Source: a virus | Lineage: Duplodnaviria > Heunggongvirae > Uroviricota > Caudoviricetes | IMG/VR virus record: IMGVR_UViG_3300036790_000265 | Span: 1-64,000 of that record | DNA length: 64,000 bases | Strand: one strand, 5' to 3' | In this document: piece after piece, positions 1 to 64,000 of the stretch | Layout of the letters: each line of letters opens with the position of its first letter | Numbering within the stretch: the first letter of the stretch is position 1 | Program-made: the position numbers and the translations under genes | The notes under the pieces: model-generated | The model's database searches: none | The model's input: only the letters and a program-made list of their open reading frames with translations | Told to the model about the DNA's origin: nothing

Positions 1-150
1 TGGATGCAGATGGCGGCCCAGTCCTGGCTGGTGCTCACCCTCACCCATTCCAGCACCGACATCGGGTTCGCGGTGGCGTTGCAGACCATCCCGGTACTCC
101 TCCTCGCTCCGTACGGTGGCGTGGTACCGGATACGTTAGGTGTAGCATAG
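1..150 (+). pseudogene. 5' fragment of host MFS-transporter gene, reading frame ends ...LLAPYGGVVPDTLGVA*; disrupted by element insertion
   Basis: Frame-1 translation WLVLTLTHSSTDIGFAVALQTIPVLLLAPYGG matches the TM1-loop-TM2 signature of MFS_3 transporters, then diverges and stops just before the serine recombinase. Confidence 0.4.
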
Positions 151-155
151 GGCGC

Positions 156-1676
156 ATGGAACGGCCTGGCAACATCCGGGGCGGCCTTCGCGCCGGGATC
201 TACGACCGGGTGAGCAAAAAGCCCACTGGCAAAGAGGCACGCTCGGTGGCCAGCCAGAACAAGGCCAACCGTCTCGCATGCAACCGCTACGAATGGACGG
301 TGGCAGCCAAGTACGCCGACCCGGGCGTCTCGGCGTCCAGGCACGCCAAGACCAAGCGCCGCGACGACTACGAGCGGCTGCGCGATGACGTGCGAGCCGG
401 CACGCTGGACGTGATCGTGTTCTGGGAATCTTCCCGCGGCGACCGGAAACTGGGGGAGTGGGCGTCGTTCCTGGATGACTGCCGGGACCACCACGTCTTG
501 ATCTACATCACCTCCCACGACCGGCTCTACGACATGTCCCGCAGCCGGGACCGGCGCAGCCTCGCCGAGGACGGGGTGGACTCCGAGTACGAGACCGACA
601 AACTGTCCGAGCGCGTCACGCGCGGGCTGAACACGAGCCTCGAACTCGGCCGCCCACACGGCGTGACCCCGTTCGGGTGCGTCCGCACATACGACCGGTT
701 CCGCAACCTCGTGTCTCAGGGGCCCGACCCGGCAACAGGGTGGGTGCCCCGCGAGGTGATCACGCGGGTCGCGGACATGGAACCTGTCTCGGCGATCCGG
801 AAAGATATGGCCGCCCGCGGTGCGCCGACCGCCCGCGGCGGCCCGTGGACAGACGCGCTGGTGCGCAAGTTCGCGTTGAACCCTGCCTACGCGGCCCTGC
901 GGATCGGGCCTGACGGGGAGTTCATCGACGGGATGCAAGGCTGGGAGCCGGTTGTCCCCCGGGATGTCTGGTTGCGTGCCTACCAGCGGGTGACGTCGAA
1001 CCAGCACGGGAGCTGGCACCCGGGCGCGAAGCACCTTTACCTGCTGTCGTACCTGGCGATGTGCGGGAACTGCGGCGGCCCGTTGCGCAGGCAACCGGTC
1101 CGGGGCCTGGAGATGTACAGCTGCAAAGACAACTCGTGTGCGTCGATCAAGATGGAGTGGCTTGACGCGTACGTGCTCGGGCGCCTGTGCCGGCTCCTCG
1201 ACGACCCGGCGTTCTGGGCCGAGTTGCTGCGGGAGGACGACGGGCCGGTGAAAGCAGCCCGCGCGAAAGTGGCCGGGCTACGACTCCAGTTGCAGGGTTT
1301 TGAGGCCAAAGCCATCGAAGGCGAGATCGACCCGGAATCGTTCGCGACGATCTCCAAAGGACTTCGGGCCAAGATCAGGGAGGCAGAAGGCGGCGTTACC
1401 CCAGTGACCGTGCCAGCGCACCTGATCGCCCTTCATGAGGACGATTCGGGGACGTCGGTCCGCGAACTGGTGGAATCCTGGCCGCTCGCTACCCGGAAGG
1501 CGACCCTCCGCGATTTCTATGACGGGGTGATCCTCCTGCCGGCTGGAGGACGCGGCCGGCAGGCTGGGTTCAACCCGGGCCGGGTGCTGCTCGTCCGGAA
1601 GGGTCAGCCGGTGTGGGGAAGCGGCGCGACTCGTCAGGCAGCGTCTTGGGTTCGGGTGGTTGAGGCGGCAGCCTGA
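156..1676 (+). CDS. large serine recombinase (phage integrase type)
   Basis: N-terminal resolvase domain (GIYDRVSKK...S nucleophile region), recombinase domain, zinc ribbon CGNCGGPL..C, C-terminal coiled coil; 506 aa. Confidence 0.9.
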   Translation: MERPGNIRGGLRAGIYDRVSKKPTGKEARSVASQNKANRLACNRYEWTVAAKYADPGVSASRHAKTKRRDDYERLRDDVRAGTLDVIVFWESSRGDRKLGEWASFLDDCRDHHVLIYITSHDRLYDMSRSRDRRSLAEDGVDSEYETDKLSERVTRGLNTSLELGRPHGVTPFGCVRTYDRFRNLVSQGPDPATGWVPREVITRVADMEPVSAIRKDMAARGAPTARGGPWTDALVRKFALNPAYAALRIGPDGEFIDGMQGWEPVVPRDVWLRAYQRVTSNQHGSWHPGAKHLYLLSYLAMCGNCGGPLRRQPVRGLEMYSCKDNSCASIKMEWLDAYVLGRLCRLLDDPAFWAELLREDDGPVKAARAKVAGLRLQLQGFEAKAIEGEIDPESFATISKGLRAKIREAEGGVTPVTVPAHLIALHEDDSGTSVRELVESWPLATRKATLRDFYDGVILLPAGGRGRQAGFNPGRVLLVRKGQPVWGSGATRQAASWVRVVEAAA

Positions 1677-1912
1677 TCCGCCGCGGGCCCGGGTTCGGGG
1701 AGCTTTCCCAGGAGCCGATGGTAGGCGAGCGCGTGTCTCACGCTCGGCCGCCGGACGCCGGATTCCCACTGCGACACGGTGGACGGGGCGACGTCGAGTG
1801 TTGCGGCGACGTCGGTCTGGGTGATCATGGCGGCCTCGCGGCGGGCGCGGGCGGTCCCGTTCCCCAGCTCAATGCGGATCTGCGCTACGGCAGTCAGTTC
1901 GGATTGCTTCAC
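1634..1912 (-). CDS. XRE-family HTH transcriptional regulator
   Basis: MITQTDVAATLDVAPSTVSQWESGVRRPS is a classic Cro/CI HTH. Confidence 0.7.
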   Translation of the reverse strand: MKQSELTAVAQIRIELGNGTARARREAAMITQTDVAATLDVAPSTVSQWESGVRRPSVRHALAYHRLLGKLPEPGPAADQAAASTTRTQDAA

Positions 1913-2034
1913 ACGATCATGTTACGGATCGTGCGTCAGATCGAAAACAGTCGATTCACGAGGTAATCACATCCGTGTTACTCTAGTTACCGGGAATGTA
2001 GATTCCCGGTAGTTGACCCCGTTTCGGAGGCCCC

Positions 2035-3033
2035 GTGAGTGATCTTGAAATCGTTCCGCACAGCGACCTCGCCGCAACATCCGCGACACCACTGCGGCGC
2101 CGCGACGAGAACCCGTACTGGGTGTACCTCGCACGGTTTAGAGGCGAGTCCGAGCGCACCATGCGACGGTGCCTCGACCGGATTGCGGCGATCATCCTCA
2201 GCCGCTCCCCCGCCGACCCTGAACATGATCTTGGTGAGCAGATCCCGTGGGAACAGATCCGCTACGCCCACGTGGCCCGGCTCCGGTCCGAGTTCGCGGT
2301 GCAGTGGCAGTCGCCCAGCAGCGCGAACAAGCACCTGTCCGCGCTGCGCGGCGTACTCCACGAAGCGTGGCGACTCGGGCTGATGACCGCTGAGGACTAC
2401 CAGCGGGCCATCGACGTCGAGAACGTCAAGGGCAGCCGCCTGCTGGCCGGCCGGAACATCCACGCCGACGAGACCACCGCCATGCTCCGCGTCTGCCTGG
2501 CCGACGAGAACGCCCCGCTCGGCATCCGCGACGCCGCACTGGTCGCCGTGCTCCAGTCCACCGGCATCCGCCGCGCTGAGGCCGCAGCCGCGCTGATCGA
2601 GCGGTACGACCCCGGTGAGCGTGGGCTCAAGCTTGTCGGCAAGGGCAACAAGGAACGGATCGTGTTCATCCACCCGGGCGCGGTTCCCTACCTGGATGGG
2701 TGGCTTGTCCTGCTCGGTGTACGCCGCGGCGCGATGTTCCGGCGCGTCGACCGGTGGGGCAACATCGGTGCTGAGCGGCTGAGTGCGCGGGCGATCGGCT
2801 ACATCGTCAACCATCGCCGTGAGCAGGCCGGGCTGCCGAAACTCTCAACGCACGATTTTCGCAGGACTTTCATCGGCGACTTCATCGATGCCGGCGGTGA
2901 CCTTGTGCAGGCGCAGAAGCTCGCCGGGCACGCGTCGGCCACGACTACGGCCGCCTACGACCGGCGCCCAGACCGCGCGCTGCGTACGGCTGTGGACAAA
3001 CTGAGCCTGCCCCCGAGGGAGAAGCTCCGATGA
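2035..3033 (+). CDS. tyrosine recombinase / integrase (XerC/D-like)
   Basis: C-terminal catalytic box LSTHDFRRTF...LAGHASATTTAAYDRR (R..HxxR..Y). Confidence 0.85.
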   Translation: MSDLEIVPHSDLAATSATPLRRRDENPYWVYLARFRGESERTMRRCLDRIAAIILSRSPADPEHDLGEQIPWEQIRYAHVARLRSEFAVQWQSPSSANKHLSALRGVLHEAWRLGLMTAEDYQRAIDVENVKGSRLLAGRNIHADETTAMLRVCLADENAPLGIRDAALVAVLQSTGIRRAEAAAALIERYDPGERGLKLVGKGNKERIVFIHPGAVPYLDGWLVLLGVRRGAMFRRVDRWGNIGAERLSARAIGYIVNHRREQAGLPKLSTHDFRRTFIGDFIDAGGDLVQAQKLAGHASATTTAAYDRRPDRALRTAVDKLSLPPREKLR

Positions 3034-3048
3034 GTAATCCTTGTAGTC

Positions 3049-3069
3049 GGCCGATGAAGGGGATCGGCC
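3049..3069. terminator. hairpin GGCCGAT-n7-ATCGGCC downstream of the integrase; possible bidirectional terminator
   Basis: 7-bp perfect inverted repeat between convergent genes. Confidence 0.3.
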
Positions 3070-3070
3070 T

Positions 3071-3217
3071 CTAACCGAGCAGCGCCCCCGCGATCGTGCC
3101 CAGGGTTGTGGCCGTCTTCGGGGGCACGCCCATCTGCTCGAACACGTCGGTCGCGATCTGGTCAACGACCCATCCGACAACGGCACCGATCAGGATGCCG
3201 ACGATTTTCTTCTCCAT
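3071..3217 (-). CDS. small hydrophobic protein (48 aa)
   Basis: MEKKIVGILIGAVVGWVVDQIA... has a predicted TM helix; not in the ORF track (below 60 aa). Confidence 0.3.
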   Translation of the reverse strand: MEKKIVGILIGAVVGWVVDQIATDVFEQMGVPPKTATTLGTIAGALLG

Positions 3218-3378
3218 GGATCTACGGTACTCGGCTGTGCTGACATCCCCGGGCGCCTCAACGCCCGGACATGGGCGGCACGGCAGCCCAAAGAATCTTG
3301 GTCTGGTGCGTGGGGTAACTGCGGGCCAGCGACCTATGAGCGAGCGAACACAGCTACAACCCGGGCGCGCAGGGTCTT

Positions 3379-3669
3379 CTATGCTTCGTCGGCCCCTCGA
3401 TCTGGATCATCAGGGTGCCGCTCGGCGCGCAGCATGTACTTGAGGATGCTCTGCTGGCACTCGGTGAGGGCCTGTAGCAGTTCGATGTCGGTCAGGCCGT
3501 GGTCGCGCTGGAACTTGTCCACGAGTATCTTGAGCTCGGCGCGCGCCTGGTGGGCCCGATCGGCGCGGGGGTGCTCGTGGAGTTGCGGTGGCCCGACGAG
3601 CATCCGGGCGATCGGGCCGAGCCCTTGTAGCGATGGGTGCGGTAGCTCTTGCCTCTCGCGGTCGCTCAT
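3379..3669 (-). CDS. hypothetical protein
   Basis: ORF with ATGA overlap to the downstream gene; start chosen at an internal Met. Confidence 0.4.
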   Translation of the reverse strand: MSDRERQELPHPSLQGLGPIARMLVGPPQLHEHPRADRAHQARAELKILVDKFQRDHGLTDIELLQALTECQQSILKYMLRAERHPDDPDRGADEA

Positions 3670-4151
3670 TGCACCAGCCTGCACGACGGGCAGAACAGCT
3701 CTACTGTGCCGTGGGCGATCCGGACGTCCAGAGCCGCGCACCCTTGCGCGCACCACCCGTACGTGCACGCGCGTTCCACCTCGGCAGCGGTCACCGGACC
3801 AGCGGCGGCGAGTACCCGGTCCAGGGGCGAGTTTGAGGGTGGCCACCACTCCCCCGGCTTGTAATCCGGGTGCTTGTCCCAGATGCCCGTGAGGTAGCGC
3901 AGGTGCTCACGCCACACGTCTTCGTGGTCCGGGCCGCCCCAGGTGTCCTCAACGATCGCGCGCACGGCTTTGACCACTGCGAGCACGAGTACCGGATCGA
4001 CAGCCTTCCAGAACTCCTCGGCGGCCGGGCCACCGGCAGCGGTGAAGTCTGGTATCCGGTCTGGTATGCGGGTCGCGAAGAACAGGCCGTTCGCCCGTTC
4101 CTCCAACTCGGCGAGGCGGGCGTGGACGAAACCGGCCGGGCCCGCGCTCAC
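3666..4151 (-). CDS. hypothetical protein, C-terminal CxxC..CxxC
   Basis: GTG start in a GTGA overlap with the upstream gene stop. Confidence 0.4.
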   Translation of the reverse strand: MSAGPAGFVHARLAELEERANGLFFATRIPDRIPDFTAAGGPAAEEFWKAVDPVLVLAVVKAVRAIVEDTWGGPDHEDVWREHLRYLTGIWDKHPDYKPGEWWPPSNSPLDRVLAAAGPVTAAEVERACTYGWCAQGCAALDVRIAHGTVELFCPSCRLVQ

Positions 4152-4378
4152 GGCTTTCCTTTCCCGTGGTGGCGCAGCTTCCACCACAGGAGCGAGATCC
4201 CTCGGATCCGGTCCCATTGCGGGCCCCAGAGGAGGTTGTACGCCCGGCGTCGCCAGTACGCCCCGCAGGTCGCGCATCGCCACACGCTGCCGGGTGGGCC
4301 GTCTCCGTGGGTGCGGGCGTAGCAGTCGTGATGGTAGGGCGCGGTGTAGACCATGCGGCCTGCTTCCCGGTCAGGCAT
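4148..4378 (-). CDS. hypothetical protein
   Basis: ORF in the coupled gene array. Confidence 0.35.
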   Translation of the reverse strand: MPDREAGRMVYTAPYHHDCYARTHGDGPPGSVWRCATCGAYWRRRAYNLLWGPQWDRIRGISLLWWKLRHHGKGKP

Positions 4379-4856
4379 CGGGTTCCCACTTCCACGCGGA
4401 GCGGCACGCGCAAAGCCAGACATCCCCGGCTTGGAGGTCACCGTCTACAAGCTCGGGAGGGGTGCACTGGCAGGTCCGCGTCCAGGTGCCGTCCCACCGC
4501 CATTGACCGGCGCGGGGGCCAGCCCAGGACAGCGGGCCGAGGCCGCGGCGACGCCACGCCACCCGGGTTTCCCAGCACGGAGCCGGCCCGGTGTTTCCCG
4601 GGCCGGTGTGCATCATCGTGTGCTCGTCGTAGCTCAGCGGCCGGTCGCCGCGCATCCACAACGCCTGGTACACCGATGCCGCGAACGACTCCCATGACGG
4701 GTCGGTGGCGAGCAGGGCGTTGAGGGCGGTGTCGGAGTCGCGGAACCATCCTTGGCTTACGTCGTCGTGGGTGGCGAACGGTGGGGCCGAGCAAGGCGAG
4801 AACGAGTAGTAGCTGGTTACGGGGCAGCGGTACACGGTCACGCCGCAGGTGATCAT
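4371..4856 (-). CDS. hypothetical protein
   Basis: ORF, Trp-rich. Confidence 0.4.
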   Translation of the reverse strand: MITCGVTVYRCPVTSYYSFSPCSAPPFATHDDVSQGWFRDSDTALNALLATDPSWESFAASVYQALWMRGDRPLSYDEHTMMHTGPGNTGPAPCWETRVAWRRRGLGPLSWAGPRAGQWRWDGTWTRTCQCTPPELVDGDLQAGDVWLCACRSAWKWEPDA

Positions 4857-5260
4857 GCCGGGTCTCCGGGGTGCTGGGCGTCTTTCCTCTCGGCCGGGCC
4901 AGTGAAATCGTTCCAGTCGCCGTCTCGCAGCGCCGCGGCCTGCGACTCGCTCAGGCCGGGCCAGTCTTTCGGGAGCACGACCGGTGGTGGTGGCCGGAAT
5001 CTCAGCAGGTCTGTGATCCGTTCGTCCTGCTGCATCCGCAGGTCAGCGTCGGCGGCCGAGGGGTGGCCGTACAGCAGGCAGCGGAGCACCCGCTCGGCGG
5101 TTTCACGGGGCACCTGCTCGTCGTCGAGGATCACCTCCAGGCGGCCGAGCATGTCCCGCAGAATCGCCCACTCCCACTGGTATACCGCGTCGCGTGCCCC
5201 GTCTCTGGGCAGACCGGTGCGCTCAAAGTAGCGTTCGATCAGGTGGGCAGTGAAGCTCAC
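4853..5260 (-). CDS. hypothetical protein
   Basis: ORF, ATGA coupling. Confidence 0.45.
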   Translation of the reverse strand: MSFTAHLIERYFERTGLPRDGARDAVYQWEWAILRDMLGRLEVILDDEQVPRETAERVLRCLLYGHPSAADADLRMQQDERITDLLRFRPPPPVVLPKDWPGLSESQAAALRDGDWNDFTGPAERKDAQHPGDPA

Positions 5261-5487
5261 GGTGTACCTCCCACATCGGCCGGGTTCAGCCTGTACTCAT
5301 GGGCGAGCCAGCAGTAGCGCAAGGGCCCCAACAGGGCCCAGGCGCACCAGCAGCCAGCGGCCAGGGTGTGCGGACGGTAGCCGCCGCCACCCGGGCCACC
5401 GGTCACGCAGATCGGGCAGATCGGGCAGGGGCACTCCTCGGCCAGGAAGGCGGCGAGGCTGGACTCTGGCGCGGCGACGGTGGTCAC
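5257..5487 (-). CDS. small Cys-rich protein (CPCPICPIC)
   Basis: ORF, coupled. Confidence 0.35.
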   Translation of the reverse strand: MTTVAAPESSLAAFLAEECPCPICPICVTGGPGGGGYRPHTLAAGCWCAWALLGPLRYCWLAHEYRLNPADVGGTP

Positions 5488-6077
5488 AACGGCAGACCCC
5501 GCGCGGCGGCGTCCTCACCGTAGAACCGGGTGCAGGGTCCGTAGTAGGGCGGGCCGGCTACGCAGCTCGGCGCGCTGCCGGGGTTGTCGGGGTCCGGGTC
5601 GGGGTGGTTGGTGCAGTCGCAGCAGTTGCAGCGGCAGGGTTCGAGGTGGCCGCGTTCGAGGTGGCATCCGTGCGAGCCCCAGTAGACCCGGCACGGTTTG
5701 AAACCGGGCGGGCGCGGAGGCGGGAACGGTACTTCGATCGTGACCGCTGGCCACGCCTCGGCGAACTGGATAGTGGCGGTCGGGTCTGGGGCTGAGATGT
5801 CGGTCCAGGTCGTAGACGGCTCGGTGCCTGTGCCGGCGACGGTGATCTGGTGGCCGATCGCGCCTGGTTGCTGTGTGATCCGGGCGGGCTTGTTGCCTGC
5901 CATCAGTCCGCAGGCCCGCCAGAGCCGTAGGGCGGCCGAGGCGTGGTTGTGCTCGAGCAGCCAGCTACCCGCCTGGCCGATACGGCTGTTGAACCATCGC
6001 CGCGTCCGGGACGGCTGCCCGGTCACGCTAGTCGCCTGACTGGGACAGTCAGAGCCAGATCGACCATGTAGGACCAC
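5484..6077 (-). CDS. hypothetical Cys-rich protein (start uncertain)
   Basis: ORF; CRCNCCDC cluster. Confidence 0.35.
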   Translation of the reverse strand: MVLHGRSGSDCPSQATSVTGQPSRTRRWFNSRIGQAGSWLLEHNHASAALRLWRACGLMAGNKPARITQQPGAIGHQITVAGTGTEPSTTWTDISAPDPTATIQFAEAWPAVTIEVPFPPPRPPGFKPCRVYWGSHGCHLERGHLEPCRCNCCDCTNHPDPDPDNPGSAPSCVAGPPYYGPCTRFYGEDAAARGLPL

Positions 6078-6385
6078 GGCTCATCCTTGTTCGTCCACAC
6101 CTTCAGCTGCGGGCGGGCGGTCGGCAGCAGGTCACGCTCGACCATCTCGAACGCGACCCGGCGCCGCATCTCCCGTTCGACGTGGGCGCGGAAGTCCGGG
6201 TTTTCCCATAGGTCTCGCACGACCGACATGCGGTCCTCGATCTCGTCGTCGTGCGCGGCGAGGACCGCGGCGGCGATGTCGTCGAGCGCTTCCATCGGCA
6301 GGAGCAGTTTGTGCCGGGCGGCGGCGGTGAGCGCTGCGAGCTGGGTCTTCGTCAGAGTGTCTCGGACGGTCACCGGCCGCTCCAT
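6023..6385 (-). CDS. hypothetical protein
   Basis: ORF; internal Met start chosen. Confidence 0.35.
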   Translation of the reverse strand: MERPVTVRDTLTKTQLAALTAAARHKLLLPMEALDDIAAAVLAAHDDEIEDRMSVVRDLWENPDFRAHVEREMRRRVAFEMVERDLLPTARPQLKVWTNKDEPWSYMVDLALTVPVRRLA

Positions 6386-6736
6386 TCGTGGGGCAGCGCG
6401 ACCAGGTGGTAGTCGTCGAAGCGGTACCAGGCGACGGCGAACCACAGCCACCACACGCGGACGCTGCGGAGTTTGCTCCACCGGTTGACGTGCCACCCTG
6501 GCCGCCAGTTCACCTCCCGGTCCAGGCACAGGGTGATCGTCACGGCGCTAGCCTCCTCGACCATTTGATCCGCTGCCCGATCCACCAGTCGCGTACCGTG
6601 TCCCGCCGCGGCGCAGGCTTGTCGAGCGGGCGCAGGCCGTACCGCTTGCGGGCTTCGCGGCAGCTAATGAACTCGCCTTGACCGCAAGGGCTTCCGTAGA
6701 CGCGCCAGCCTGTCTGCTGGGTACGGCGTGGCCACC

Positions 6737-7924
6737 TCACGTGATGACTCCCCACCGGACGGAACTGTCCGCGATCGCCACAACCGGGTAACCGGCATGC
6801 ATGGTCAGCGCGCCCCATAGGTTCTCGCGTACGGCGATAGCCCGGACCTGGATCGACTTCCGGGCCAGCCGGTCCAAGAGTCCTTCGATCTCGCCCCGGA
6901 ACTGCCACCAGGACGGGACCTGCCACATCGGCTGTTCCGCGATGATCGCCCGCGCGATCAGCTCATCCGCTCCCCCACCAGACAGGCCAGCCCTGAGCTT
7001 CCCAATGACCAGTTGCCCTACGTCACCGGCTGGTTCGGGGGCGGTCAGCACTCCCCATTCCAGTGCTGATGTCGCGACACGGATCACGGAATGGCCACAC
7101 GCTGTGACGAGGCCGGGTCGGAAGCCTTCCCGCATCACGATCCCGGTTACCGGGATGGCGTGGACCGCGAGCTCGTCCAATGCGGCCCACATCTTGTCGC
7201 CCTCATTGGCAGGTGGCGGCTCCTGCGGCGGTACAGGGGTAACAGCGAACCCGGTCATTCGCCGGTGAGCGCGTACTTCGGGGTGTTCTTCCCACGCCCG
7301 GGTGAGCGTGTCGGGCAGCCCGAACGCGTCCGCGATCTCGCCGGCGACCCGGCGTGCCTGCTCGGACCGGGCAGCAGCGGCCCTGGCCTTGTCAGCGGCC
7401 ATATGCCAAGCGCGGCCAGCCTGGAACCTGTTGGCGTACTTGCCAGCGCAGGCGGCGAGTTGGTCGAACTCGGCGGCCAGTTCGAGGAGCGCGATCGTGC
7501 GGGCGGCCGACCTAGGCAGCATCAGCGGCACCTGCGGCGGTTCAGGCTCGCCGTGCTCGATCGTGACCAGGCCCAGGCGGCGGCGCACGTCGTCGAGCCA
7601 CGCCTGCCGATCGGCGACCTCCTCGTCCCGGTCGATGACCGGGAGCCCCCACAGCGTCGCCGGCCAGCGGAACACGCGGCGCAGCGGGTGCCGCACGTTC
7701 TCGCTCTGGTTGATCGCCTCGGCCAGGGCGTCGGCGAGTTGGTGTGCCGAGTCGCCGTGGTACAGGCCAAGGGTGCCGACGTAGAAGTTGTCACCCTCGT
7801 ACAGGTCCACCGAGCGGTCGGAGCGGCCGGGGCGCAGCGTCAGTTTGCCAGTGCAGCTCTCGGTGACGCCGTTGACTGTTCGCTGGTGGAGTATCGGGAT
7901 CTCGCGGAACCGTTGGCTTGCCAT
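6737..7924 (-). CDS. hypothetical protein (395 aa)
   Basis: Long ORF; start at MASQRFREIP; no recognisable motif. Confidence 0.5.
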   Translation of the reverse strand: MASQRFREIPILHQRTVNGVTESCTGKLTLRPGRSDRSVDLYEGDNFYVGTLGLYHGDSAHQLADALAEAINQSENVRHPLRRVFRWPATLWGLPVIDRDEEVADRQAWLDDVRRRLGLVTIEHGEPEPPQVPLMLPRSAARTIALLELAAEFDQLAACAGKYANRFQAGRAWHMAADKARAAAARSEQARRVAGEIADAFGLPDTLTRAWEEHPEVRAHRRMTGFAVTPVPPQEPPPANEGDKMWAALDELAVHAIPVTGIVMREGFRPGLVTACGHSVIRVATSALEWGVLTAPEPAGDVGQLVIGKLRAGLSGGGADELIARAIIAEQPMWQVPSWWQFRGEIEGLLDRLARKSIQVRAIAVRENLWGALTMHAGYPVVAIADSSVRWGVIT

Positions 7925-7926
7925 GA

Positions 7927-8274
7927 TCAGGTGGGCTGTCCTTCCTGGGGGACGGGCATGGCGCCCCACGCTTCCTGGTAGCCGGGCCGGTACCGGTAGC
8001 CGCTAGCCATGAGGCGGACCGTAGGGCAGGGCAGGTGCTGAAAATCGCACACGACACACCACGCGCCTCCGATGGCAGAGTCGGGGTCACCTAGATGGCG
8101 CTCCAGGATGGCCAGCTTTGCCTCGCAGTCTGCGATCACATCCTGCGGGCCGTGGCGGACGATGTGGCGGATGGCGTGCTCGCGCTTCTCGCCGAAGCCG
8201 CTGGTCTCGGCTATCTTCTTGTCGCCTTCGATCGTGGCCCGCAGCCACGCCACCGGGTAAAAGGCTGGCGGCAC
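7927..8274 (-). CDS. hypothetical protein
   Basis: ORF, coupled. Confidence 0.45.
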   Translation of the reverse strand: MPPAFYPVAWLRATIEGDKKIAETSGFGEKREHAIRHIVRHGPQDVIADCEAKLAILERHLGDPDSAIGGAWCVVCDFQHLPCPTVRLMASGYRYRPGYQEAWGAMPVPQEGQPT

Positions 8275-8277
8275 GGT

Positions 8278-9045
8278 TCAGGCCGCCTTGAGGCAGGGCA
8301 GGACCGGGATGGCCTCGGCCAGCCAGTTACCAGGCTCGGCCGCGAACCGGGGAGCTGGCATCGGTAGCCAGTGCGCCCACGGCAAATCGGTCTCGGAGGT
8401 GATACGGCGGCAGATGCGGCCGCGGCGGGCCCCTTCCGGGTAGTCGTTCCAGTTGATCCCGGCTTCCTGCCACAGCAGCTCTTGCATCTGGTCGCCGTTC
8501 AGGCCGTGGAGCCGGCTGTGCGAGAAGCAGGCTTGGGCGGCCATCGCGATCGAGTTCCGTACCGCGTCGCGTTGCCGCCACAGGAAGTAGTTCGCCACCT
8601 CGACCGCGCTGGGGATGGTGAACACCCGCCCGTCGAACATGGCCGGATGCGGCGGCAGCGCTTGCACCAGGCCGGGGATGGTCCGGGCGCGGTCGTTGAA
8701 CGTTGCGGTGGCCAACGCGGCGGCCGACGACGCGATCTTCTGGACGTTCCCGCCGAACCACGGTTCGGTTTGGAAGGTGGCGAAGTCGGTGAGCAGCAGC
8801 GACACTTCGTCGGATTGCTGGTAGGAGAACACGGTCCCGCTGATCTGCGAGCACAACGCGACAGCAACCAGGTTGATCGCCTGCATGACCCCGTAGTCGA
8901 ACGGGCGTTTAGCCTGGCGCAGGTAGGTGTGGAACGCGCGGCCGTCGACGCGGATGATCGTGTAGGTGCGGCGTGGAAGCACCTGCCGGGTTGGGGTCTC
9001 GTAGGCCTTCATACGGTCGCCGAGGGCTGTGCTGTCACTGCTCAA
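8278..9045 (-). CDS. Thg1-like protein (tRNA-His guanylyltransferase family, 3'-5' nucleotidyl polymerase)
   Basis: YTIIRVDGRAFH, QQSDEVSLLL and FDGRVFTIPS...YFLWRQRDAVRN align with Thg1 motifs VVVRLDGRNFH, GQSDEYSFVF and FDGRVVVYPS...YLSWRQADCH. Confidence 0.8.
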   Translation of the reverse strand: MSSDSTALGDRMKAYETPTRQVLPRRTYTIIRVDGRAFHTYLRQAKRPFDYGVMQAINLVAVALCSQISGTVFSYQQSDEVSLLLTDFATFQTEPWFGGNVQKIASSAAALATATFNDRARTIPGLVQALPPHPAMFDGRVFTIPSAVEVANYFLWRQRDAVRNSIAMAAQACFSHSRLHGLNGDQMQELLWQEAGINWNDYPEGARRGRICRRITSETDLPWAHWLPMPAPRFAAEPGNWLAEAIPVLPCLKAA

Positions 9046-9395
9046 ACGATCACGCTCGCACTCCCGGGATGGGGCTCGTAGGGGTTATCGCGGCTGTCGG
9101 TCACGTTGATGAGCGGGGCCGTGCAGGTCACCACCACCGGTTCCCCCGGCCCGACTTCATGCTTGAGGGCGAGCGAGTCCTGGTCGTCCACTTCGCTGAG
9201 GTTCATCTGCCCCTGGGCGACGGTGCGCGGGTCTTTCCCGCGGCCGGGGACTGCGCGGACGGTAACCGGGGCGATGATGTCGCCGGGGTCAGAGATCAGC
9301 ATGTCGGGCGGCAACCAGACTGTGATGACGTCGCCGGGTTGCAGGCCGTTCGGGTGACGGGTCACCCACGAGTTGTAAACCTGGTCACTGGCCAC
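9042..9395 (-). CDS. hypothetical protein
   Basis: ORF, ATGA coupling. Confidence 0.4.
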   Translation of the reverse strand: MASDQVYNSWVTRHPNGLQPGDVITVWLPPDMLISDPGDIIAPVTVRAVPGRGKDPRTVAQGQMNLSEVDDQDSLALKHEVGPGEPVVVTCTAPLINVTDSRDNPYEPHPGSASVIV

Positions 9396-10230
9396 GGAGA
9401 GACCGCCTCTCCCGGGCCGGGCCGGTCTCGGGTGACCGCCAGTCGCCGAGATCAGGCGGTGGCGGTGGGATCACGTCGCCCGCGCCGAGGGCGACGACCT
9501 CGCGGGCGGTGAACGGGCCGGCCGTTGCCAGCGCGGGCAGCACGAGCGGCCAGGTGAGGTGTTCGCCGTGGGTCCTGGTCACCCACTCGGCGTCTGGCCA
9601 CGCGGGCACCTCGGCCGGTTCCCACGTGAACGTGAGCGCGCGGTCGTCGTCGCCTGGGTTGTACTGCCACAGGTACGAGCCTTCGTCGTCAGGCGGCCAG
9701 GTGGCCTCATACCAGCCAGACGCAGGAGCCACATAGCCGCCGAGAATCACCGAGGCCCAGAAGCCGATGACATCTGGGTCGATGTCCCGCACGGTGTAGA
9801 CGCCCATAGGGGACAACGTCGTTGGATCAGACCCCGGGCAAGTGCCGTAGCGAACCTCTGGCAGGCCTTCCAACTCTCGGAGGCGGTTCAACGTCATGCA
9901 CCCGTACGACACGACATCGAACGAGCGGACGATCGGCTCACATTCGGCGTAGATCCAGCCGAGCAGACCGGAGACGGCGCGAGTTTGGGAGCCTCGTACC
10001 CAGCCGGCGTAAGGGCTGTCGTGCCAGTTCTGCGCGGCGACGTCGGCGACCGCGAGCCAGGCGGCGTATCCGTCCAGGCCGGTGTCGTGCATGACCTGAC
10101 GTACGGTCTCGATGTCGCGGGGCGGCAGGTGCGGGAACACGCGGCCGGTGCAGCGCATCGCGTCCTCGCTGACCGTCCAGTCGTCGAGGGCGCCGTCGAT
10201 CGCGGCTAGGACGCTAGCGACATCAGGCAC
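9385..10230 (-). CDS. hypothetical protein (281 aa)
   Basis: ORF between the Thg1-like and RtcB genes; GTG start in cccGTGCCTGATg context. Confidence 0.45.
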   Translation of the reverse strand: MPDVASVLAAIDGALDDWTVSEDAMRCTGRVFPHLPPRDIETVRQVMHDTGLDGYAAWLAVADVAAQNWHDSPYAGWVRGSQTRAVSGLLGWIYAECEPIVRSFDVVSYGCMTLNRLRELEGLPEVRYGTCPGSDPTTLSPMGVYTVRDIDPDVIGFWASVILGGYVAPASGWYEATWPPDDEGSYLWQYNPGDDDRALTFTWEPAEVPAWPDAEWVTRTHGEHLTWPLVLPALATAGPFTAREVVALGAGDVIPPPPPDLGDWRSPETGPARERRSLRGQ

Positions 10231-10236
10231 GGGCCG

Positions 10237-11409
10237 CTACTCTCCCTTAACGTTCACGATCTGCCGCAGCGTGTGCACGACCTCAACGAGGTCGGCCGCG
10301 TCGGCCATCACCTGATCGACTGGCTTGTAAGCGCCGGGGATCTCGTCCAGGAACGCATCGCTGTGCCGCCATTCGATGCCCTCCATTGCGGTGTCGAGCT
10401 GCTCGCGGGTGAACGTCTTGCGGGCCGAGTTGCGGCTGTGCATCCTGCCAGCACCATGCGGCGACGAGTTGAGTGCCAGCCGGTTTCCCTTTCCCCGCAC
10501 GACGTACGAGGCGGTGCCCATCGAGCCGGGAATCAGGCCCGGCGTGCCGTCGCTGGCGTCGATCGCGCCCTTGCGGCTCAGCCAGACTTTCTTGCCAAAA
10601 TGGGTCTCCTGCTCCGTGTAATTGTGGTGACACTGCACCGCCTCCAGGCCGGTGACCGGCATGCCGGTCCAGGCGTCCAGGCACAGAAGGACGCGGTGCA
10701 TCATCTCCTGCCGGTTCAGCAGGGCGAAGTGCTGCGCCCAGCGCAGGTCGCGGATGTAGGCCCAGAACTCGTCGTCGCCCTCGACCAGGTAGGCGAGGTC
10801 TGGGTCGGGGAGGCTGATCCACCGCTTCTTGCACTGCTGCTGGGCGATCTTGATGTGGCGCATGGCGAGCTTGTTGCCGACGCCGCGCGAGCCGCTGTGC
10901 AGGAACGCCCAGACGTGGCCGTGCTCGTCGAGGCTGATCTCGATGAAGTGGTTCCCGCTGCCCAGCGAGCCGAGTTGCAGCCGCCAGTTCGGGGCGATGG
11001 CCTCCGCGCTGGCCGCGCCATCGCCGAACTCCTCCAGGTCGGCGATCCGCTGCTCGGTCGCGGCGCCGAAGACGGCCTCGTTGTAGACGCCGACCGACAG
11101 CGGGATGGCCTGCTCGATGGCCTCGCGCAGCCTGCTCAGGTGCGGCAGCCCGCGCACGTCCGCAGCGGTCAGGTGGGTGCGCACGGCATGCATGCCGCAG
11201 CCGATATCGACGCCGACCGCTGCCGGCATGATCGCACCGAGCGTCGGGATCACGCTGCCCACGGTCGCGCCCTTACCGAGGTGCGCGTCCGGCATCAGCG
11301 CGATGTGCGGGTGGATGAACGGCATCGTCGACGCCAACTCGGCCTGGGTGCGCGTGTTCGGCTCCAGGATCGACGCCCAGTTGATCAGGCGTTTCGTGAT
11401 CTGCTCCAT
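10237..11409 (-). CDS. rtcB: RNA-splicing ligase RtcB (3'-phosphate/5'-hydroxyl RNA ligase)
   Basis: Near full-length colinearity with E. coli RtcB: MPDAHLGKGATVGSVIP, VGVDIGCGM, GSGNHFIEI, HSGSRGVGN, CHHNY, PGSMG, HGAGR. Confidence 0.95.
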   Translation of the reverse strand: MEQITKRLINWASILEPNTRTQAELASTMPFIHPHIALMPDAHLGKGATVGSVIPTLGAIMPAAVGVDIGCGMHAVRTHLTAADVRGLPHLSRLREAIEQAIPLSVGVYNEAVFGAATEQRIADLEEFGDGAASAEAIAPNWRLQLGSLGSGNHFIEISLDEHGHVWAFLHSGSRGVGNKLAMRHIKIAQQQCKKRWISLPDPDLAYLVEGDDEFWAYIRDLRWAQHFALLNRQEMMHRVLLCLDAWTGMPVTGLEAVQCHHNYTEQETHFGKKVWLSRKGAIDASDGTPGLIPGSMGTASYVVRGKGNRLALNSSPHGAGRMHSRNSARKTFTREQLDTAMEGIEWRHSDAFLDEIPGAYKPVDQVMADAADLVEVVHTLRQIVNVKGE

Positions 11410-11644
11410 GACCTGCCTATCTCGGATAGTGGCGCAAGGCCGAGTCCGTCACTGTGTACTAAACCCGCAGTCTCACCAGGCATTCCCTGGCAGCTTCCGC
11501 AATCCACGAAAGGGCCGGACGACCTTCCGGCCGTCCTCGCGCTCGATCAGCACGTTCCGGGGTCCGCCTCCCGGTCCCCAGCGGACCAGCACCGTGACCG
11601 GCTGGCCCCGCTCCAGGTAGGTGCGGCCGACCATGCTGGACCGG

Positions 11645-13405
11645 TCAGGCATCGACGCTCCTGGCATGCTGGGCCAGCGTCTCATCGGCGACCATCTCGC
11701 TGTAGCCGCTGATCAGCTCCAGCGTCCGCAGCCGTGACAGGGCGTTAGAGAAGGTACTGCTCGTCACCGAGTAGCCGGTCGCTGCGGACAGGTGGTCCTT
11801 GGTGGCCGGTGCGGGCCACGCATCAAGGAGTGCGCGCAGGATCGCCCGTTCCGACTTGCCCAGCCGGCTCATCCAGTACTCGATCAGGGCGTCGCCGGTC
11901 GGCAGCGGTTCCCACTGGTCACCTAGCGCCGAGACCCCGGCCTCGGTGATGGTGATGGGGTTGCTGCGATTGATCAGGCCGCCGACGCGCAGCGAGGACA
12001 GCGTGTTCCCGAACGTGCTGCTTTTCACCGAGTACCCGGAGAGGGTCGCGATCTGGTTCTTGCTGCGGCCGTCCGGGAACTGGGCGAGTACGGTCAGCAC
12101 GGCCCGTGCCGCCTTGCCCAGCGTCATCTCCTCTGGAGAGCCGGCCGGTAGTACTGCGGGCTGCGGTCGCGGCACTGTGGCCGGTGTGGCCTCCGGTGCG
12201 GCCGGTTCCGGCCGGGCGGTGGGCACCGGGCGTGCGGTGGCACGGCTGATGGCTATCTCCAGTCCGTTCGCGACGTCGCGAAGTGCGGTGATGGCCTGCT
12301 CGACGGCAGCCAGGTCGCCGGGCGTGAGCACGGAGACTTCCACACGCGCGGGCGGCTTGGCCCGCTCGGCGGCAAGTTCCGCCCGCAGGGCCGCCACGTC
12401 CTCGCTGCTGGTGCTGTCGCGAGCCTTCGCCGCGATCTGGCGCTGAAGCTCGGCGACCTGGCGGCGCAACGCCTTCGGGTCGTCCTGTGCGGCCTTCTCC
12501 GTGACCTCGGCCATGCGCTCGGTGAGCGCGCCCAGGTCGATGTCGGCCAGCGAGGCGACCGGCGCGGACTTGCGCATCGTCGGGGTCGCGCCCGAGTCGA
12601 ACGTGGACCGCTGCCGGAACCGCACCCGCTGCACCGCCGGCTGGCCTTCGCGGGCCAGCCAGTGCGGCGAGCACACCCACGCCTCGCCGTCGTCCAGGCC
12701 GGGCAGGGAACCCACCAGCTCGTGGGCGACGGCGTGGTAATCAACCCAGCCGAGGATGGCCTTGCGGTCCTGCGGGCTGGTGGTGCGCAGTGCGATCATC
12801 GTGCCGACCTGGGTCAGCGCGTCCTTGTTCACCACGGCCGACCGCTGGGAGATGAGCGTCACGCCCAGGCCCCGGCTGCCGCCCTGCTTGACCAGCTTGG
12901 TCCACGCGCCGACGCATTTAGCCTGCTCGCCGCGGACGGTCTGCGGGATGAACTCGTCGGCTTCCTCCAGGAACAGGTGGCGGGGCACCGGGTTGCGGCC
13001 GTGCAGCCGGAACAGGTGGTCGGCGAGGTCGGTGAGGAACCGCATCTGCGCGGCCTTGGATGGGAACTCGCTCACGTCCAGGACGCAGGTCAGGTTCTGG
13101 TCACAGATCAGCTCCGCGATCAGCTTCCCCGCCTCGGGCACCAGCGGCATGTCGCCGTGCAAGCCGCCGAAGATCGGGATCGGCAGCCCATCGCCTTTGC
13201 CGTCCGCCGACGAGCGCAGGCCCCACCAGTCGCCCTTGGGGTCGATGGCGACCCACGGCAAACCGGCGCGGTACATCTCCTCGGCCATCACCGCTGCCGC
13301 GTTCGATTTGCCGGCGCGGCGGACGGCCAGCAGGGCGATCGACTGGGTGATCGCGTCCAGTGGGAGGGTGAGCCGGTCGGCCACCCGCAAGCCGCTACCT
13401 GCCAT
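11645..13405 (-). CDS. HerA/DUF87-like P-loop ATPase with two C-terminal winged-helix repeats
   Basis: Walker A AVRRAGKS, Walker B-like FLEEADEF, duplicated ...GYSV(K/T)SSTF(G/S)N(T/A)LS(S/R)LR... segments at the C terminus. Confidence 0.6.
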   Translation of the reverse strand: MAGSGLRVADRLTLPLDAITQSIALLAVRRAGKSNAAAVMAEEMYRAGLPWVAIDPKGDWWGLRSSADGKGDGLPIPIFGGLHGDMPLVPEAGKLIAELICDQNLTCVLDVSEFPSKAAQMRFLTDLADHLFRLHGRNPVPRHLFLEEADEFIPQTVRGEQAKCVGAWTKLVKQGGSRGLGVTLISQRSAVVNKDALTQVGTMIALRTTSPQDRKAILGWVDYHAVAHELVGSLPGLDDGEAWVCSPHWLAREGQPAVQRVRFRQRSTFDSGATPTMRKSAPVASLADIDLGALTERMAEVTEKAAQDDPKALRRQVAELQRQIAAKARDSTSSEDVAALRAELAAERAKPPARVEVSVLTPGDLAAVEQAITALRDVANGLEIAISRATARPVPTARPEPAAPEATPATVPRPQPAVLPAGSPEEMTLGKAARAVLTVLAQFPDGRSKNQIATLSGYSVKSSTFGNTLSSLRVGGLINRSNPITITEAGVSALGDQWEPLPTGDALIEYWMSRLGKSERAILRALLDAWPAPATKDHLSAATGYSVTSSTFSNALSRLRTLELISGYSEMVADETLAQHARSVDA

Positions 13406-13622
13406 GACGACCCTCCAGTTTGATCACGTTCTCTCCTCCGTTGCGCCTCTTGCGCCGGCTGGCCAGTATCAGCCCCACGATCTCGGCCACCCTCGGATCA
13501 CGGCGGGCCTGCTCTGCGTAGGCACGCAGGGCACGACGGCGCTGCTCGGCCACGGTGGTCCGCTCGATGATGGCGAGGGTGCGCAAGGTCAGCTCGTCTG
13601 GCTCGGTGAGGTGGTCAGGCAC
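13395..13622 (-). CDS. small hypothetical protein (GTG start, VPDHLTEP...)
   Basis: GTGCCTGA stop-start junction. Confidence 0.3.
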   Translation of the reverse strand: MPDHLTEPDELTLRTLAIIERTTVAEQRRRALRAYAEQARRDPRVAEIVGLILASRRKRRNGGENVIKLEGRHGR

Positions 13623-14148
13623 GGGCTTGCTCCCTGCTCGCGAACTGGCGCAGGTCGAACAGCGCACCGGCCAGGTCCCACGGTGGCACCAGCACCGGAT
13701 GGCGGCCACCGCGCGCCGGGCCGATGACGCCGTACTCTTCCAGCAGCAGGAGCAGCCGGCCGGCCTTGACGAAGCCGACGTGCGCCTTCCGCTGGATGAC
13801 CCAGCACTCGGCGCGCTGGGTGTTCACGACCACGCGGGCAGCATCCTCGAGCATGCCGAGATCGGGGCCGATCGGCATGCTCGCCCAGGCCAGCGCTGTG
13901 GCGCGGAGGCGGCTCGCCTGCTCGCGGTAGGCGGCGGCCATGTCGCAGCCGTAGGTGTGGCTGTCGTTGCGCATCTGGGGAGCGTGGACTTTCAGCGGCC
14001 ACCAGCGCGGGCTCTCGTTGACGTCCCGGTACGGCGGCAGCCGGTGATCCTCGTACCGGTCTCCCGGCAGGATCGGTTTACGGCACTGGGCGCAGGTGTG
14101 CCCGGTCCGGGCCGTGCGGACCGCGACAGGGATGATCGTGTCGGCCAT
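13615..14148 (-). CDS. protein with FtsK-gamma-like winged-helix DNA-binding domain
   Basis: C terminus VGFVKAGRLLLLLEEYGVIGPARGG resembles the FtsK gamma domain (compare [22 protein letters not shown] in the FtsK-like protein at 49048-51183). Confidence 0.45.
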   Translation of the reverse strand: MADTIIPVAVRTARTGHTCAQCRKPILPGDRYEDHRLPPYRDVNESPRWWPLKVHAPQMRNDSHTYGCDMAAAYREQASRLRATALAWASMPIGPDLGMLEDAARVVVNTQRAECWVIQRKAHVGFVKAGRLLLLLEEYGVIGPARGGRHPVLVPPWDLAGALFDLRQFASREQARA

Positions 14149-14468
14149 CAGCAGGGCAACTCCGTCTCCTCGATCTCGGCGAACCAGACCCCGGCCCGGC
14201 CGCGCACTGGGTCTTCCACCCACCAGCCGCGGCCGTCCCGGATGCTGTCCCGCCACCAGACCAGCTCGGGCTTCACAGCGACTGCGGAGGCGTAGGTGTG
14301 CCGTTTGGCCACCACGTCGGCGAGCGCTTGGGCTCGTTCAGGGTCGTGGGTGCCGAGCACAAGCACGCTGGACGGGATCTCATCTTCGTCACCGACGATG
14401 TGGGCGACCAGTTTGCGGGGCCGGTACAGCTTCCCGTTCGGGCGCTCGATCGCGGGCAGATCAGGCAC
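14148..14468 (-). CDS. hypothetical protein
   Basis: AGGAGG RBS followed by GTG start (VPDLPAIERP...). Confidence 0.4.
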   Translation of the reverse strand: MPDLPAIERPNGKLYRPRKLVAHIVGDEDEIPSSVLVLGTHDPERAQALADVVAKRHTYASAVAVKPELVWWRDSIRDGRGWWVEDPVRGRAGVWFAEIEETELPC

Positions 14469-14700
14469 GATCGTCCTCCTTGACTGGTGTCCCGTTCGGG
14501 AGCCGCACGTACCGCCGCTCAGCGTTGATCGCGAGTTTCCGGTCCACCTCGGCCGCGAGGTCAATGCCGAGGATTTCCGCCAGCCCGGCAACGAAGATCA
14601 CCACGTCTGCCAGTTCGCCGCCGACCCCTGGCTTCTGCTTGCGCCACGCGCCGAACGCCTCGCTCAGTTCCTCCTGCGTCAGGCAGAACTCCAGCGGCAC
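14461..14700 (-). CDS. MazG-like nucleotide pyrophosphohydrolase
   Basis: EELSEAFGAWRKQ...GGELADVVIFVAGLAEILGIDL...KLAINAERRY; EExxE/ExxD metal-binding helices. Confidence 0.7.
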   Translation of the reverse strand: MPLEFCLTQEELSEAFGAWRKQKPGVGGELADVVIFVAGLAEILGIDLAAEVDRKLAINAERRYVRLPNGTPVKEDDRA

Positions 14701-14899
14701 GTCGGTGATGTTAAGCCCTTGGCCACCTTGTTGGCGTAGGCAGCATCCTGGACCTCTCGGAGGTCAGGCACGATCGGCCTCCCGCAGCGCCTCGACGACT
14801 TCGCGGGCTACCTCGTCTTGGAAGCCGTCGTTGAACAGGTGCGGCCAGGTGTCGTTCAGGTGGTCGGCCACGATCTCGATCTGATCGGCCGCTGAGCGG

Positions 14900-15622
14900 T
14901 CAGGCACGGGTGGTCTCCAGTTGGGTTCGTATGGTCTTCTCGACGGCCTCGGGTACCCGCCAGAGTTGGAGCGCGCCCTTGCACGGAACCGGATCGGCCA
15001 GCGGGCGGGGATCGGCCAGGCGCCAATGGAACTGGCCGGGTATCCCCCACTCGCGGCACGCGTCGTCTGTCTTGCATTCCCAGGCGGTCGGGTGGATGCC
15101 GGTCAGGTTGACCCGGCCGTGGATACAGCCCAGATAGAGGCTGCTGGTCCACGTGGACTTGTCGAACCGGCGGCCGTCCTGGGGAGGCGCGAGCAGGCCG
15201 GCCGCGTTCCAAGCGTGCCTTGGCGCTGCCCAGTCCACGGTCTGAGAAGCGTGAATCCATACCGGCCCTCGGTAGCCCGTCGCCCACGAACGGTTCTCCC
15301 GGGTCTTGCCGCCGTACACGATCGCGGACGCCCACGGCTGCTGGACCGACAGGGCTCGCATGGTCCCCGGTGCTTCACCGGTCAGCGCCTCGGTGATCGT
15401 GTCCAGGATGCGGGCGCCGGCCTCCTGCTTGGCCCACAACAGAGCATCAGCCTCCGCGCACTCGGGAATGGTGTCGGTGGCCATCTCGGCCCCGAGGGCG
15501 ATCAGCGCCTCGTATCCGGCGAGGAGCGCGGGCATGTCCCGGCCCATCACCTGCTGGACGTCGTTGTGCTCCAGGTGGCCACGCATCCGGGCCAGCACGC
15601 CGGCGAGGTCGTCAGCAGGCAT
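14900..15622 (-). CDS. ASCH-domain (PUA-like) protein
   Basis: ALSVQQPWASAIVYGGKTRENRSW matches the ASCH core motif (GxKxxExR). Confidence 0.55.
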   Translation of the reverse strand: MPADDLAGVLARMRGHLEHNDVQQVMGRDMPALLAGYEALIALGAEMATDTIPECAEADALLWAKQEAGARILDTITEALTGEAPGTMRALSVQQPWASAIVYGGKTRENRSWATGYRGPVWIHASQTVDWAAPRHAWNAAGLLAPPQDGRRFDKSTWTSSLYLGCIHGRVNLTGIHPTAWECKTDDACREWGIPGQFHWRLADPRPLADPVPCKGALQLWRVPEAVEKTIRTQLETTRA

Positions 15623-16040
15623 CGGATCCGGCCTCTCCGTCGATCGTGAGCTGGCCGCGTATCTGCTCGATCACAAGCCGGCTCGCCGCCTCAATCTCAG
15701 CCACGTCGTCTGGGCACAACGCCTCACCGTTCGTGGTCAGCATCCAGCCTTCTCTCGTCACGTAGCGCTCGGCTTCGAGCCGTGATTCGAAGTGAATGTG
15801 CCAGCCGTAGTCGTCGTTGTCGGCTTGCCCGCCGCAGTCCTGGCCGTCGCAGGTCACGGTCCAGCACGGGGCTGGGTACCCGGTCGCTTTCACCGTGCAG
15901 GCCGGGAAGTCCTCAGCCGGGAAGTAGTCGGATAGCGCCGCCTGGGCCTCCTGCTCGGTGTCCCAGTGTGGTACCTCAACGTCGGTGCGCTCGACGGTCT
16001 GGAGTGTCCAGCAGCGCTTCGTGAGCTGGGTAACGGGCAT
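15612..16040 (-). CDS. hypothetical protein
   Basis: ORF, GGAGA RBS. Confidence 0.4.
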   Translation of the reverse strand: MPVTQLTKRCWTLQTVERTDVEVPHWDTEQEAQAALSDYFPAEDFPACTVKATGYPAPCWTVTCDGQDCGGQADNDDYGWHIHFESRLEAERYVTREGWMLTTNGEALCPDDVAEIEAASRLVIEQIRGQLTIDGEAGSDAC

Positions 16041-16227
16041 CAAGCATTCTCCTCGACCGGCCGCCATTCGGTGCTATTGCTGGTGCCACGCTCGTACTCG
16101 TGGACGACAAGCTCACCGATGCCCCGGCCGTCCTCAGCAAGTTCGGCCTCAGCCTCCCGGCGAGAGGGAAAGGCGAAGACCACGCCGGTAGGCCAGCGGA
16201 TCCCGTATTGCTGCTCATGCATGCCGC

Positions 16228-16836
16228 TCAGCTCTCCTCGATCTTGGCCAGCACCGGCCCGACGATCCTGTTCATCTCGTCCACCAGGACAGCGACCGTC
16301 TCAGCCGCAAAATGCTCGGTCACGCCAGGCTTCGCGAATACTGGGCCGGGCTTGGCCAGCACGGTCATGGCGGCCGGCAACGGGAAGCACAGCCGGGCAC
16401 TGCACATCAGGTAAGGCCGCTGGGTCACGTCCTCACCAGACGGGTAGTCGTAATACTCGCCAGAGAACCGGTACTCGCTGCGCCAGTCCCGCCAGTTGCA
16501 GCCCAGCCCGGCCGCACGCAGGTGCCGCAGCGGTGCCGGCTGAGGGATGATCAGGCTCACGTCCGCGCCCAGCGAGCCGTCCCAGTCGTTGCGGACCACT
16601 TGGCCGGAAAGCACCCGCGAGTGGGTCCGGACGTAGCCAGGGGCCATGACCGGGCTGTTGGCAACCTCCCACGCCAGGCAGGCGAACGGGACGGTGCCGT
16701 CGTCCCAGGCGTCAGGATCCCAGGTTTCAGCGAACCGGGGCATCCGGTCGCGGACGTAGGCGGCGTAGCGGGAATCGCCCGCGTGGTTGCGGTCGTAGTC
16801 GTGGTCGATCCAGAACGCGCGCAGGTCGTCGGCCAT
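16228..16836 (-). CDS. hypothetical protein
   Basis: ORF, start at MADDLRAFW. Confidence 0.45.
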   Translation of the reverse strand: MADDLRAFWIDHDYDRNHAGDSRYAAYVRDRMPRFAETWDPDAWDDGTVPFACLAWEVANSPVMAPGYVRTHSRVLSGQVVRNDWDGSLGADVSLIIPQPAPLRHLRAAGLGCNWRDWRSEYRFSGEYYDYPSGEDVTQRPYLMCSARLCFPLPAAMTVLAKPGPVFAKPGVTEHFAAETVAVLVDEMNRIVGPVLAKIEES

Positions 16837-16864
16837 CAGGCTTGCCCTTCCTTCGGTGCGGGGT

Positions 16865-17122
16865 TCAGAACGGGGGCTCATCGGAATAGCCGGGGTCATC
16901 GGGACCGGTCGGCTCGATCGGCGTCCGCGGGCAGTCGCACACCGCGCCGCCGTGCATCTCGTCGCAGTGCTCCGCGTATTCCCGTGCATCCCAGTCGGGC
17001 TCGTCAGGCTCACGCTGGGAGCCGTCCGGGTTGATGTAGCCCATCGCGAGGTCGTCTTTGTATTCGTCGTACCGGTCGTAGCCGTCGTCGACGGCGTCAT
17101 CGTTATCCTCGAAGGTGCTCAT
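16865..17122 (-). CDS. small acidic protein
   Basis: ORF, D/E-rich. Confidence 0.35.
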   Translation of the reverse strand: MSTFEDNDDAVDDGYDRYDEYKDDLAMGYINPDGSQREPDEPDWDAREYAEHCDEMHGGAVCDCPRTPIEPTGPDDPGYSDEPPF

Positions 17123-17448
17123 TCCGTGGCTCCGGTTTGCCGGTCCACCTCGTCCAGCAGCGAAGCGAGGTCGTCGCGATCGAGCCTTCGGTATCCGCCG
17201 TCTCTGCCCCACAGCAGCGCGCGGGCGGCGTGCTCGGCGGCCGGGTGAGCGGTGATGTCCGGGTTCGCGTCGTAGAACGGTTCCAGCACTTCAAGGTCGC
17301 TGTCGTAGTCCGAGAGTGTTTCCAGGATGTCCCCGGCGTCGGCGCCCACCCAGCCGGGGTTCTGCTTGGTGAACCGGTCGCAGATACGGGCCTGCTGCTC
17401 GGTGGTGAGCGCGGCCAGCACAGCGTCCAGCGGGTCAGGGGCGGTCAC
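17119..17448 (-). CDS. hypothetical protein
   Basis: ORF, coupled. Confidence 0.4.
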   Translation of the reverse strand: MTAPDPLDAVLAALTTEQQARICDRFTKQNPGWVGADAGDILETLSDYDSDLEVLEPFYDANPDITAHPAAEHAARALLWGRDGGYRRLDRDDLASLLDEVDRQTGATE

Positions 17449-17606
17449 TTCATGGCTCCTATCAGTCGGGCGATCTGGCGGCCGTGCTCAGCCGTGTAGT
17501 GGGCTTCCATCAGGTCGTGCGCTTCCTGCGGGGTCATCCCTTGCACGGCGTGGTCTGGATTGAAGAAGCAGTGGACGGTGAACACGTCAAACAGGGATCC
17601 CGTCAT
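17445..17606 (-). CDS. small hypothetical protein (53 aa)
   Basis: AAGGAG RBS, TGATG and GTGA overlaps on both sides. Confidence 0.35.
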   Translation of the reverse strand: MTGSLFDVFTVHCFFNPDHAVQGMTPQEAHDLMEAHYTAEHGRQIARLIGAMK

Positions 17607-17842
17607 CACGGCCGCTCCTTAGCCGGTTCTGCGGGTCTGTGGTCCGGGCAGTAGTCCTGGTCGAGCCTGCGGGTGACCCTGCTGCGGACGTGCGTCCAGC
17701 CCGCTTTCGCAGCCTCTCGACGCAGCTTCGACAAGGTAGGCAAAGCGGGGGCTTCTGGCGGCGGAGTGAACTCTTTGGAGCACAAACCGTGGTCGGCGTC
17801 CCGGCCGTTGCAGAACAGGTGCGCCTTGTAGTAGCCGCTCAT
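17606..17842 (-). CDS. small Cys/His-rich protein
   Basis: ORF. Confidence 0.4.
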   Translation of the reverse strand: MSGYYKAHLFCNGRDADHGLCSKEFTPPPEAPALPTLSKLRREAAKAGWTHVRSRVTRRLDQDYCPDHRPAEPAKERP

Positions 17843-18108
17843 GGCCGGGCTTCTCCGATCGGGAACAGGGGCTCATGCTGGGCAGCGAGCGCGAACTCGA
17901 ACTCGGTCACGTCCTGGCCGTTGCGGCGGGCCCGCTCGATCCACGCGAGACCGAGCTCGCGAGTGTTTTCGGTGGCCTGCTGAAGTCCAGCGCCGTGGTT
18001 TCGGCCGCCGCAGATGCAATCGCACTCCGGATGATCAGCGCCGTAGCATTTCGCATCGCAGCGGCCTTGATCACCTCCGCTGCTGGAGTACGACAGGAGC
18101 GTCACCAT
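17839..18108 (-). CDS. Cys-rich protein (CDAKCYG..CDCICGG)
   Basis: ORF. Confidence 0.4.
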   Translation of the reverse strand: MVTLLSYSSSGGDQGRCDAKCYGADHPECDCICGGRNHGAGLQQATENTRELGLAWIERARRNGQDVTEFEFALAAQHEPLFPIGEARP

Positions 18109-18431
18109 CACGCGTCCTTCGCCTGATCGTGCTGGCGCTGGGCCTCGAGCAGCCGCAGCTTCGAGCACCGCCCGTCGAACGGCTCCCGGCCCGGAACGTC
18201 CGGATCCCAACCGTGGTTGATCGACAACACGAACGCGTTTGGTTCGATCTGGCCGCAGTCCGGGTCAGGGCAGCGCCAGCCGTTGAGCACTGTGCCTTTC
18301 GGGGTGCCACCGGCGGTGTCGTAGGGTGCTACCCAGTCGGCTCGCTCGAAATGGGCAGCCCAGTCGGCGCGGGCTTGAGCATGCTTATCGGCTTGCTCGA
18401 CCTTCCCGAACAGGTCTAGCTGAACGCTCAC
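18108..18431 (-). CDS. hypothetical protein
   Basis: ORF, ATGA coupling. Confidence 0.4.
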   Translation of the reverse strand: MSVQLDLFGKVEQADKHAQARADWAAHFERADWVAPYDTAGGTPKGTVLNGWRCPDPDCGQIEPNAFVLSINHGWDPDVPGREPFDGRCSKLRLLEAQRQHDQAKDA

Positions 18432-19165
18432 TGGCCGACCTCACCCCGGATTTGCTCGTCGTGGAACTCGTCGCCGCAGGACCGGCAGCACCACTGGTCA
18501 TCGACCCACGCGAGCGCACCGCCGCAACTGGGGCACTCGGGGTCAAGGGCGGGCGCATAGTTGAGGCACGCCACGCAGGTAGCCGGGTCGGTGGTGGGGT
18601 CCCCGAGCACACGGGGCTTGATCCGGCCGGCGGTCTCGCACAGCGCGCGGCCGGCCAGGTGGTGACGGCGGGCTGTGCGGGCGTCTATCAGCGGGACGAC
18701 GTGGACGAGCGGGCCGGTGTAGTAGGGGTTGCGGTAGCGGCGGCCTCGCGTGTTCGGGCGGACCTCGACCGGCACCCGACAGTCGGCCAGCGCGGCGTCT
18801 GACCGTTCCTGGTCTGCTCGGCTGCGGGCCTCGCGGCGGGCTTGGGCGTCAGCCTGGCGGGCGGCGTCTTCAGCGCGCCAGGCGACAATGCGGGCCGGGA
18901 GCGGCGGGTCGATACCGGCGCAGTCAGCGAGAAGGAGAAGCTCGGCCTCGGTCGAGTTGATGCGCCGCAGGCCGGTGAAGTGGAAGCCGAGTACGGCGGT
19001 ACACCAGTCGTAGCCACGCTGGGCGACGACCTGCTCCTCGTCGCGGAGATGAGCCGGATTCACAAACCGGCTCTGTTGGCGTGCCTGGGCCAGGAAGGCG
19101 GGGTACTCGGGGTAGGCCGGCTCCGGGTTGGCGCGGAGCGCGTCCAGTTCGGTGAAGGTGGGCAT
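18428..19165 (-). CDS. hypothetical protein with C-terminal zinc ribbon
   Basis: CVACLNY...CPSCGG...CCRSCG at the C terminus. Confidence 0.45.
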   Translation of the reverse strand: MPTFTELDALRANPEPAYPEYPAFLAQARQQSRFVNPAHLRDEEQVVAQRGYDWCTAVLGFHFTGLRRINSTEAELLLLADCAGIDPPLPARIVAWRAEDAARQADAQARREARSRADQERSDAALADCRVPVEVRPNTRGRRYRNPYYTGPLVHVVPLIDARTARRHHLAGRALCETAGRIKPRVLGDPTTDPATCVACLNYAPALDPECPSCGGALAWVDDQWCCRSCGDEFHDEQIRGEVGQ

Positions 19166-19167
19166 CG

Positions 19168-19500
19168 TCAGCACCGCCCGCACATCGGAACACGCTCGGC
19201 GTTGTGCTCGCCGCGGTCGTGAGCCTGGATACGCTCCAGGTTCTTCTGCGCCCAGCCGTTGGCCACGGACTTGCGGCAGCGGAGCAGCGAGGTCTCCCAG
19301 TCCACCTCGATGCGGGTCTCGGCGTGGATGATCGCCCACGGCGTGCCGGGTATCTCCAGGCGCTCGAACAGCCACACGCCATCTGTCGTCTTGGCGGCCC
19401 AGCACTCCTGGTGGGGGGTGAGGCCGCCCGCGCCGCTGCGGATCATGCGCTTGGCCATCCGAGTCTTGATGATCGGCGGGAGCGCGGTCTTGGTGGTCAT
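19168..19500 (-). CDS. hypothetical protein
   Basis: ORF. Confidence 0.4.
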   Translation of the reverse strand: MTTKTALPPIIKTRMAKRMIRSGAGGLTPHQECWAAKTTDGVWLFERLEIPGTPWAIIHAETRIEVDWETSLLRCRKSVANGWAQKNLERIQAHDRGEHNAERVPMCGRC

Positions 19501-19503
19501 CGG

Positions 19504-19734
19504 TCAGCCCTCCTGACCGATCTGCTCGCGGATCCACTGGCGGGCAGCACTGAGGCTGCCGACCTGAATGATGTGGGTGCCGTCGAGTTCGATGTTCGCC
19601 CCACGCGAGGTGTGGGTGCCCTCCCAGTTGGCGAAGGGGTAGACGTCGTAGCCCTCGATCTTCCAGTGCTCAACAACGTCCTCGACCTTGTGCTGGTCCA
19701 GGCCCTTGCCGAGGTCTCGCTTGCTGTTGCTCAT
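19504..19734 (-). CDS. hypothetical protein
   Basis: ORF. Confidence 0.4.
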   Translation of the reverse strand: MSNSKRDLGKGLDQHKVEDVVEHWKIEGYDVYPFANWEGTHTSRGANIELDGTHIIQVGSLSAARQWIREQIGQEG

Positions 19735-19737
19735 CGG

Positions 19738-20016
19738 TCAGGCCTCCGTGGTGTAGTCGGCCTGCTCGGCGCGGTACTGGGCTTCGTCGTCCGGGGTGAG
19801 GGGGGCCGGGCCGGCGAGGACGTTCTCGTAGGCGTTGACGGCGGCCCACCGGTCGAACTGGTTCTCCTCGGTCGTCCAGCCGGTCTCCCCGAGCGCGTCC
19901 ATCAGCAGAGCGGAACCCTCGTCGGCCAGGTCGCCGAAAGGGGCGATCCCGGCGTTGCGGTGCTCGCGGGCGAGGTCGATGGCCCGCTGGGCGAGGGTCT
20001 GGGTGATGGTGGTCAT
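19738..20016 (-). CDS. hypothetical protein
   Basis: ORF immediately downstream of the operator-bearing intergenic region. Confidence 0.4.
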   Translation of the reverse strand: MTTITQTLAQRAIDLAREHRNAGIAPFGDLADEGSALLMDALGETGWTTEENQFDRWAAVNAYENVLAGPAPLTPDDEAQYRAEQADYTTEA

Positions 20017-20035
20017 GGGGGGTGCCTCCCGATCC

Positions 20036-20098
20036 GGTGTATATACACCATCATAGCGGAGGTGTATCGACACAGGCAAGAGGTTCGTATATACACCG
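20036..20098. promoter_or_regulatory. operator-like palindromes (GGTGTATATACACC perfect, plus GTGTATCGACAC and CGTATATACACCG variants) in an intergenic promoter region
   Basis: 14-bp perfect palindrome at 20036-20049; related half-sites nearby; the same motif recurs at about 21.75 kb and 28.86 kb. Confidence 0.5.
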
Positions 20099-20114
20099 TG
20101 GAGATTTCTGCGGA

Positions 20115-20486
20115 TCACTCGACCGCCTCACACGACTTGCAGATCCACCGGTCCGGGTCGTCCAGATCGCGTCGGCAGGTGCGCCGCTCCTCGCAGCACC
20201 AGCAGAGCTGATTGCGCTTCTCCTCCCGCCCCGGCAGCGGCTCAGGCCCAGGCTCGGGCAGTGGGACCGCACCAACGCGCTCGCGGTAGATCGCCCGCAC
20301 CGCCTCGTCCCGCTCAGCCAGCGCCGCCACCAGATCGGCCTCCGAGAGGTCCGTCGCGACCTGCCGGAGCATCGGCCCGAACTCGGCCACACACTGCGGG
20401 CACGGGCTGGCCGGTGAGTCTGACTGGTTCCGGCAGCCGGGGAGTGCACACTCGGCGAACAGAACGAGCTGGCCGACTTCCGTCAT
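20115..20486 (-). CDS. zinc-finger-rich hypothetical protein
   Basis: Multiple CxxC pairs. Confidence 0.4.
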   Translation of the reverse strand: MTEVGQLVLFAECALPGCRNQSDSPASPCPQCVAEFGPMLRQVATDLSEADLVAALAERDEAVRAIYRERVGAVPLPEPGPEPLPGREEKRNQLCWCCEERRTCRRDLDDPDRWICKSCEAVE

Positions 20487-21304
20487 GCTGCACTCCAATC
20501 CAGGCCAAGGGAGTCCTGCTCGCCGACCGTGACAAGCCGCGACAAGAGGTCGGCGCGCCACTGGGAGGCGTAGATCAAACAATTGGCGCAGTTCTTGTGC
20601 GTGTGGCCGGGTAGCGGCGGGTTACGCCGCGCCTCATAGCTCCAGGCCATCGAGTCGGCCGAGATGAGCTTGTGCCCAAACGACCGCAATCCCTGGGTCT
20701 TCACCCCGAACGCGTGCACCGCATACTCGGGGGTCAGGGCCTCGATCAGCATGCTGATCCGCGCGGTCCCCTGCCGCCGGCACACCGACCCGACCCCGAC
20801 AACCGGATAGTCCGCCAGCTTCACCCCGGCCGCGGCGTACAGGTCAGCGCAGCGGAGGTATTCGCCGATCGTCCAGCCCTGCAACACGGGCATGAACGGG
20901 CACTCGCTGTCGCTGTACGCAGGCCAGAGGTTCACGAGCTGGAGGAAGTTCTCAACTGTCCGCCGCTGGTGCTCACCAACGCTCAGGTGGGTACCGGGGC
21001 AGCCCGCGCCGCCCTGGATGATCCACGGCTCGCACATCCAGTCCTGCGGCGCTGCCCACTCCAGGTGCCCGATCTCAGTGTCGTAGCGGGCCACGGCCGC
21101 GCAGTACTCGGCCGGGGTGGTGCGCCACTCCCCGAACTTGGACAGTTCGGTGAAGCCGCCGCTGTCGAGCGCCCAGCCGTGTGTGGACGGCTGGAAGGTC
21201 TTGTAGCGGGACAGCGCGCGGTGGCCAACGAACATCGGGAAGTCGGCGGCGGGGGTCCACAGCCAGTGGGGCTGGTGGGAGCCGAGGTAGAAGTGGCAGG
21301 TCAC
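20483..21304 (-). CDS. TGT-superfamily transglycosylase-like protein (tRNA-guanine transglycosylase / DpdA-like)
   Basis: WALDSGGFTE matches the TGT active-site motif LTDSGGFQV; VVGVGSV matches MGVGKP; CxxC near the C terminus. Confidence 0.5.
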   Translation of the reverse strand: MTCHFYLGSHQPHWLWTPAADFPMFVGHRALSRYKTFQPSTHGWALDSGGFTELSKFGEWRTTPAEYCAAVARYDTEIGHLEWAAPQDWMCEPWIIQGGAGCPGTHLSVGEHQRRTVENFLQLVNLWPAYSDSECPFMPVLQGWTIGEYLRCADLYAAAGVKLADYPVVGVGSVCRRQGTARISMLIEALTPEYAVHAFGVKTQGLRSFGHKLISADSMAWSYEARRNPPLPGHTHKNCANCLIYASQWRADLLSRLVTVGEQDSLGLDWSAA

Positions 21305-21307
21305 CGC

Positions 21308-21718
21308 TCAGCCCTCCTGGGTCTCGCGGTGGGCGCGGGCGAGCCGGCGGGCGTCCACGCGGTTGTCTCCCCAGACGACCCAGCCGCACGTGCAGAGCGC
21401 AGCGGCGGACTTGTCATGCATGGGCCGCCCGCGCTTGTCGAAGTAGCCGGTCTCAGGCATCGGGCAGAAGGTCCGCGTGTTGTGCTCAACGGCCGGGGCG
21501 GCGGGAACAGGCTCAGGGTCGCCGCAGACATGCGATAGGGCCTCCACACTCGCAGGCAGGTCCGCGAGGCAGTCCCCGCAAAACCAGGTGCTGGTGTCCT
21601 CGTCGTAGCAGCGCAGGTCCGAGCGGCCGGTGATGACTTCACGGTCGGCGAGCGTGAGGGGGCGGTCGCTGCATTGGCCTTTGCAAGACCAGTGGTTGTG
21701 TAGCTGGCCAACCGTCAT
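21308..21718 (-). CDS. Cys-rich hypothetical protein
   Basis: Start chosen at the internal Met just downstream of the operator region; the longer ORF form is a GC-frame artefact. Confidence 0.4.
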   Translation of the reverse strand: MTVGQLHNHWSCKGQCSDRPLTLADREVITGRSDLRCYDEDTSTWFCGDCLADLPASVEALSHVCGDPEPVPAAPAVEHNTRTFCPMPETGYFDKRGRPMHDKSAAALCTCGWVVWGDNRVDARRLARAHRETQEG

Positions 21719-21738
21719 GTCCGCTCCATCCTTGCGTT

Positions 21739-21775
21739 GTGTACATACACCATCGTACATTGGTGTAGAGACACC
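21739..21775. promoter_or_regulatory. operator-like palindromes GTGTACATACAC and GGTGTAGAGACACC
   Basis: Same GGTGT...ACACC family as at 20.04 and 28.86 kb, in a divergent intergenic region. Confidence 0.45.
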
Positions 21776-21826
21776 CCACAAGGAGGACAGTTGCACCCCG
21801 TCGATACACCTGCCAGCATCGGGCGT

Positions 21827-22234
21827 ATGCCCAACCAGCCGGCGACCAAGAACAAAGCCTTCCGCGCCCACCACTGGGACGAGTTCGGCGACGCCACCGA
21901 GGCGATGGGCACCAACAGGTCCGTAGTGCTGAACGCCTACATCGCCTACCACCTCGGCCTGCCCGGCGCGATCCTGCCCGACCTGCCACCCGGCCACCCC
22001 GACATGACCGGCGACCAGATACCCCCACCAGTCGAACTCGTCACCGAGCCAGCCATCGAAGCAGGCTTGGAAGCCGTCGAGGGCCAGGCCGCATGGGACA
22101 CCGCCGCGGCGGACCCGTCCGCCCGCCGGCTGCTCGTGCACCTCGCCTTGCAGGCCGCCGCGCCGCTGATCGGCACCGCAGCCCGGACGGTCGCCAGGGC
22201 GCGCCCACGGCGGACGCCTAGCGCCGGCTCCTGA
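21827..22234 (+). CDS. hypothetical protein on the opposite strand (candidate regulator or moron)
   Basis: Lone plus-strand ORF inside the minus-strand array, diverging from the operator region. Confidence 0.35.
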   Translation: MPNQPATKNKAFRAHHWDEFGDATEAMGTNRSVVLNAYIAYHLGLPGAILPDLPPGHPDMTGDQIPPPVELVTEPAIEAGLEAVEGQAAWDTAAADPSARRLLVHLALQAAAPLIGTAARTVARARPRRTPSAGS

Positions 22235-22239
22235 CCGGT

Positions 22240-22578
22240 TCACTGGCGCCCCGTGAGCACGCGCCAGGCTGCCTTTACAGCAGCGGTGATGATCACGCGC
22301 CGGGTGTAGGAGTCGTACCGGGCGAGGTGCCAGCCGCGCATCGTCTGGACCTGCTGGACCGCTGCCTCGACCGCCTCGGCCGGGTCCAGGTTGGCCATCA
22401 GATTGCCGACCACGGTCTCGGCGACAGCGGCGCCGATCCGCATGTCCACCTCACGCTGCCCGTCGTCGAGTTCGTCCCACAGGGCGAGCCAGGACGGTTT
22501 CGGGTCGGGCTGTTCGCTGGCCCAGGTGATCCAGGTGTCGCGGACTAGCCGGCCGAGGGGTTCGCGTGGGTCAGGCAC
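22240..22578 (-). CDS. hypothetical protein
   Basis: GTGCCTGA junction start. Confidence 0.4.
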   Translation of the reverse strand: MPDPREPLGRLVRDTWITWASEQPDPKPSWLALWDELDDGQREVDMRIGAAVAETVVGNLMANLDPAEAVEAAVQQVQTMRGWHLARYDSYTRRVIITAAVKAAWRVLTGRQ

Positions 22579-22972
22579 CGGGCATCCCCTCGATACCCGC
22601 CTGTCTGGCGGCGACCAGTTCGCGGACCGTCATCAGAGACCGCAGCAACCGCGTGTAAACGACCTCGAGGTCGAACACCGGCAGGCCGGCGTCAGTGAAC
22701 TCGATGACCATCTGCTTGGTGTAGACCGAGGCGTCTTCCAGTTCCTCGTACAGGTCCCGCAGCCCGTCCCGCCCATTGTGTGCTTGGAGAGGCAGGTCGT
22801 AGCGTTCGATGCCGAGGGCTTTGCGGGCGGCCAGGTCGGCCGCGATCAGCGGCACCGTCAGGTTGTCGGGGTAGGCGCGCTGGAGGTCTTCGGTCACCAG
22901 GTCGTGCATGACGGGTCCGCTGGTCGGGGTTGGGAGCGGCTGGTCGCCGGGGCGTTGGCGGGTCATCGCCAC
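22571..22972 (-). CDS. hypothetical protein
   Basis: ORF. Confidence 0.4.
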   Translation of the reverse strand: MAMTRQRPGDQPLPTPTSGPVMHDLVTEDLQRAYPDNLTVPLIAADLAARKALGIERYDLPLQAHNGRDGLRDLYEELEDASVYTKQMVIEFTDAGLPVFDLEVVYTRLLRSLMTVRELVAARQAGIEGMPGA

Positions 22973-23331
22973 TCCTCCGTTTCCGCGGCAGCGCCGAGAC
23001 GGTCGAGGGCGTCACGGGGCGCTCTCCACTTGGGAGCCACATGCAGGGCGATCAGGGTCAGCGCGGCCAGCAGGTCACCCTTGCTGACCTCGGTCTTGAC
23101 ACCACCGGGGCCGGGGCATTCCCCTTGCCGGGCGTCGACGTCGGTCACCCAGGGCTCGACCCGGGTACGGCTGATGGGCTGGCGGCAGTCGGCGCACGCC
23201 GCGTTCTGGGTTTCGTCGCTCGGCGGCGCGGCGAACCGGTACGGCACGTGCGGGCGCGTCGGCTGGGGCCACACAAGCACGCGCTCTGGGGCGGCCGCCC
23301 CGAACGGCCAGTGGTATTCGACGTTAGGCAC
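22963..23331 (-). CDS. hypothetical protein
   Basis: ORF. Confidence 0.4.
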   Translation of the reverse strand: MPNVEYHWPFGAAAPERVLVWPQPTRPHVPYRFAAPPSDETQNAACADCRQPISRTRVEPWVTDVDARQGECPGPGGVKTEVSKGDLLAALTLIALHVAPKWRAPRDALDRLGAAAETEEWR

Positions 23332-23334
23332 GGG

Positions 23335-23835
23335 TCATCCCTCCCAGACCCAGAGGCACCAGGCGATGGCAGAGCCGATCGCGAGGACGGCACCGCCAGC
23401 GATGGAGCCGATCAACGCGAGCCACATCAGCGGATGGCGGTCCCAGCCGTGGACGGTGAACACCGCCTCGGGGATCCACACCGCGGCGAGGGCACCCGTC
23501 AGGATCAGGCCGCCGTACCCAGCGCAGCGGAGCCCGTTGGCGTTCCGCCGCCGGCCAGAGTGCTCGACCTGCTGCTCCAGTTCGGGCCCGCACGGGTGCT
23601 CGGGACCGCGCGGCAGATCGGAGACGAGCTCGGCGAGCTGGGTCTCAGTCTTGGCCGCCAGCGCGCGGCCGGTTCGCCGGTTGCACTCGTCTTCGTCGAG
23701 CAGGCCAAGGCCGGTGCAGGCGGTCAGGTAGTCGGTGTAGACGCGGCGCCGGTCGTCCCCGATGCGGGTCTGGCCGGTGAGGATGTCAGGGTCGCCTGGG
23801 CCGCGTGCCGGGAGGGCTGGTGTGGTGTCGGGCAT
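23335..23835 (-). CDS. DUF1707 (SHOCT-like) membrane protein
   Basis: IGDDRRRVYTDYLTACTGLGLLDEDECNRRTGRALAAKTETQLAELVSDLP matches the DUF1707 consensus; C-terminal TM segments. Confidence 0.65.
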   Translation of the reverse strand: MPDTTPALPARGPGDPDILTGQTRIGDDRRRVYTDYLTACTGLGLLDEDECNRRTGRALAAKTETQLAELVSDLPRGPEHPCGPELEQQVEHSGRRRNANGLRCAGYGGLILTGALAAVWIPEAVFTVHGWDRHPLMWLALIGSIAGGAVLAIGSAIAWCLWVWEG

Positions 23836-24353
23836 CAGAACGGCGGCTCTCCCTCGTGCCGGTACTCGGACGCGCCGCCTTCGTCATCGACTTCCGGGCC
23901 CGGATCGTAGCCGTCGCTGTCGTCGTCCTGGTCGACGGCTTTCCACGGGTCGCCGTCGCTGGACGGCCCAGCGGTGATCGCGCGTGGCGATTCGGGCTCT
24001 AGGGGGCGCGGTGGCGTGGCCAGGTGAACGATCCGGCACGCCGGGCCCGGGACCATCTCGGCGATGATCCTGCCGTCCCAGTTGCGGACCACGGCGATTG
24101 GGACGCCGAACCGGGTTTCCTCTGTGATCCAGCCGGTGTTGCTGCGGTAGCCAGGCAGCTCGGTTCGGCCGTAGAAGCCGCCAGGCAGGGGCGCGGGCTC
24201 AGGATCGGTTTCGGCGGCGGAGGTGTCCCAGGACTCGTAGTCAGCAAGCCACTGCCTTGCGGTCTCAGCCAGTTCACCGGCGACGGGCACGCTGTTTATG
24301 TAGGCAGCGGCGGCGCGCAGTAGTCCGGCCTCGGTGCTTTCGGTTGTCGTCAT
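23835..24353 (-). CDS. hypothetical acidic protein
   Basis: ORF. Confidence 0.4.
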   Translation of the reverse strand: MTTTESTEAGLLRAAAAYINSVPVAGELAETARQWLADYESWDTSAAETDPEPAPLPGGFYGRTELPGYRSNTGWITEETRFGVPIAVVRNWDGRIIAEMVPGPACRIVHLATPPRPLEPESPRAITAGPSSDGDPWKAVDQDDDSDGYDPGPEVDDEGGASEYRHEGEPPF

Positions 24354-24426
24354 GATCCATTCCAGGTAGTGGAGGTGTTTCCTGGTGCCCCGGGGGGAAG
24401 GCCGGGGCACCAGGAGGCTGAGCCGG

Positions 24427-25335
24427 TTAGGAGTGAGAGCCGGCGAGGATGGACACACCCGAGCCGCTGGTGCACGACCAGCCCTGCGGGAGGGTGTCGC
24501 CTGCCTGTTCCATCTGCTGGGTGACGTTGATGCAGTTCTGCTCGACCACCGGCCCAGTGAGGTCGTTCTGCTCGGCCTGGTCGGCGATCCGCTGGTCCTG
24601 CGCGGTCTGCTCGTTCTGCGCGGCGACGTTGGTGTTGGCCTTGGCCTTCACGACAGCCGACAACGCAGACTCAACCTGCGGGTCATAGGCGATCTGACCC
24701 GACGACAACGACAGGATGTCCGCCACACCCGCGTACGCGGCGCGCATCGAGGTCCGCACCTGGTCAGTGAGCGTCGAGACCGTGACCCCTCCGCGCTGGC
24801 CCGCGTTGGTCTCCGACACCAGGTTGACCGGGTTGAACGTCTCGAAAACGTTGTTGTAGTACTGGGTGATCACGGCCCGGCTGAAATACGCGTTGCCCAT
24901 CCGTGAAAACGTCCGGTACTCGCGGAACTGGGAATCGGCCCCAGACGGCTTGACCTTCCAGAACACGTTCACATCGAGACACGCGGACTGCTGCCCGGCG
25001 ATGCGGATTTCGAGGCAGTTCTTGCCGGTGAAGCTGGACTGCTGAACGCTGTCGTCCCAGATCGTGACGTCTTTCCAAGGGGCGACGAGGTGGACGCCGG
25101 GGGTGAGGTCACCGTCGACGTGGCCGAACGAGGTGGTGATGCCGACCTCGGACGTGCCGACCGTCGTCCACATCTGCCCGAACAGGATCGACAGGCCTGC
25201 GACCACGATCAGCAGAGGGCCGAAGACCGCGAACGGCCACCGGTAGACTTCGCCGTCCTTGTCGAGCACGACAGCGGTGACTATCCCTGCTACGCCGATC
25301 GCGGCGAGGGCCAGCAGGAAGATGAACAATGCCAT
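24427..25335 (-). CDS. SPFH / band-7 (stomatin-prohibitin) family membrane protein
   Basis: N-terminal TM, then TSEVGITTSFGHVDGDLTPGVHLVAPW and an Ala/Gln-rich coiled coil. Confidence 0.6.
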   Translation of the reverse strand: MALFIFLLALAAIGVAGIVTAVVLDKDGEVYRWPFAVFGPLLIVVAGLSILFGQMWTTVGTSEVGITTSFGHVDGDLTPGVHLVAPWKDVTIWDDSVQQSSFTGKNCLEIRIAGQQSACLDVNVFWKVKPSGADSQFREYRTFSRMGNAYFSRAVITQYYNNVFETFNPVNLVSETNAGQRGGVTVSTLTDQVRTSMRAAYAGVADILSLSSGQIAYDPQVESALSAVVKAKANTNVAAQNEQTAQDQRIADQAEQNDLTGPVVEQNCINVTQQMEQAGDTLPQGWSCTSGSGVSILAGSHS

Positions 25336-25421
25336 CTTTGAGTGGTTCCTTCCTGGGGGTTTCCCGCTGCCCGGATCTGGGCGGCGGTTGTCCCGGCTCG
25401 CCAGGGGCGGCCGGGGAGTCT

Positions 25422-25670
25422 TTAGGCGGTGCGGCGGCTGCTGACGGGGAGGCCATTCGGCAGGAACCGGGCTGGGGAGAAGTCACGCGGCTCGGATCCG
25501 GGGGTGTGCGCGAGCTGCACGAGGGAGATCGCGATCTTGCTGTGGACGTGCCCGTTCGTCACGGCCTGGCCGATCACGGCGCGGACTTCCTGCTCGTCCC
25601 AGTCGGGGCGTTCGCTACGGACGTAGGCGACGAGGAGATCGGTGGTGCTCGCGGTCGTGGTCTCGCTCAT
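25422..25670 (-). CDS. hypothetical protein
   Basis: ORF. Confidence 0.4.
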   Translation of the reverse strand: MSETTTASTTDLLVAYVRSERPDWDEQEVRAVIGQAVTNGHVHSKIAISLVQLAHTPGSEPRDFSPARFLPNGLPVSSRRTA

Positions 25671-26449
25671 GCCGCTGACCCAACTTCCGGCTCCGGCAGG
25701 CGCTCCCCCGACGATGTGACCTCGTACAGCACTTCACAGGAGCGGACCTTGACCTTCGTGTTGTCCAGCACGACCACGTCGGCCAGCGCCACCCGGCAGG
25801 CCAGGTAACGCTTTGACGGGGTGTACAGGTAGGACCCGGCGATGCGCGGGTACGGGCTGAGATGAAGGCCGTACCCGCACTCGGTAACCGCACGGAAGTC
25901 AGGTGCCGTGACGGTCTCGCCGATCGGGTACCGCATGCCGTGGCCGGAGACCAGGTTCTCGTCCACGGCCTTGAACAAGGTCATGTGACCGTCCTCAACG
26001 GGGATGCCCTCGAACTCAGCCCACTCAGCAGGGCTCACGGTCTCGGGCACCCGGATGATCTGGCCACCAGTGATCTTCGGCCGGTTCGTGTGCTGGTAGA
26101 CGGTCGCGTACTTCGCGGCGGTGACGGTGCCGTCGTAGGCGTGGACGACTGCGGTGCCTACGGCATGCACGCTGCCGGAGCCGGTCACCCGCCCCACGCT
26201 GCCGGAGCCGTCCACCCACTCCACGCGGCCGGAGCCGTCCACCCACTCCACGCGGCCGGAGCCGGTCACCCACCCCACGCGGCCGGAGCCGGTCACCCGC
26301 CCCACGCGGCCGGAGCTGATTTCCCTGACGTATCCGGTCACGATGTGCAGGCATGCGCCCGGGTCGTTCTTGTGCTGGTCGTACTCGGTTTGGTTGTGGA
26401 TTTCGATGCAATTCACGCTGAGAGTTCCTTCGTTTTCGAGGGGTGACAT
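25667..26449 (-). CDS. hypothetical protein with nonapeptide tandem repeats (SGRV[GE][RW]V[TD]G x6)
   Basis: ORF; internal 27-bp DNA tandem repeats. Confidence 0.5.
   Translation of the reverse strand: MSPLENEGTLSVNCIEIHNQTEYDQHKNDPGACLHIVTGYVREISSGRVGRVTGSGRVGWVTGSGRVEWVDGSGRVEWVDGSGSVGRVTGSGSVHAVGTAVVHAYDGTVTAAKYATVYQHTNRPKITGGQIIRVPETVSPAEWAEFEGIPVEDGHMTLFKAVDENLVSGHGMRYPIGETVTAPDFRAVTECGYGLHLSPYPRIAGSYLYTPSKRYLACRVALADVVVLDNTKVKVRSCEVLYEVTSSGERLPEPEVGSAA
26174..26320. repeat. 27-bp direct tandem repeat, about 5.5 copies (gccggagccgKYcacccRcYccacgcK), in-frame inside the CDS
   Basis: Read directly from sequence. Confidence 0.85.
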
Positions 26450-27354
26450 TTCGGGCAGGGGCCGAGGTCCCGGCCGTCGTCTTGGGCTTGGCGACGACGG
26501 CTTGGTTCGTGGCACTCACCGCACCAAGGCGGCCGGGCCGGGCCGGGGAGCGCGAACCGGGTTACCGGGTCCGCGTCGGCTTCGATCGCTGCGCGGCAGT
26601 ACGCGGCGGGATCGTTCGGTTTGCGGCGGCCGAGGATAGTCCGGGCGATCTTCGCGGCGGTGTCAGCGTCGATGCTGCGGCCGGTGGTTTCATCGATCGT
26701 TTCGATGATCGTTTTCAAAATCAGATCATCATCGGTTGAACCGTTCTCGGCGTAATGGCTGGTGTGAGATCTGACTGATGGATCTGTGGATCTTTTAGGT
26801 TCGGATCTGGATCTGGATAGGGCGATTGGCTGGCGATCGGTATGTGACCGCTCGGAGCGATCGGTATCCGATTCACTATCCGATCGCATACCGATAACTG
26901 ACCGATCACTAGCGGGCGGGCAGTACGGACAGTTCGGGTTGGTGTGGCCGTCCGTATGCCACCTGCGGTGGTTGCCCAGCTTCCCGCCGTCCGATTTGGC
27001 TGCTATCGCGTTGGCCTGCGCCGTCGTCGCCTCAGCCTTCGTCGGATGCAACCAGAAGTAGTCGTGGATGACCCACCCGTCCACGTCCACCGGAGCGGGG
27101 CAGTCCGGTGACGGGCATTCGTGCCGGGCGTCATGCCACACCCCGCGTTGTGGTCGCGCGCACTCGGCCGCGAGCTTCGCAGGCTGACGTAGCCGGGGCA
27201 CCACCAGGGCCACGTCGTCGCGTGGGATGACACCATCGGTGCCGTTGGCGCGGCACCAGAAGATCGCGGTCGTGTGCAGGCGGAACGCGGCGTCCGACAG
27301 CCCGGCAACCTTCCGGTTGAACGGGAACTGGTCATCGAACGGGACCCAGGACAT
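26413..27354 (-). CDS. hypothetical protein (possible replication initiator), central low-complexity SDSESDTDRSERS region
   Basis: ORF; contains an AT-richer iteron-like segment at 26700-26900. Confidence 0.45.
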   Translation of the reverse strand: MSWVPFDDQFPFNRKVAGLSDAAFRLHTTAIFWCRANGTDGVIPRDDVALVVPRLRQPAKLAAECARPQRGVWHDARHECPSPDCPAPVDVDGWVIHDYFWLHPTKAEATTAQANAIAAKSDGGKLGNHRRWHTDGHTNPNCPYCPPASDRSVIGMRSDSESDTDRSERSHTDRQPIALSRSRSEPKRSTDPSVRSHTSHYAENGSTDDDLILKTIIETIDETTGRSIDADTAAKIARTILGRRKPNDPAAYCRAAIEADADPVTRFALPGPARPPWCGECHEPSRRRQAQDDGRDLGPCPKCHPSKTKELSA

Positions 27355-27463
27355 GGCCGCTACCAGCCTCCGTTCCGGGTCCGGATCGCGCCGGTCATTG
27401 GTGCTCCGCTCGTGTCAGTGGGTGACCCGGTGGCCCCACCCAGGAGGGCGGGCCACCGGCTGG

Positions 27464-28831
27464 TCAGGCTGGGATCGGGGAGGGCAGGTACTTGTCGATC
27501 CAGGCGAGGCCCTGGCGGCCGAGGACGAGCTGGGCGCGGGTGACCGTGACGTAGGCCAACATCGCGTCCTCACGGGCTACCTCGCCGTTTGAGCCGTCGT
27601 CGTTCGGCTTCGGCTCGCGGAAGTCGCTGGCGACGAGGACCCGCTTCCATTCGCGGCCCTTGGCCTTGTGAGCGGTGGAGACCACCGCATCGGGGTCGTT
27701 CTCCGCGTGGTCTTGGACCTCACCCCAGGTGCGGAACGCGAACAATTCGGGGTGCTGGGTGCCGATACCGGCCTTGAGGTCGATCGCAGCCTCGGCCATC
27801 CGCAGCATCTCGTCGCCGCCACCGACCAGCGCGACCCGGCGGCCCGCGGCGAGTTCGGTCATGACCTGCTCGACGGCTTTTGCGTTGGTGCGGCACAGCA
27901 CGGCGTCAGGGGCGGTCAGGTCGCCGTCCACGACGACAGAGTTCAGCTGCTCGAACCCGGTCACCCGTAGTTCGGCGCCCAGGATGGTGAGCCACTTGTT
28001 GGCCTCGGCGGCGACGGCCGGGCCGAACCGGAACGACTTCGACAGGTGCAGGCGGATGTCGGTGGGGAACTTGTCCATCGCGTCGATCGCGCCCCGCCAC
28101 CCGTAGATCGCCTGGCACGGGTCGCCGACCGCGACGATCTGCGCGGACTGCTGGGCGAGGATCACGGCCAGCACCGCCGGGTTAGCATCCTGCGCCTCGT
28201 CGAACAGGATGAAGTCGTACGGGAGTTGGGGGCTGCTCAGGGACCAGATTTTGAGGTAGACGTCATGGTCGAACTTGAGCTGCCCGTCCAGGCGTACGAG
28301 GTCGTCCCAGGCGCGGCAGGCGTAGGGGTGGATCGCGTCCTGGATCACGCTGCGTTCGCTGGGGGTGTCGAACCCGGGGATGTGCGGGACGTGCTTGAGC
28401 AGAACCTGGGTGTCGGCGCTGTGGCAGAAATTCGAGACGGTTTTGAGGGCGAGGCGGGCGATCTGGTTGGGCTGGATCATGCCTTCGCTGGACACCCGGA
28501 GCGCGTCGTTGATCTTGAGGATGCGGGCGGCCTGGGTGGCCGGGACGCGGGGGCCGTGGAGGCGGGCCCGGTACTTGTGCCCGTAGGCGCGGTAGGCGAT
28601 GGAGTGAGCGGTCGCGCAGAGCGTTCCTGATGGGAATGAGTTGGCCGCGTCGTTGGCGATGGCCCTGTTGTAGGCGAGGTAGAGGCCACGGCGTCGGCCA
28701 GCGGCCTCGGCCAGCATGCGGAGGCTGGTGGTCTTGCCTGATCCGGCCGCAGCAACGATCGTGACCGACAACTCGGCCAGGAACGCATCGCGGATCTTCG
28801 TTTGCTCGCCGGTTGGGGTGGGGGTGCTCAT
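27464..28831 (-). CDS. UvrD/Rep-family SF1 DNA helicase
   Basis: Motifs AAAGSGKT (Walker A), FDEAQD, GDPCQAIYGWRGA, STAHKAKGREW, YVTVTRA. Confidence 0.85.
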   Translation of the reverse strand: MSTPTPTGEQTKIRDAFLAELSVTIVAAAGSGKTTSLRMLAEAAGRRRGLYLAYNRAIANDAANSFPSGTLCATAHSIAYRAYGHKYRARLHGPRVPATQAARILKINDALRVSSEGMIQPNQIARLALKTVSNFCHSADTQVLLKHVPHIPGFDTPSERSVIQDAIHPYACRAWDDLVRLDGQLKFDHDVYLKIWSLSSPQLPYDFILFDEAQDANPAVLAVILAQQSAQIVAVGDPCQAIYGWRGAIDAMDKFPTDIRLHLSKSFRFGPAVAAEANKWLTILGAELRVTGFEQLNSVVVDGDLTAPDAVLCRTNAKAVEQVMTELAAGRRVALVGGGDEMLRMAEAAIDLKAGIGTQHPELFAFRTWGEVQDHAENDPDAVVSTAHKAKGREWKRVLVASDFREPKPNDDGSNGEVAREDAMLAYVTVTRAQLVLGRQGLAWIDKYLPSPIPA

Positions 28832-28854
28832 CTGGTCCTGCCTTCCATGAACCC

Positions 28855-28928
28855 GACGTGGTGTATATACACCACTCTAGTCAGGTGTAGTGACACCATG
28901 CAAGCCGGGAGCATATACACCACGTCGG
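28855..28928. promoter_or_regulatory. operator cluster: perfect GGTGTATATACACC, GGTGTAGTGACACC, and a 15-bp inverted repeat CGACGTGGTGTATAT...ATATACACCACGTCG
   Basis: Read directly; sits in the intergenic region upstream of the helicase gene. Confidence 0.55.
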
Positions 28929-28934
28929 CCCGGA

Positions 28935-29804
28935 TCATGCGGCGACCGCCGCCCGTTGCCCCGTGCGCCGCAACGCAGCCTGGAACGCGTTCTTGCCGAC
29001 CCTCAGCCGTTCCCGGGCCTGATCCCGCGTGTATCCCTGCGCCAGCAGCTCGGCGGCGTCCTCGGCCACGTCAGCCGCCCGGCGGGTGCGCCGGCCTGTC
29101 GGCTTCCAGCCTTCGGCCGGCCCGGCCGAGGGGTCATCGATGGTGTCGTCGTCCCACGCGAGCGGCGGCACCCACCCCCGCGCAGCCGCGTAGTTCCGCG
29201 CGTAGGACATCGCTGTCCGCTCGGCTCGTGTCCGCTGCGGCGGCGGCTGATCCCACAGCCGGTCGTAGAGCTCACGGACAGCTCGTGCCAGGGAGGCGGT
29301 GACGATGCCGCTCCGAACCGATCCACGGAGCCGTTCTTCCGGGCGACCCAGATACGCCGCTAGGACGGACTGGGGGTAGCCGACCGCTACGAGGGCCTGG
29401 ATACGGCGGACGGTACCGGCCGGTTCGACCCGCGCCCGGTAGCCGTAGGCGTTCAGCGTCGGCTTGACCGCGAGGATTCTGGTGGCAGTCTCGACGCGGA
29501 CCCGCTTAGCCGGGCCCATGATGTAGATAAGGCTGGACTGGGATAGTCCGGTCAGGGCGGACAGGCGCCCTTGGCTGATGCCAGCGGCGTCCAAGGCCAG
29601 GACGTGGTCGCGGACTGGTCCCGCGTCCGTGTAGGTGTTCCACCGGCCGTACGCCTTGGCTCGAATCCGCCGGTCCCGGGCGGCAGCCTGAGCGGCCCTG
29701 CACGGATCGCAGCGGCACCCGCGGCCTCGGATCCGGCCCGGTTCGGGGCCCCACGTGTAGCAACCGGTAGTGCCGTGCTGGCGGTAGGTGGGAGGCGCGC
29801 TCAT
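28935..29804 (-). CDS. HTH DNA-binding protein with N-terminal Cys cluster (289 aa)
   Basis: LSALTGLSQSSLIYIMGPAKRVRVETATRIL looks like an HTH; CYTWGP..CRCDPC; long N-terminal Arg/Pro extension rejected as a frame artefact. Confidence 0.45.
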   Translation of the reverse strand: MSAPPTYRQHGTTGCYTWGPEPGRIRGRGCRCDPCRAAQAAARDRRIRAKAYGRWNTYTDAGPVRDHVLALDAAGISQGRLSALTGLSQSSLIYIMGPAKRVRVETATRILAVKPTLNAYGYRARVEPAGTVRRIQALVAVGYPQSVLAAYLGRPEERLRGSVRSGIVTASLARAVRELYDRLWDQPPPQRTRAERTAMSYARNYAAARGWVPPLAWDDDTIDDPSAGPAEGWKPTGRRTRRAADVAEDAAELLAQGYTRDQARERLRVGKNAFQAALRRTGQRAAVAA

Positions 29805-32800
29805 GCGGTGGCCTCCGGGGTGTGGAGTATGGCCCGCAGCCGTGCCCCGATCCACTGGCCGACCTGCGGTGTGACGCCGTTGCCGTATCCGTCGACCTGG
29901 TCCCGCGCGCTGCCCCATACGACGAAGGAGCCTTTGTAGCCGTAGCCGGGGAAGTCGACGTCGAAGCCGCAGCCCCGGCCGACCTCGTGGGGACCCAGCA
30001 TCTTGAAGTACCAGTCCTCGAGTGGCAGGTCCCTGAGGGCTGCGGTGAGCAGCGCGGTAGTGTCGCGGCTGGTGAGCGTGCCGAACGGGTCGCTGACCGG
30101 GTGTGGCGCGGTGGCGTCGCTGCTGCGGCCGTTCTGTTTGAACCAGCCGGAGAACAGCGCCCCCTGCGTGATGGCCGAACCGACCACGGTGCCCAGCGGG
30201 TCGCTGAGCGGGTGGGTCCGGTACTTCGCCTCGTCGATCGAGCCGTTGTTCTTGATGGTGCCGCCCGCCGTGAGCAGGCCGAGCGTTTGACTGGCGGTTA
30301 CCGCAGGCATTGGGTCGGCCGGGCCGACTGGAGCGCTGGCCCGGCGAAGCGGGACAACGCCAGACGACAGGACACCGAGGCCGCCCGAGCCAGCGCCGCC
30401 GACGAGGGTCTGCATGGGCTCGGTCACGCTGCGGCTTGTGCCGTTGGTGCGGTTCGGCAGAATCCGCGCGGTCAGCAGGCCGAGGGTTTCCGAGCCGCCT
30501 TGCGTTGGCAGGGGCTCGTCTGCGCCGCGGGGGGAACCTTGGTAGTTGTCCACGGCAACTGCGATGGGGGGCGTCATCAGGCCTGTGGAGTTGGTTCCGG
30601 TTTGTGCCCACAGCGGCTGGTCGAGGCCGCGTGAGCGGCAGTTCGAGCCGGGCCGTTCGAAGGTGTGCCCGGCGGCGCCCATGATGACGCCAGTCGAGGC
30701 GATGAGGGCGGCCTTTTCGTGGGTGGTCGTCACGGTGTCCATCGGCCGGGTGATGTGCTGGCCGTCGCCGTTGTGACGGTGCGCGGGGACGACCGAGCCA
30801 GTCATGGCGACACCGGCAGTCTGGGATGTCATCGGCTGCCACGGGTGTCCGCCCGGGCCGGTCACGGCCGAAGCGGGCATCAGGACGAGAGGGAACTCGG
30901 CGGCCCGCTGGCGGCACCGTTCGGCACGCTCCATCGTCGAGGCGGCCAGCGGCTTGGCCCGGTCACCGATCCGGGTGCCGAGGTTGGTCAGGTCCAGCGC
31001 GTCCAGCGACGGGGACATGGGGGGGATGACCTCGGCGCGGCACCTCGGGCAGCGGTAGTCGTACTGTTCGCCGTAGCACACCTTCCCTGTGGCCGGGATG
31101 CCTGTACGCCAGGTCCAGACGGCTTCGACGACCTGATCGCAGCGGCTGCACCACGAGGGGGGCCGGTGTTCAAGGTCGGGCTTGGGCAGGCGCCGGTCCC
31201 AGAAGACGCCGAACCACCGGTTCCGGGACTGGGGCACTCCAAAGAACATCGAGTTCAGGTACAGGATCTTGTAGTCGTAATTGAGTTTGGTGAACTGCTT
31301 GAGCCACCAGCGGTAGGTGGAGCCGTCGCCGACCTTCCGCCGGCCGGGGATCGCTGGGCCCCAGGACTGGATCTGGGTGGTGCACTCGACGAGGATCAGC
31401 CGCGGGTGGTGGCGTTCGGCGTAGTGCAGGACGCAGTTATGAACGATCAGCCCATCGGCGACGAAGCTGTGATCCTCCTCCACCTCGATGTCGAAAACCT
31501 GGGCTTGGCGATTCTCGTCAATCACCTCGCGAACGACACCTACACACCGGCCGTTGATCGTGGCGATGGTTGATGTGCGGCGCTGCTGGGCCATCCACTG
31601 CAAGATCCACGCCGGGCGGGTGATGCCGGATCGGCCTTCGATGGTCCACTGCTCAGGCTTCCGGCAGCGGAGCGTCGGCCGGTACCCGAGACCCTGCAGG
31701 AGAAGTTTCATCCCGATCGCGAGTTTCCGGCTGACCGTGGCGCACGATCCTCGCCGACCGCCGAGGCCGGTCGCGCCATCGGCGGACAGATAACCTTCGA
31801 CTAGCGCCTTCCGGTATTCCTCGTCCATGCTCAGCGCCCACGCGGGAATCGTCTTACCGTGGGCTAGTTCGCCGAAGTGCTCCATCAGCCACCGGGCGAA
31901 CGGCCCGCTGCCACGCAGTTCGTAGCGGATTATGGTGGGGTCCTCATGGACCCGCGCAGCGGCCCACATGCCGTCGAGTTCCGCGCGCTCGGCGTGGCCG
32001 CAGCAGATGCCAACCATTACTCCGGACGGAGAGCAATGCCGGATCCATCCGTCGCCGAGCCACCGGCCGACAGTCCACCAGAAGTGATGGTCGTAAGCCC
32101 ACCCGTTAGGAGCAGGCGGAACGGCGCACTCCGGGAATTCGGTCGGCGACTGCCATGCATGGCCAATCAGATCGGCGGCGGCCGTCCAGTCCTCGGCACC
32201 GCTGAACACCCAGCCACGCCGGGTTAGCTCAGATGCCCGGGTCAGGAACTGGTGATCGGCAGTCACCTCGAGGGCGGTGTGCCCACGGCCCTTGACAGTG
32301 ATCACGCGGGAGCGGCGAGACATCGTGGCTGTCACTCGCCGCCACCGGTTCCGATGTGTTAGAACTTCGTCCCCGGCCGCCAGCTCCTCGATGGGGACCA
32401 TGCCACGTCGCGCCACCACGATGGTTCCTGCCGGGAAGCAGTTGGCGGTGGCCCGGTCCCGCTCGGAGCGGGTCACCCGCGCGTCGAAGTCCGGATCGTC
32501 GAGGTCGAACAGTGACAGCCTCTGCTCGTACGCCTTGATCGTGTTCGCCTGGGAATGGTTGACGCAGCTGACACCTGCGACCAAGAGATCGGCGGCGGGC
32601 AGATCGCGAGCGGAGTGGTAATCCGACGAGTCAGGGTCAACGAGGTCTGCGATCCAGTGTTCGGCGTGCGGGTGGTTGGCCTCGTGCACCTCGACTTTGT
32701 ACGCGTTGTGGTTGGCCGCCATGATCGTTGTGAAGCCGGCCATCTCGATGCCGCGAGTCAATCCACCGAAACCGGAGAAAAGATCAACGGCGATCAGGTC

Positions 32801-32857
32801 ATCGTGGGCGAACCTGCGACGGCGAGCGGCCGGCCGGTGCTCAGCAGTTCGCGTCAT
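29801..32857 (-). CDS. C5 DNA cytosine methyltransferase, intein-containing, large multi-TRD variable region
   Basis: Motif I DLFSGFGGLTRG; motif IV region DLLVAGVSCVNHSQA (SC in place of PC); motif VI LILVECT; motif VIII GVPQSRNRWFGVF; RxLxxxExxxMLG...FD..FP; C-terminal GNGVTPQVGQWIG (motif X). Confidence 0.8.
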   Translation of the reverse strand: MTRTAEHRPAARRRRFAHDDLIAVDLFSGFGGLTRGIEMAGFTTIMAANHNAYKVEVHEANHPHAEHWIADLVDPDSSDYHSARDLPAADLLVAGVSCVNHSQANTIKAYEQRLSLFDLDDPDFDARVTRSERDRATANCFPAGTIVVARRGMVPIEELAAGDEVLTHRNRWRRVTATMSRRSRVITVKGRGHTALEVTADHQFLTRASELTRRGWVFSGAEDWTAAADLIGHAWQSPTEFPECAVPPAPNGWAYDHHFWWTVGRWLGDGWIRHCSPSGVMVGICCGHAERAELDGMWAAARVHEDPTIIRYELRGSGPFARWLMEHFGELAHGKTIPAWALSMDEEYRKALVEGYLSADGATGLGGRRGSCATVSRKLAIGMKLLLQGLGYRPTLRCRKPEQWTIEGRSGITRPAWILQWMAQQRRTSTIATINGRCVGVVREVIDENRQAQVFDIEVEEDHSFVADGLIVHNCVLHYAERHHPRLILVECTTQIQSWGPAIPGRRKVGDGSTYRWWLKQFTKLNYDYKILYLNSMFFGVPQSRNRWFGVFWDRRLPKPDLEHRPPSWCSRCDQVVEAVWTWRTGIPATGKVCYGEQYDYRCPRCRAEVIPPMSPSLDALDLTNLGTRIGDRAKPLAASTMERAERCRQRAAEFPLVLMPASAVTGPGGHPWQPMTSQTAGVAMTGSVVPAHRHNGDGQHITRPMDTVTTTHEKAALIASTGVIMGAAGHTFERPGSNCRSRGLDQPLWAQTGTNSTGLMTPPIAVAVDNYQGSPRGADEPLPTQGGSETLGLLTARILPNRTNGTSRSVTEPMQTLVGGAGSGGLGVLSSGVVPLRRASAPVGPADPMPAVTASQTLGLLTAGGTIKNNGSIDEAKYRTHPLSDPLGTVVGSAITQGALFSGWFKQNGRSSDATAPHPVSDPFGTLTSRDTTALLTAALRDLPLEDWYFKMLGPHEVGRGCGFDVDFPGYGYKGSFVVWGSARDQVDGYGNGVTPQVGQWIGARLRAILHTPEATA
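31436..32440 (-). mobile_element. intein (about 335 aa) with LAGLIDADG-type homing-endonuclease motifs, inserted between MTase motifs IV and VI
   Basis: Begins ...ATAN|CFPAGTIVVARRG, ends ...FVADGLIVHN|C; internal WLGDGWI and YLSADGATG blocks. Confidence 0.7.
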
Positions 32858-33516
32858 GCCCGGTCTCCTTTGACCCGGCTGACGCGTGAGTCGGCGGCGT
32901 CGTAGCCGCCGAACGGAGTCCGGTTGGGGACATGCCGGTTACCCGGCGACTCCCGGTGGGTGCGGATCGGGCCACCGGCTTCCAGCCACCCAGGCGGGTA
33001 GACCGCGGTGACCGTCTCGACCCAGTGGGCGAGAGCCTTCGCCCCCTGCCTGCCGGCCGTGTCCCTGGGCAAACTCGCGACGACCGGCAGGTCCCGCCAG
33101 CCGGGCCACGCGTGGTCGAGCCCGGCGGCGGCGGCTTCGCTCTCGTCTCCTACGGGGTCGCCTTCCCAGTTACAGGCCGGATGGAGGCAGCAGCCCCGGT
33201 AGCGCTCGTACCTGCCGATCTCGTGGGTGCAGCCGACAGGCGGGTCGCCCCGGTAGGGGTTGGCGGTGTCTGCGGAGAGGACGGTCACCTGGCATCGGTC
33301 AGTGGGCTTGTCCGGGCAGGTGATGTAGACGGTCCAGGCGTGCGCCCTGGCCGCCGCGCTGCTAGTGCCGTACTCGGCCGCCCACGCTTCCAACTCAGCC
33401 GCCCGGGCGGCCAGGCCACGGGCAGGCGATGCGTACAGGCACGGCGCGGGCTTGTCTTGTTTGGCCAGCTCGAGTGCTTCGAACAGGTCGATCTGGCCGT
33501 CTAGCTGGGCGGTCAT
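32854..33516 (-). CDS. hypothetical protein
   Basis: ORF. Confidence 0.4.
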   Translation of the reverse strand: MTAQLDGQIDLFEALELAKQDKPAPCLYASPARGLAARAAELEAWAAEYGTSSAAARAHAWTVYITCPDKPTDRCQVTVLSADTANPYRGDPPVGCTHEIGRYERYRGCCLHPACNWEGDPVGDESEAAAAGLDHAWPGWRDLPVVASLPRDTAGRQGAKALAHWVETVTAVYPPGWLEAGGPIRTHRESPGNRHVPNRTPFGGYDAADSRVSRVKGDRA

Positions 33517-33640
33517 CGGTTCTCACTCCAGATGTTCGAGGGGCCTGCCGAGCGCTCGTCATCGATCCGGCCCCACTTCCGGTAGGTGCGGACCGCCTGG
33601 ACGACAGCGAGAGCCGCTGCGGCACCGACCAGGTAGCGGG

Positions 33641-33919
33641 TCACTGGGTCGCCGCCGATCCGGCCAGCGCGGCGCGGCCGGCTTCCATCAGTTCGTTGCC
33701 GCGTTTACAACTCGTGGCGTGGAGGATCATGTTGAGCAGGCCGAGTTCGGTGGCGTCCGGGCCGAGGTTGGGCATCGGCGGTGCGGCGCGCATGCCGCGT
33801 AGCTTGCTGCCGACGCCCTTGCGCAGGGTTGAGGCTTCGGCGCCGCACCGGCACCGGATACCAGGGGTGCCGTGCTTGTCGCGGACGATCAGCAGCGGAA
33901 GGACGGTGAAGTCGCTCAC
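33641..33919 (-). CDS. hypothetical protein
   Basis: ORF. Confidence 0.35.
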   Translation of the reverse strand: MSDFTVLPLLIVRDKHGTPGIRCRCGAEASTLRKGVGSKLRGMRAAPPMPNLGPDATELGLLNMILHATSCKRGNELMEAGRAALAGSAATQ

Positions 33920-34410
33920 GGCACCCTCACCGGCCTTGTAGCTGCCGACTTGGCGTGCCGGTCATGCAGCAGGATTGAGCCCGCGCATGCGACGTTCATT
34001 GACTGCGAGACGACCGTCTCGACCTGGGTCAGGTAGTGACACTGGTCGAGTACCGAAACAGGCAGCCCGTGGTCTTCCGCGCCGAGTAGGTAGCACGCCC
34101 GTTCCGGGTGCACGAACGACGCGAGGTGTTCGGCGCGCGGGTCGAGTTCGACGCCGACGAGCGGGCACGACCACGGCAGGTGCGTGACCAGGTCGTCCAA
34201 GTCGGTGAAGTGGAACATCGGGGTGCGCTGCGGGGTGTCGATCGTGTCGCTGGCCTGCCTGGTATAGCGGTGGCCGACCGTGAACACGAACGCGCAGTCG
34301 AACAGGAACGCTGACCGCCACAGCGACCCGACGTTGATCTTGGTCTTCGGATGCCAGATGCCGATCGCGGCGAAGCCCCGGCCAGCTCGGGCGTAGGTGC
34401 GGCGGGTCAC
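33916..34410 (-). CDS. SPOUT-superfamily RNA 2'-O-methyltransferase (SpoU/TrmH/TrmL-like)
   Basis: GFAAIGIWHPKTKINVGSLWRSA (motif 1) and LLGAEDHGLPVSVLDQCHYLTQVETVVSQSMNVACAGSILLHD (motifs 2-3, trefoil-knot SAM site). Confidence 0.7.
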   Translation of the reverse strand: MTRRTYARAGRGFAAIGIWHPKTKINVGSLWRSAFLFDCAFVFTVGHRYTRQASDTIDTPQRTPMFHFTDLDDLVTHLPWSCPLVGVELDPRAEHLASFVHPERACYLLGAEDHGLPVSVLDQCHYLTQVETVVSQSMNVACAGSILLHDRHAKSAATRPVRVP

Positions 34411-35318
34411 GCGGCCTCACCGACCCGGGGGAACTCGCGGATGCGGAGGTCTGCTGGCCAGCGGTCCCAGTCGCCGCCTTTCGGACCCGCGTCGAACTCG
34501 CGGCCGAGGACCCGGCCCATCTGCTTAACGAACACGGGCGTGCCGGTGACCTGGCACTCCTCGACGATCCACCGCGCCCAGTTCGGCCGCATCTCCCGGG
34601 CGCCTGGTCCTGACTCGCCGCCGACGATCACCCAGTCCAGCGTCGGCCCAGGTTCGGCCCACGGTTCGGCCAGGTTGACGCGGGGCCCGCCACCGAGCGG
34701 TGGCAGCCACTCGCCCGGCCGGAACCCGATCGGGCCGAGCAACGGTTCGGCGCTGACCCCGCGCACCGCGGCGGGGGTGGCGAGCAACGCGGGGATCCGA
34801 ATGTCGGCCCACTTCTGGTTTTCGGCCGAGACGAGCAGCCAAACGTTCGGCAGTGGCCATCCTGGCCAGGAGCGGGAGTCACCAGGGATGTTCCGGTCAA
34901 GCAGCCAGTACAGGTAAGCGGCCTTGATGAAGGAATCCTGGTTGAGCAGGCTCCGCATCCGGCCGTGCCGTTTGGTCAGCACGATGAAGATGTGTTGCGG
35001 GCAGGCGGCCATCACCGCGAACACGCGGGCGATGAACCGCCAGTCGATCTGGTCGTGGAACAGGTCGCTCATCGAGTTGACGAAGATGCCCCGGGGCTGC
35101 GTCCACCGGAGCGGGATAGTCAGTCGGTCGGGCCACAACCGGACGTCGAACCCTTGCTCGAAGTGGTGGCCGGGGGTTCCGCGCCACCGCTCAGCGAACG
35201 TCTTTGCGTAACAGTTGTCACAGCCCTCGGAAGTCTCTTTGCAGCCGGTTGCCGGGTTCCATGTCGCTCCGGTACGGCCGGGGAGGCTGGTCCATTCGAT
35301 CTTGCTCTTATCCGCCAC
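34407..35318 (-). CDS. phage Gp37/Gp68-family protein (PF07505/DUF5131-like) with N-terminal Cys cluster
   Basis: TGCKETSEGCDNCYAKTF...; size and pattern typical of the actinophage Gp37Gp68 family. Confidence 0.55.
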   Translation of the reverse strand: MADKSKIEWTSLPGRTGATWNPATGCKETSEGCDNCYAKTFAERWRGTPGHHFEQGFDVRLWPDRLTIPLRWTQPRGIFVNSMSDLFHDQIDWRFIARVFAVMAACPQHIFIVLTKRHGRMRSLLNQDSFIKAAYLYWLLDRNIPGDSRSWPGWPLPNVWLLVSAENQKWADIRIPALLATPAAVRGVSAEPLLGPIGFRPGEWLPPLGGGPRVNLAEPWAEPGPTLDWVIVGGESGPGAREMRPNWARWIVEECQVTGTPVFVKQMGRVLGREFDAGPKGGDWDRWPADLRIREFPRVGEAA

Positions 35319-35607
35319 CGTCGCCCCCTTGGGCTTGCTGACGAAGCACCTTGACCGTGGTCGGGCTCAACCGGACCCCGTACTCGCCGGCGAACCAGTC
35401 GGCGACCTTGTACGCGGACCCGCGGGCCAGCAGGATCGCGGTCCGCTGCTCGTCGTCCAGGGCGGCGAGCTGCCGGTGCCAGCGGCGGGTGTCCTCGGCG
35501 GCGACCAGGTTCCGCACAGACGCTGCGTGCCGCTTGGCTTTGCGGAGTTCCCGGGTGGCTCCCCGCCCGGCCGGGCCGCTGAACCTGGGTGGCTTGGCCG
35601 GGTTCAC
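35308..35607 (-). CDS. small HTH-containing protein
   Basis: DEQRTAILLARGSAYKVADWFAGEYGVRLSPTTVKVLR. Confidence 0.4.
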   Translation of the reverse strand: MNPAKPPRFSGPAGRGATRELRKAKRHAASVRNLVAAEDTRRWHRQLAALDDEQRTAILLARGSAYKVADWFAGEYGVRLSPTTVKVLRQQAQGGDGGG

Positions 35608-35903
35608 GCCGGGGCTCCCCTGCGGGCGAGTGGGGACCGGGAGCCGATCCGGGCGCGGGCCCGGGCGGCGTACGCCATCGCTTCGGCCCGCTCGGCCCAG
35701 CCGGGAGTGTCGTGGTCGAGCGGTGCCGTGTGCATCCGGCAGGCGGGGTTACGGCTCAGGAGGTACCAGGGCTGCCCGGCTTCGAGGAAGTCCCATTCGC
35801 ATCGGCACTGCGCCGGGCCGGGGACGTCCCGCCAGTTGACGGCAATCAACGGCGGTGGCGTGGCCGCTAGGCGTTCGGGTGCGGTGAGCAGTGCCGCGGT
35901 CAC
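35604..35903 (-). CDS. hypothetical protein
   Basis: ORF. Confidence 0.35.
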   Translation of the reverse strand: MTAALLTAPERLAATPPPLIAVNWRDVPGPAQCRCEWDFLEAGQPWYLLSRNPACRMHTAPLDHDTPGWAERAEAMAYAARARARIGSRSPLARRGAPA

Positions 35904-36253
35904 TTGGTCCTCCGTGTGCGTCCGGTGAGCAGGTACTCGGCGTCAGGCCACATCCGCACGGCCAGCCGGCCCAACTCGGCTTCCTGGTCGGCGGGCAGGG
36001 GGGTAGTGAGCCATTCCGGGTGTCCGGACGGCATGCCGGTGTTCTTACGGGCGGTGTCTTCGGCTGGGTTGCCGGTGCTGACAAACGCCCGGTGGCGGGC
36101 CGTCCAGGCGAGCAGCACGACCAGGGCGGCGAACACCGCGCCGAAGGTGTAGAAGTTCCGGTAGTCGCAGAACACGCCACCGGTCACGCTGAGCAGCGGA
36201 TAAGGCCAGTAGCGGGCGACCACCCGGCGGGCCCGTCTCACGCTGCCTCCCAC
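35900..36253 (-). CDS. hypothetical membrane protein
   Basis: TM segments. Confidence 0.4.
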   Translation of the reverse strand: MGGSVRRARRVVARYWPYPLLSVTGGVFCDYRNFYTFGAVFAALVVLLAWTARHRAFVSTGNPAEDTARKNTGMPSGHPEWLTTPLPADQEAELGRLAVRMWPDAEYLLTGRTRRTK

Positions 36254-36657
36254 GAGTGGACGAGCAGCCCGAGGGCGTACGCCCAGCCGAGTTCGCTATC
36301 GGGGTCGTCCGTGAGCGTGGTGTGGCACGGCCGGCACGGCGGGGCCTGGTTGTTCTCGTCGGTGATGGAGCCGCCGCGGGCGCGGGTCAACGGCTCGTGC
36401 ACGTCGTCGGCCCACCGGCCGCACGCCGCCAGCACCTTGGCCGGGATGCCTTCGGCCCCGCCCGCGGCGAGTTCGTAGACGATGCACAGCGGCCGCTCGG
36501 GGTAGAGCTCGGCGACCATCGCGCGGCGGGCCCGGTTCTCGGCGGCGCGTTTCTTGCTGACCGGGTTGATCCGGCCCGTTCGCTGGAGTCCCTTACCGGG
36601 CTGGAACCCGGCCGACCGCTGTAGCGGCCGGCCGGGGGCTAGTGGTGTCCGCTTCAT
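36238..36657 (-). CDS. HNH endonuclease
   Basis: VHEPLTRARGGSITDENNQAPPCRPCH (H-N-H with the CxxC..CxxC zinc knuckle LCIV...C). Confidence 0.65.
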   Translation of the reverse strand: MKRTPLAPGRPLQRSAGFQPGKGLQRTGRINPVSKKRAAENRARRAMVAELYPERPLCIVYELAAGGAEGIPAKVLAACGRWADDVHEPLTRARGGSITDENNQAPPCRPCHTTLTDDPDSELGWAYALGLLVHSWEAA

Positions 36658-36842
36658 GCCGCCACCAAGACTGCGGGCATCGACACGGGCAGTTCGGTTT
36701 TGATGTGGTAGTGGCCGCCGTGCCTGACCGCGTGCATCTGGACGCCCAGGTAAGCCCACTTAGCGATCTTGCGGTTGGCGGCTTTCTTCGTCGAGTAGGC
36801 GCGTTTGCCGCCGTCCGGGCACCATTGAGCGCGGGCCATCAC
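36654..36842 (-). CDS. small basic protein
   Basis: ORF. Confidence 0.3.
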   Translation of the reverse strand: MMARAQWCPDGGKRAYSTKKAANRKIAKWAYLGVQMHAVRHGGHYHIKTELPVSMPAVLVAA

Positions 36843-37444
36843 GACTCACCACCGGTACAAACCCGGTCGAAGATGTCGCGGGCGAGACGGGCATCACCGA
36901 GGGCGGTGTGGGCCTCGTAGACGTCCGGGTTAAGGCCGACTAGCGCGGCGGCCATGGTCAGCTTCAGCGGCCACGGCAGTGGGTAGTTGCCGTCAACCTG
37001 GCCGTGGATGTAGCCGCGCACCAGCGAGCCGATGTCGGTGTAGTGGTAGTCGGCGTCGAAGGGCCGGCCGTGATTCTCCAGCAAGGCGATGAGGTGTGCC
37101 GCGTCGAACCACGGATTGGTGCCAATCAGGTGCGCGCCAGCCAGCAGCGAGGCGATGTCGAAGGCGACCGCCCAGTCCGTGACAGGCTCGCGGCCACCCC
37201 TTAGTTCGTCGCGTGCCATGCCGGGGCGCTCGTAGCGGACAGAGCACCGCTCGTGGTAGCCGCCGATCTTGAGTGATTCGGGGTCCATCGGGCCTGAGGG
37301 CCGCAGGTGCCACAGGTACTCGGTGTCGCCTGGCCGGCCGAGGGCGGGGTCGCGGACGATCAGCGCGATCTCCCACGCCTCGCTGCCGCGATCAACGCGG
37401 ATTCCGCTGGTCTCGCAGTCTGCGAACACGAGGCGGTCGTTCAT
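36839..37444 (-). CDS. DEDDh 3'-5' exonuclease (DnaQ/epsilon-like)
   Basis: Exo I VFADCETSG; Exo III YEAHTALGDARLARDIF. Confidence 0.8.
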   Translation of the reverse strand: MNDRLVFADCETSGIRVDRGSEAWEIALIVRDPALGRPGDTEYLWHLRPSGPMDPESLKIGGYHERCSVRYERPGMARDELRGGREPVTDWAVAFDIASLLAGAHLIGTNPWFDAAHLIALLENHGRPFDADYHYTDIGSLVRGYIHGQVDGNYPLPWPLKLTMAAALVGLNPDVYEAHTALGDARLARDIFDRVCTGGES

Positions 37445-38040
37445 GATGCCACCTCAGGCCCGGCGGCCGGGAGGGCCAGCAGGTCACCCACGGGGATCGC
37501 GCCGGCCCGCCACGCCTCAGCGACGATCTGCTGAGCCTCGCTGGTGAGCGTGACGGTGGGAGTCGGGTCGTCGGCTTCGGGCAGCTCGATGCCGGGGATG
37601 TCGTCCTTGGTGAGCCGTTCCCCGGCGGCGGTCACGTAGTAGCCGGGTTTCTTCAGCGACTTGATGAGGTCGTCCACCCAGTACGGGTCCGGTTCGCTGC
37701 CGGTCTCCAGTGCCCCGGGCCAGTGCTCGATGAGGTGGACGATCAGCTCGTCCTGGGGGGCGACGATCTTCACGGTGTCGCGCAGCTTCTCCGGGTAGTT
37801 CTTCCTGGTCCAGGCGAGCAGCGCGGCGGGGTCCTTCACGTAGGCGCTTTTCTGCGCAGGCTTGGGCATGGCCACCCAGGCGGCTGTCTTGCCGCCGAAC
37901 TTCACGGCGTGCCGCTCGCCGGATTCCAGTTCCCTGCGGGCGGCCGGGATCATCTCGCTGGTGCGCAGCGCGGCCAGGATCTCGGTGAGCACCTTGGCCA
38001 CGGTGAGCCGCTGCACGAGGCTCAGGGCCGGGGCGGTCAC
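37441..38040 (-). CDS. hypothetical protein
   Basis: ORF. Confidence 0.4.
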   Translation of the reverse strand: MTAPALSLVQRLTVAKVLTEILAALRTSEMIPAARRELESGERHAVKFGGKTAAWVAMPKPAQKSAYVKDPAALLAWTRKNYPEKLRDTVKIVAPQDELIVHLIEHWPGALETGSEPDPYWVDDLIKSLKKPGYYVTAAGERLTKDDIPGIELPEADDPTPTVTLTSEAQQIVAEAWRAGAIPVGDLLALPAAGPEVAS

Positions 38041-39167
38041 GCCACTGCCTCAGCGGTGTCAGCGACACGGGCGAGGATCGCCGCGCGAATCTGGCCCGCC
38101 CGGGTCTCGTCGATGTTCCCGGCCGCGAACTCGGCCTCCAGTTCAGCGATGGCCGCGTCAGCGTCGGCGTGGCATTCGACGCATTCGACCTTGGGTGCCC
38201 ACGGGTCCTCGGGGTCGAGCGGCGCGGGAGCCTCCTGGGCCGCTGCGGCGAGATCGGCGGCCCGGGCCTTGAGCAGTTCCGCGATGGCCAGCGCGGTCTC
38301 GGCGGTGATCTCGCGCGCGTTCCGCTTGGCCGCCGTCTGGCGCCATAGCGCCTGGCCTGCTTCCTCTGTGCCGAAGCACGCCGCGTGTTCCTTCATCGCG
38401 TCCACCCAGGCGGGGTCTTCCTCGATGACCTCGGCGTCCACAGGCGCGCTCGCCGGCTGCTGCCGGGAACTGGACCACGCAGCCTCTTCCACGATCTCGC
38501 CACCGACGACGTTGCCGTCCCCGTCCACTTCGGCGCCCAGTTCCTCGGGCGTGTAGTGCAGGCCGAACAGGGCTTCCTCACAGGCGTCGCGGGCGCACTG
38601 GGTGATGGCGCGGCTCTTGAGCATCGCGGCCGGGTACTTGATCCAGACGTCCTTGCCCAGCAGCTTCGCCATCTCGGCACTGGGGTTGTCGTCAGCGTTC
38701 TTGCGCAGCGTCCAGGTCACCTGGAAGGTGAAGCCGGGGTCGTCGCAGCGGACGATCTGGCAGGTGGCTGACTTACTGTCGCCGAACACGCGGAGCTTGT
38801 GCCCGGCCCGCCGCACCAGCGCGGAGATCAGCCCGGCGCTCGCGGACGGCTTGCCCTCGATCACATGCACGCCGGTCATCGCGGCCATCGGGGCCAGGCG
38901 CAGCATCTCGCCGTACTCCAGCGCCCACAGCACGTTCGCGGGCTGATTGCGGTACTGGGCAGGCAGCAGGCCAGAATCGGCCAGCAGTTCGCAGTACTGG
39001 ATTTTCGCGGGCAGAGATTGCTGCTGACGGACAGCAGGCAGGTTCGGGGCCTCCAGCGCCGCCGCAGCCGCTGCTGCGACCTCGGGGCTCTCGGGAACCG
39101 GGGCGGTGGTGTCGTCGGGGGTTTCGTCCGGCCGAGGATCTGCGTTTGTATCGGCGATGACGGTCAT
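38037..39167 (-). CDS. recT: RecT-family single-strand annealing protein
   Basis: IQYCELLADSGLLPAQYRNQPANVLWALEYGEMLRLAPMAAMTGVHVIEGKPS core. Confidence 0.75.
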   Translation of the reverse strand: MTVIADTNADPRPDETPDDTTAPVPESPEVAAAAAAALEAPNLPAVRQQQSLPAKIQYCELLADSGLLPAQYRNQPANVLWALEYGEMLRLAPMAAMTGVHVIEGKPSASAGLISALVRRAGHKLRVFGDSKSATCQIVRCDDPGFTFQVTWTLRKNADDNPSAEMAKLLGKDVWIKYPAAMLKSRAITQCARDACEEALFGLHYTPEELGAEVDGDGNVVGGEIVEEAAWSSSRQQPASAPVDAEVIEEDPAWVDAMKEHAACFGTEEAGQALWRQTAAKRNAREITAETALAIAELLKARAADLAAAAQEAPAPLDPEDPWAPKVECVECHADADAAIAELEAEFAAGNIDETRAGQIRAAILARVADTAEAVA

Positions 39168-39487
39168 TACTTCTCTCCGTAGGTCAGGGCGGCCAGCAGC
39201 GCTCGCGCAGCGGAACGGCGGCCGGGAAGGTGCGGGAGGTTCCGGCGGGGGCGCACAGGCGCACTCAGCGCAGACGCGCCGGGAAGCTGGCTGTCGTACA
39301 GGCGGGCGAACAGCACCTCACGCCTGTGGGCCAGCAGACTCTGGTGAGCCCAGCGGTCAAGGTGCTCGGACACCTCGTGCAAGGCCAGGGTGTCGGCGGA
39401 CCGGGCCAGCCATTCGAGGTTGCGGGCACGCTCGGCGTCGGTCAGGGGACGGTGGCAGGGCACGGGGCCGAGAGTCACGGTGGTCAT
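39167..39487 (-). CDS. hypothetical protein
   Basis: ORF. Confidence 0.35.
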   Translation of the reverse strand: MTTVTLGPVPCHRPLTDAERARNLEWLARSADTLALHEVSEHLDRWAHQSLLAHRREVLFARLYDSQLPGASALSAPVRPRRNLPHLPGRRSAARALLAALTYGEK

Positions 39488-39744
39488 GACTGGCGGCCGT
39501 CCCACTCGGCGGCCTGCTCACCGATGCCGAACAGGATGCGCTCAGCCCTGGCCAGCAAGGGCGAGGAGCTGATGATCTGCTCCTGGAGGGTGGCCAGCAC
39601 GGAACTCGCGGGACGCCGCGGCACGAAGGCCACGGGCGCGGCAGCGGGAACAGGTGTCTCGGGTTCGTCGACCGCACGGCGGCTGAGCAGGACGACGATG
39701 ACGGCCAGCGCCAGCAGGGTCAGGGCGACGATCAGCGCGGTCAC
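39484..39744 (-). CDS. small membrane protein
   Basis: N-terminal TM MTALIVALTLLALAVIVVLL. Confidence 0.4.
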   Translation of the reverse strand: MTALIVALTLLALAVIVVLLSRRAVDEPETPVPAAAPVAFVPRRPASSVLATLQEQIISSSPLLARAERILFGIGEQAAEWDGRQS

Positions 39745-39838
39745 CGGGGGTCACCCCACCGGGATTGCGCGAGGACACCTGCGGCGATGATCACAGCCAG
39801 CGCGGCGGCAACGATGACCACCAGGACAGCCGGGGGCA

Positions 39839-40096
39839 TCAGGCGGCGCGCCGGTCGGTATGGCCGATGACGAGCACGATCTGGCACGGGGAGAACACCA
39901 TGGACCCGCGCTGGTGGCCGATGCGGTAGTCGAGAACGGCGTGCGCCGGATCGGCCAGGTGAACGGCCTCGACCTCGACATCGAATGGGTCACGTCCGAC
40001 ACGGCGCTGGTCCACCATGTGGGGCTGGAGGTGAGCGAGCGCGCCAGGCTTCAAGTCGCGGGCGGTGACCCGGCGGCCGGTGATGTAGGTGTTCAT
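39839..40096 (-). CDS. hypothetical protein
   Basis: ORF. Confidence 0.35.
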   Translation of the reverse strand: MNTYITGRRVTARDLKPGALAHLQPHMVDQRRVGRDPFDVEVEAVHLADPAHAVLDYRIGHQRGSMVFSPCQIVLVIGHTDRRAA

Positions 40097-40160
40097 TGAG
40101 CTGGTCTCCCTTCGTGTTACCTTTGGTTCCGGCAGGTCGGGTCTCCCTTCCCTGCCGTCC

Positions 40161-40196
40161 CGCCCCGCCGGTTGCATCGGCGGGGCGAAGCTTTTT
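40161..40196. terminator. GC hairpin (CGCCCCGCCG-n7-CGGCGGGGCG) followed by a T-tract on the plus strand
   Basis: Read directly; lies between the XRE operon and downstream genes. Confidence 0.4.
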
Positions 40197-40366
40197 CAGG
40201 CCGCGTCACTTTCCTTCCGCGAGGCGGCGTCGGTGTTGTGCTGGCGGGCGCGGGCCGCGACCCGTTCGATCTCGTCTCGGGTGAGAGCAGGCGCCGGGTC
40301 AGCGGCTTCGTCAGCGACGCCGGCGGCGAACGCCTGCTCGGCCGTGACGATCCGGTCGGTGCTCAT
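40196..40366 (-). CDS. small protein (56 aa) co-transcribed with the XRE repressor
   Basis: ATGA overlap with the XRE gene stop. Confidence 0.3.
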   Translation of the reverse strand: MSTDRIVTAEQAFAAGVADEAADPAPALTRDEIERVAARARQHNTDAASRKESDAA

Positions 40367-40659
40367 GACTGGCTCGGCACGCTGAGGGGGCGCCGCGCCG
40401 CGCTTCCGTCCCGGCTCGTGCCGGTCAGGGCACCGTGCAGAGATGTGCCGGGCTTGACGATGGCCACCAGCGGGACATCCAACTCGCGGGCGATCGCGGT
40501 GAGCGTCTCCAGACCTGCGCCGCGGTTTCCGTTCTCGATGTTCTTGAGTGACGACGATGCGATGCCGACCCGCGCGGCGAACTCGTCCGGCTTCAGGTCG
40601 CGGTCCCGGCGCAGGCGCCTGATCTCGGCACCGTCCTGGTACCCACTGCTGACATCCAC
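40363..40659 (-). CDS. XRE-family HTH repressor (CI-like)
   Basis: EIRRLRRDRDLKPDEFAARVGIASSSLKNIENGNRGAGLETLTAIARELDVPL. Confidence 0.8.
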   Translation of the reverse strand: MDVSSGYQDGAEIRRLRRDRDLKPDEFAARVGIASSSLKNIENGNRGAGLETLTAIARELDVPLVAIVKPGTSLHGALTGTSRDGSAARRPLSVPSQS

Positions 40660-40885
40660 AAGGACACTCTAGGATTCACGAGGAATCAGCGTCAAGTCCT
40701 CTGGAGCATCTTTTGCCACATCAGAGACCTAGTGAATCATCCTGAACCTTAGTAGACGCACGAGAAACCCTTATGGTTTACCGGCTGACTTGACAGATTC
40801 GGGCGTGCTGGGAGACTCTAGGCCGGGAGCGGATTCCCCCTGAATCCCTAGGCCGCCGCCTGGGCCACACGGAGGCACACCCCTG
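40660..40885. promoter_or_regulatory. divergent promoter/operator region; GGATTC-n5-GAATCC inverted repeats at 40672-40687 and 40831-40847, CTAGG repeats
   Basis: Read directly; AT-richer than surroundings. Confidence 0.55.
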
Positions 40886-41308
40886 ATGGCAGCAGACCCG
40901 CGCTGGGTGCACCTGGGTACCCTCCTGGTACGCAGGCGCGTCGAGATGAACCCCAGGTTCCGCAACCGGCGCACCTTCGCAGCCGAGCGCAAGATCGAGT
41001 ACCGCTACGTCAGCGACATCGAGCGCGCAGCCCGCTCCAACTTCGAGGCACAGACCATCGCCCAGTTCGAGATCGCCTACGACCTGCCCGCGGGCGCGAT
41101 TGAGCGCGCCATCGCCACGGGAGTACTTGTCACCGGCGATGACGTGCCCGAGCCGGTGCCAGCCCCAGAACCAGAGAACACGGACCTGGCGTATGTGCGG
41201 AAGTCGCTCCCGCATCTAGAGCCGGCGCACCTCGCCGTCCTGGCCGGCCTCGTGAAGTCCTGGATCGAGCCGATTCCACCGGCCGTGGACCAGCGGCACA
41301 CCGCCTAA
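40886..41308 (+). CDS. HTH DNA-binding protein (Cro/antirepressor-side gene of the switch)
   Basis: RRTFAAERKIEYRYVSDIERAARSNFEAQTIAQFEIAYDLPAGAI. Confidence 0.55.
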   Translation: MAADPRWVHLGTLLVRRRVEMNPRFRNRRTFAAERKIEYRYVSDIERAARSNFEAQTIAQFEIAYDLPAGAIERAIATGVLVTGDDVPEPVPAPEPENTDLAYVRKSLPHLEPAHLAVLAGLVKSWIEPIPPAVDQRHTA

Positions 41309-41949
41309 CTGGCGCAGACCCTCACCCGGATTCCAAGTAGTCCGATCTTCACGATGCACTGCACCTGATGCCCGGGTGGTGTCGTCCCCGGCGGCGTCGT
41401 GACGGGCTGTGTCGGCGTGATCGTGACCGGCGGCGGTGAAGGCCCCCGAGAGGACGACGGGCCGGACGGGAGCGCCAGGCGCGTGTGAGCGGCCAGGACC
41501 GCCGCAGGGCTGCCAGCCTCATGCTGCGGCGTGGTCCTGGCCGCGACCTCTCGCCGCGGACGATCCGTGCGTGGTGGTGGAGGAACGGTCGCTGTTGTGG
41601 TCGCGGCGGGAGGGGTGCTCTGCGGCTCCCCCGCGGGGTGCGGGACCGCAGACGCTACGAGGGCCAGCCCGGCCGCGGTGCCTGCTGCAACGACAGCTGA
41701 GGCGGCGGCGGGGATGCCGGGATGCCGGTGCGCCGCTTCAGCGGCCCCAGCAGCGAACAACGCGGCGGGCACGAGTACCAGATCGCGGCGGTCAGTGCCC
41801 AGCAGGCGCTTGGCTTCGCGGACGGCTTCGGTTCTTTCGTGCCGCGATAGACCTCGCCAGATGAGGAAGACGGGCTGTCCGTCCTCCATTTTCACGACGA
41901 CGGGGCCTTCGGGGGGAAGGTCGTCAACGTAACGGTAACCGCGGATCAT
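41305..41949 (-). CDS. membrane protein with Pro/Thr-rich C terminus
   Basis: Two TM segments, PPPVTITPTQPVTTPPGTTPPG. Confidence 0.45.
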   Translation of the reverse strand: MIRGYRYVDDLPPEGPVVVKMEDGQPVFLIWRGLSRHERTEAVREAKRLLGTDRRDLVLVPAALFAAGAAEAAHRHPGIPAAASAVVAAGTAAGLALVASAVPHPAGEPQSTPPAATTTATVPPPPRTDRPRREVAARTTPQHEAGSPAAVLAAHTRLALPSGPSSSRGPSPPPVTITPTQPVTTPPGTTPPGHQVQCIVKIGLLGIRVRVCAS

Positions 41950-42266
41950 GAGAGATTCCGGGCGATGTGCTGCCATGCCTCCCCAGCGGACCTATTCCCG
42001 ATTGCGTCACGGGAAATAACAACGACTGCGCCGCCGGGCAGGCGGATCGCCTGGAATGCGCGCGTGCAGGAATGATAGGCGGCGACAAACTGGGGCGGGG
42101 GGTCCGACCATTGCGGGCGCCCGAGGTTCGCGCATGCGGCGTTGAGAGCTGCCTGGGCGGCGGCTGCGCGGGCCTCGGCTTGGTCCGCGCGGTCGCGTTC
42201 CTGCTTGATCTGGGCACGCAGGCCGCCGCTGTCGATGTCTCTCACTGCACGCTCAGGGGTTGTCAT
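41946..42266 (-). CDS. hypothetical protein
   Basis: ORF. Confidence 0.4.
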   Translation of the reverse strand: MTTPERAVRDIDSGGLRAQIKQERDRADQAEARAAAAQAALNAACANLGRPQWSDPPPQFVAAYHSCTRAFQAIRLPGGAVVVISRDAIGNRSAGEAWQHIARNLS

Positions 42267-42717
42267 CTCCGCCTTCCCTAGCCGCTGGCTGACTCGGGGT
42301 GTGGCGCAGGATCGCTGTCCAGGCGGGTGGGCAGGATGGTGCGTCGCGAAAGCGATAATAGGTCCGCCGTTTCCCGTTTTGCAACATGCCGTTTCCCGCG
42401 AGGTCAGCGAAAGTTTTGCACGTCATTCCATGTAAACCGCTGCCCGTCGGTGGGCGTCTCATGCGTCATCATCAGGACATTCTTGTCCATGCGAATTAAC
42501 TGCGTTCTGGGGCAAACAGCCAACTTTACCTTCACGTTACTTTCACCACCTATTTACGGACGCAGGTAAATAACCGGCTGTGGTTCCTCGTGCGCAGCCG
42601 GTCCTCTCCACTGGCAGCCCCCAGTTGCCGGGGACGCTGCCAGACAGTCATGTCCCGGCAGCCCCGCAGGCTACTCCTGCCCGGCAACCTACTCCCGGCG
42701 CAGAGGGGGTGTCCAGG

Positions 42718-43029
42718 GTGACCGGGTTATCCCCGGTGATCGGGCTGATCCAGGTACTCGCTAAGAACTGGTGGATCATGGAAATCGACCGGTTCGGGCC
42801 CGAGCCCGCCTACGTGCAGATAGCCAACTGGCTCAGGCAGCGGATCACCAGCGGCGATCTGCCACCAGGCACCCCCATCCCCAGCAAGAAGCAGATACGC
42901 CAGGAACTCGGCGTCGCCGGCCAGACAGTGGACAAAGCTGTCCAGATACTCAAAGACGAAGGCCTCGTGGCCACCGCCCGCGGCCTCGGCATCTACGTCA
43001 TCGACACCAAGAAGCCCCGCCAGCCATAA
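42718..43029 (+). CDS. GntR-family winged-HTH regulator (short, HTH-only)
   Basis: PAYVQIANWLRQRITSGDLPPGTPIPSKKQIRQELGVAGQTVDKAVQILKDEGLVATARGLGIYV. Confidence 0.75.
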   Translation: MTGLSPVIGLIQVLAKNWWIMEIDRFGPEPAYVQIANWLRQRITSGDLPPGTPIPSKKQIRQELGVAGQTVDKAVQILKDEGLVATARGLGIYVIDTKKPRQP

Positions 43030-43068
43030 GCGCTGGCGGGGCCATGCGGCACCAGACGTGCGGTAACC

Positions 43069-43752
43069 CTACCCGGCGGTATTCGCGTCCTCCCACTTAC
43101 CGCTCAGCGGGTCCTGCACGATCTCACACGACGCAATGTTGTAGCTCCCGGTCGCCGTCGCGGCCGAGACCAGCTTGCCGTCCACCAGGATCCGGCAGTG
43201 CACCGCCCCGCCGCCATTCAACTGGGCCTCGATGGAGTAGTCGTCGGCGTGCTCGAGCTTCCCGGTCACCTTCATCGGCACGTGGCCGGTCAGCGATGAT
43301 CCCTGCGCGCCGTAGGTCACGTCCGCGGCCGAGCCGGTGACTTCGTAGGTGACCGTGCTCGGCACCGCGGCTGCGGCGCTGGCCGGGTGGCTCGCGGGCG
43401 CACTCGACGGTGTGCCCGCGGCGGGAGTGGTGGCCGCGGCGGGGGTTTTCTTGCCGCTAGCCGATCCCGCAACCGCGGCAATGATGAAGACCACGACCGC
43501 AGCGGCGCAGATCAGCACGATGTTCCGCGTGGTGTGCTTACGCTTTGGCGGCCTCGGCGGCGGCTGGTATCGCTGTGGCGGCAGGTAGCCAGGATCCTGC
43601 GGCGGCGGGTAGCCCTGGCCAGGAGGCTTGTACTGCTGCTGGGGTGGCGGCTGGCGCCCCAGCATATGTGCAGGCGGCGGCCGGTCGCCTTGCTCCCAGG
43701 GTTGCGGAGGGCGGCCGGAACGCTGTGGAGGTAATCCGTACTGATCGCTCAT
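43069..43752 (-). CDS. Pro-rich membrane-anchored protein (single TM, extracytoplasmic domain)
   Basis: PPQ repeats, TM IVLICAAAVVVFIIAAVAG. Confidence 0.5.
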   Translation of the reverse strand: MSDQYGLPPQRSGRPPQPWEQGDRPPPAHMLGRQPPPQQQYKPPGQGYPPPQDPGYLPPQRYQPPPRPPKRKHTTRNIVLICAAAVVVFIIAAVAGSASGKKTPAAATTPAAGTPSSAPASHPASAAAAVPSTVTYEVTGSAADVTYGAQGSSLTGHVPMKVTGKLEHADDYSIEAQLNGGGAVHCRILVDGKLVSAATATGSYNIASCEIVQDPLSGKWEDANTAG

Positions 43753-43824
43753 GCCCGGTAAGACGCACCACCGGGCTCCGTGGTTTACCCTGGCCGTGGT
43801 TTCCCCGCAGCCCAGCGAACTGGC

Positions 43825-44673
43825 TCATATGATCAGATCCCGCGCGGCCCTGGTCAGCAGTTCCCGCGCACCGGCGCCCGTTTCGGCCGCGGCGAGCAGA
43901 TCGTCCATGATGTTGCCGTACCGCGAAGCCTCGGCGAGTTCCGGCTTCACCTCGGACGTGTAGGTCTCCATGATCACGAGGTCGTCCACCATCAGGAACC
44001 CGAGGATGGGCACCACGGCTAGTTCCCGGCCCGGTGGGATGACCCCGAACGTCACGTTGGCCAGCCCCGTCACCGTGAGCAGCCGGTCGATCTGCGCAGA
44101 CATCACTGGCACCGGGCACGTCAGGTAGCGGACCGCGGCCTCGCAGATCACGAACTCGAACGTCTTACCCGAGTCGTACAGCACTTCCTGCCGGCGCGCC
44201 CGCGCGGCGACCGCTTCCTCAACACCATCCGGGCTTTCCCCGAACCGGCGTGCCGATATCTCCATCTGGGAGCGGGCGTAGTCCGGGGTCTGGAGCAGGC
44301 CCGGGACTAGCAGCGTCTCGAAGTTACGGATGCGGGATGCCCCGCGCACGATCGTGTCGTACTCGGCTTGGAGCGCGGCGTGGCCGCTCCGCAGCCGCAG
44401 CCGCCATTCCCGGTACACGGACTGTGCCTCGTCCAGCAGCGCCAGCAGGTCAGCACGTTCGTCTGGCTGGCCGCAGGCAGTGACCCAGCCTGTGATGTCG
44501 GCCTCGGTGGGCATCTGGCGGCCGTTCTCCAGCTTGGGCACCTTGCTGCGGGGCCACCCCAGCTGGGCGGCAAGTTCGACACCAGTGAGCCCGGCGGTCT
44601 TGCGGATGCGCACCAGGCGCTCCGCGAGGCCGCCGGGCTGATTGAGCCATACTCCAGTCGGCTGCACGGTCAT
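43825..44673 (-). CDS. XRE-family HTH regulator with DUF5753-type C-terminal domain
   Basis: LVRIRKTAGLTGVELAAQLGWPRSKVPKLENGRQ; actinomycete Scr1-like architecture. Confidence 0.7.
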   Translation of the reverse strand: MTVQPTGVWLNQPGGLAERLVRIRKTAGLTGVELAAQLGWPRSKVPKLENGRQMPTEADITGWVTACGQPDERADLLALLDEAQSVYREWRLRLRSGHAALQAEYDTIVRGASRIRNFETLLVPGLLQTPDYARSQMEISARRFGESPDGVEEAVAARARRQEVLYDSGKTFEFVICEAAVRYLTCPVPVMSAQIDRLLTVTGLANVTFGVIPPGRELAVVPILGFLMVDDLVIMETYTSEVKPELAEASRYGNIMDDLLAAAETGAGARELLTRAARDLII

Positions 44674-44682
44674 CCCTGTTGA

Positions 44683-45222
44683 TCAGGCGGCGGCTGACGC
44701 CCCCGCCGGCGTGGCGTAACGGACTGCCAGGTCCCGCCATCGCTGGTACCGGGCAACCTCACCCGGCTCATTGATCAGCGTTTTACCATCGATCTCACCT
44801 GTGGCCGTGAACCGCATCACGATCACGGCCGCGTCGTCGAGCAGCCACCAGTCATGCTCCAGCGGCAACCCGGCCTCCCGCGCGCGGGAGCGTGCCAGGT
44901 AGCTGATCCGCTCCCCCGCCTCGGCGTGCCAGGGATCGGCTGCCATAAGCCACCGCTGGTAGTCGCTCGGCGGCTCGGCGAGGATGCGGACACGGCTCAT
45001 CACGCGGCCTTCGCGGGTGAGCTGGGCCACCTGGTCGAGCCACGGCCGCCACCAGTCCACCTCGAGCGGGTTGACTGTCCCGGTGGCGAGGAAGCTTTCG
45101 AAGTCGGCCCGTTCGTAGTCCAGGGCGTAGGCGTCGAGAGTTTCAAGCCGGAACGCTGAGCGGCTGTACCCGGCCAGGAGCCGGTTGAACTCTTCTTCGG
45201 TGACCGGGGTGCCGGACGTCAC
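44683..45222 (-). CDS. hypothetical protein
   Basis: GTG start in a GTGA overlap. Confidence 0.4.
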   Translation of the reverse strand: MTSGTPVTEEEFNRLLAGYSRSAFRLETLDAYALDYERADFESFLATGTVNPLEVDWWRPWLDQVAQLTREGRVMSRVRILAEPPSDYQRWLMAADPWHAEAGERISYLARSRAREAGLPLEHDWWLLDDAAVIVMRFTATGEIDGKTLINEPGEVARYQRWRDLAVRYATPAGASAAA

Positions 45223-45422
45223 GAGGTCAGGCCGTCGATCACGTCGGCGGGCACCCAAACACCGTCCTCGTCGTTGCCGAGGTCGCGCAGCTGGGCTCGT
45301 ACCTCGTCGGTCAGGCGCTTGCCTTGGATGACGTAGCCGCCTTCGGCGCTGGTCACCTTGTAGCGGGCTGGGCAATTGCCGGTCGCCGAGCTTGCCGTCT
45401 TCCACTGGAACTGGATCTTCAT
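45219..45422 (-). CDS. DUF397-like small protein
   Basis: FQWKTASSATGNCPARYKV resembles the DUF397 WRKSSYS..GNCVEV motif; GGAGGAG RBS. Confidence 0.4.
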   Translation of the reverse strand: MKIQFQWKTASSATGNCPARYKVTSAEGGYVIQGKRLTDEVRAQLRDLGNDEDGVWVPADVIDGLTS

Positions 45423-45480
45423 CGCTGGACTCCTCCGATGTTCTCGGGTGCCTGGTTCCGTTCTCGATTGTTCTTCATAA

Positions 45481-45553
45481 CCCCCCACCGCGTCCAGCCT
45501 GCGGTGGGGGGCCGGAACCTGGCTATCTCAGTGTAGAACATTGGCGAATGTTC
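45481..45553. promoter_or_regulatory. 11-bp perfect hairpin CCCCCCACCGC-n9-GCGGTGGGGGG plus palindrome GAACATTggcgAATGTTC upstream of the xis-like gene
   Basis: Read directly. Confidence 0.5.
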
Positions 45554-45582
45554 TTGACTGTTCTCCACCACGGACTTACGGT

Positions 45583-45840
45583 ATGTCCAGATCGGCAGAA
45601 CCGCCGAGAACACCCAATACGGCGAGATGGGCAGAAGCCTTGGACACTCCCCAGCAGGTCGAGGACGAGCTGCTGCCGCCTGCTGCGGTAGCCAAACGCT
45701 TCGGCGTGGATCCGCGCACGCTGCGCGGCTGGGCGGCGGCAGGGAAGATCAACGCCCGCCGCACGCTCGGCGGCCACCGCCGCTACCGGGCATCCGAGGT
45801 CAGCGCGTTGCTCGCCGCTACAGAAGCGGCCACATCATGA
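45583..45840 (+). CDS. xis: excisionase-family (MerR-like) HTH protein
   Basis: LLPPAAVAKRFGVDPRTLRGWAAAGKINARRTLGGHRRYRASEV. Confidence 0.7.
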   Translation: MSRSAEPPRTPNTARWAEALDTPQQVEDELLPPAAVAKRFGVDPRTLRGWAAAGKINARRTLGGHRRYRASEVSALLAATEAATS

Positions 45841-45924
45841 CTGGCCGCGCAAACAACAGCGGCCCAGGTGTGTCACCACCTGAGCCGCTCACAACCAGAA
45901 CCCCTGCTCGAAAGGGACTAGCCG

Positions 45925-46119
45925 ATGGCAACGGTAGCAATTCACCGCCCCCCAGCCAAGCATCATGTCGCCCGTGTGACCGCCGTCATGCTCCGGCGCC
46001 GGTTCAGGGAGGGCGACCGAGCCCCCTGCCACCGTACGGAACGGCTGGCCGACGACCCGCGGGAGCCCGCGAAGGTGTTCTGCCCCGAGGGCGGCGAACT
46101 GTACCTGCGGACGGCCTGA
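45925..46119 (+). CDS. small hypothetical protein
   Basis: AAAGGGA RBS. Confidence 0.35.
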   Translation: MATVAIHRPPAKHHVARVTAVMLRRRFREGDRAPCHRTERLADDPREPAKVFCPEGGELYLRTA

Positions 46120-46276
46120 TTACCCGAACCTCCCGATCGTCCCTGCCGGGCACCCGGCAGGGACCCGGAAGCCGTCAGGCGCGCGGACGCTGGGGCTTCG
46201 CCCCCGTCGCCCTGGCCGTGGCATCCACTCCCCGGGGTGCCTGCCGCGCGCCTGACGGCCGAAGGAGAACCGCCTG

Positions 46277-46810
46277 ATGGCCGGCAAGAACGGCGCAGGG
46301 AAGGCCCTGTTCGCAGCGTTCATCGTCGCCGGACTGGCCTCCGGAGCGCACGCTGGCGCAAGCACCGGCAGCCACAACGGAGGCGATCCCGACTCGATGG
46401 CGGCCACTCCCGCTGGTGCCGCCAACGCGACGAGCGCCGTCGCCTACGCCAAAGCGCAACTCGGTTGCCCGTACACGTGGGGTGGCACCGGGCCGTGCTC
46501 GGCCGGGTACGACTGCTCGGGCCTGGTGCAGCAGGCATGGGCGGCAGCTGGTGTGAGCATCGAGCGCACCGCTGACGAGCAGTGGAACTCGCTGCGTCAC
46601 ATCCCGGCCAGTCAGCGCGCGGTGGGGATGCTCGTGTTCGCGCCTGGGGCGGACGGTACATGGTCTGCACCGGGCCACGTCGGGATGCTTCTCGGCCGCT
46701 GGAGCGTGATCGAGGCTTACGCCACCGGCTACCCGATCAAGATCGTCTCGCTCAGCACCTTCGGCGCGAAAGCAGGCGGGATCATCGGCTACGCGGAGGT
46801 ACAGCAATGA
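46277..46810 (+). CDS. secreted NlpC/P60-family peptidoglycan endopeptidase
   Basis: Signal peptide; YAKAQLGCPYTWGGTGPCSAGYDCSGLVQQAWAAAGV...GHVGM. Confidence 0.85.
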   Translation: MAGKNGAGKALFAAFIVAGLASGAHAGASTGSHNGGDPDSMAATPAGAANATSAVAYAKAQLGCPYTWGGTGPCSAGYDCSGLVQQAWAAAGVSIERTADEQWNSLRHIPASQRAVGMLVFAPGADGTWSAPGHVGMLLGRWSVIEAYATGYPIKIVSLSTFGAKAGGIIGYAEVQQ

Positions 46811-47250
46811 CCCGCCTGCGCGGGGCCGCCGCCGCGGCCGTCGTCGGGATCACGCTGGCCGCAGTGTCGCAAAGCCACGGCGGCCACCAGGTCTTGACGC
46901 ACGTCGCCGCGGCCATGCAGCAACCGGGCACCAGTTCCACCAGCCCGGCCGCGAACAAGGCTCTCGCGGACCGGATGGCGGCCGCGGCCGGGTGGGACAG
47001 CCGGGAGATCGGCTGCCTGAACGAGGTCTGGCAGCGCGAGTCCGGGTTCCGGGTCACGGTGTGGAACTACCAGGGCGCGGACGCTTACGGCATCCCGCAG
47101 GCGAACCCCGCCGACAAGATGGCCAGCGCCGGCCCGGACTGGCGCACTGATCCCGCGACCCAGATCAAGTGGGGCCTCGGCTACATCAAGGATCTCTACG
47201 GCTCGCCCTGCGGGGCCTGGTCGCACGAAAAATCGCACGGCTGGTATTAG
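46807..47250 (+). CDS. secreted lysozyme-like / transglycosylase-like protein
   Basis: Signal peptide; CLNEVWQRESGFRVTVWNYQGADAYGIPQANP. Confidence 0.5.
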   Translation: MTRLRGAAAAAVVGITLAAVSQSHGGHQVLTHVAAAMQQPGTSSTSPAANKALADRMAAAAGWDSREIGCLNEVWQRESGFRVTVWNYQGADAYGIPQANPADKMASAGPDWRTDPATQIKWGLGYIKDLYGSPCGAWSHEKSHGWY

Positions 47251-47287
47251 GCCAGCCGGCACCAACCAAGGAAGGGAACCACCCGCC

Positions 47288-47539
47288 ATGTCTGGCACCA
47301 CCACCGCAGTTGCACAAAAGCTGCATCCGGTCGTCCTGACCGCGCACAAGGTCACGCTCACCGCGCTGGCCCCGGCTAAGCACGCCGTGACCAACGCGTG
47401 GGCCGACCAGCCTGGCCACCCGCACATGACCCCGAACGAGGGGGCCGTTCTCGCCGGCGTGATCCTGCTCCTCATCGTGATCGGGGTCATCTTCGCCATC
47501 TCCACCGCCATCTCCACCGCCATCGACTCTCGCCGCTGA
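47288..47539 (+). CDS. small membrane protein
   Basis: TM LAGVILLLIVIGVIFAI. Confidence 0.45.
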   Translation: MSGTTTAVAQKLHPVVLTAHKVTLTALAPAKHAVTNAWADQPGHPHMTPNEGAVLAGVILLLIVIGVIFAISTAISTAIDSRR

Positions 47540-47557
47540 TCTTCGAAGGAACACCTG

Positions 47558-47884
47558 ATGGCTACCAGTGCTGCCGACCGCGCGGCCAACCGCGCCGAGT
47601 CGGTCGAGGTTGCCGTCAGGAGGCTCCTGGCCGAGGGCAACCCGCACGCGGCGCTGAACCTGGCGGTCGGGACATTCCAATCCGAGGCCGCCAAGGTCCG
47701 CCGCCGCCGCCCAGCCGACGCGGCGCTCATCGACGCCGAGCTGGCCGGGTCGCTCCTCGCGCTCGCGGCCCAACTCCACACCTACAAGCCGACCCGGCCA
47801 GCCGGACGCTCTCGGGTACCGGGCCCGGCTGACCTGCTCGCGATGCTCGACTCAAGCCTGGGAAAGGGGCAGACTCATGGGTGA
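47558..47884 (+). CDS. hypothetical protein
   Basis: GAAGGAA RBS. Confidence 0.45.
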   Translation: MATSAADRAANRAESVEVAVRRLLAEGNPHAALNLAVGTFQSEAAKVRRRRPADAALIDAELAGSLLALAAQLHTYKPTRPAGRSRVPGPADLLAMLDSSLGKGQTHG

Positions 47885-48371
47885 CCAGCTACCAGCCCTG
47901 CTGAGTTTCCTTCACGATGGGGAGACCTCTCCTGAGCCTGCCGCCCCGGCCGCGCCGGCCACAGACCCGGCGCCGCAGGCCACGCCCGCGGTGGCGTTGC
48001 GGGGTGGCCAGTTGAGCACGGGCGAGCAGGCGCGGGCGATCATGGAGCTGGCGTGGCGTAGCAGTCGCCGCCGCTGGCTGGACACCGTACGCCGGCAGGG
48101 CGGCGTCGTGAACTGGCTGATGTCCACTCAGCCGCCGAGCGTCCTCGACCAATGCGAGTACGCGCAGTCGCGGGCATGGGTTCCAGCCGGCCACGAAGGC
48201 AAGTTCGCCGAGAAAGAGGGCGTGATCTTCCACGCCACGATCGGCAGGGGCGGTGTCGCGCTCGGCAACGCCATCTCGGCTATCTGCTCGCGCCAAACCT
48301 CCTTCTGGATCGCGTTCTTCGCGTTCCTCCTCCTCGCGGTGACTGTGACCGCACTCATTCTGTTCGCCTGA
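47877..48371 (+). CDS. membrane-anchored hypothetical protein
   Basis: C-terminal TM. Confidence 0.45.
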   Translation: MGDQLPALLSFLHDGETSPEPAAPAAPATDPAPQATPAVALRGGQLSTGEQARAIMELAWRSSRRRWLDTVRRQGGVVNWLMSTQPPSVLDQCEYAQSRAWVPAGHEGKFAEKEGVIFHATIGRGGVALGNAISAICSRQTSFWIAFFAFLLLAVTVTALILFA

Positions 48372-48402
48372 CCAGCGGACCACCTCATCGTCTTAAGGAC
48401 TC

Positions 48403-49047
48403 GTGTTTGCCATGACCCCTGTGGCTTTTCTCGGCATAGGCGCAGCCGCCTTCGGCATCTGGACGTGGGCGTACCAGAAGATGCCCCGGTTCACCTGCGT
48501 GATGCTGCTCCTGGCCGGGTTCCTGCTCACGATCGGCGTTCCTGTCCTCCTGGACGCGCTCGCCCGCGCAATCGCCGGTAACGCCGGCACCATCGTTCTC
48601 GGCATCGTTGATCTGTGCGGCCTGTGGAGTTTCTGGCACGAGGTCGTCCGCAGGCACCTGCACCACCGGATCCGGACCCCGGCTCTGTCGCTGGTGCTCG
48701 GGGTGGCGCTCGTGTTGTCGTGGGCCAGCCTGACCAGCCTGCTCAGCGAGGCCGTGCACAGCCCCGTCCAGGCGGGGAGCGCGCTCAGCCACGCCACCAC
48801 TGCGGTACGTTCCGGCCACGCCGCCGCAGCGGTAACCCCGGACAAGCAAATGATCGTCCTGGTCGCCGCGGCTGTGTTGCTGGCTCTGCTGGTGATCGGC
48901 GGGTTCCGGGCCGAACGTGGCGGCCGTGGCCGCAGTTCCGCCCGCGGCGGTGCTAGCCGGGGCGGCAGCCCGGTCGCGAGCAGGATCCCGGTCGCTCCGA
49001 GCGGTGGCCGCCGGCCCGCCGCGCTGCCCGGGGGGAAGCGCCGGTAG
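48403..49047 (+). CDS. polytopic membrane protein
   Basis: 4-5 TM segments. Confidence 0.5.
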   Translation: MFAMTPVAFLGIGAAAFGIWTWAYQKMPRFTCVMLLLAGFLLTIGVPVLLDALARAIAGNAGTIVLGIVDLCGLWSFWHEVVRRHLHHRIRTPALSLVLGVALVLSWASLTSLLSEAVHSPVQAGSALSHATTAVRSGHAAAAVTPDKQMIVLVAAAVLLALLVIGGFRAERGGRGRSSARGGASRGGSPVASRIPVAPSGGRRPAALPGGKRR

Positions 49048-51183
49048 ATGAACAGCCGCTGGCACGACCACGACAACGATCAAGACGACGATCAGGCTGA
49101 GCCGCTGCCGCCGCCGCGGAGCGAGCTTCGGGCGCTCGTCGACCAGCACCGCGCCATCCTCACCCCGTTCGCGTGGATGGCCGCGGCCGAGCTGGTCGCG
49201 CTGACCGCCTGGGGGGTCCTGCACGGACTCGGCAGCCTCCTCCAGGTGATCATCGCTGCCGTGGTCGCGCGGCTGATCATCTGGCGGCGGACCCGGAGCC
49301 GCAGGAAGGGACACGGCAGCCGGACTCTCGTCTGGGCTCTCGGGTCGGCGTGGATGCTGATCGCGACGGTGGTCGGCCCGAGCCTGGTCGGCCAGCTCGT
49401 CCTGCTCGTCCTGCTCGTGTTCGGTGGCTCTATCGCGTCGGCGAAGCACTGGCTCAACAACCGGGTGCACCACACCGGACCGCGCACCCTCCGCGGCGAC
49501 ACCATCGACGACGAGGTCCCACCCGCTGACGATGACGTACCCGGTCGGCCTGTGCTGCATGTGGTCGCCGGGGAGCCGTACTCGAACCCGGTCGTACCCG
49601 CCGCCGGACCTGTACCCGCGAGCGCACCTGCGGGTGCACCCGGGACCGTACCCGCACCCGAACCTCCCTCGGGTGCGGGTACGGTCCAGACGGCCGGGTA
49701 CACCGCACCCGGGACGGGTGCGCTCAAGCCAGGTACGGCCCCGAAAGCACGCACATCGGCGTCGGACAGCATCCGCGAAGCGATCCAGACCGTACTCGAC
49801 GACTTCCAGGTGTCCGCCGACGTGTCGGGGTACGTCCGCGGCCCGGCGGTCACCCGGTACGAGATCGTCCCGGCTCCGGGGGTCAAGGTCGAGAAGGTCA
49901 CCGCCTTGTCCAAAAACATCTCGCTCGCGGTGAAAAGCGGCGCCGTGCGGATCCTGTCCCCGATCCCGGGGAAGTCCGCGATCGGGATCGAGATCCCCAA
50001 CACTGACCGTGAAGTAGTCAGCCTCGGTGACATCCTCCGCTCTCCCCTCGCGGCCTCTGACCATCACCCGCTGCTGGTCGGGCTAGGCAAAGACGTCGAA
50101 GGGCACGTGGTGGTGGCCAACCTCGGGAAGATGCCGCACATCCTGATCGCCGGCGCGACCGGCGCGGGCAAGTCCACCTGCATAAACACGTTGATCGTTT
50201 CCCTGCTGGCCAGGGCCACACCTGAGGAGTTGCGGCTGATCCTGATCGACCCGAAGCGGGTCGAGCTGGCCGCCTACCAGGGTGTGCCGCACCTGCTGAC
50301 CCCGATCGTCACCAACCCGAAGAAGGCCGCTGAGGCGCTGGAGTGGGTAGTCGGCGAGATGGAACGCCGCTACGACGCGATGGCCAGGCACGGGGTACGG
50401 AACATCACCGAATTCAACGTCAACGCGGGCAAGGGCATCCTGGTCGACCGCGAGACGCACAAGCCGGTCAGCCCGTACCCGTATCTGCTGGTGATCGTGG
50501 ACGAACTCGCCGACCTGATGATGGTCGCGCCGCGGGACGTGGAGGATTCGGTCGTCCGGATCACCCAGCTCGCCCGGGCGGCCGGCATCCACCTGGTGCT
50601 GGCCACCCAGCGGCCCAGCGTGGACGTGGTGACCGGCCTGATCAAGGCGAACGTGCCGTCGCGGCTGGCGTTCACCACTTCCAGCCTGGCGGACTCCCGC
50701 GTGATCCTGGACCAGCCCGGCGCGGAGAAACTTGGCGGCCAGGGCGACGCGCTGTTCCTTCCGATGGGTGCCAGCCGGGCGATCCGGCTGCAAGGCGCGT
50801 TCGTGAGCGACGACGAGATCGCGGCGGTTGTGCGCCAGTGCATCGCCCATGCGCCCCGGATGCCGCAACTCGAGCTCGTACCCGAGCCGGTACCAGTCAG
50901 CGGCCCGGCTGAGGCGCCGGTGGATGACACCGAGGTGGAGTTGCTGGCCACGGCGGCCGAACTGATCATCAGTACGCAGTTCGGTTCGACGTCGATGTTG
51001 CAACGGAAACTGCGGGTCGGGTTCGCGAAGGCTGGGCGGCTGATGGACCTGCTGGAGTCGCGGGGGATCGTCGGCCCGAGCGAAGGCTCCAAAGCTCGCG
51101 ACGTACTCAAACTGGCCGAGGAAGCTGCCGAGGTGGCTGATCGCATCCGGGCCGGCGAACCCGAGGTCAGGAGCGCAGGATGA
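49048..51183 (+). CDS. FtsK/SpoIIIE-family DNA translocase (Streptomyces TraB-like)
   Basis: N-terminal TMs; [19 protein letters not shown]; [12 protein letters not shown]; [15 protein letters not shown]; C-terminal gamma wHTH. Confidence 0.9.
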
Positions 51184-51485
51184 CCCCGGCAGAGCTGATG
51201 GCCGCTGGCGTGCTGGCCGTGTTCATCCTGGTGGCCGGCTCGCGCCGGGTCCGGCACAGCGGCGCGGGCGCTGTCGCGTTCCTCGGCGCGGTCGCCTTGG
51301 TCGCGGTCGAGATCGCGAAGCACCAGCAGCCGGCCGCGGCCCGGCCGGTCGTCGTGACCCGCACAGTCGTCGAACACACCACGGCGAGTCACCCGGTGCT
51401 GTCGGGCTGGCCGCTGGTGGTGGTCATCGGCGTGGCCCTGGTGGTCGCGCTCGTCATCATGCTCAACATTCGATCAGGAGAATAG
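51180..51485 (+). CDS. membrane protein
   Basis: ATGA overlap with the FtsK-like gene; 3 TM. Confidence 0.5.
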
Positions 51486-51496
51486 GCAAGATCATC

Positions 51497-51901
51497 ATGG
51501 GACTGTTCGGCCGACGAACCCGCAGTAACCCGGCCGCCGAAGCCGCGCAATGGCAGCCAGAAGAGTGGATCGGGACTTCCTTGCGGTACCTGAACGCTGC
51601 CCTGCCCGGGGCATCGGTCGATATCACCGCCGAGCCTGTCAACTACGAAGGCCCGTGGCGCGTGGAAATCCGGGCCGTCTGGACGGCTCCCGGGTGGCAG
51701 CACGAGCAGGGGGAACTCCTGGCCCTTGTCTACGACACCGACGAAGACGCAGAAGCGGACGCTGCCACGATCATGAAGTGGCTGGGCGAAGGCTGCGCCC
51801 CCGCCGAGTTGCTGCCGGACCTGCATAACGATCAGATGCTTGCACTCATCTGCGGGTGGGACGGTCAGCCGTTCTCCGTGGCCGAAGCCGGAATGATCTG
51901 A
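51497..51901 (+). CDS. tandem paralog 1 (MGLFGRR...WDGQPFS family)
   Basis: Shares N-terminal MGLF.R and C-terminal (F)EWDG.PF with the three following genes. Confidence 0.6.
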   Translation: MGLFGRRTRSNPAAEAAQWQPEEWIGTSLRYLNAALPGASVDITAEPVNYEGPWRVEIRAVWTAPGWQHEQGELLALVYDTDEDAEADAATIMKWLGEGCAPAELLPDLHNDQMLALICGWDGQPFSVAEAGMI

Positions 51902-52344
51902 TGGGACTGTTCAGCAGGAACCGCAGCGCCGCACCCCAGTGGAGGCCGGTGATTGGCGCCAGCGTGGATGTGACCGGTTACGAAGCGGACATGAACGATG
52001 AAGGGCAAGTGCCCGACCGCGCCTACCTGGTGATGTTCGGGATGGTTCATCCCGACGGTGCAGTGATCACTATCTGGACGTACGCCAGCTACACGGGCGA
52101 CGGCCGTTACTGTGTCAGGCTGCGTTACCGGTACACCTCCGAAGCTCACCCTGACTGGTCATTCACAGGGCACGCAGGTGACCCGCTGGAGGAGACCTAT
52201 CCTGACCCAGCCACCGCGGAATACGAAGCGGCAGCGTGGTCCGACAGCCTCGCAAGCGGGAGCCAGCCCACCATGGCCAACCTTCCGGAGGTCTTCGACT
52301 GGGACGGTCAGCCGTTCTCGGCGGCCCCGGCCGAGGTGATCTGA
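51901..52344 (+). CDS. tandem paralog 2
   Basis: TGATGGG junction; ITIWTY..Y...Y..RY core. Confidence 0.6.
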   Translation: MGLFSRNRSAAPQWRPVIGASVDVTGYEADMNDEGQVPDRAYLVMFGMVHPDGAVITIWTYASYTGDGRYCVRLRYRYTSEAHPDWSFTGHAGDPLEETYPDPATAEYEAAAWSDSLASGSQPTMANLPEVFDWDGQPFSAAPAEVI

Positions 52345-52766
52345 TGGGCCTGTTCGGGCGCACCCGCCAGGTCCAGGTGCAGACGGAGACCTGGCAGCCC
52401 CAGCCGGGGATGGGCCAGATCGCCAAGTCCTACGACATGGACGACGACCGCACCGAAGGCGGCAGCGCCTATGGGGTCACATTCGCCTTGGATGGCTCAC
52501 CGGGCGCCCAGATCACCGTCTGGACCTACATCACCCGGGCGCCGAGTCACTGGCCAGGCAAGTACACGGTCGGCTACCGGTGGGATCACATCTACCGAGG
52601 CCAGTCTGTGCAGACGTTCTACGGCGCGGACGAGCAGCCGTACAGGCGCTGGTCCGATTGTGATGAGGCTGCCCGCGCCGCCGCGCGTCAACTCGCCGAG
52701 ACTGTCCGCACCGTCCCGGCCGACGATGACCTGCCGTTTTTTGAGTGGGACGGGAGGCCGTTCTGA
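52344..52766 (+). CDS. tandem paralog 3
   Basis: As above. Confidence 0.6.
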   Translation: MGLFGRTRQVQVQTETWQPQPGMGQIAKSYDMDDDRTEGGSAYGVTFALDGSPGAQITVWTYITRAPSHWPGKYTVGYRWDHIYRGQSVQTFYGADEQPYRRWSDCDEAARAAARQLAETVRTVPADDDLPFFEWDGRPF

Positions 52767-53215
52767 TGGGGTTGTTCAACAGGCAACGGTCGGTGGCCGT
52801 CGAAACTGATTGCGCTGTATGGCAGCCGGTCAGCAGCCAGATCGACACGGTGCCCGGCTGCGAGATGGACGATCAGGGCTGCGCCGGCGACTACGCCTAC
52901 GGTGCCAGATTCGCCCTAGCCAGCGCCCCAGGCGCCACGATCACTGTCTGGTGTTATCCGGTCTACGGACCGCTGGACATGCTCGGGACCTATCAGATCG
53001 GCTACCGGCGCGACTACCACTTCGACCCCGGCGCTGGCCTTCCGTGGCACGCATCAGATTACGACGGAGACGCCGAGTTCTACGAGAGCCTGGATGAGTG
53101 CGCTGCGGTTGCTAGAGAGTGCGCGGTAACGCTCGCGGTGACACGCCGAGATGGCCTCACCTCGGACCCTGACGACAACAACCTGTTCTTCGAGTGGGAT
53201 GGGGTGCCGTTCTGA
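52766..53215 (+). CDS. tandem paralog 4
   Basis: As above. Confidence 0.6.
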   Translation: MGLFNRQRSVAVETDCAVWQPVSSQIDTVPGCEMDDQGCAGDYAYGARFALASAPGATITVWCYPVYGPLDMLGTYQIGYRRDYHFDPGAGLPWHASDYDGDAEFYESLDECAAVARECAVTLAVTRRDGLTSDPDDNNLFFEWDGVPF

Positions 53216-53255
53216 TGGGAGCGGGTGTGGTGTCGAATACGTTTGCGACGACACG

Positions 53256-53275
53256 CCGGCGGGGGAGCCCGCCGG
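53256..53275 (+). terminator. hairpin CCGGCGGG-ggag-CCCGCCGG after the paralog array
   Basis: 8-bp perfect inverted repeat. Confidence 0.35.
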
Positions 53276-53360
53276 GGTGGTCTGCCCTGTTTGACTGGCC
53301 GGGTGGCCGCAGCAACCCCTCCCCTGCCGACCCCGATCGGCCCCTCTCGGGGCTTCTACG

Positions 53361-53410
53361 CGCGGGTATACGCACACCCGCACACCCGCACACGCGTATG
53401 CGCGCGTAGC
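53361..53410. repeat. three 8-bp direct repeats CGCACACC/CGCACACC/CGCACACG flanked by an imperfect inverted repeat (GTATACGC...GCGTATGC)
   Basis: Read directly; candidate cis site (clt/iteron-like). Confidence 0.5.
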
Positions 53411-53465
53411 ACCGACCGACCGCGATTTTCAAGCATCCCCGCCCTGTAGAACCGAGGAGACCCCG

Positions 53466-54401
53466 GTGGACACCGGCAAGTTCATCTCTTTCATCTCTCG
53501 GCACGTCGGCCGCGAGCGCCTGGCGGCCATCTGGAAGCGGCGCCCGCAGCGGACCCGGCCCGCGCCGGGCACCATTTCTCCTGGTGCGAAGAAGGCGATC
53601 CTTGCGGCCACCGCCGGCGTGGTGACCGCGGTGGCGTCGTTCGCGGGGATCCAGTCGTACAGCCATATCTACTGGCTGGCCGCGACTCACCGGCAGGACC
53701 GGTTGGACTCTGCCCTGGCGCCTCTGTCGGTGGACGGCCTGATCGTGGCGTTCTCGCTGGTGATCTTGTTCTTCTCCGTCACCGGCCGCCCAGTGCCGTT
53801 CCTGGCTCGCTGCGCCCTGTGGCTCGGCGTCGGTGTCACCGTCGCCGCGAACGTCGCGTTCGGAATCCCGGCCGGGATCATCGGCGCGCTGGTGTCGGCG
53901 TGGCCAGCGGTCGCGTTCGTGCTCTCAGCCGAGGGCCTGATGATCCTTGTACGCGCGGCGACGGGTACGCGCATCGCACCCGCGCACTCGAGTGCACCCG
54001 AACCGGGGTACGATTCGGCCGCACCTGTACCCGTACCCGTACCCGGAGGCGCGCTCCGCACTTTCGAACCCGCACCCGCTGCACCCGTACTCGACACCAC
54101 CGCCGAACCCGCGTCTGTACTCGCCAGCGCACCCGCTCAGCGTGGCCGCACTCAGCGAACTCGACAGGTGCAGCGCACCCCGAACGGAGACTCGGCCGTA
54201 CCCGACTGGGCGACGACCTACCCGGGGGCGTACGCCAACCGCCACATCCCGTCAATCCGCGTGATCCGCGACAAGATGGGTGTCGGCCAGTCCACGGCGC
54301 AGGTCCACCAGGCCCATTACCGCGCCCAACTCGACGCAGAAAGGGGTCGCGGCGACGACGCGGAACAGGAGGGCGAGCCGGCGATGGGCGCCGCCTCGTA
54401 G
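53466..54401 (+). CDS. DUF2637-like membrane protein with C-terminal HTH
   Basis: GAGGAG RBS + GTG; FAGIQSYSHIYWLAATHRQDRLDSALAPLSVDGLIVAFSLVIL; 4 TM. Confidence 0.5.
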   Translation: MDTGKFISFISRHVGRERLAAIWKRRPQRTRPAPGTISPGAKKAILAATAGVVTAVASFAGIQSYSHIYWLAATHRQDRLDSALAPLSVDGLIVAFSLVILFFSVTGRPVPFLARCALWLGVGVTVAANVAFGIPAGIIGALVSAWPAVAFVLSAEGLMILVRAATGTRIAPAHSSAPEPGYDSAAPVPVPVPGGALRTFEPAPAAPVLDTTAEPASVLASAPAQRGRTQRTRQVQRTPNGDSAVPDWATTYPGAYANRHIPSIRVIRDKMGVGQSTAQVHQAHYRAQLDAERGRGDDAEQEGEPAMGAAS

Positions 54402-54500
54402 GAACAACAAAGACGGCCCCGGCCGCTCCTCCCGCGAAGGGAAGGGCGGCCGGGGCTGTTCTATTGCCGGGGCTGGCCCGGCGGCGCATCGTGCGTCCGG

Positions 54501-54809
54501 TCAGGCCGGATCGGGCTTGCTCGGCAACTTGGCCTCGATCAGAGCCAGGATGCGGGCGGTCTCGGTGCCCGCTTTCTTGACCGCGGCGACCGCCGCTACG
54601 ACAGCCGGGGTCGCGGCCGGGTCGAGGGTCTTGGCCAGATTCTCCAGCGTGTCCGCGACCGCGGCCGCGCGGGTCTCGTTCGCCTTCGCGTACTCGCCGA
54701 CGTGCTCGAGTACATCCTTGACGGCGACCAGGCTGTCGATGACCTCGGGTACGAGGTGCTCCTCCACTCGTTCGCGCAGGCTCTCGATGATGGCGTCGAT
54801 GTGCAGCAT
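54501..54809 (-). CDS. hypothetical helical protein
   Basis: ORF. Confidence 0.4.
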   Translation of the reverse strand: MLHIDAIIESLRERVEEHLVPEVIDSLVAVKDVLEHVGEYAKANETRAAAVADTLENLAKTLDPAATPAVVAAVAAVKKAGTETARILALIEAKLPSKPDPA

Positions 54810-54877
54810 GGTTGTGGTTCCTTCCGGGTTGGGGTGCGGGCGTCCCGCAGGGGGTGTACTCGGGGTTCGGACAGGGG

Positions 54878-55603
54878 TCAGGCCGCGATCTGGTCCAGGT
54901 CGGCCACGAGCGCGTCGTAGGCCACGCCGCGGCCGTCTCCGTGGTCGAGCTCGCCGGTCATCACGGCCCACGCCTCGGTGGCCATGAAGAACCACGCCGG
55001 GTAGGTGATCCGCTGCACCTTCCCCCACGTGACCGCGTACAGGTGGTGGTCGTCGTAGCCGACAACCGGGATGCAGTGGCCACCAGCGACGGGGCTCAGC
55101 AGGTCTTCCAGCGTCCACGCGCCACCGGCCGCGAACTTCTGCTGCATCGCCTGCGTGACCTTGATGCCGGTGTAGGAGAAGTCGTACAGGTTCACCACCG
55201 ACTGGAGGGTGGCGATGTCCTGCGGGCTGAAGTGGGTGAACGCGCCCACGGTGTGCCCGTAGTAGCCGTGCTGGCGGACGTAGCCCAGGAAGGCGGACAG
55301 GACGACACCGACGTCCTGGCCCTTGTTGTAGGCCAGGTAGTAGCTCACGGCCTGCTCGGCGGTGGCGAAGCTTTCCTGCTCGGCGGTGACCGCGGCACCG
55401 GCCATGAAACCGTGCTCCAGGCCAGCGACGCCACAGTCGCCGTACTGGTCGTTGCCGAGCATTTCCCAGTCGGCGACCGGGGGGGCCGCGATGCTGGTGG
55501 GTGGCTTGGGTAGCGAACCGGCGACGTAGTGGCTGAGCGGCTTGAGGCCGACTGGTATCTGGCCGGGCAGGCAGCCGAGTTTGAGCGACGCGATTTCAGG
55601 CAT
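54878..55603 (-). CDS. papain-like (C1-type) cysteine peptidase-like protein
   Basis: GNDQYGDCGVAG (Cys), GGHCIPVVGYDDHHLYAVTWG (His), GGGAG RBS. Confidence 0.5.
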   Translation of the reverse strand: MPEIASLKLGCLPGQIPVGLKPLSHYVAGSLPKPPTSIAAPPVADWEMLGNDQYGDCGVAGLEHGFMAGAAVTAEQESFATAEQAVSYYLAYNKGQDVGVVLSAFLGYVRQHGYYGHTVGAFTHFSPQDIATLQSVVNLYDFSYTGIKVTQAMQQKFAAGGAWTLEDLLSPVAGGHCIPVVGYDDHHLYAVTWGKVQRITYPAWFFMATEAWAVMTGELDHGDGRGVAYDALVADLDQIAA

Positions 55604-55692
55604 GGGTGTACTCCCGGGTCGAGGGGCGAGGTTGAATACGCAGCAGGCCTGGTCGGGCCGGCGCGTGAAGGTGGAGCGGGAGAAGAAAGGGT

Positions 55693-56193
55693 TCAGGCGG
55701 TGATGGCCAGCGGCACCATGCCGGGCTGGCGGGCGAGGTCGGACGGCCGCACCTGGCACGGCTGGCCGCGGTCGCACAGCCAGTTGAGCCCGGCTGCGGC
55801 CCCGCACTCGGTGGCGTACTGCGAGCAGATCAGCGCGTGATCAGCCCGGGAGTAGTGCAGCAGCCACTTCCAGTGGATGCCGAGGTCTTCCAGGCCGAGG
55901 TCGGCGAGGTCGGGGAAGTTGTAGACCGTGCCGACACGGTGTAGTGCAGCTGCGGTGACCTGCCCGCGTTGCTTGCTGGTCATCGGCTGGAGCGTGTTGA
56001 TCATGGCCCGGCAGCCGGCGTACTCGCTGAGTGCGGCGACCCGCACCCCTGCAGAGGGGACAGCCTCAGCGATCTGGCCGTTCCCGAGCGAGATGGCCAC
56101 GTGGTCGTAGGGGCTGTGGGTGGCCCACTGGATGAGCTTCCCGCACCAGCCGGGGACCTGGATGACGATGTAGCGGCCGGCCTCGACGTCCAC
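55693..56193 (-). CDS. hypothetical protein (possible permuted papain-fold hydrolase)
   Basis: His...Cys order (YDHVAI...LICSQY). Confidence 0.3.
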   Translation of the reverse strand: MDVEAGRYIVIQVPGWCGKLIQWATHSPYDHVAISLGNGQIAEAVPSAGVRVAALSEYAGCRAMINTLQPMTSKQRGQVTAAALHRVGTVYNFPDLADLGLEDLGIHWKWLLHYSRADHALICSQYATECGAAAGLNWLCDRGQPCQVRPSDLARQPGMVPLAITA

Positions 56194-56197
56194 CGGC

Positions 56198-57166
56198 TCA
56201 GGCCGCCTCTGGCTGCTCGGCCGCGGCCTGAGCGAGGCGGGCGGCGGTCGCGGCCTTGGTCTCGGTGTAGACGGTCGCGGCGACGTAGTGCGTGCCGGTG
56301 TCTTCCCGGTACACGCAGGCGCCTTCGACGCCGGCCGGGATGGTGAGCACGGGCCAGGTCCCCTGCGGGTCCACGGTGACCGCGACCGGGTCGAGGTCGG
56401 TGCCGTGCCAGTTCACCGACAGCGACGCGGACGGGAACGTGCCCGAGGAGCCGAACACGGTCGTGAACCGGATCGCGTTGGCGCCGTCTGGGATGGCGAT
56501 GGGCGTGGGGGTGCCCTTGGGCAGTAGCAGCATGGTTGGCTCCTCCTGGTCGAGCACGGCAAACGGAATGGACGGCGGCGGTGGCGGGTCGGTGTGGGTC
56601 TCCGTGTAGGTGGCGAGCCAGGCGCGCAGGTCGTCGACGGTGCCGTTGAACACGTCGAGATCGACGGGGCCGCTGATCGAGTACTGCCAGAACCGCCACG
56701 TCTTCCACGGCCCGACCGGGCCTGGTGGGACGTCACCTGGCCACGTGGCCCACAGGTCATATCCGCCGCAGGACCACAGGCCCTTGGCGACCGACAGGTC
56801 GGTGTAGACGAGGACTGGGCAGTGTGGACCGGCCAGGTACGCGGTCCGGTCGCAGAACGCCTTGACGGAGGTGTCGGTGACTCCCGGGTAGTCCGACGCG
56901 ACGACCGCGAGCATGTCACCCGGGCGCAGGCCCCGGGCTTTGACCGTGGCGACGAAGAAATCCGCCTGGGCTTCGGCTGACGCGTCGGTGAGTTCGTGGT
57001 AGGCGCCGCGGGGGATGTTGGCGCGGGCGATACCGGCCCAGTTGTCGGTGAACTTCTCGTCGACGTAGTCGGGTCCGTTGGTGGCCTTGCACCATCCGAA
57101 GTTCTCGCCGGCCCAGGTGGTGACTGCCTGGTAGTCGGACCGGTCTTGACCGTGTGCGCTGGTCAT
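56198..57166 (-). CDS. GH25 muramidase (endolysin LysA-like) with C-terminal domain
   Basis: GQDRSDYQ...CKATNGPDYVDEKFTDNW...GAYHEL matches GH25 DxSxxQ / KATEG / YHF motifs. Confidence 0.75.
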   Translation of the reverse strand: MTSAHGQDRSDYQAVTTWAGENFGWCKATNGPDYVDEKFTDNWAGIARANIPRGAYHELTDASAEAQADFFVATVKARGLRPGDMLAVVASDYPGVTDTSVKAFCDRTAYLAGPHCPVLVYTDLSVAKGLWSCGGYDLWATWPGDVPPGPVGPWKTWRFWQYSISGPVDLDVFNGTVDDLRAWLATYTETHTDPPPPPSIPFAVLDQEEPTMLLLPKGTPTPIAIPDGANAIRFTTVFGSSGTFPSASLSVNWHGTDLDPVAVTVDPQGTWPVLTIPAGVEGACVYREDTGTHYVAATVYTETKAATAARLAQAAAEQPEAA

Positions 57167-57183
57167 GGGCACCTCCTCGGGGG

Positions 57184-58029
57184 TCACGCGGAGCATTGGG
57201 CGCCGACCGACTGGAGCGCGGCCAGCGCGGCGGCAGGAGGCGGGAAGACGTATTCGTGTTGGCTGCCTTCACCGCCTTGCCCCCAGAACGTGGCGATCAA
57301 GGTCCCGTTGCGGCTGGTCAGCCAGTCCCAGCAGGAGGTGAACCAGCCGCCGGTCGGGTCAATGCTGTTGGTTTCGCTGATGGCCGGGCGGGCGTCCGGG
57401 GCGACGGTCAGGATGTCTTGCCACGCCTGCCCGAACACGGCCTCGGGGGTCGAGTTGCCGTCCGGGTCGTAGCCGTCCATCGAGTACCAGCCCAGCCCAG
57501 GGCAAATCCACGGCGTGACGTCCTGACCAGCCCGGACCGGACTCGTCGAGATGCATTCGCCGTACAGCACGCCCGGGTTGACCTGCTGCACCAGGTTGTG
57601 CAGGTACCCGTGCAGGTCGGTGAGCTGGGCAGCGGACGAACCGGACAGCGATTGGTACGGGCCACCTGGCCGGTTCGCTTCCTGCCAGCCGGTCAGCCAC
57701 GACCCTTCCGGGGCCTGCTCGATGTAGGCGCTCAACTGCGACTTGAGCGTCCCGGCCAGGGTCATGGCCGGGTCCGGGTCGAAACACACCAGCGCGGTAG
57801 CCCCGGCCGGGACCGGGTTAGCCGGGTTACCAGGCCATTTCACGGGGACGCCGTTGCCGCTGCTGTCGGCGAACACCTTCACCCAGGTCAAGCCGTCCAG
57901 CGACGGGGAAACCGCGGCGTAGGCGGTCAGGTTCACCCCGAACGGGACCCGGACGCTCGCCGACGCTTCCGCGGTCGAGGAGGTGCCGGCGGCCGGGTCG
58001 TCGACCTGGACTGGGACGGTGAGGATCAC
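57184..58029 (-). CDS. hypothetical protein (possible hydrolase)
   Basis: ORF. Confidence 0.4.
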   Translation of the reverse strand: MILTVPVQVDDPAAGTSSTAEASASVRVPFGVNLTAYAAVSPSLDGLTWVKVFADSSGNGVPVKWPGNPANPVPAGATALVCFDPDPAMTLAGTLKSQLSAYIEQAPEGSWLTGWQEANRPGGPYQSLSGSSAAQLTDLHGYLHNLVQQVNPGVLYGECISTSPVRAGQDVTPWICPGLGWYSMDGYDPDGNSTPEAVFGQAWQDILTVAPDARPAISETNSIDPTGGWFTSCWDWLTSRNGTLIATFWGQGGEGSQHEYVFPPPAAALAALQSVGAQCSA

Positions 58030-58490
58030 GGCTCCGCCGGATGCGGCTCAGGCCACTCCGGGGTGCCGTCGCCACCGCCAGCGAAGACGCGGCGATGGCC
58101 GAGGCCGAGCGGGTTACGGGGCTGGCTGTAGCGTTCGTTCGCGATGTCGGACCGCTGGATCTGGAAGTCGATGGGGAGCCCGGTCCGGTCGCGCAGGTGG
58201 GTGCTGATGGCCATGCACAGCAGTTCCCACCGCTCCAGGGTCGGGCACACGGCGGCGAACTCGGCTTCGTCGAGCATCATCCGCACGTCCACATCGCGGT
58301 AACTGTCGGCTGTCCCGTGACCTGCCGTGCCGACCAGGTAGGGCGGCCGCCCGCCGAACGCCCGGGTGATCGGCTGGCAGGCCACGTCGAGGTTGTGCAG
58401 CTCGCTGGTGGTCAGGCGTGTTGAGCGCGGCGTGGTGGTCATCAGGCCGGCACTAGCCCTCAGGCTTCCGCCGTCAGCTCGCACGACCAT
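58026..58490 (-). CDS. nucleotidyltransferase-fold-like protein
   Basis: LVGTAGHGTADSYRDVDV resembles the GS..G....SDxD minimal NTase motif. Confidence 0.35.
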   Translation of the reverse strand: MVVRADGGSLRASAGLMTTTPRSTRLTTSELHNLDVACQPITRAFGGRPPYLVGTAGHGTADSYRDVDVRMMLDEAEFAAVCPTLERWELLCMAISTHLRDRTGLPIDFQIQRSDIANERYSQPRNPLGLGHRRVFAGGGDGTPEWPEPHPAEP

Positions 58491-58792
58491 TCGCCGGTGG
58501 AAGCGTTGAACGTCGGCGTGCCCACGGCCCAGGTGCGGCCAGTCGCGTCTTTGATCGATCCGGCGAGCTGGTTGAACGCCGCGAGCGCGGCCGTGGCGGT
58601 GGTGGTGCTCGTCGCCGCGGGCACCACCGCGTCAGCGACGGTGACCGGCACTGAGTACGGGGTGTTGGTCGTGTTCAGGGATTTGGCCACGGCGGTGATG
58701 ACCATCTGCTCGCCGGACCCGGACAGGTAGCTGCCGGACGCGGGGATGTTGGTGAACTCGGCGCTGACGATCGTGGGGTTCTGCGCGGCCAT
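58460..58792 (-). CDS. hypothetical protein
   Basis: GGAGG RBS before MAAQNPTIV. Confidence 0.45.
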   Translation of the reverse strand: MAAQNPTIVSAEFTNIPASGSYLSGSGEQMVITAVAKSLNTTNTPYSVPVTVADAVVPAATSTTTATAALAAFNQLAGSIKDATGRTWAVGTPTFNASTGEWSCELTAEA

Positions 58793-58908
58793 GACGCCTC
58801 CGGGTAGGTGCAGGAAGGTGAGCAGCCGCTTCCACACCGGCGGCTGCGGAGAGGGAAGGACCCGAACAGGGCCCGCTGAGATGACCCGAAGGTCAGGCGG
58901 CGGGGTCA

Positions 58909-59724
58909 TCAGCACCCGGCCGGGTCGCACACGGCGTAGCTGTTCACCTGCGCGCCTTTGCCGCCCCGCCAGAGCTCGAACCCGGCCTCGACGTCGGCGA
59001 GCGCCCACCCGGCGGGCAGGAACCCGAGGTTTTCGGTGTAGGCCACGAACGGCCCGTAGCCCAGGCCGGTGACGCTCGTCCGGTGCGCGGTGAGCACGTA
59101 GATGACGAGCGCGACTGTGTGGGCCGCGTTCGTCCAGGAGCCGTAGACGTCGAAGGTGTGGCTGCCGATCCGCACGTCCGTGGCCAGTTCGCTGCCTGGG
59201 GTGACGCCCCGTGAGTCCAGGAACACCATGATCTCTGTCTGCGGTCCCGGCCTGCTCGCGCCCGGGGGCGTGAAGAACGTGTCGAAGTCCAGGTCCCAGA
59301 CGCCAGCGCGTGGCAAGGTGGCCGACATGCTCAGGTGAACCGGGTCGCGGGTGCTGGTGAAGTCCGCCGCCGGGATGGGCAGCCCGGACCGGGGTGAGAT
59401 CGCCGCGCCATAGCCGTGGTTGCCCCGGTAAATCGAGGCGTACGCCGCCGGGGCGCTGCCGGTCGGGGTGTCCAGGGAGCTGGACTCGACGGTGAAGCTG
59501 GTGCCGCCGTCGCTGCACACCTTGTAGGGGGCGTTCGAGTTGTACTCGTTCCCCGAGAACTCGTAGACGTGGCCATTCGGTGAGGTGACCGGGTAGATCT
59601 GGGACTGGTTGCCGTTGCTGGTGCAAACCTGCGAGGTCGCCGGGGTGACGCTGGCCTGCGCAGGCGCGGCGAGGGGCAGGATTGCCAAGGCAGCACAAAG
59701 TGCCGCCACGAGGCGGGTACGCAT
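58909..59724 (-). CDS. secreted GH12-family glycoside hydrolase
   Basis: Signal peptide MRTRLVAALCAALAILPLAAPAQA; QTEIMVFLDSRGVTPGS...RIGSHTFDVYGSWTN matches the GH12 E[IL]M[IV]W block. Confidence 0.6.
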   Translation of the reverse strand: MRTRLVAALCAALAILPLAAPAQASVTPATSQVCTSNGNQSQIYPVTSPNGHVYEFSGNEYNSNAPYKVCSDGGTSFTVESSSLDTPTGSAPAAYASIYRGNHGYGAAISPRSGLPIPAADFTSTRDPVHLSMSATLPRAGVWDLDFDTFFTPPGASRPGPQTEIMVFLDSRGVTPGSELATDVRIGSHTFDVYGSWTNAAHTVALVIYVLTAHRTSVTGLGYGPFVAYTENLGFLPAGWALADVEAGFELWRGGKGAQVNSYAVCDPAGC

Positions 59725-59765
59725 AGCGGGGGTGCTCCGATCGGATGGGGAGGGGCGACGGTGGT

Positions 59766-60203
59766 TCAGCCGGTGCCGCCGGGCATCAGCACGGCAGCCG
59801 CGATCGACACGGCCAGCACGACACCGAGGACAGCAGCGGTTTCGAGGTAGGGGTGCGCGCGGTGGGCCCGCAGGCGGGCGACCACGAACGCGACGACACC
59901 GAGCATCAGCATCGACGCGGCCAGGGCATGCCAGCCGCGTAGGAACGCGTACGGCAGCGCGGGGAGCACGGAGCCGGTGAGGGTGGCCGCGCCCATCACC
60001 AGGGCGGCGCGGGGGCCACGACCAGACCGGCTCAACCATTCGTTACCGGCCATGCTCGCTGCGGCGGACAGGCCACCAGACAGGGCCAGCCACAGCACGA
60101 GGCCGCTGTGTCCGGTGGCGTAGGCGATGACGCCGATGATCGACATGGCCCCGTCGCCGAGGCCCATGATCGCGGCCGGGGTCAACCGGTCGTCGTCGCT
60201 CAC
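59766..60203 (-). CDS. VIT-family (CCC1-like) membrane protein
   Basis: AIMGLGDGAMSIIGVIAYATG... Confidence 0.5.
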   Translation of the reverse strand: MSDDDRLTPAAIMGLGDGAMSIIGVIAYATGHSGLVLWLALSGGLSAAASMAGNEWLSRSGRGPRAALVMGAATLTGSVLPALPYAFLRGWHALAASMLMLGVVAFVVARLRAHRAHPYLETAAVLGVVLAVSIAAAVLMPGGTG

Positions 60204-60781
60204 CTGGTGGCCCCGGCCGGGCGGGCGAACGCCATCATGGCGACCGGGTGGTCGGCGTCGAGGACGTGCACCAGGCCGGCAGCGAGCGCGTCGGCGTGCT
60301 CGCGGTGCAGCTGCGATCCGGGGGTGGCGTAAAGCACCTGCACCCGGCCGTCCAGCTCGCGGGTGGGCACGACCGCGGCCGGCTGCCCTTCACCGTCCAC
60401 GACCCACAGGTTGAAGTCGTCCCGCTTGGTGAGCTGGATGTCCCAGATCGATTTCGGGTAGTGGTGCCAGCCGCCGACCTGCGCCCGTTCGGACACGATC
60501 CCCTGATGCAGCTCCGGGCTCAGGAGCACGCAGGCGTTGAACAGGCTGTCGGTCCACCTGGCGACGGCCGCGGCGTCGGTGATCGGGGTGTCGAGGATCG
60601 CGCGGGCCTCGGTGTAGCCGAACTTCTCGAGTTCGGTCAGGGTCTCGGGGAACCGGGCGTACAGCCGTTTGGCGTTCTGCCGCAGCAGGTCCACCTTGGC
60701 CGGGTCGGCGGACCATTGCGCGGACCATTCGACGCCGGCGACGTTGAGGACGAGGAACCAGCCGTCGCCGTCGAACAGCAT
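60200..60781 (-). CDS. hypothetical protein
   Basis: ORF, start uncertain. Confidence 0.4.
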   Translation of the reverse strand: MLFDGDGWFLVLNVAGVEWSAQWSADPAKVDLLRQNAKRLYARFPETLTELEKFGYTEARAILDTPITDAAAVARWTDSLFNACVLLSPELHQGIVSERAQVGGWHHYPKSIWDIQLTKRDDFNLWVVDGEGQPAAVVPTRELDGRVQVLYATPGSQLHREHADALAAGLVHVLDADHPVAMMAFARPAGATR

Positions 60782-61055
60782 CAGCGACCCGGCGTGGTGT
60801 GCCTGCACCCCCTGGACGGCGGTCACCGCAGGCCCCCGTCCGCCAGCGCGACCAGGAGCGCGGCGGACTGGTCGCGGCGGGCCGCGGCGAGGATCTTGTG
60901 TGCGGTGGTTTTGGCCCGCCGGAACCCCGTGCTCTCTGTGCGGCCCGGGTGGTCGGGGATATCTACGGTCCAGGAGTGGTCTTCGTGTTCGGTGTGCACG
61001 CCGCCGCCCGGCTTGTGGCTGGCCGGGCCGCCTGGGCACCGGCAGGTCGCATCAT

Positions 61056-61436
61056 TCATTCGGATGCCTTTCCTAGGCTCTGCTCGACGTGGTGAAGTCG
61101 CCGGTCGTGGTCACGGAGCTGTCCGGCATGCTCGTGTAGGGCGGTGTTGGTTTCGCCTTGAAACCGGTCGAGCTGCCGGCCAAGGGCACCGATCGCCTTG
61201 GTGTTGGCCTCGGCAGCCTTGGTGTTGGCTTCCATCGCCTCGGTGTGCTTGCGTTGCCGCTCGCCCTCAGCGGTCCACTTCTGCCGCTGGCCGGTGAACC
61301 AGCGGCGCACACCCCAGACGCCGCCGAGAGACACGACAACGGCCGAGACGATGCCGGTCAGGTAGTAGGCCGGGATCAGGTTGTCTCCCGGGCTTGACTG
61401 GGCAGCCGCGGCGATCAGGGTGAGCGCAGTCAGCAT
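61056..61436 (-). CDS. membrane protein with coiled coil (holin-like candidate)
   Basis: TM then EANTKAAEANTKA repeats. Confidence 0.35.
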   Translation of the reverse strand: MLTALTLIAAAAQSSPGDNLIPAYYLTGIVSAVVVSLGGVWGVRRWFTGQRQKWTAEGERQRKHTEAMEANTKAAEANTKAIGALGRQLDRFQGETNTALHEHAGQLRDHDRRLHHVEQSLGKASE

Positions 61437-61822
61437 CCGAGGTCCCCCGGCAGCTCCCCGAGGATCGCGTACTGGTTTTGGTCGTAGCGGCGGCTCGGAT
61501 TCTTGAGGGGGTTCCCGGCAGGCGGCTTGTTCTGGTGCAGTTTGGTGAAGGTGACGCAAATCTTCGCTTCGGCGCGGGCGCCTTCCTCCTGTCCGAGGCG
61601 GATCGCGTGGGCGGTTTCCTGCTGGCCCACCTGGATCGCGTGAGCGTTCTGGTGTTTGGCCTGATTGATCGCGTAGGTGGTGTAACCCCAGTTCAGGACC
61701 GCAGACAGGATCACTCCGATAGCGAACGCCACGATCGCCACCGCGAGCCGCCGTCCGTCTGGTGGCTTCGACCTGGGTTCGGGTTCGGGAGTGGGCAGGT
61801 CGGCAAGCGACGGTTCGGACAT
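61430..61822 (-). CDS. membrane protein
   Basis: TM LAVAIVAFAIGVILSAVL. Confidence 0.4.
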   Translation of the reverse strand: MSEPSLADLPTPEPEPRSKPPDGRRLAVAIVAFAIGVILSAVLNWGYTTYAINQAKHQNAHAIQVGQQETAHAIRLGQEEGARAEAKICVTFTKLHQNKPPAGNPLKNPSRRYDQNQYAILGELPGDLGC

Positions 61823-61851
61823 GACGGGGACTCCTCCCGGGGCGGGGATGG

Positions 61852-63981
61852 TCAGAGTTGGACCCAGGCGATCTGGATCAGGCACCGCTGCCCGACAGCT
61901 GTGCTGGCGCTGCCTGCGCTGTTGCCGTTCCACCACGCGTACGCGGACACGGCGTCCTGCCCGCCGGCGAGCGAGACCTCTGTTGACCCGCTGGCGATAC
62001 CAGGCTGGGTTTGCGGCACCCACGTGTTATCGGCCGTGTAGACCAGCGACCCGTTCAACGCGATCGCCGGCTGGAGCGTCGAAACGGCGTCGGTGGCGTG
62101 GTTCGCCGCGGCGGTGACCGAGATGCGGTAGGTACCGGACATCCCCTGCGGGCACAGCCACGAGCTCGTGGCAGCGTCCCACCCGCCGTAGACGTCTTCG
62201 AAGATGCCGTTGTACGGGATCAGCGTGTTCTCGCCCGCCGGGAACGCGAGCGCGGTGGTGAGTTGCGCCCGGAACACAACCTTCCTGGTCAGGAAGGTGA
62301 GGGGCGCTTGAATCCAGGTGTCGAAATCGGAGTCGGCCGGGTCGTAACCAGGGGGGAAGTACGGGGCCATGACCGGCTGGTTGCCGCCGTCCGGCGGCTG
62401 CGGCGGCGGTGAAGGCGCGCCGTACAGGAATGTCGTCACCGACGCCGACCAGGTGGCGCTTGTGATCATCGCCGAAGCGGTGACTGGTGACACGGCGTCG
62501 GTGATCTCGTCGAACACGGTCAGGTAGTTGCCAGGGTTGATGGTCTCGGCGGTGCCGAACGACACGTCGGCGGGTGCGCCGCCGTTGGAGTTGTTGCCGA
62601 TCACCCCGATGACCCACTCCTGGAGCTGGGCCAGGCCTTGGGTCGGTCCGGAGCTCGGGGACCCGTTCGACGCGTGGGCGACGACTGCCTGATCGGGGGT
62701 CGCCGAGAGGATGTCCGAGCAGCCGCGGGCGATCAGGCCCTTGGAGCCGGTCGAGAGAGCGAACGTGACGGTGATGACGTCCAGACCCGAGATCAACGGC
62801 ACGTCGGTCAGGGACACCCACAGCCAATGGTTTTGCGCGGACCCGCCGCTGTATCCGTTGACCGGGTAGTACTGGTTCCCCTGGCTGTCGAACACCGATA
62901 CGACCGACTGGCCGGCAGCGGCAGCGTTCAGCGCGACGGCCACCAGGTCGCCGCCGCTGGTGCTCCGCGGCGAACCTTCTGCCCCAGTCCCTACAGTGAC
63001 CTGGAAGACCGCCGACCCGGCCGCCTGGGTGCCGTTGCACACGTCGTACGGGGCTGCGGCGGCTGTGCTGGTGAGCGTGTCGTAGAGCTGCTGGAGGTAG
63101 GGGACTTTCCAGTCGCTCGGGGGCGCCCGGTCGTCGTCTGGGGCGTATCCGACGACGCAGGTGTAGGTGTCGTCGCCAAGGTTCGTGTTCCAGAAGATCA
63201 CCGCGTAGTTCGGCAGGCCCGCAGCTTCCCGGCTGGTGAATAGGCCGGTCAGGTAGCTGATGAACGCCGCCCAGTCAGCTTCGGTCAGGGAGACGTGGTT
63301 GTTACCGAACTCGGTGACCCCGAACTTTTTGCCCTCGGTGGTGGCGAGGCTGGCGAGGTCGTCGACGCGGCCACCTGACTGGTAGTCGTGGTCGTAGAAG
63401 TCGCAGCAGATCGCATACCAGGTGTAATCAGCGCCGTTGTACCCGTCGCCCGGGTAGTAGGCGATACAGGAATCCATGTCGGACGCGCCGCCGACATACA
63501 CCAGATTGAGGCCGGCCGCGGTGACCGCGGGGGCGTAAAACGCGACGTAATCCCAGTACGCTTCCGCTGAGGGGAAGAACCCGTCGTTCGGTTCTTGCCA
63601 CAGGCACACGTCCGGGTAGATGCCGTTGGCTTTGAGGGTGGCCAGGCAGGCCGCGAACTCGGCGAACTGGGTGTTGGTGTAGGTGTCGTGGCCGTAGGAG
63701 CCGGTCGGGTCGGGGGTGCCGGAGAACCCCGCCCTGCCTGGTTTCATGCAGGCCAGCGCCCGCCAGCCGGTGCCCGCGCCGGCGAGTTGCGCCATGCCGG
63801 TCGGCACCCCGCCGAATACGCCTTCCTGGAAGAAAAACTTCCCGAACGTCTGCGCCATCGGCCGCAGCGTGCCGTCATCGCTGGACAGGTAGGTGTCGAG
63901 TTGCTGCGCGGTCTGCACCCACTGGGATTCGGTGAGGCCGTAGTCGTTGTAGTTGATCGTCGCGCCGACGACGGTAGCCAT
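61852..63981 (-). CDS. large structural-like protein: N-terminal clan GH-A glycosidase-like domain + C-terminal jelly-roll/fibre-tip-like domain (tail fibre / depolymerase candidate)
   Basis: No signal peptide; LWQEPND and GVTEFG (NEP / TE catalytic-pair pattern); Gly/Ser/Thr-rich C terminus. Confidence 0.45.
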   Translation of the reverse strand: MATVVGATINYNDYGLTESQWVQTAQQLDTYLSSDDGTLRPMAQTFGKFFFQEGVFGGVPTGMAQLAGAGTGWRALACMKPGRAGFSGTPDPTGSYGHDTYTNTQFAEFAACLATLKANGIYPDVCLWQEPNDGFFPSAEAYWDYVAFYAPAVTAAGLNLVYVGGASDMDSCIAYYPGDGYNGADYTWYAICCDFYDHDYQSGGRVDDLASLATTEGKKFGVTEFGNNHVSLTEADWAAFISYLTGLFTSREAAGLPNYAVIFWNTNLGDDTYTCVVGYAPDDDRAPPSDWKVPYLQQLYDTLTSTAAAAPYDVCNGTQAAGSAVFQVTVGTGAEGSPRSTSGGDLVAVALNAAAAGQSVVSVFDSQGNQYYPVNGYSGGSAQNHWLWVSLTDVPLISGLDVITVTFALSTGSKGLIARGCSDILSATPDQAVVAHASNGSPSSGPTQGLAQLQEWVIGVIGNNSNGGAPADVSFGTAETINPGNYLTVFDEITDAVSPVTASAMITSATWSASVTTFLYGAPSPPPQPPDGGNQPVMAPYFPPGYDPADSDFDTWIQAPLTFLTRKVVFRAQLTTALAFPAGENTLIPYNGIFEDVYGGWDAATSSWLCPQGMSGTYRISVTAAANHATDAVSTLQPAIALNGSLVYTADNTWVPQTQPGIASGSTEVSLAGGQDAVSAYAWWNGNSAGSASTAVGQRCLIQIAWVQL

Positions 63982-64000
63982 TACGACGATTCCCAGACGA

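Follow-up and report, generated by a model that had tools for sequence, protein, structure and literature searches.

Three intergenic gaps in this stretch of actinomycete-like DNA carry the same short palindrome, which raises the question of what protein reads it and which genes are governed through it. The window analysed here is the whole stretch of 64,000 nucleotides. The exact 14-bp palindrome, GGTGTATATACACC, is present at 20036-20049 and 28860-28873, precisely as given in a preliminary description of this DNA. With up to three mismatches allowed, a pattern count found eight matches in the 64-kb window, against a mean of 0.61 in 100 dinucleotide shuffles, of which 0/100 reached eight. All eight are intergenic and lie in the three gaps, at 20.0, 21.7 and 28.9 kb; far from being equally frequent inside genes, the motif gave no match at this threshold in the coding sequence of the window. 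The sites start at 20036, 20061 and 20084 (locus A), 21738 and 21762 (locus B), and 28860, 28884 and 28908 (locus C), with a spacing of 23-25 bp from centre to centre within a cluster; the variant copies described earlier proved to be real, with coordinates that were off by 1-6 nt. A ninth, degenerate site at 21801-21814 keeps a perfect right half, ATACACC. In a matrix scan of the window the sites scored at least 16.9 bits and the best other position 8.4; the matrix was built from the same sites, which makes their own scores circular, but the scan still revealed no extra site. Outside the three clusters no site was found in the 64 kb or in the 7 kb past the right end, and nine of the ten copies of the half-site 7-mer GGTGTAT/ATACACC in the window fall inside the three loci. 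Across all sites collected, the outer GGTG and CACC are nearly invariant and the central four bases vary.

The three gaps have a G + C content of 54-56%, compared with about 68% for the window, in agreement with the earlier remark that they are unusually AT-rich. They are not, as was then thought, the only gaps in the minus-strand gene array: about ten others, of 63-161 bp, were found, which are GC-rich (59-74%) and lack the motif. The inverted repeat noticed at 28.86 kb is also present, but its size of 15 bp was an underestimate; locus C as a whole forms a dyad of 76 bp (28853-28928) with the middle site at its centre, and locus B forms one of 56 bp (21729-21784).

Read in the minus-strand direction, the three loci share one module, CTTG-n3-palindrome-n4-TAnnnT-palindrome, and when they are aligned a Shine-Dalgarno sequence and an ATG follow 18-28 nt after the second palindrome. 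At locus A, the putative promoter P_A (minus strand, 20050-20079; TTGCCT-18-TATGAT) was called by a consensus promoter scan and is the only sigma-70-like site called by it in 19.5-29.5 kb. Candidate operator O1 (20036-20049, the perfect palindrome) lies directly downstream of its -10 hexamer, O2 (20061-20074, GGTGTATCGACACA) within its spacer, and O3 (20084-20097, TTCGTATATACACC) upstream of its -35 hexamer. At locus C, the putative promoter P_C (minus strand, 28874-28903) was read from the sequence as TTGCAT (28903-28898)-18-TAGAGT (28879-28874). Here O1 (28860-28873, again GGTGTATATACACC) abuts the -10 hexamer and covers the likely start site, O2 (28884-28897, GGTGTAGTGACACC) occupies the 18-nt spacer and forms the centre of the 76-bp dyad, and O3 (28908-28921, GGAGCATATACACC) lies 4 nt upstream of the -35 hexamer. 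Locus B was read in the same way as a mirror-symmetric divergent pair within 21732-21781, in which putative P_B(-) (minus strand, 21781-21752) is TTGTGG (21781-21776)-18-TACGAT (21757-21752) and putative P_B(+) (plus strand, 21732-21761) is TTGCGT (21732-21737)-18-TACATT (21756-21761). With -10 hexamers that overlap by 2 bp, the two promoters have both sites in common: 21738-21751 (TGTGTACATACACC) lies at +1 of the minus promoter and in the spacer of the plus promoter, and 21762-21775 (GGTGTAGAGACACC) in the spacer of the minus promoter and at +1 of the plus promoter, at -83 and -59, respectively, from the start codon of the plus-strand gene 21827-22234. The degenerate third site (21801-21814, CCCGTCGATACACC) lies in the leader of that gene at about -20, and has a counterpart at -24 to -32 in homologous loci. 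Each of the four putative promoters has one palindrome in an 18-nt spacer and one abutting the -10 hexamer, and at loci A and C a third is found just upstream of the -35 hexamer. A stricter sigma-70 consensus scan left two of the three minus-strand promoters, those of loci B and C, uncalled; these two fit the looser TTGnnn/TAnnnT pattern that is usual in actinomycetes, and we infer that the hexamers at loci A-C are real promoters. A TGTC in the middle sites also led to a comparison with promoters of the PafBC/RecA-NDp type, which have the pattern TGTCRGTG-N8-TAnnnT; this candidate was dropped, the match being partial and the dyad symmetry and flanking sites being left unexplained by it.

The preliminary description had counted three promoters, but four are proposed here, as the divergent pair at locus B would also drive the gene of the candidate regulator. 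The division of the early region into operons suggested in that description (from 20.1 kb onward, 21.7 to 20.1 kb and 28.8 to 21.8 kb) is plausible. The first gene downstream of P_A (19738-20016, minus strand) encodes a 92-aa protein with no family match and heads a run of small genes. Downstream of P_B(-) is a minus-strand block (20115-21718) encoding a 136-aa protein without known function (21308-21718), a DpdA-type transglycosylase of 7-deazaguanine DNA modification (20483-21304) and a 123-aa cysteine-rich protein (20115-20486). No other dpd gene or queuosine-precursor gene was recognised among the window genes scanned. The first gene downstream of P_C (27464-28831, minus strand) encodes a UvrD-like superfamily 1 DNA helicase, and directly after it a GC-rich hairpin without a T-run is found at 27355-27463 (CCGGTGGCCC...GGGCCACCGG), which could attenuate P_C transcripts before the replication-initiator-like gene.

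The gene reached from P_B(+), 21827-22234, is the sole plus-strand gene of the minus-strand array between 3.4 and 40.7 kb. It encodes a protein of 135 aa, the candidate regulator, with an N-terminal ribbon-helix-helix (RHH) domain at about residues 8-45. The product alone gave no family match even at E=10, with RHH_1 and phrog_6506 below significance; a word-index homology search returned only the protein itself, and neither Foldseek against the PDB nor a PDB sequence search gave a match. Remote homologues, 23 in number and mostly of 59-94 aa, came to light in a full HMMER scan covering 1.84 billion representatives (E 4e-10 to 9e-4); all of them match the first 55-60 residues, and the C-terminal region of about 90 aa was found in no homologue. 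The family consensus is MPNQPKTPxRxxRxD..W..FG.AA.A.GTDRS.V...F..WYL.RPGA.LP.RP, in which R13 and W17 are invariant or nearly so. When family profiles were counted over 21 aligned sequences (the window protein and 20 homologues), Pfam RHH_1 (CopG family) matched eight (best 1.5e-5) and phrog_6506, 'Arc-like repressor', matched 17 (best 2e-11). By transitive homology through these relatives, the window protein can be placed in the RHH fold family. An AlphaFold2 monomer built with the alignment has an extended N-terminus and helices at 17-26 and 31-43, with a pLDDT of about 91 there and a moderate 72 overall; the model from the single sequence (pLDDT 49) was uninformative.

The ATG at 21827 is backed as the start by the family N-terminus, MPNQP, which aligns to it. 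A TTG start at 21791 was also considered and dropped on this ground; it lies in frame behind AAGGAGGA (21780-21787), which mirrors the Shine-Dalgarno sequence of the divergent gene, and the combination may be a by-product of the dyad or an alternative start. The gene is monocistronic, its stop at 22234 facing the stop of a convergent gene at 22240, and the genes downstream of it are different in every relative. One family member carries the source label RelB/DinJ antitoxin; an RHH antitoxin of a type II toxin-antitoxin pair (RelB/DinJ, CopG-like) was rejected for the window protein, since no co-transcribed adjacent toxin was found and the gene is monocistronic. The family profile covers at least 600 clusters, from Streptomyces, Streptosporangium, Nonomuraea, Planotetraspora, Prauserella and others, nearly all labelled 'hypothetical protein' and without a precomputed Pfam domain. 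Some members are about 205 aa long (P0008, P0013, P0029, P0042 and P0043); the first three have three tandem RHH units each, P0042 and P0043 being of similar length. The three-unit members would be covalently linked multi-RHH proteins, unusual for this fold.

The protein family and the motif were found to be linked in both directions. In all seven genomic contexts fetched by the RHH protein alone, GGTGY-N4-RCACC lies upstream of the RHH gene, usually in a divergent gap and, in six of them, no farther away than about 120 bp; comparable DNA (3.0 Mb) contains this pattern at a background density of 1.5e-5 per bp. Relative to the RHH gene the sites lie at -84, -60 and -24 in L312, at -82, -61 and -32 in L319 (with a second intergenic pair inside a minus-strand array), at -93 and -70 in L315, a phage with capsid and portal genes, at -73 and -37 in L316, at -45 in L311 (with two further intergenic clusters of 22-23 bp spacing) and at -290 in L314; in L322, from the Streptomyces albidoflavus assembly GCA_050353295.1, two copies of GGTGTAGCTACACC flank TAGAGT behind TTGCTT-18. 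Sites at about -83/-59, as in the window, occur in four contexts. An eighth locus, L098, which came from a set fetched by the helicase, has sites at -82, -58 and -24. By these comparisons the putative autoregulatory operator is kept at the same or a similar position in all seven protein-fetched contexts and in L098. In the other direction, 10 of the 21 GC-rich IMG/VR loci fetched by the exact 14-mer alone encode the RHH family, usually within a few hundred bases of the motif, compared with 2 of the 160 GC-rich control loci (3.0 Mb; Fisher p=2.6e-9); in one of these two controls the motif adjoins the gene. Although family members are only 35-50% identical, GGTG...CACC is retained as the outer half-sites, and often so is the 14-mer in its entirety. 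The hosts are Streptomyces, Streptosporangium and related genera, and the elements are otherwise unrelated, including phages with capsid and portal genes, integrase/WhiB elements and the element of the window. Scans of IMG/VR and JGI metagenomes for a two-site pattern yielded nothing beyond unrelated DNA richer in AT and a single coding repeat (L307). The linkage in both directions is the decisive evidence; it is comparative and indirect but strong, and it points to the RHH protein as the binder.

These data suggest, with a probability of about 0.72, that the palindromes are operators of the RHH (Arc/CopG-type) protein encoded at 21827-22234 and that this protein is autoregulated. Each palindrome would be bound by the protein, probably by two dimers that contact the outer half-sites GGTGT/ACACC, an arrangement proposed because the central 4 bp vary. 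Because the sites overlap the -35/-10 spacer and the start, their occupation (spacer, start site and upstream of the -35 hexamer) would exclude RNA polymerase, and the four promoters P_A, P_B(-), P_B(+) and P_C would be shut off together. P_B(+) would drive the RHH gene itself and so give negative autoregulation together with co-regulation of the targets; a single-input module of this kind is proposed because the promoter of the regulator has the same design as those of its targets. The circuit could keep the replication/modification module at a low set level, or yield a self-limiting burst. The binding of the RHH protein to the sites, the repressive effect and the identity of the promoters are here all inferred. 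The unique C-terminal region of the window protein could add a signal input. Since the operator is kept across family members in unrelated elements, RHH proteins of co-resident or incoming elements might also cross-repress each other's promoters and form a shared immunity or sensing network, which would contrast with the usual rapid divergence of repressor-operator specificity; we consider this extension doubtful.

Several other proteins were weighed as binders, among them two that the preliminary description had named beside the RHH protein. If the sites were read by an XRE protein (40363-40659 or 40886-41308), by the multi-HTH protein (28935-29804, whose gene ends 14 bp from locus C) or by a host factor, the RHH gene would be a mere member of the regulon. 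Several HTH proteins are indeed encoded in the element, conserved outer bases in a 14-bp palindrome are more usual where an HTH dimer binds than where one RHH dimer does, and the 23-25 bp spacing resembles that of lambdoid tripartite operators. However, the XRE intergenic region has a different palindrome, GGATTC-N5-GAATCC, and the XRE and multi-HTH proteins do not recur in the other motif-bearing loci, where the RHH gene is found again at a fixed distance from the sites; nor would a host factor account for a motif that accompanies one small gene in Streptosporangium, Streptomyces and related hosts. A binder of this kind is thus held to be unlikely. The short GntR-type winged-helix protein (42718-43029) is quite improbable as the binder, although the motif core GTATATAC fits GTMTAKAC, which is reportedly the consensus for GntR regulators of the HutC type, the window encodes a GntR domain, and L311, L246 and L316 have homologous short GntR genes in the vicinity of the RHH gene. 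No site was found near or within the GntR gene or anywhere in 40-46 kb, and no motif in the DNA available for three loci fetched through GntR homologues (L308-L310). Most loci with both motif and RHH gene have no GntR homologue in the available DNA (L312, L315, L319, L098, L272, L322 and others), such a gene being found in 3 of 17, all on partial contigs. The protein also consists of the DNA-binding domain only and does not have the HutC architecture: the product of 103 aa (149 aa from the longest start) matches PF00392 only, and its homologues are of 80-85 aa. Among the candidates named earlier, it is therefore the product of 21827-22234 that is borne out by linkage with the motif, and not XRE 40363-40659 or GntR 42718-43029.

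Two further readings would dispense with a repressor. The dyads might act as RNA, as terminator or processing hairpins between operons: every locus lies at a gene boundary, and read-through RNA would fold at -47.5 kcal/mol at locus C (z=-4.2) and -46 at locus B (z=-3.1). The fold of locus A is unexceptional (z=-1.3), the stems are not followed by the U-tract expected of an intrinsic terminator, and a terminator scan called nothing at the three loci. RNA structure alone would also fail to account for the recurrence of one 14-bp sequence at three loci and, in unrelated elements, beside one protein family. The palindromes stand, moreover, in fixed register with the -35/-10 hexamers. As the primary function this is very improbable; a secondary role of the dyads in RNA, as a barrier to read-through from upstream operons, is possible. 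Alternatively, the 50-bp module might be a special promoter for an element-specific sigma factor or activator, with the palindromes as promoter elements, and it is true that the entire module, beyond the palindromes, is conserved among the three loci. Yet none of the window genes scanned was found to encode a sigma factor or an RNA polymerase, the hexamers fit an ordinary TTGnnn-18-TAnnnT pattern, sites of dimeric repressors are typically dyad-symmetric and repeated in tandem, and a site between -35 and -10 is in a repressing position. We regard this as the least probable of the explanations. Repression by the RHH protein remains the preferred reading.

At the left end of the window, the element that carries this proposed switch has genes for a serine recombinase and a tyrosine integrase; elsewhere it encodes a HerA-like ATPase, a replication-initiator-like protein, a WhiJ-like XRE-DUF5753 protein, an XRE pair at 40.4-41.3 kb, a GH25 hydrolase and a tRNA-Gln. 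When about 50 window genes and a 1680-aa protein past the right end were scanned with PHROG and Pfam, no capsid, portal or terminase was recognised. The proteins just past the right end (1680, 378 and 709 aa) are tail-module-like, with no diagnostic match, and no close relative of the window by DNA or protein was found among isolated phages and plasmids. A plus-strand block at 46277-54401, between the regulatory region and the GH25 hydrolase region, encodes NlpC/P60 and SLT proteins, a full-length FtsK of 711 aa (alpha, motor and gamma domains) and a DUF2637 protein, and is similar to a conjugation or spreading module of actinomycetes. It is possible that the window is a hybrid or comprises two elements side by side. 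The earlier proposal of operators for one phage-encoded regulator can be kept, on the comparative linkage, as one element-encoded regulator; the word phage goes further than the scans allow, given the missing capsid, portal and terminase genes and the FtsK/NlpC-P60/SLT/DUF2637 module, although a phage is possible.

Other features of the window were noted in passing. In the divergent gap 40660-40885, between XRE 40363-40659 (minus strand) and a plus-strand gene for a 140-aa protein, GGATTC-N5-GAATCC occurs at 40672-40687 and 40831-40846, each copy adjoining CTAGAGT; the arrangement suggests an independent switch of the cI/cro type, served by operators of its own. GntR proteins of very small size, consisting of a winged helix alone (80-148 aa), recur with the RHH gene (L311 3480-3731, where the two genes adjoin; L246 about 6106-6294; L316 14995-15441; window 42718-43029) and may be a second regulator of RHH-bearing elements. 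A C5 cytosine DNA methyltransferase gene (29801-32857) is split by an intein (Hint_2, Intein_splicing, LAGLIDADG_3). An RtcB RNA ligase, a Thg1-like tRNA-His guanylyltransferase and tRNA-Gln(ttg) at 8278-11409 and 60877-60958 suggest an RNA repair or tRNA module; the tRNA overlaps opposite-strand ORFs with DUF6424 matches, and one of these calls may be wrong.

Synteny through the helicase was tried as an approach and abandoned, as the 160 loci fetched by it from GTDB genomes and IMG/VR have almost only the helicase in common with the window. Except in L098, the motif was absent from these loci, and no comparable palindromes were found upstream of their helicase genes. Other helicase-bearing actinomycete elements have clustered palindromes of their own at 21-28 bp spacing (L106 6162-6301, L159 3297-3391, L063 5894-5998 and L091 8928-9041), one example being seven copies of GGTACTGGAGTACC with a 21-bp period. 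Element-specific operator or iteron arrays seem to be common among such elements.

If the preferred reading holds, a function and a DNA target would be assigned to a protein labelled 'hypothetical protein' and, by extension, to an RHH family of at least 600 sequence clusters in actinomycetes. It would place a module of the element, consisting of the helicase, the DpdA-type DNA modification and small early genes, under common control. The promoter, operator and repressor would make up a compact, portable cassette, a candidate regulatory part for actinomycetes, and the motif would provide a rule by which regulated promoters could be annotated in prophages and integrative elements of actinomycetes. 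As the operator seems to be conserved among unrelated elements, the question arises whether these regulate one another. Full-text literature searches for the motif and its variants returned nothing relevant, searches of the literature on actinophage operators and RHH repressors gave no description of this protein-site pair, and the pair is absent from curated family names. The kind of switch is well known; this pair of RHH family and operator, with its cassette, is most likely undescribed and widespread in actinomycete elements.

Compared with known systems, the sites share with GntR/HutC operators such as the DasR dre site a palindromic form with a GT-n-TA-n-AC core, and GntR repressors are common in Streptomyces conjugative elements, a similar setting. 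Unlike regulators of that group, the GntR protein of the window has no effector (UTRA/HutC) domain and no site at its own gene, and it is not consistently linked to the motif. The preliminary description had likened the arrangement to stoperators. Those of cluster A mycobacteriophages (L5 gp71; PMC9283540) are asymmetric sites of 13-14 bp, numerous, orientation-dependent and scattered through transcribed regions, where a two-domain HTH repressor binds them as a monomer and elongation is stopped. The sites of the window are likewise short motifs recurring in intergenic gaps of an actinobacterial mobile element, presumably for one element-encoded repressor. The likeness goes no further, and the arrangement is not a stoperator system, since the sites are palindromic, number eight or nine in three clusters, all lie on putative core promoter hexamers, and have an RHH protein rather than a monomeric HTH protein as the candidate binder; no L5 gp71-like protein was seen among the window genes scanned, and the protein linked to the motif is of the RHH type.

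The plasmid regulators CopG (pMV158) and omega (pSM19035) offer a parallel, being RHH proteins that bind several adjacent repeats across a promoter and control copy-number or replication functions together with their own synthesis. Omega, however, reads 7-bp heptads in varied orientation and CopG one 13-bp pseudosymmetric element, whereas the window has 14-bp palindromes 23-25 bp apart that are common to four promoters. The layout also resembles O_R/O_L of phage lambda, with three dyad-symmetric sites over divergent promoters, one of which drives the repressor; site spacing in lambda is about 23-24 bp from centre to centre. CI and Cro are HTH proteins, however, and the two lambda promoters respond oppositely, whereas both promoters of locus B should shut together because the divergent pair is mirror-symmetric.

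There is a further parallel with Arc and Mnt of the immI region of Salmonella phage P22, where Arc gives a self-limiting pulse at P_ant. Here the differences are that the window protein is extended by about 90 aa at its C terminus, that its operator, GGTGYATATRCACC, is unrelated in sequence, that there are two to three sites per promoter at three separate loci in DNA of actinomycete hosts, and that no antirepressor gene was recognised in the window. In both systems a small protein with an N-terminal RHH domain is found with palindromic operators over core promoters that are divergent or overlapping, and here, as in P22, the regulator would repress its own promoter; the match of 17 of the 21 aligned family sequences to PHROG 6506, 'Arc-like repressor', points in the same direction.

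Follow-up and report, generated by a model that had tools for sequence, protein, structure and literature searches.

An intein-interrupted cytosine-C5 DNA methyltransferase gene with a modular variable region on an actinobacterial mobile element

The window analyzed here, a whole stretch of 64,000 nucleotides of viral DNA, contains at positions 29801-32857 a real gene for a DNA cytosine-C5 methyltransferase (C5-MTase), which needs the removal of an intein to become whole. As the best explanation, we consider it likely that the gene encodes an orphan, SAM-dependent DNA C5-MTase of a mobile element, spliced from a precursor and combining standard 5-methylcytosine (5mC) chemistry with a modular recognition of its targets.

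The gene and its intein

The open reading frame (ORF) encodes an extein of 683 aa in total, split by a 335-aa intein.

29801..32857, minus strand: whole ORF, stop codon included; intein-containing C5-MTase precursor, 1018 aa, 111.5 kDa
32441..32857, minus strand: N-extein, aa 1-139, with motifs I, II, III and IV, ending in ...SERDRATAN (homologue comparison)
31436..32440, minus strand: intein, aa 140-474, 335 aa, 37.5 kDa, with Cys1 (CFPAGT), TADH, two LAGLIDADG motifs and ...DGLIVHN (domain matches and homologues)
32246..32272, minus strand: intein block B, LEVTADHQF, TxxH (direct sequence reading)
32042..32071, minus strand: first LAGLIDADG motif, VGRWLGDGWI (conserved in related inteins)
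31772..31804, minus strand: second LAGLIDADG motif, LVEGYLSADGA (LAGLIDADG_3, aa 348-404)
31436..31498, minus strand: intein blocks F/G, VFDIEVEEDHSFVADGLIVHN, last residues His-Asn (intein_Cterm; RecA intein chains)
29804..31435, minus strand: C-extein, aa 475-1018, whose first residue is the +1 nucleophile Cys475 (CVLHYAE...) (homologue comparison)

Pfam DNA_methylase matched aa 24-108 (E 5.5e-17, 62.6 bits for a cut-off of 22), and NCBIfam TIGR00675 gave the ORF a score of 66.4, under its cut-off of 100.65. The methylase core was modelled by AF2 at a pLDDT >90 with a diverse MSA, and Foldseek gave matches to DNMT1, MET1, M.HaeIII and M.HhaI (E 1e-10 to 1e-12). The Pfam and NCBIfam results and the intein-less homologues bore out the preliminary description of ORF 29801..32857 (minus strand) as an intein-interrupted C5-MTase, with the motif order I-IV-(intein)-VI-VIII-variable region-IX-X.

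Within the intein, we observed Pfam matches to Hint_2, Intein_splicing and LAGLIDADG_3, and a match to NCBIfam intein_Cterm at 36.1 bits (cut-off 15.6). Since 16 intein-less homologues run uninterrupted through ...SERDRATAN-CVLHYA..., the boundaries are exact, and the 335-aa LAGLIDADG intein lies where it had been placed, between motifs IV and VI at ...ATAN/C...HN/C. It is a class-1 intein (Cys1 ... His-Asn / Cys+1), located in the conserved ERxRAT(AN)/C segment within the catalytic domain.

The intein is similar from end to end to those of other MTase genes and falls in the same clade, with, among C5-MTases, P1-like Dmt, Propionibacterium phage B22 gp50, Pseudomonas phage Lana gp71 and many metagenomic sequences. 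These share CFPAGT...VHN, the LAGLIDADG motifs, 30-40% end-to-end identity, an insertion in a conserved catalytic segment and Cys at +1. The group extends to inteins of N4/N6 MTase genes, of the Dorothy/Pacc40 type (Gosselin et al. 2023; PMC9957025), and inteins in DNA methyltransferase genes are covered by a survey (bioRxiv 10.1101/2025.01.02.630785). Nearly all related inteins directly precede the catalytic Cys of motif IV, as is also the case in P0230, P0238 and P0227 from the same subfamily, whereas the window intein sits 42 residues downstream of this usual site (RATAN/C). Among the proteins compared, only P0248 and the distant P0286 are alike, with allelic inteins of 74.9% and 38.7% identity, respectively; the methylase clade as a whole carries inteins at four sites. 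Since GC3 is lower in the intein (0.76) than in the C-extein (0.87), and since intein and extein diverged in step relative to P0248, the homing activity of the intein may be old.

The module array and target recognition

The variable region holds a series of short repeats.

30035..30853, minus strand: array of eight TL-type modules, aa 669-941 (regular expression, HMM and homologues)
30779-30853, minus strand: module 1
30680-30778, minus strand: module 2
30557-30679, minus strand: module 3
30464-30556, minus strand: module 4
30362-30463, minus strand: module 5
30263-30361, minus strand: module 6
30146-30262, minus strand: module 7
30035-30145, minus strand: module 8

The modules have the form (D/E)P(M/L)xT(V/L/Q)...(A/G)L(L/I) over about 35 aa (range 25-41 aa) and are statistically real repeats. 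We observed eight copies of the regular expression, where 20,000 shuffles averaged 0.41 and reached 5 at most, and an HMM trained on module 8 alone detected module 7 at 15.3 bits, the best of 300 shuffles scoring 7.1. The preliminary description had counted at least three TLGLLTA-like copies; the three strings are present (aa 791-798, 858-866 and 926-940) but are the tails of the eight-module set. Its repeated TL elements were recovered as a long variable region with TL-type repeats, but the canonical TL is at the module head (GTLTS in module 8) and not inside TLGLLTA.

Among 121 proteins, we found 22 module architectures, differing by presence or absence, one order swap and one duplication. 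From this comparison, the modules appear to behave as separable cassettes that are gained, lost, swapped and duplicated, so that the enzyme probably has a broadened or multiple sequence specificity.

It is quite conceivable, if somewhat short of probable, that the methylase is monospecific or relaxed, the eight hairpin repeats forming one large DNA-binding surface whose number of repeats tunes affinity or site length rather than targets. The presence of blocks 4, 7 and 8 in 117-121 of the 121 proteins argues for this reading, as do the shortness of the modules and their content of 60% Gly, Pro, Ser and Thr, unlike autonomous domains. It is also consistent with the AF2 pLDDT of 25-55 that the modules received in both runs, in which no module was folded alone confidently, and with the 4-9 such modules found throughout the clade, including 500-aa phage enzymes. 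However, whole modules are missing or reordered, and P0248 keeps two or three modules only, without blocks 1-4 and 7, which is harder to reconcile with an obligatory composite fold.

The same reduction in P0248, and the fact that module loss, gain, swap and duplication leave the rest of the protein undisturbed, point to a truly multispecific methylase, in which each or most modules would be an independent TRD serving one core at several unrelated sites, as in M.SPRI, M.Phi3TI and M.Rho11sI. We hold this second reading to be possible but doubtful. In its favor, the modules are about as conserved as the core (0.82 vs 0.84-0.87) and match the TRDs of SPR, rho11s and H2 in generic form and size (G-L-S-P-T-I/L-T-T...G..K-I-A/S-V). 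Monospecific enzymes that have been studied well, among them M.HhaI and Dcm, have one TL element each, against three in SPR for three specificities. On the other hand, phage multispecific enzymes also hold inactive pseudo-TRDs, so that the number of modules does not equal the number of specificities, and the near-universal blocks 4, 7 and 8 fit a composite scaffold equally well. Homology to SPR-type TRDs was undetectable: the TRD region of M.SPRI gave no alignment to the window gene in hhalign, and the family module HMMs gave no hit to the TRDs of SPR, rho11s or H2.

These comparisons do not support the assignment to an SPR/phi3T type. The alignment to M.SPRI that had been proposed as a check covers the catalytic motifs I-VIII alone (160 columns, E 4.6e-11), whereas Gordonia phage Madeline gp61 aligns over 485 columns (E 1.7e-45). 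Full-length homologues form a phage and plasmid clade annotated as DNA methylase or DNA cytosine methyltransferase (Madeline gp61; Gordonia bronchialis pGBRO01, WP_012836505; a M. intracellulare plasmid, WP_089152528), which has in common with the window gene the Asn-His of motif II, C-x-N-H-S from the catalytic Cys, ERxRAT, a Cys4 insert, tandem TL-type modules and the orphan status. The window gene differs from this clade by its maximal eight-module set and its intein. Because of this kinship and the lack of TRD homology, the SPR likeness is an architectural analogy, not family membership. Like the window gene, the Bacillus phage enzymes M.SPRI, M.Rho11sI, M.H2I and M.Phi3TI have one core followed by contiguous short (P)T(L/I/V) modules, and are orphan and mobile-element-borne with a presumed anti-restriction role; unlike it, they have the canonical PCQ and ENV, and neither a Cys4 insert nor an intein. 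Multispecificity is proven in these enzymes, whereas in the window gene it is plausible in view of the cassette behaviour of the modules.

Active site and genomic context

The extein motifs are as follows.

32762..32779, minus strand: motif I, FSGFGG, SAM-binding FxGxG (alignment)
32705..32719, minus strand: motif II variant AANHN, Asn-His at the position of the ribose-binding Glu of M.HaeIII (alignment)
32552..32575, minus strand: motif IV, GVSCVNHS, with catalytic Cys98; Val replaces the Pro of the clade's P-x-C (alignment)
31376..31399, minus strand: motif VI, LILVECTT; Glu retained, Cys-Thr replaces Asn-Val (alignment)
31211..31234, minus strand: motif VIII, PQSRNRWF, QxRxR (alignment)
31034..31150, minus strand: zinc-ribbon-like Cys4 insert, CxxC...CxxC, aa 570-606 (nearly invariant in the clade; high-confidence model)
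29948..30010, minus strand: motif IX region, YFKMLGPHEVGRGCGFDVDFP (aligned with Madeline FRMLEPREI..DFP)
29867..29890, minus strand: motif X, GYGNGVTP, GN[A/G]V, Asn retained (alignment)

HMMER paired AGVSCVNHS with GGPPCQSWS of M.HaeIII, and hhalign paired LILVECTT with FFVFENVK of M.SPRI and VIVENV of Madeline gp61. These alignments exclude a misalignment as the source of the substitutions first described, SC for PC and ECT for ENV. The motif IV reading is correct but needs a refinement, since the parent clade has P-x-C and [V/I]-S-C thus replaces P-[E/S]-C.

The odd residues, like the module array, are traits of a large family, not private to this gene. G[VI]SC.NH and ECT are common to >1,200 homologues on actinobacterial plasmids, prophages and chromosomes (50-64% identity for the plasmid genes), whereas P-E-C or P-S-C with ENV is found in the wider clade, including the "DNA methylases" of Gordonia, Mycobacterium and Arthrobacter phages; the Asn-His of motif II is universal there. 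The changes from Pro to Val/Ile in motif IV and from Asn-Val to Cys-Thr in motif VI are fixed jointly (20/20 in the subfamily; Pro in 94/97 and Asn in 93/97 of the wider clade). Selection acts on the catalytic residues: Cys98, Glu, QxRxR, FxGxG and GN(A/G)V vary little or not at all across 120 close homologues and 97 distant representatives. Judged from these residues, the mature enzyme most likely performs standard C5 chemistry; without the Pro of motif IV and the Asn-Val of ENV, its activity may be reduced or altered. Many clade members have a Ser ahead of the catalytic Cys (PSC), as does the active S. pombe enzyme Pmt1 (PSCQ; PMC3526270), a tRNA methylase of the Dnmt2 family with Pro at -2, an ENV-type motif VI and no close kinship to the window gene.

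Next to homologues, we observed genes for Mom, an Eco57I-like MTase, PAPS reductase with DpdA, or other MTases. None of the neighboring genes observed was for a restriction endonuclease. Also encoded in the window are recombinases, DpdA, a RecT-like protein, FtsK and a GH25 lysin. The gene is thus an orphan on an actinobacterial mobile element, among other DNA-modification genes.

It is very unlikely that the remodelled pocket has changed its chemistry or substrate, whether by forming a C5 adduct other than methyl, by taking a different cofactor or by working on RNA or ssDNA. The joint fixation of the two changes is in line with such a shift, as are the loss of Pro before Cys98, the Cys-Thr of motif VI, which brings the active site to two cysteines like that of RNA m5C methyltransferases, the RNA substrate of the PSC-type Pmt1, and the RNA repair and modification genes Thg1, RtcB and SpoU in the same element. 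However, every residue required for standard C5 methyl transfer is conserved, and motif X keeps the Asn whose replacement by Lys enables M.MpeI and M.MedI to transfer carboxymethyl groups. In addition, no hydroxylase, TET, glycosyltransferase, cofactor-synthesis or transferase partner was conserved beside the gene in the neighborhoods examined, and the genes adjoining homologues are DNA-modification genes. The non-canonical C5 adduct raised in the preliminary description gained no positive evidence. That the gene is a catalytically dead relic, kept as an intein vehicle or DNA-binding protein, would fit the non-consensus motifs IV and VI and the sub-threshold TIGR00675 score, but is hardly credible given the strong purifying selection on Cys, Glu, Arg and the SAM motifs in >100 sequences (59-87% identity) and distant representatives, and the absence of the intein from most family members.

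Proposed mechanism

Because the intein interrupts the catalytic domain, the precursor should be inactive until splicing joins N139 to C475; the predicted products are a methylase of 74 kDa and a LAGLIDADG homing endonuclease of 37.5 kDa. In the mature enzyme, Cys98 would attack C6 and Glu491 would protonate N3, while Arg545 and Arg547 would hold the flipped base and SAM would donate the methyl group. Targets would be recognized by the eight short TL-type modules together with the Cys4 insert. The predicted product is 5mC on the element's own DNA, which would shield the element from restriction once it has entered a host or been induced. The literature searched holds no activity data for members of the methylase clade. 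Overall, we infer that the enzyme is an orphan anti-restriction C5-MTase, belonging to a large uncharacterised family.

The methylase gene and its intein

The ORF at 29801-32857 (minus strand), read in the preliminary description as a C5 cytosine methyltransferase gene interrupted by an intein, was confirmed and encodes 1018 aa. With the intein running from CFPAGT... to ...IVHN, it is 335 aa long and the extein (the methylase without the intein) 683 aa. Pfam PF00145 DNA_methylase (IPR001525) matched aa 24-108 (E 5.5e-17, 62.6 bits for a cut-off of 22), and the NCBIfam TIGR00675 score (66.4) was under the 100.65 cut-off of that model. Motifs I, VIII, IX and X occur in the expected order. AF2 was run twice, with 76 close sequences and then with 117 diverse ones, and the confidence of the catalytic core rose to pLDDT >90 in the second run. 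Using the first model, Foldseek matched DNMT1, MET1, M.HaeIII and M.HhaI at E 1e-10 to 1e-12. The models thus predict a C5-type class I MTase fold for the core.

We found more than 1,236 homologues of the extein at E<=1e-5 in a metagenome and genome protein set, nearly all of about 650 aa and without an intein, and 396 clusters at E<=1e-30 were recovered when 1.84 billion cluster representatives were searched exhaustively. Named homologues are annotated 'DNA cytosine methyltransferase' and come from Micromonospora, Amycolatopsis, Mycolicibacterium, Streptomyces, Nocardioides, Xylanimonas and others. Actinobacterial plasmids carry members at 50-64% identity, and the 'DNA methylase' genes of Gordonia, Mycobacterium and Arthrobacter phages are about 29% identical over 94% of the extein. 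The identical protein was found on a single metagenomic contig (8.8 kb), and a nucleotide search with the gene found nothing in 50,697 phage records.

The intein itself (aa 140-474, window 31436-32440) was also confirmed. Its boundaries were set by alignment with 17 homologues, the intein-less proteins being continuous across ...SERDRATAN-CVLHYA.... The class-1 elements are complete, with C140 (Cys1), block B TADH (aa 199-202), H473-N474 at the end of blocks F/G and C475 (+1). Two LAGLIDADG motifs, GRWLGDGW and VEGYLSADG, possess acidic residues and are conserved in related inteins. Hint_2 (Pfam; E 4.5e-8, 34 bits for a cut-off of 28.4) and NCBIfam intein_Cterm (36.1 bits for a cut-off of 15.6) matched, and Intein_splicing (30.8 bits) and LAGLIDADG_3 (19.4 bits) were under their cut-offs of 35.8 and 22.5. 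RecA intein PDB chains matched at E about 1e-4. From end to end, at about 30% identity, the intein resembles those in methyltransferase genes of widely differing phages, among them Propionibacterium B22 (gp50), P1-like phages (dmt), Pseudomonas Lana (gp71), a Mannheimia phage and cluster F mycobacteriophages. In a word-indexed protein search, its relatives reached at most 40% identity and were almost all in C5-MTases, nearly always directly before the catalytic Cys (GGSP/C...HN/CQDLS or SPE/.../CTNHS, slashes marking the junctions). C-5 methylases were already listed as intein hosts in a 2025 survey (bioRxiv 10.1101/2025.01.02.630785). The methylases Pacc40 gp60 and Dorothy gp75 in the mycobacteriophage methylase and intein papers (Gosselin et al. 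2023, PMC9957025; Kelley et al. 2016) are N4/N6 enzymes, and therefore a different extein from the C5 methylase studied here. As a separate observation, the closest intein relative in the word-indexed search was in P0121, a metagenomic protein of 578 aa (37% identity, E 9e-60), whose host is not a methylase but has a primase-polymerase-like N-terminus. Its junction, ...DVADAN/C, resembles the ...DRATAN/C of the window, and from these sequences the intein may have switched host proteins.

Comparison across the clade revealed an intein hot spot with four sites, three of them holding related CFPAGT-type LAGLIDADG inteins and one, in motif I, an unrelated intein (P0020, P0097 and P0315). The motif IV site is occupied in P0230, P0238, P0227, P0249 and P0250, and subfamily fragments with this site occupied read AGVS/CFAAGTLV... 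and ...VVHN/CVNHSQ. The site of the window lies 42 residues downstream of it, in the strongly conserved ERxRAT segment. Related inteins also lie just after motif VI (ENVAEA/C...HN/CSWGP) in P0265 and P0279. Among the 120 best homologues, 118 had no intein and none had one at the site of the window, all being continuous through RATANC, from which we first inferred that this site was unique. This was rejected, since the exhaustive representative search showed the same site occupied in P0248 and in the distant P0286. A query spanning the junction found no protein covering both sides. The P0248 intein is 74.9% identical to that of the window and the extein parts are 65-86% identical, which shows intein and host diverging in step; the P0286 intein is 38.7% identical. 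We also considered whether the site of the window arose by ectopic copying from the motif IV site, through target similarity (CVNHS and CVLHY). The two share 16/30 DNA positions, with TGCGTC in common, which is not significant because other in-frame positions score 16-18. The +1 residue, Cys475 (window 31433-31435), is invariant in the subfamily (20/20, intein-less members included), and the wider clade has Asp in 58/97 and Cys in 20/97 at this position. Judging from these alignments, the invariant Cys could be either a functional residue or the footprint of an intein-bearing ancestor. With related inteins at three sites and an unrelated one at a fourth, this single clade offers a clear case for studying the movement of inteins between sites within a gene.

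Repeat modules of the variable region

The preliminary description had noted at least three TLGLLTA-like copies in the variable region. The strings are real, but the repeat units are eight rather than three: modules 4 and 6 end in the TLGLLTA strings, and GTLTS..TALLTAA corresponds to module 8. All eight, each 25-41 aa long, lie within aa 669-941 and have a head of the form (D/E)P(M/L)xT(V/L/Q) and a tail (A/G)L(L/I). The head pattern was counted 8 times, whereas 20,000 shuffles gave 0.41 on average and never more than 5, and an HMM built solely from module 8 detects module 7 at 15.3 bits (best of 300 shuffles, 7.1). When architectures were typed with HMMs over 121 proteins, 22 were observed. 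Blocks 4, 7 and 8 are almost universal, and block 2 is present in 88, block 3 in 108, block 5 in 70 and block 6 in 108 of these proteins. Block 2 stands before or after block 3, and block 5 is duplicated in one protein. The window gene carries the full set 12345678, and P0248 (834 aa) has a shortened variable region of some two or three modules, from blocks 6 and 8. An active P0248 would mean that catalysis can dispense with most modules. Where present, module residues are conserved at 0.82, compared to 0.84-0.87 in the core, and Gly, Pro, Ser, Thr, Ala, Gln and Asn make up 60% of the region. In both AF2 runs the module region remained at pLDDT 25-55, canonical module 8 included. To our knowledge, the counterpart of module 8 is folded in every solved C5-MTase. 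Because even this module stays low, we read the low confidence as a failure of the model and not as disorder. The modules are most likely the recognition apparatus of the methylase.

The sequences of the multispecific Bacillus phage enzymes M.SPRI, M.Rho11sI and M.H2I were retrieved for comparison. Like the SPR, rho11s and H2 enzymes, the window protein has contiguous TL-containing modules between motifs VIII and IX, and their target-recognising domains (TRDs) share with its modules the generic pattern G-L-S-P-T-I/L-T-T...K-I-A-V. Membership of the SPR/phi3T type, as first proposed, was nevertheless not borne out: the hhalign alignment with M.SPRI covers motifs I-VIII only (160 columns, E 4.6e-11), and HMMs of the window-family modules gave no match to SPR, rho11s or H2. 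These results place the methylase outside the Bacillus phage lineage. The same HMMs matched, weakly, the modules of Lana and Madeline; Lana gp71 has eight modules and Madeline gp61 has five, and the array is therefore a feature of the clade.

The monospecific enzymes M.HhaI and Dcm have one TL element each and SPR has three for its three targets, and SPR-type phage enzymes also hold inactive pseudo-TRDs. The number of modules is thus an indication, not a measure, of the number of specificities. By analogy of architecture, the enzyme may work in a multispecific-like manner. A composite or relaxed single recognition surface formed by the modules is a plausible alternative, which we would put somewhat below an even chance, and independent multispecificity, with each module acting on its own target, appears rather doubtful.

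Active-site motifs

Motif I (FSGFGG; FxGxG, SAM binding) and motif X (GYGNGV; GN(A/S/G)V) are present and invariant across the family, and both Arg of motif VIII (QSRNR; QxRxR) are invariant in 117/117 sequences. The reading of SC for Pro-Cys in motif IV and of ECT for ENV in motif VI holds, and neither results from misalignment: HMMER pairs AGVSCVNHS with GGPPCQSWS of M.HaeIII, and hhalign pairs LILVECTT with FFVFENVK of M.SPRI and VIVENV of phage Madeline gp61. In motif IV, the catalytic Cys98 is kept and invariant and the Pro is replaced, giving [V/I]-S-C; the parent clade reads P-x-C, not PC. The motif is G[VI][ST]C.NH in 119/120 of the closest proteins, and motif VI is ECT in 118/120, with Cys-Thr for Asn-Val and an invariant Glu. 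By contrast, the motif IV columns of 97 distant representatives hold P in 94, E/S in 65/22 and C in 94, and their motif VI columns hold E in 96, N in 93 and V in 94. The unusual residues are therefore fixed and coupled traits of the subfamily. The wider clade is marked by P-x-C, by C-x-N-H-S after the nucleophile and by a Cys4 insert after motif VIII, and its motif II has Asn-His where M.HaeIII has the ribose-binding Glu. Little or no variation is seen in FxGxG, the catalytic Cys, the Glu of motif VI, the two Arg of motif VIII and the Asn of motif X. The active enzyme Pmt1, with PSCQ, likewise has a Ser ahead of its catalytic Cys (PMC3526270), and our literature search for a characterised family member or an SC/ECT variant found none. 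The coupled and fixed replacement of the near-universal Pro-Cys and Asn-Val in more than 100 otherwise functional-looking proteins amounts to a natural test of which features the C5-MTase mechanism requires.

The Glu-Cys-Thr of motif VI puts a second invariant Cys at the position it occupies in RNA m5C methyltransferases. A changed product or substrate, with which the coupled loss of the Pro and the Asn-Val and the gain of this second active-site Cys would be compatible, is extremely unlikely, since no positive support was found. The Asn of motif X is retained, and it is the replacement of this residue by Lys that lets M.MpeI and M.MedI transfer carboxymethyl groups (PMC12015181); nor is any accessory enzyme conserved near the gene. 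With no Pro before the nucleophile and a second Cys in motif VI, a rebuilt cytosine pocket could use a two-cysteine mechanism or have a product or substrate unlike duplex-DNA 5mC; that such a pocket is combined with up to eight separable cassettes, in what would be the most multispecific base-modifying enzyme known, we consider highly improbable.

The element and its modification genes

The window is a mobile element, and its features include the following.

156-1676, plus strand: serine recombinase, at the left end
2035-3033, plus strand: tyrosine integrase, at the left end
8278-9045, minus strand: Thg1-like tRNA-His guanylyltransferase
10237-11409, minus strand: RtcB RNA ligase
20483-21304, minus strand: DpdA homologue (PF23859, E 4.8e-102)
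25667-26515, minus strand: ORF with repeated GSGRV(G/E)WV(T/D) peptides, followed by a DUF7666 domain
32854-33516, minus strand: DUF6349 gene, overlapping the methylase start by 4 nt (ATGA)
33916-34410, minus strand: SpoU-type RNA methylase
49048-51183, plus strand: FtsK/SpoIIIE translocase with a gamma domain
56198-57196, minus strand: GH25 lysin
60877-60958, plus strand: single tRNA-Gln (TTG), near the right end, among opposite-strand ORFs

A long leftward block contains Thg1, RtcB, a HerA-like ATPase, DpdA, an SPFH protein, a UvrD-like helicase, the methylase, DUF6349, SpoU, DUF5131, an exonuclease and a RecT-like protein, and to its right lie repressor-like genes, the FtsK/SpoIIIE translocase and the GH25 lysin. 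FtsK/SpoIIIE translocases with a gamma domain are of the kind used by actinomycete conjugative elements. Phage-type PHROG families are also present in the window, and neither a capsid nor a terminase gene was recognised in the scanned ORFs. Candidate types for the element are a prophage, an AICE or a hybrid.

DpdA is a transglycosylase that inserts 7-deazaguanine derivatives into DNA, and the element therefore bears a second DNA-modification function. Thg1, RtcB and SpoU look like an RNA repair and modification set, perhaps directed against host anticodon nucleases. No restriction endonuclease adjoins the methylase in the window or in five other contexts of its homologues, where the neighbours include Mom, an Eco57I-like methylase, PAPS reductase with DpdA, another site-specific methylase and a D12-type methylase. 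Such surroundings are those of an orphan modification gene with an anti-restriction role. One homologue (L012) has PAPS reductase together with DpdA, Mom and an Eco57I-like methylase beside it. The DUF6349 gene, which overlaps the methylase start on contig L001 as well, is probably not a functional partner, as it is absent beside the homologues in other contexts.

Overall, we consider it likely that protein splicing yields an active C5-cytosine DNA methyltransferase that protects the DNA of the element. The precursor would splice to activate the methylase, the modules would serve target recognition, and modification at cytosine C5 would protect the element. Taken singly, C5-MTases, inteins in methylases and tandem TRD-like modules are all of known kinds. 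Their combination, in a [V/I]-S-C and ECT subfamily with cassette-like arrays reaching eight modules and a clade with inteins at four sites, was not described in the literature searched. If the modules are independent TRDs, the family, widespread on actinobacterial plasmids and phages, would be the first large natural set of multispecific C5-MTases outside the Bacillus SPβ-group phages, and the natural cassette swaps would let modules be mapped to sequence motifs. If true, this would help to account for the passage of mobile elements through restriction barriers in GC-rich Actinobacteria, including Streptomyces and mycobacterial plasmids.

Follow-up and report, generated by a model that had tools for sequence, protein, structure and literature searches.

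The locus lies in a 64-kb stretch of DNA, referred to throughout as the window, and is centered on two genes for helix-turn-helix (HTH) regulators that diverge across a short spacer (Table 1). Checks of the open reading frames (ORFs), repeats and hairpins recover, at their coordinates, all of the features that a preliminary description had claimed at 40161-41308, including the AT-richer character of the 226-bp spacer. The assignment of the region as a divergent two-HTH regulatory switch with operator-like repeats is supported. The switch is phage-style and fairly ordinary, and it belongs to a high-GC actinobacterial mobile element; it is a new example of a known switch type and does not overturn current understanding. 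An identical Logan contig (L005) covers the locus. A blastn search of 39800-41400 against 50,697 phage records gives no match, and a megablast search of 25000-49000 against plasmids returns fragments of cytosine methyltransferases as its sole matches. A sub-threshold Rfam hit to gabT within 39800-42800 (E = 0.098, 27 bits versus a cutoff of 45) is treated as chance.

Table 1. Genes and sequence features of the divergent regulator locus, in window coordinates
Feature	Position	Strand	Description
RecT-like gene	38037-39167		In the leftward operon; PHROG match 1e-37
85-aa gene	39839..40096	-	First gene past the hairpins; gene call in identical Logan contig L005
Two tandem GC-rich hairpins	40130..40188 (40160-40188; 40130-40157)	-	In the 99-nt gap past the 56-aa gene
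56-aa gene	40196..40366	-	ORF, GC3 0.82; ATGA overlap with the XRE stop
XRE-family HTH regulator	40363..40659	-	98-aa ORF, GTG start; first gene of the leftward early operon
Intergenic spacer	40660-40885		226 bp; GC 56.6% versus 68.2% in the whole window
P_L (leftward promoter, predicted)	40666..40695	-	-35 TTGACG (40695-40690), 18-nt spacer, -10 TAGAGT (40671-40666), 6 nt to the GTG at 40659
O1 (putative operator)	40672..40688		GGATTCACGAGGAATCA; 1 mismatch to a perfect 6-N5-6 dyad; fills 17 of the 18 nt between P_L -35 and -10
CTAG copies in the spacer	40669, 40818, 40848 (CTAGG); 40729 (CTAGT)
Isolated extended half-site	40728..40738		CCTAGTGAATC; matches the CTAGGAWTC form at O1, O2, L010 and L022
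Bipartite element GTAAAC-N17-CGTCTA	40753..40781	-	~75 nt upstream of P_L
P_R (rightward promoter, predicted)	40790..40817	+	For the 140-aa gene; -35 TTGACA (40790-40795), 16-nt spacer, weak -10 GAGACT (40812-40817)
O2 (putative operator)	40831..40847		GGATTCCCCCTGAATCC; perfect 6-N5-6 dyad; ~+7 to +23 from the predicted P_R start; CTAGG flank at 40848-40852
Shine-Dalgarno GGAGG	40871..40875	+	10 nt upstream of the 140-aa ATG; read from the sequence
140-aa regulator gene	40886..41308	+	ORF
223-aa gene	41305..41976	-	Convergent with the 140-aa gene; 4-nt tail-to-tail overlap

The leftward regulator (the XRE protein) is readily classified by its sequence. It matches the Pfam family HTH_3 (PF01381; E = 2.7e-10, 40.6 bits versus a cutoff of 23) as well as HTH_31 and HTH_19, and its PHROG matches are families of transcriptional regulators or repressors. 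Its gene heads a leftward operon of ~34 kb in which family matches identify RecT, an exonuclease, a methylase and a helicase. By its ATGA overlap, the 56-aa gene appears to be translationally coupled to the XRE gene; its product has no Pfam or PHROG family match, and a 55-aa homologue is found at the equivalent place in the related locus L002. The hairpin region beyond the 56-aa gene has a minimum free energy of -43.8 kcal/mol (z = -3.8), and the first hairpin (about 40161-40187) has 12 pairs, 10 of them G-C. The GC hairpin noted in the preliminary description is therefore present, but its placement there as the end of the operon is doubtful: the neighboring T-run is on the + strand only, which leaves no U-tract on the transcribed strand, a consensus scan finds no promoter-like site downstream of the hairpins, and genes on the same strand continue. 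The equivalent gap in L002, L027, L003 and L024 also holds hairpins, with different sequences. The role proposed for the hairpins of the window is to attenuate or partly terminate transcription once it has passed the immediate-early genes, ahead of the remaining genes of the operon.

The rightward regulator (the 140-aa protein) had been described as a second HTH protein, and structure prediction bears this out even though the relationship is beyond the reach of sequence profiles. The protein has no match in PHROG or in Pfam, Peptidase_S24 included (the XRE protein likewise carries HTH families alone), and a profile search with its family against PDB sequences gives nothing at E ≤ 1. Its AF2 model has a pLDDT of 87 overall and of 97-98 over residues 11-80, and comprises an N-terminal XRE-fold HTH (about residues 1-80), a proline-rich linker and a C-terminal domain of two short helices. 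The top Foldseek matches in the PDB are all XRE or controller-protein HTH domains, with target-normalized TM-scores of 0.65-0.71 and weak E-values (≥0.035). The XRE assignment is one of fold comparison, the sequence giving no hit to Pfam HTH_3.

The family to which the 140-aa protein belongs has 928 cluster representatives at E ≤ 1e-3, numbers 423 relatives at E ≤ 1e-10 and includes actinophage proteins. Alignment with hhalign links the protein to ThulaThula gp36 (98% probability, E = 2.5e-13) and to LilSpotty gp43, an ‘immunity repressor’ (88%, E = 3.3e-6), and weakly to gp45 of Gordonia phage Kita (32%). Homologues of ThulaThula gp36 carry the label ‘immunity repressor’ in LilSpotty, in Mycobacterium abscessus prophages and in Gordonia phages, these labels of the comparator phages being annotations. 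The 140-aa protein ends in -HTA, and an -xTA ending is kept in six of eight close relatives; the idea that this tail is a tag is only suggestive.

The 223-aa gene that meets the 140-aa gene tail to tail has its 3' end kept in L002, and a 215-aa gene is found at its position in L026, a shorter contig with the same sequence as L025. The 223-aa protein has no Pfam or PHROG family match. By inspection, it contains a hydrophobic stretch and a Pro/Thr-rich segment.

Promoters can be predicted for both regulators. P_L is found by a consensus scan (9 of 12 positions matching), and its layout, consisting of a -35 box, 17-18 nt, TAnnnT, 6-7 nt and the start codon, is kept in 10 related loci with differing spacer sequences. 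Because the distance from the -10 box to the start codon is short and is conserved in this geometry, the XRE mRNA is predicted to be leaderless, with its start at ~40659. P_R, with a predicted start at ~40824, is missed by the consensus scan because its -10 box is weak, and its pattern recurs in more than 12 related loci as TTGAC followed at a distance of 16-17 nt by NANNCT (GAGACT, CAGACT, CACACT, CAGGCT or CACGCT). A Shine-Dalgarno sequence, GGAAGG or GGAGG, is conserved in the relatives.

The two 17-bp inverted repeats reported earlier in the spacer are likewise present and non-random. The pattern GGATTC-N5-GAATCC, at no more than one mismatch, occurs twice in the 64-kb window versus 0.07 occurrences expected from shuffles, and both sites (O1 and O2) are in the spacer, 159 bp apart. 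The spacer also holds six copies of GAWTC (0.17 expected per 226 bp) and four of CTAG (0.14 expected per 226 bp), each density being the unique maximum of the window. The CTAGG boxes of the preliminary description exist but are doubtful as separate elements: two abut -10 hexamers, and of the four CTAG copies those at 40669, 40729 and 40848 lengthen operator half-sites to CTAG(G)GAWTC. The isolated copy CCTAGTGAATC is possibly a third, weak operator half. O1 can be read either as a dyad (5 of 6 positions) or as a direct repeat, GGATTCA/GGAATCA, with a 10-bp period (6 of 7). O2 sits just downstream of the P_R -10 box and is read as a DNA site, since as RNA it is no more stable than shuffles (z = +0.65); an RNA hairpin at this position is ruled out on the same value.

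It is extremely unlikely that these repeats are non-regulatory, whether as dyads arisen by chance or as a side effect of promoter sequence in a spacer that is richer in AT. Generic 6-N5-6 dyads at no more than one mismatch are common (562 in the window, or ~2 per 226 bp), and GANTC is itself palindromic, which inflates the apparent symmetry. The signal is the half-site that is shared, and not the presence of two dyads. The number of pattern sites and the two density maxima argue against a chance origin, as do relatives in which the repeats have other sequences but match within each element and hold the same places relative to the promoters.

More than 15 related loci, isolated temperate actinophages among them, keep the pair of regulator genes and its promoter geometry. 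The two genes are neighbors and diverge in L002, L006, L009 (an IMG/VR viral contig), L010, L012, L013, L017, L018, L024, L025, L027 and phage P1312. The search for related loci used an alignment of 12 out of 37 sequences, the full set being too divergent. The window, L002, L017, L018 and L025 form a close subfamily. In an alignment of five close relatives, the promoter boxes are invariant and the operator columns are variable. Within an element, O1 and O2 share a half-site, which is GGATTC in the window, TGATTC/GAATCC in L017, TGAGYC/GGCTCA in L018 and GAGTG/CACTC in L002; the dyads at the O2 position are GAATTC-N5-GAATCC in L017, TGAGCC-N5-GGCTCA in L018 and ATGAGTG-N5-CACTCAT in L002. The O1 position in relatives always holds a repeat pair, with half-sites that are specific to the lineage. 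These comparisons of sequence support the view that, among heteroimmune relatives, a change of half-site affects O1 and O2 alike, as it does in operators. Clear direct repeats are found at the O1 position in L010, L024 and L027, and because O1 itself is readable as a direct repeat, dyad-symmetric binding by a dimer is not assured.

Comparison of recognition helices with half-sites over ~15 loci yields evidence that points both ways on which protein binds. Among members of the close subfamily, variation in the operators is accompanied by variation in both proteins. In more distant relatives, labeled here the LDPRY subfamily after a conserved LDPRY motif, variable dyads upstream of P_R track the recognition helix of the XRE protein and the helix of the 140-aa protein is constant. 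L022, on the other side, has a homologue of the 140-aa protein without an XRE partner and carries five TAGGAGT half-sites around the promoter of that homologue, so that sites of the GGAnTC type go with the 140-aa family. Binding of the XRE protein to the GGATTC repeats, as proposed in the preliminary description, is accordingly cast into doubt, and the assignment of O1 and O2 to the 140-aa protein is not secure either.

The same evidence bears on the roles of the two proteins. The earlier model made the XRE protein a CI-like repressor that binds both dyads and is encoded in a short operon ending at the hairpin; on such a model, the 140-aa protein would be a Cro-like or antirepressor-like partner. 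This model has in its favor that the XRE protein alone of the pair bears the canonical HTH_3 signature and has several PHROG matches named ‘transcriptional repressor’, that a strong tandem hairpin follows the 56-aa gene at a position kept in relatives, and that the variable dyads near P_R in the LDPRY subfamily are perfect and co-vary with the XRE recognition helix. The same XRE recognition helix occurs in L003 and L011, both of which contain GTTTC-N5-GAAAC, and L018 and L002 both have the helix HPQSLR and TGAG half-sites.

However, the XRE gene is co-oriented with, and leads, the RecT/exonuclease/helicase operon, with no promoter detected past a hairpin that lacks a U-tract on the transcribed strand. 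Its equivalents in phages also head early, antirepressor or excise genes: in ThulaThula, Kita and LilSpotty the small HTH gene precedes an antirepressor and an excise gene, and in P1312 it precedes genes for exonuclease VIII and a DnaQ-like protein. The XRE protein shares 38% identity over 58 aa with ThulaThula gp37, a small HTH protein whose gene diverges from the repressor-position gene of that phage, and XRE homologues diverge from members of the 140-aa family in most related loci. Homologues of the 140-aa protein occupy the repressor position in ThulaThula, Kita, LilSpotty and P1312, the 140-aa protein is made up of two domains, as maintenance repressors are expected to be, and L022 has operator-like repeats without any XRE gene. 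The earlier model is therefore unlikely. The XRE protein is Cro-like by position because its gene heads the leftward operon, and, given this position and those of the phage equivalents, the CI and Cro roles are most likely reversed: the earlier assignment probably has the two genes the wrong way round, and the 140-aa protein is proposed to be a CI-like maintenance repressor.

The preferred reading, to which a probability of about 0.6 is given, is that the locus controls immunity and early genes in a temperate-phage-like element from a high-GC actinobacterium, with the 140-aa protein CI-like and the XRE protein Cro-like. It combines the computed genes, folds, promoter geometry, non-random repeats and co-variation with inferred site binding, direction of regulation, bistability and induction. 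The near-consensus P_L would start transcription at or next to the XRE GTG, giving a leaderless mRNA, and would drive the XRE gene, the 56-aa gene and then, past the hairpin attenuator, ~34 kb of genes for recombination, replication and DNA modification. P_R, with a good -35 box and a weak -10 box, would drive the 140-aa gene alone. Binding of the 140-aa protein at O1 would exclude RNA polymerase from P_L and keep the whole leftward operon silent, and its binding at O2, just past P_R, would hold down its own production. The Cro-like antagonist, and the first product once P_L fires, would be the XRE protein, which would shut P_R and perhaps damp P_L. It would act either at O1 and O2, in the manner of the lambda switch, or at sites as yet unrecognized.

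The spacer contains one further conserved element that may contribute to this control. GTAAAC-N17-CGTCTA is present as a single copy in the window and once each in L002, L017, L018 and L025, in every case within the spacer and in the same orientation, with invariant spacing and variable intervening sequence. The general consensus for ECF sigma factors has AAC in the -35 element and CGT in the -10 element, and the motif could be a further leftward promoter, recognized by an ECF sigma factor and possibly starting at ~40746. A literature search for the motif returns no match beyond primer sequences. A more speculative proposal, and a very unlikely one, is that this element provides a third, repressor-independent input to the switch, through which a host stress ECF sigma factor would transcribe the Cro-like gene through the repressed P_L. 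Such an input would fit the absence of a peptidase domain in the CI-like protein and also, as a possible degron, the -xTA conserved at the C-terminus of that protein. No sigma factor gene is found among the ~70 ORFs scanned in the window. If the proposal is true, the element would allow induction without SOS.

The identification of the region as a lysogeny/lytic decision point, made in the preliminary description, is plausible. The scan of ~70 ORFs in the 64-kb window finds no capsid, portal or tail genes, and for this reason the prophage status of the element is presumptive. A 586-aa ORF considered as a candidate terminase was rejected, its PHROG match being weak and its tblastn matches helicase-like; all of the PHROG terminase-family matches are weak and partial, and are in helicase-like and FtsK-like proteins. 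Recombinases are encoded at 156-3033, 38 kb from the 140-aa gene. The k-mers shared between 41900-43100 and 1-37000 are 13-14-mers only, from which no att site is callable, and comparison with L025, which has the same right-hand neighbors, reveals no DNA similarity marking a junction. With the recombinases distant, and with no att sites and no virion genes found in 64 kb, a defective prophage, a satellite or a hybrid element may be at hand.

A related alternative is that a phage-derived cassette on a non-viral element, such as an integrative and conjugative element (ICE), a plasmid or a defence or DNA-modification island, gates the leftward cargo in the manner of ICEBs1 ImmR, with no lysis/lysogeny decision. 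The missing capsid, portal and tail genes and the lack of a convincing terminase favor this alternative. The leftward operon is also rich in DNA and RNA modification and repair functions (DpdA, RtcB, Thg1-like, SpoU and a 1018-aa methyltransferase-like protein), and the rightward genes for GntR, NlpC/P60, FtsK/SpoIIIE-like and DUF2637 proteins recall actinomycete conjugative elements; GntR, DUF5753 and DUF6879 are the right-hand neighbors in L025 as in the window. This alternative is nevertheless quite unlikely. Phage isolates (P1312, ThulaThula and relatives) carry the same gene pair, as does one viral contig from IMG/VR, and the combination of RecT, exonuclease, helicase and a GH25 endolysin-like gene is typical phage content. 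P1312 itself encodes an FtsK-like protein (PMC4569894), and virion genes may lie outside the window because it covers only part of a longer contig of 99,872 bp.

Read as an immunity region, the locus offers a testable anatomy for actinobacterial elements, in which two operators and an attenuator accompany the promoters and a leaderless start. Moreover, a family that lacks annotation and a Pfam model is tied to the repressor position of actinophages, a link that could improve the annotation of prophages in Streptomyces-like genomes. Since the operators change on a fixed promoter scaffold, the heteroimmune relatives form a natural series for the co-evolution of repressor and operator specificity, and they could supply orthogonal repressor/operator pairs for high-GC hosts.

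Several known systems can be compared with the locus. By structure, the 140-aa protein is matched best in its HTH by C proteins of restriction-modification systems (e.g. C.Esp1396I), a generic match of the XRE fold (E ≥ 0.035). C proteins are single-domain proteins of ~80 aa that bind paired dyads overlapping their own promoter. Unlike in their systems, no restriction-modification pair adjoins the 140-aa gene, the nearest methyltransferase-like gene is ~8 kb away, and the neighbors are early genes of the RecT type and small genes of unknown function. The locus differs from ICEBs1 ImmR/ImmA in having no ImmA-type partner, its neighbors of 56, 85, 223 and 106 aa having no Pfam or PHROG family. 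In Cluster P mycobacteriophages, the immunity repressor gene adjoins the integrase gene and immunity depends on integration (PMC4472890, PMC5764923). The integration-dependent systems of clusters N and P combine an attP within the repressor gene, an adjoining integrase and C-terminal tags of the ssrA-like kind. Here, the 140-aa gene is intact, has no attP seen within it and overlaps a convergent gene at its 3' end, with no adjacent integrase and no att repeats found.

The divergent arrangement is identical in the SEA-PHAGES annotated pairs gp36/gp37 of Mycobacterium phage ThulaThula, gp43/gp44 of Mycobacterium phage LilSpotty and gp45/gp46 of Gordonia phage Kita, and homology to ThulaThula gp36 and LilSpotty gp43 is seen in the N-terminal HTH of the 140-aa protein. 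In these three phages, the repressor-position gene is on the integrase side and diverges from the small HTH gene, which the antirepressor and excise genes follow. The repressors of these phages are longer (240-315 aa) with unrelated C-terminal regions, and their genes are ~0.5-2.5 kb from a tyrosine integrase gene, whereas the recombinases are 38 kb off here and neither an antirepressor nor an excise gene is found. The sole direct match to the 140-aa protein in the 50,697-record collection is in Thermobifida phage P1312 (KT021004; 39% over 85 aa), where gene 070 diverges from a 75-aa XRE gene, 071, that heads an operon for exonuclease VIII and a DnaQ-like protein. Gene 070 points towards a serine integrase and lies on the integrase side; unlike the 140-aa protein, its product has 194 aa and a different C-terminus, and the operator-like repeats of P1312 are unrelated to those of the window (GTTGCCTGCT direct repeats). 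P1312 was lytic in the isolating study, in which genes 070 and 071 were uncharacterized (PMC4569894).

The broadest comparison is with lambda-type CI/Cro switches. The locus departs from these in having two full operators with stray half-sites in place of three in tandem, neither an S24 peptidase nor a RecA-cleavable domain or other known module for induction in the two proteins, a CI-like protein of only 140 aa and a cro-like mRNA that is predicted to be leaderless. In a Gram-positive version of such a switch, the cI/cro region of Staphylococcus aureus phage Phi11, the operators are located between the divergent repressor genes (PMC3991615). The locus resembles lambda-type switches in its two divergent HTH regulators flanking a short spacer with back-to-back promoters, in the repeated operator-like sites predicted at both of these promoters, in the smaller regulator being the first gene of the early operon, and in a structured element past the immediate-early genes that is comparable to tR1 after cro.

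The divergent 98-aa XRE gene and 140-aa gene lie in a window of 68.2% GC, a level typical of actinobacteria. The preliminary description placed a CI-like XRE gene opposite a second HTH gene across an operator-bearing spacer, and every feature that it named is found where it was placed (see table). The 98-aa product scores as a canonical XRE/HTH_3 protein (E 2.7e-10). The locus is read, with a probability of about 0.6, as a phage-type immunity switch in which the 140-aa XRE-fold protein would act as a CI-like repressor at the operator-like repeats O1 and O2, and the small leaderless XRE would play the Cro-like part, as the gene that opens the early operon. Greater confidence attaches to the existence of a two-regulator switch with real operators.

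Features of the switch and its surroundings, with the recurring spacer element in related loci (L numbers)
Feature	Coordinates	Strand	Remark
Serine recombinase, 506 aa	156-1676	+	
Tyrosine recombinase, 332 aa	2035-3033	+	
Thg1-like tRNA-His guanylyltransferase	8278-9045	-	leftward run
RtcB RNA ligase	10237-11409	-	leftward run
DpdA	20483-21304	-	leftward run
SPFH protein	24427-25335	-	leftward run
Methyltransferase-like protein, 1018 aa	29801-32857	-	leftward run
SpoU methylase	33916-34410	-	leftward run
RecT-like annealing protein	38037-39167	-	in run headed by XRE
GC hairpin, 12 pairs	40161-40187		
56-aa ORF	40196-40366	-	overlaps XRE stop codon
XRE ORF, 98 aa	40363-40659	-	
XRE/140-aa spacer	40660-40885		226 bp, 56.6% GC
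Predicted leftward promoter P_L, -10	40671-40666	-	TAGAGT
O1	40672-40688		GGATTCACGAGGAATCA
P_L, -35	40695-40690	-	TTGACG
GTAAAC-N17-CGTCTA	40781-40753	-	L002 2331-2359, L017 348-376, L018 395-423, L025 2881-2909
Predicted rightward promoter P_R, -35	40790-40795	+	TTGACA
P_R, -10	40812-40817	+	GAGACT
O2	40831-40847		GGATTCCCCCTGAATCC
Shine-Dalgarno of 140-aa gene	40871-40875	+	GGAGG, after P_R
140-aa ORF	40886-41308	+	
GntR regulator	42718-43029		right of switch
DUF5753-XRE + DUF6879 pair	from 43825		right of switch
NlpC/P60	46277-46810		right of switch
FtsK/SpoIIIE-like translocase	49048-51183		right of switch; alpha + gamma domains
DUF2637	53466-54401		right of switch
C92 amidase-like gene	55693-56193	-	adjoins GH25 gene
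GH25 endolysin-like gene	56198-57196	-	

Searches of Pfam, PHROG and PDB sequences with the 140-aa protein gave no match. A word-indexed search with the protein alone returns one relative besides itself, a three-sequence profile returns 42, and an exhaustive profile search of the family returns 928 cluster representatives at E≤1e-3, 423 of them at E≤1e-10. Given a 37-sequence alignment, AlphaFold2 produces a confident model (mean pLDDT 87; residues 11-80 at 97-98) in which a Pro-rich linker joins a five-helix N-terminal domain to two C-terminal helices. Foldseek aligns the N-terminal domain with XRE-family HTH structures (C.Esp1396I, Rhodococcus and M. smegmatis XRE proteins, and ClgR) at target-normalised TM scores of 0.65-0.71 with weak E-values, and the matches among viral models are actinophage HTH and 'immunity repressor' proteins. 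The description as a second HTH gene was therefore correct, the protein being XRE-type by predicted fold and beyond the reach of sequence profiles. When the C-termini of the window protein and its homologues in L002, L017, L018, L024 and L025 are compared, -x-T-A ends (HTA, ETA, QTA, GTA) occur in six of eight close homologues. Several XRE partners terminate in -AA (RAA, TAA, GAA) and the window XRE in -SQS; the -xTA and -AA ends recall ssrA-like degradation tags.

The only isolated phage matched by the 140-aa protein is Thermobifida phage P1312, in which gene 070 is oriented towards a serine integrase and gene 071, transcribed divergently from it, encodes a 75-aa XRE protein and leads an exonuclease VIII/DnaQ operon. 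The divergent pair also occurs in metagenomic, MAG and IMG/VR loci; the two genes are adjacent in L002, L006, L009, L010, L012, L013, L017, L018, L024, L025 and L027, and are separated by an insert of roughly 2.3-2.6 kb in L003/L004 and L011. L022 has a 140-aa-family gene with no XRE partner. The L022 gene directly adjoins housekeeping-type genes (EamA, MarC; L022 2832-3420) and may be a domesticated or remnant repressor. The family profile matches Mycobacterium phage ThulaThula gp36 at 98% probability, LilSpotty gp43 at 88% and Kita gp45 weakly, and the annotation 'immunity repressor' is given to homologues of gp36 in LilSpotty, M. abscessus prophages and many Gordonia phages. In ThulaThula, Kita and LilSpotty the repressor-position gene is the member of the divergent pair on the side of the integrase, and its partner, a small HTH gene, leads into antirepressor and excise genes; ThulaThula gp37 is 38% identical to the window XRE. 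Cluster P phages are described as carrying the immunity repressor beside the integrase (PMC4472890, PMC5764923). Homology and synteny with actinophages thus make the 140-aa protein most likely the CI-like partner and the small XRE Cro-like, reversing the earlier labelling of the XRE as CI-like.

The inverted repeats are commoner than chance predicts: at ≤1 mismatch their pattern has two matches in 64 kb against 0.07 expected, both within the spacer. GAWTC (six copies, 0.17 expected) and CTAG (four copies, 0.14 expected) each reach a unique window-wide maximum there. Because generic 6-N5-6 dyads turn up often, about twice per 226 bp, the evidence lies in the half-site common to both repeats and not in symmetry as such. 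O1 occupies 17 of the 18 nt between the P_L -35 and -10, and O2 lies at roughly +7 to +23 of the predicted P_R start. In each close relative these positions bear matched, lineage-specific half-sites. The window has GGATTC-N5-GAATCA at O1, in the P_L spacer, and GGATTC-N5-GAATCC at O2, at or after the P_R -10; L017 has TGATTC-N5-GAATCA and GAATTC-N5-GAATCC; L018 has TGAGTC-N5-GGCTCA and TGAGCC-N5-GGCTCA, with a third copy over the -10; and L002 has a single GAGTG half-site and GAGTG/CACTC dyads. Such matching is a signature of heteroimmune operators, and the predicted operators are well supported by this comparative evidence. Folded as RNA, O2 does not exceed shuffled sequence in stability. Extended half-sites, CTAG(G)GAWTC, occur at three of the four CTAG copies (40669, 40729, 40848) and also in L010 (CTAGGAATC) and L022 (TAGGAGT), and two CTAG copies abut -10 hexamers, which together account for the 'CTAGG boxes' first noticed. 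O1 is equally readable as a 10-bp-period direct repeat (GGATTCA/GGAATCA), and unambiguous direct repeats occupy its position in L010, L024 and L027.

P_L comes from a consensus scan. Its hexamers are 18 nt apart, and the -10 stops just 6 nt short of the XRE GTG (40659). This layout of TTGAC(G/A), 17-18 nt, TAnnnT, 6-7 nt and start codon recurs in 10 relatives with differing spacer sequences, giving strong comparative support to a predicted leaderless XRE transcript. P_R, with 16 nt between its hexamers, fits a TTGAC-16/17-NANNCT pattern that is conserved at over 12 loci. When the five members of the close subfamily (the window, L002, L017, L018 and L025) are aligned, the operator columns vary; the invariant ones belong to the two -35 boxes, the -10 regions, the start codons and the GTAAAC-N17-CGTCTA element. 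The element occurs once per member, with fixed spacing and a variable interior. ECF sigma promoters have AAC in the -35 and CGT in the -10; by this resemblance the element could be a candidate second leftward promoter, directed towards XRE. No sigma factor gene was found among the window ORFs scanned. In more distant relatives, here labelled the LDPRY subfamily from a conserved motif (L003, L006, L010-L015), the P_R leader contains a conserved (A/T)TTCC-N3-5-GGAAGG inverted repeat that takes in the Shine-Dalgarno of the 140-aa-family gene, and both promoters have GATTCCGYCTGA after the -35; neither feature is present in the subfamily to which the window belongs.

Either protein could bind the repeats. 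A maintenance repressor would have to silence P_L, and O1 is the sole repeat within P_L, which favours the 140-aa protein. Loci that share the 140-aa recognition helix (YRxV[S/N]DIE) but differ in the XRE helix keep GGAnTC-type sites at P_L, and L022 has five TAGGAGT/ACTCCTA half-sites around its 140-aa-family promoter despite having no XRE gene; both points are counted for the 140-aa protein as predicted binder. The perfect dyads upstream of P_R in the LDPRY subfamily vary by locus (GATTC, GTTTC, TTTTC or GTGTC cores) while the 140-aa helix is identical, so they track the XRE helix and are counted for XRE as predicted binder. As in lambda, the sites may be shared by the two proteins.

XRE is the first gene of a nearly unbroken minus-strand run that extends to about 6.7 kb and includes a DnaQ-type exonuclease and a helicase. 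The 99-nt gap 3' of the 56-aa gene holds two tandem hairpins (MFE -43.8 kcal/mol, z -3.8), followed by a T-run on the + strand only, and a consensus scan found no promoter-like site 3' of them. The hairpin, first taken as the operon end, is on these grounds read instead as part of an attenuator or stability element inside the operon. The equivalent gap in L002, L027, L003 and L024 also holds hairpins, of unrelated sequence. Between 6700 and 37500 the operon is unusually rich in genes for nucleic-acid modification and repair, with DpdA pointing to 7-deazaguanine DNA modification. The serine and tyrosine recombinases adjoin each other at its far end; no att repeats were found that would pair this end with the right-hand side of the switch.

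The 140-aa gene is solitary, and two small minus-strand genes come next, facing it tail to tail. Its 4-nt overlap with the convergent 223-aa gene (41305-41308) leaves no space for a terminator, and transcripts from P_R must consequently continue into that gene in antisense. The gene set at 42718-54401 recalls the conjugative elements of actinomycetes; GntR, DUF5753 and DUF6879 are also the neighbours in the distant relative L025, so these genes may be part of the element. The 64 kb, itself part of a longer contig, yielded no capsid, portal or tail genes and no convincing terminase, although the GH25 and C92 amidase-like genes may together form a lysis cassette. At 60877-60958 (+) ARAGORN calls a tRNA-Gln(ttg), wholly within a minus-strand ORF (60200-61039) with a strong DUF6424 match, either a false call or an overlapping feature.

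The window switch differs from that of lambda in that it has no peptidase domain, has two full operators where lambda has three, and has a predicted leaderless early transcript. Its place is among the actinophage immunity cassettes, a known kind.
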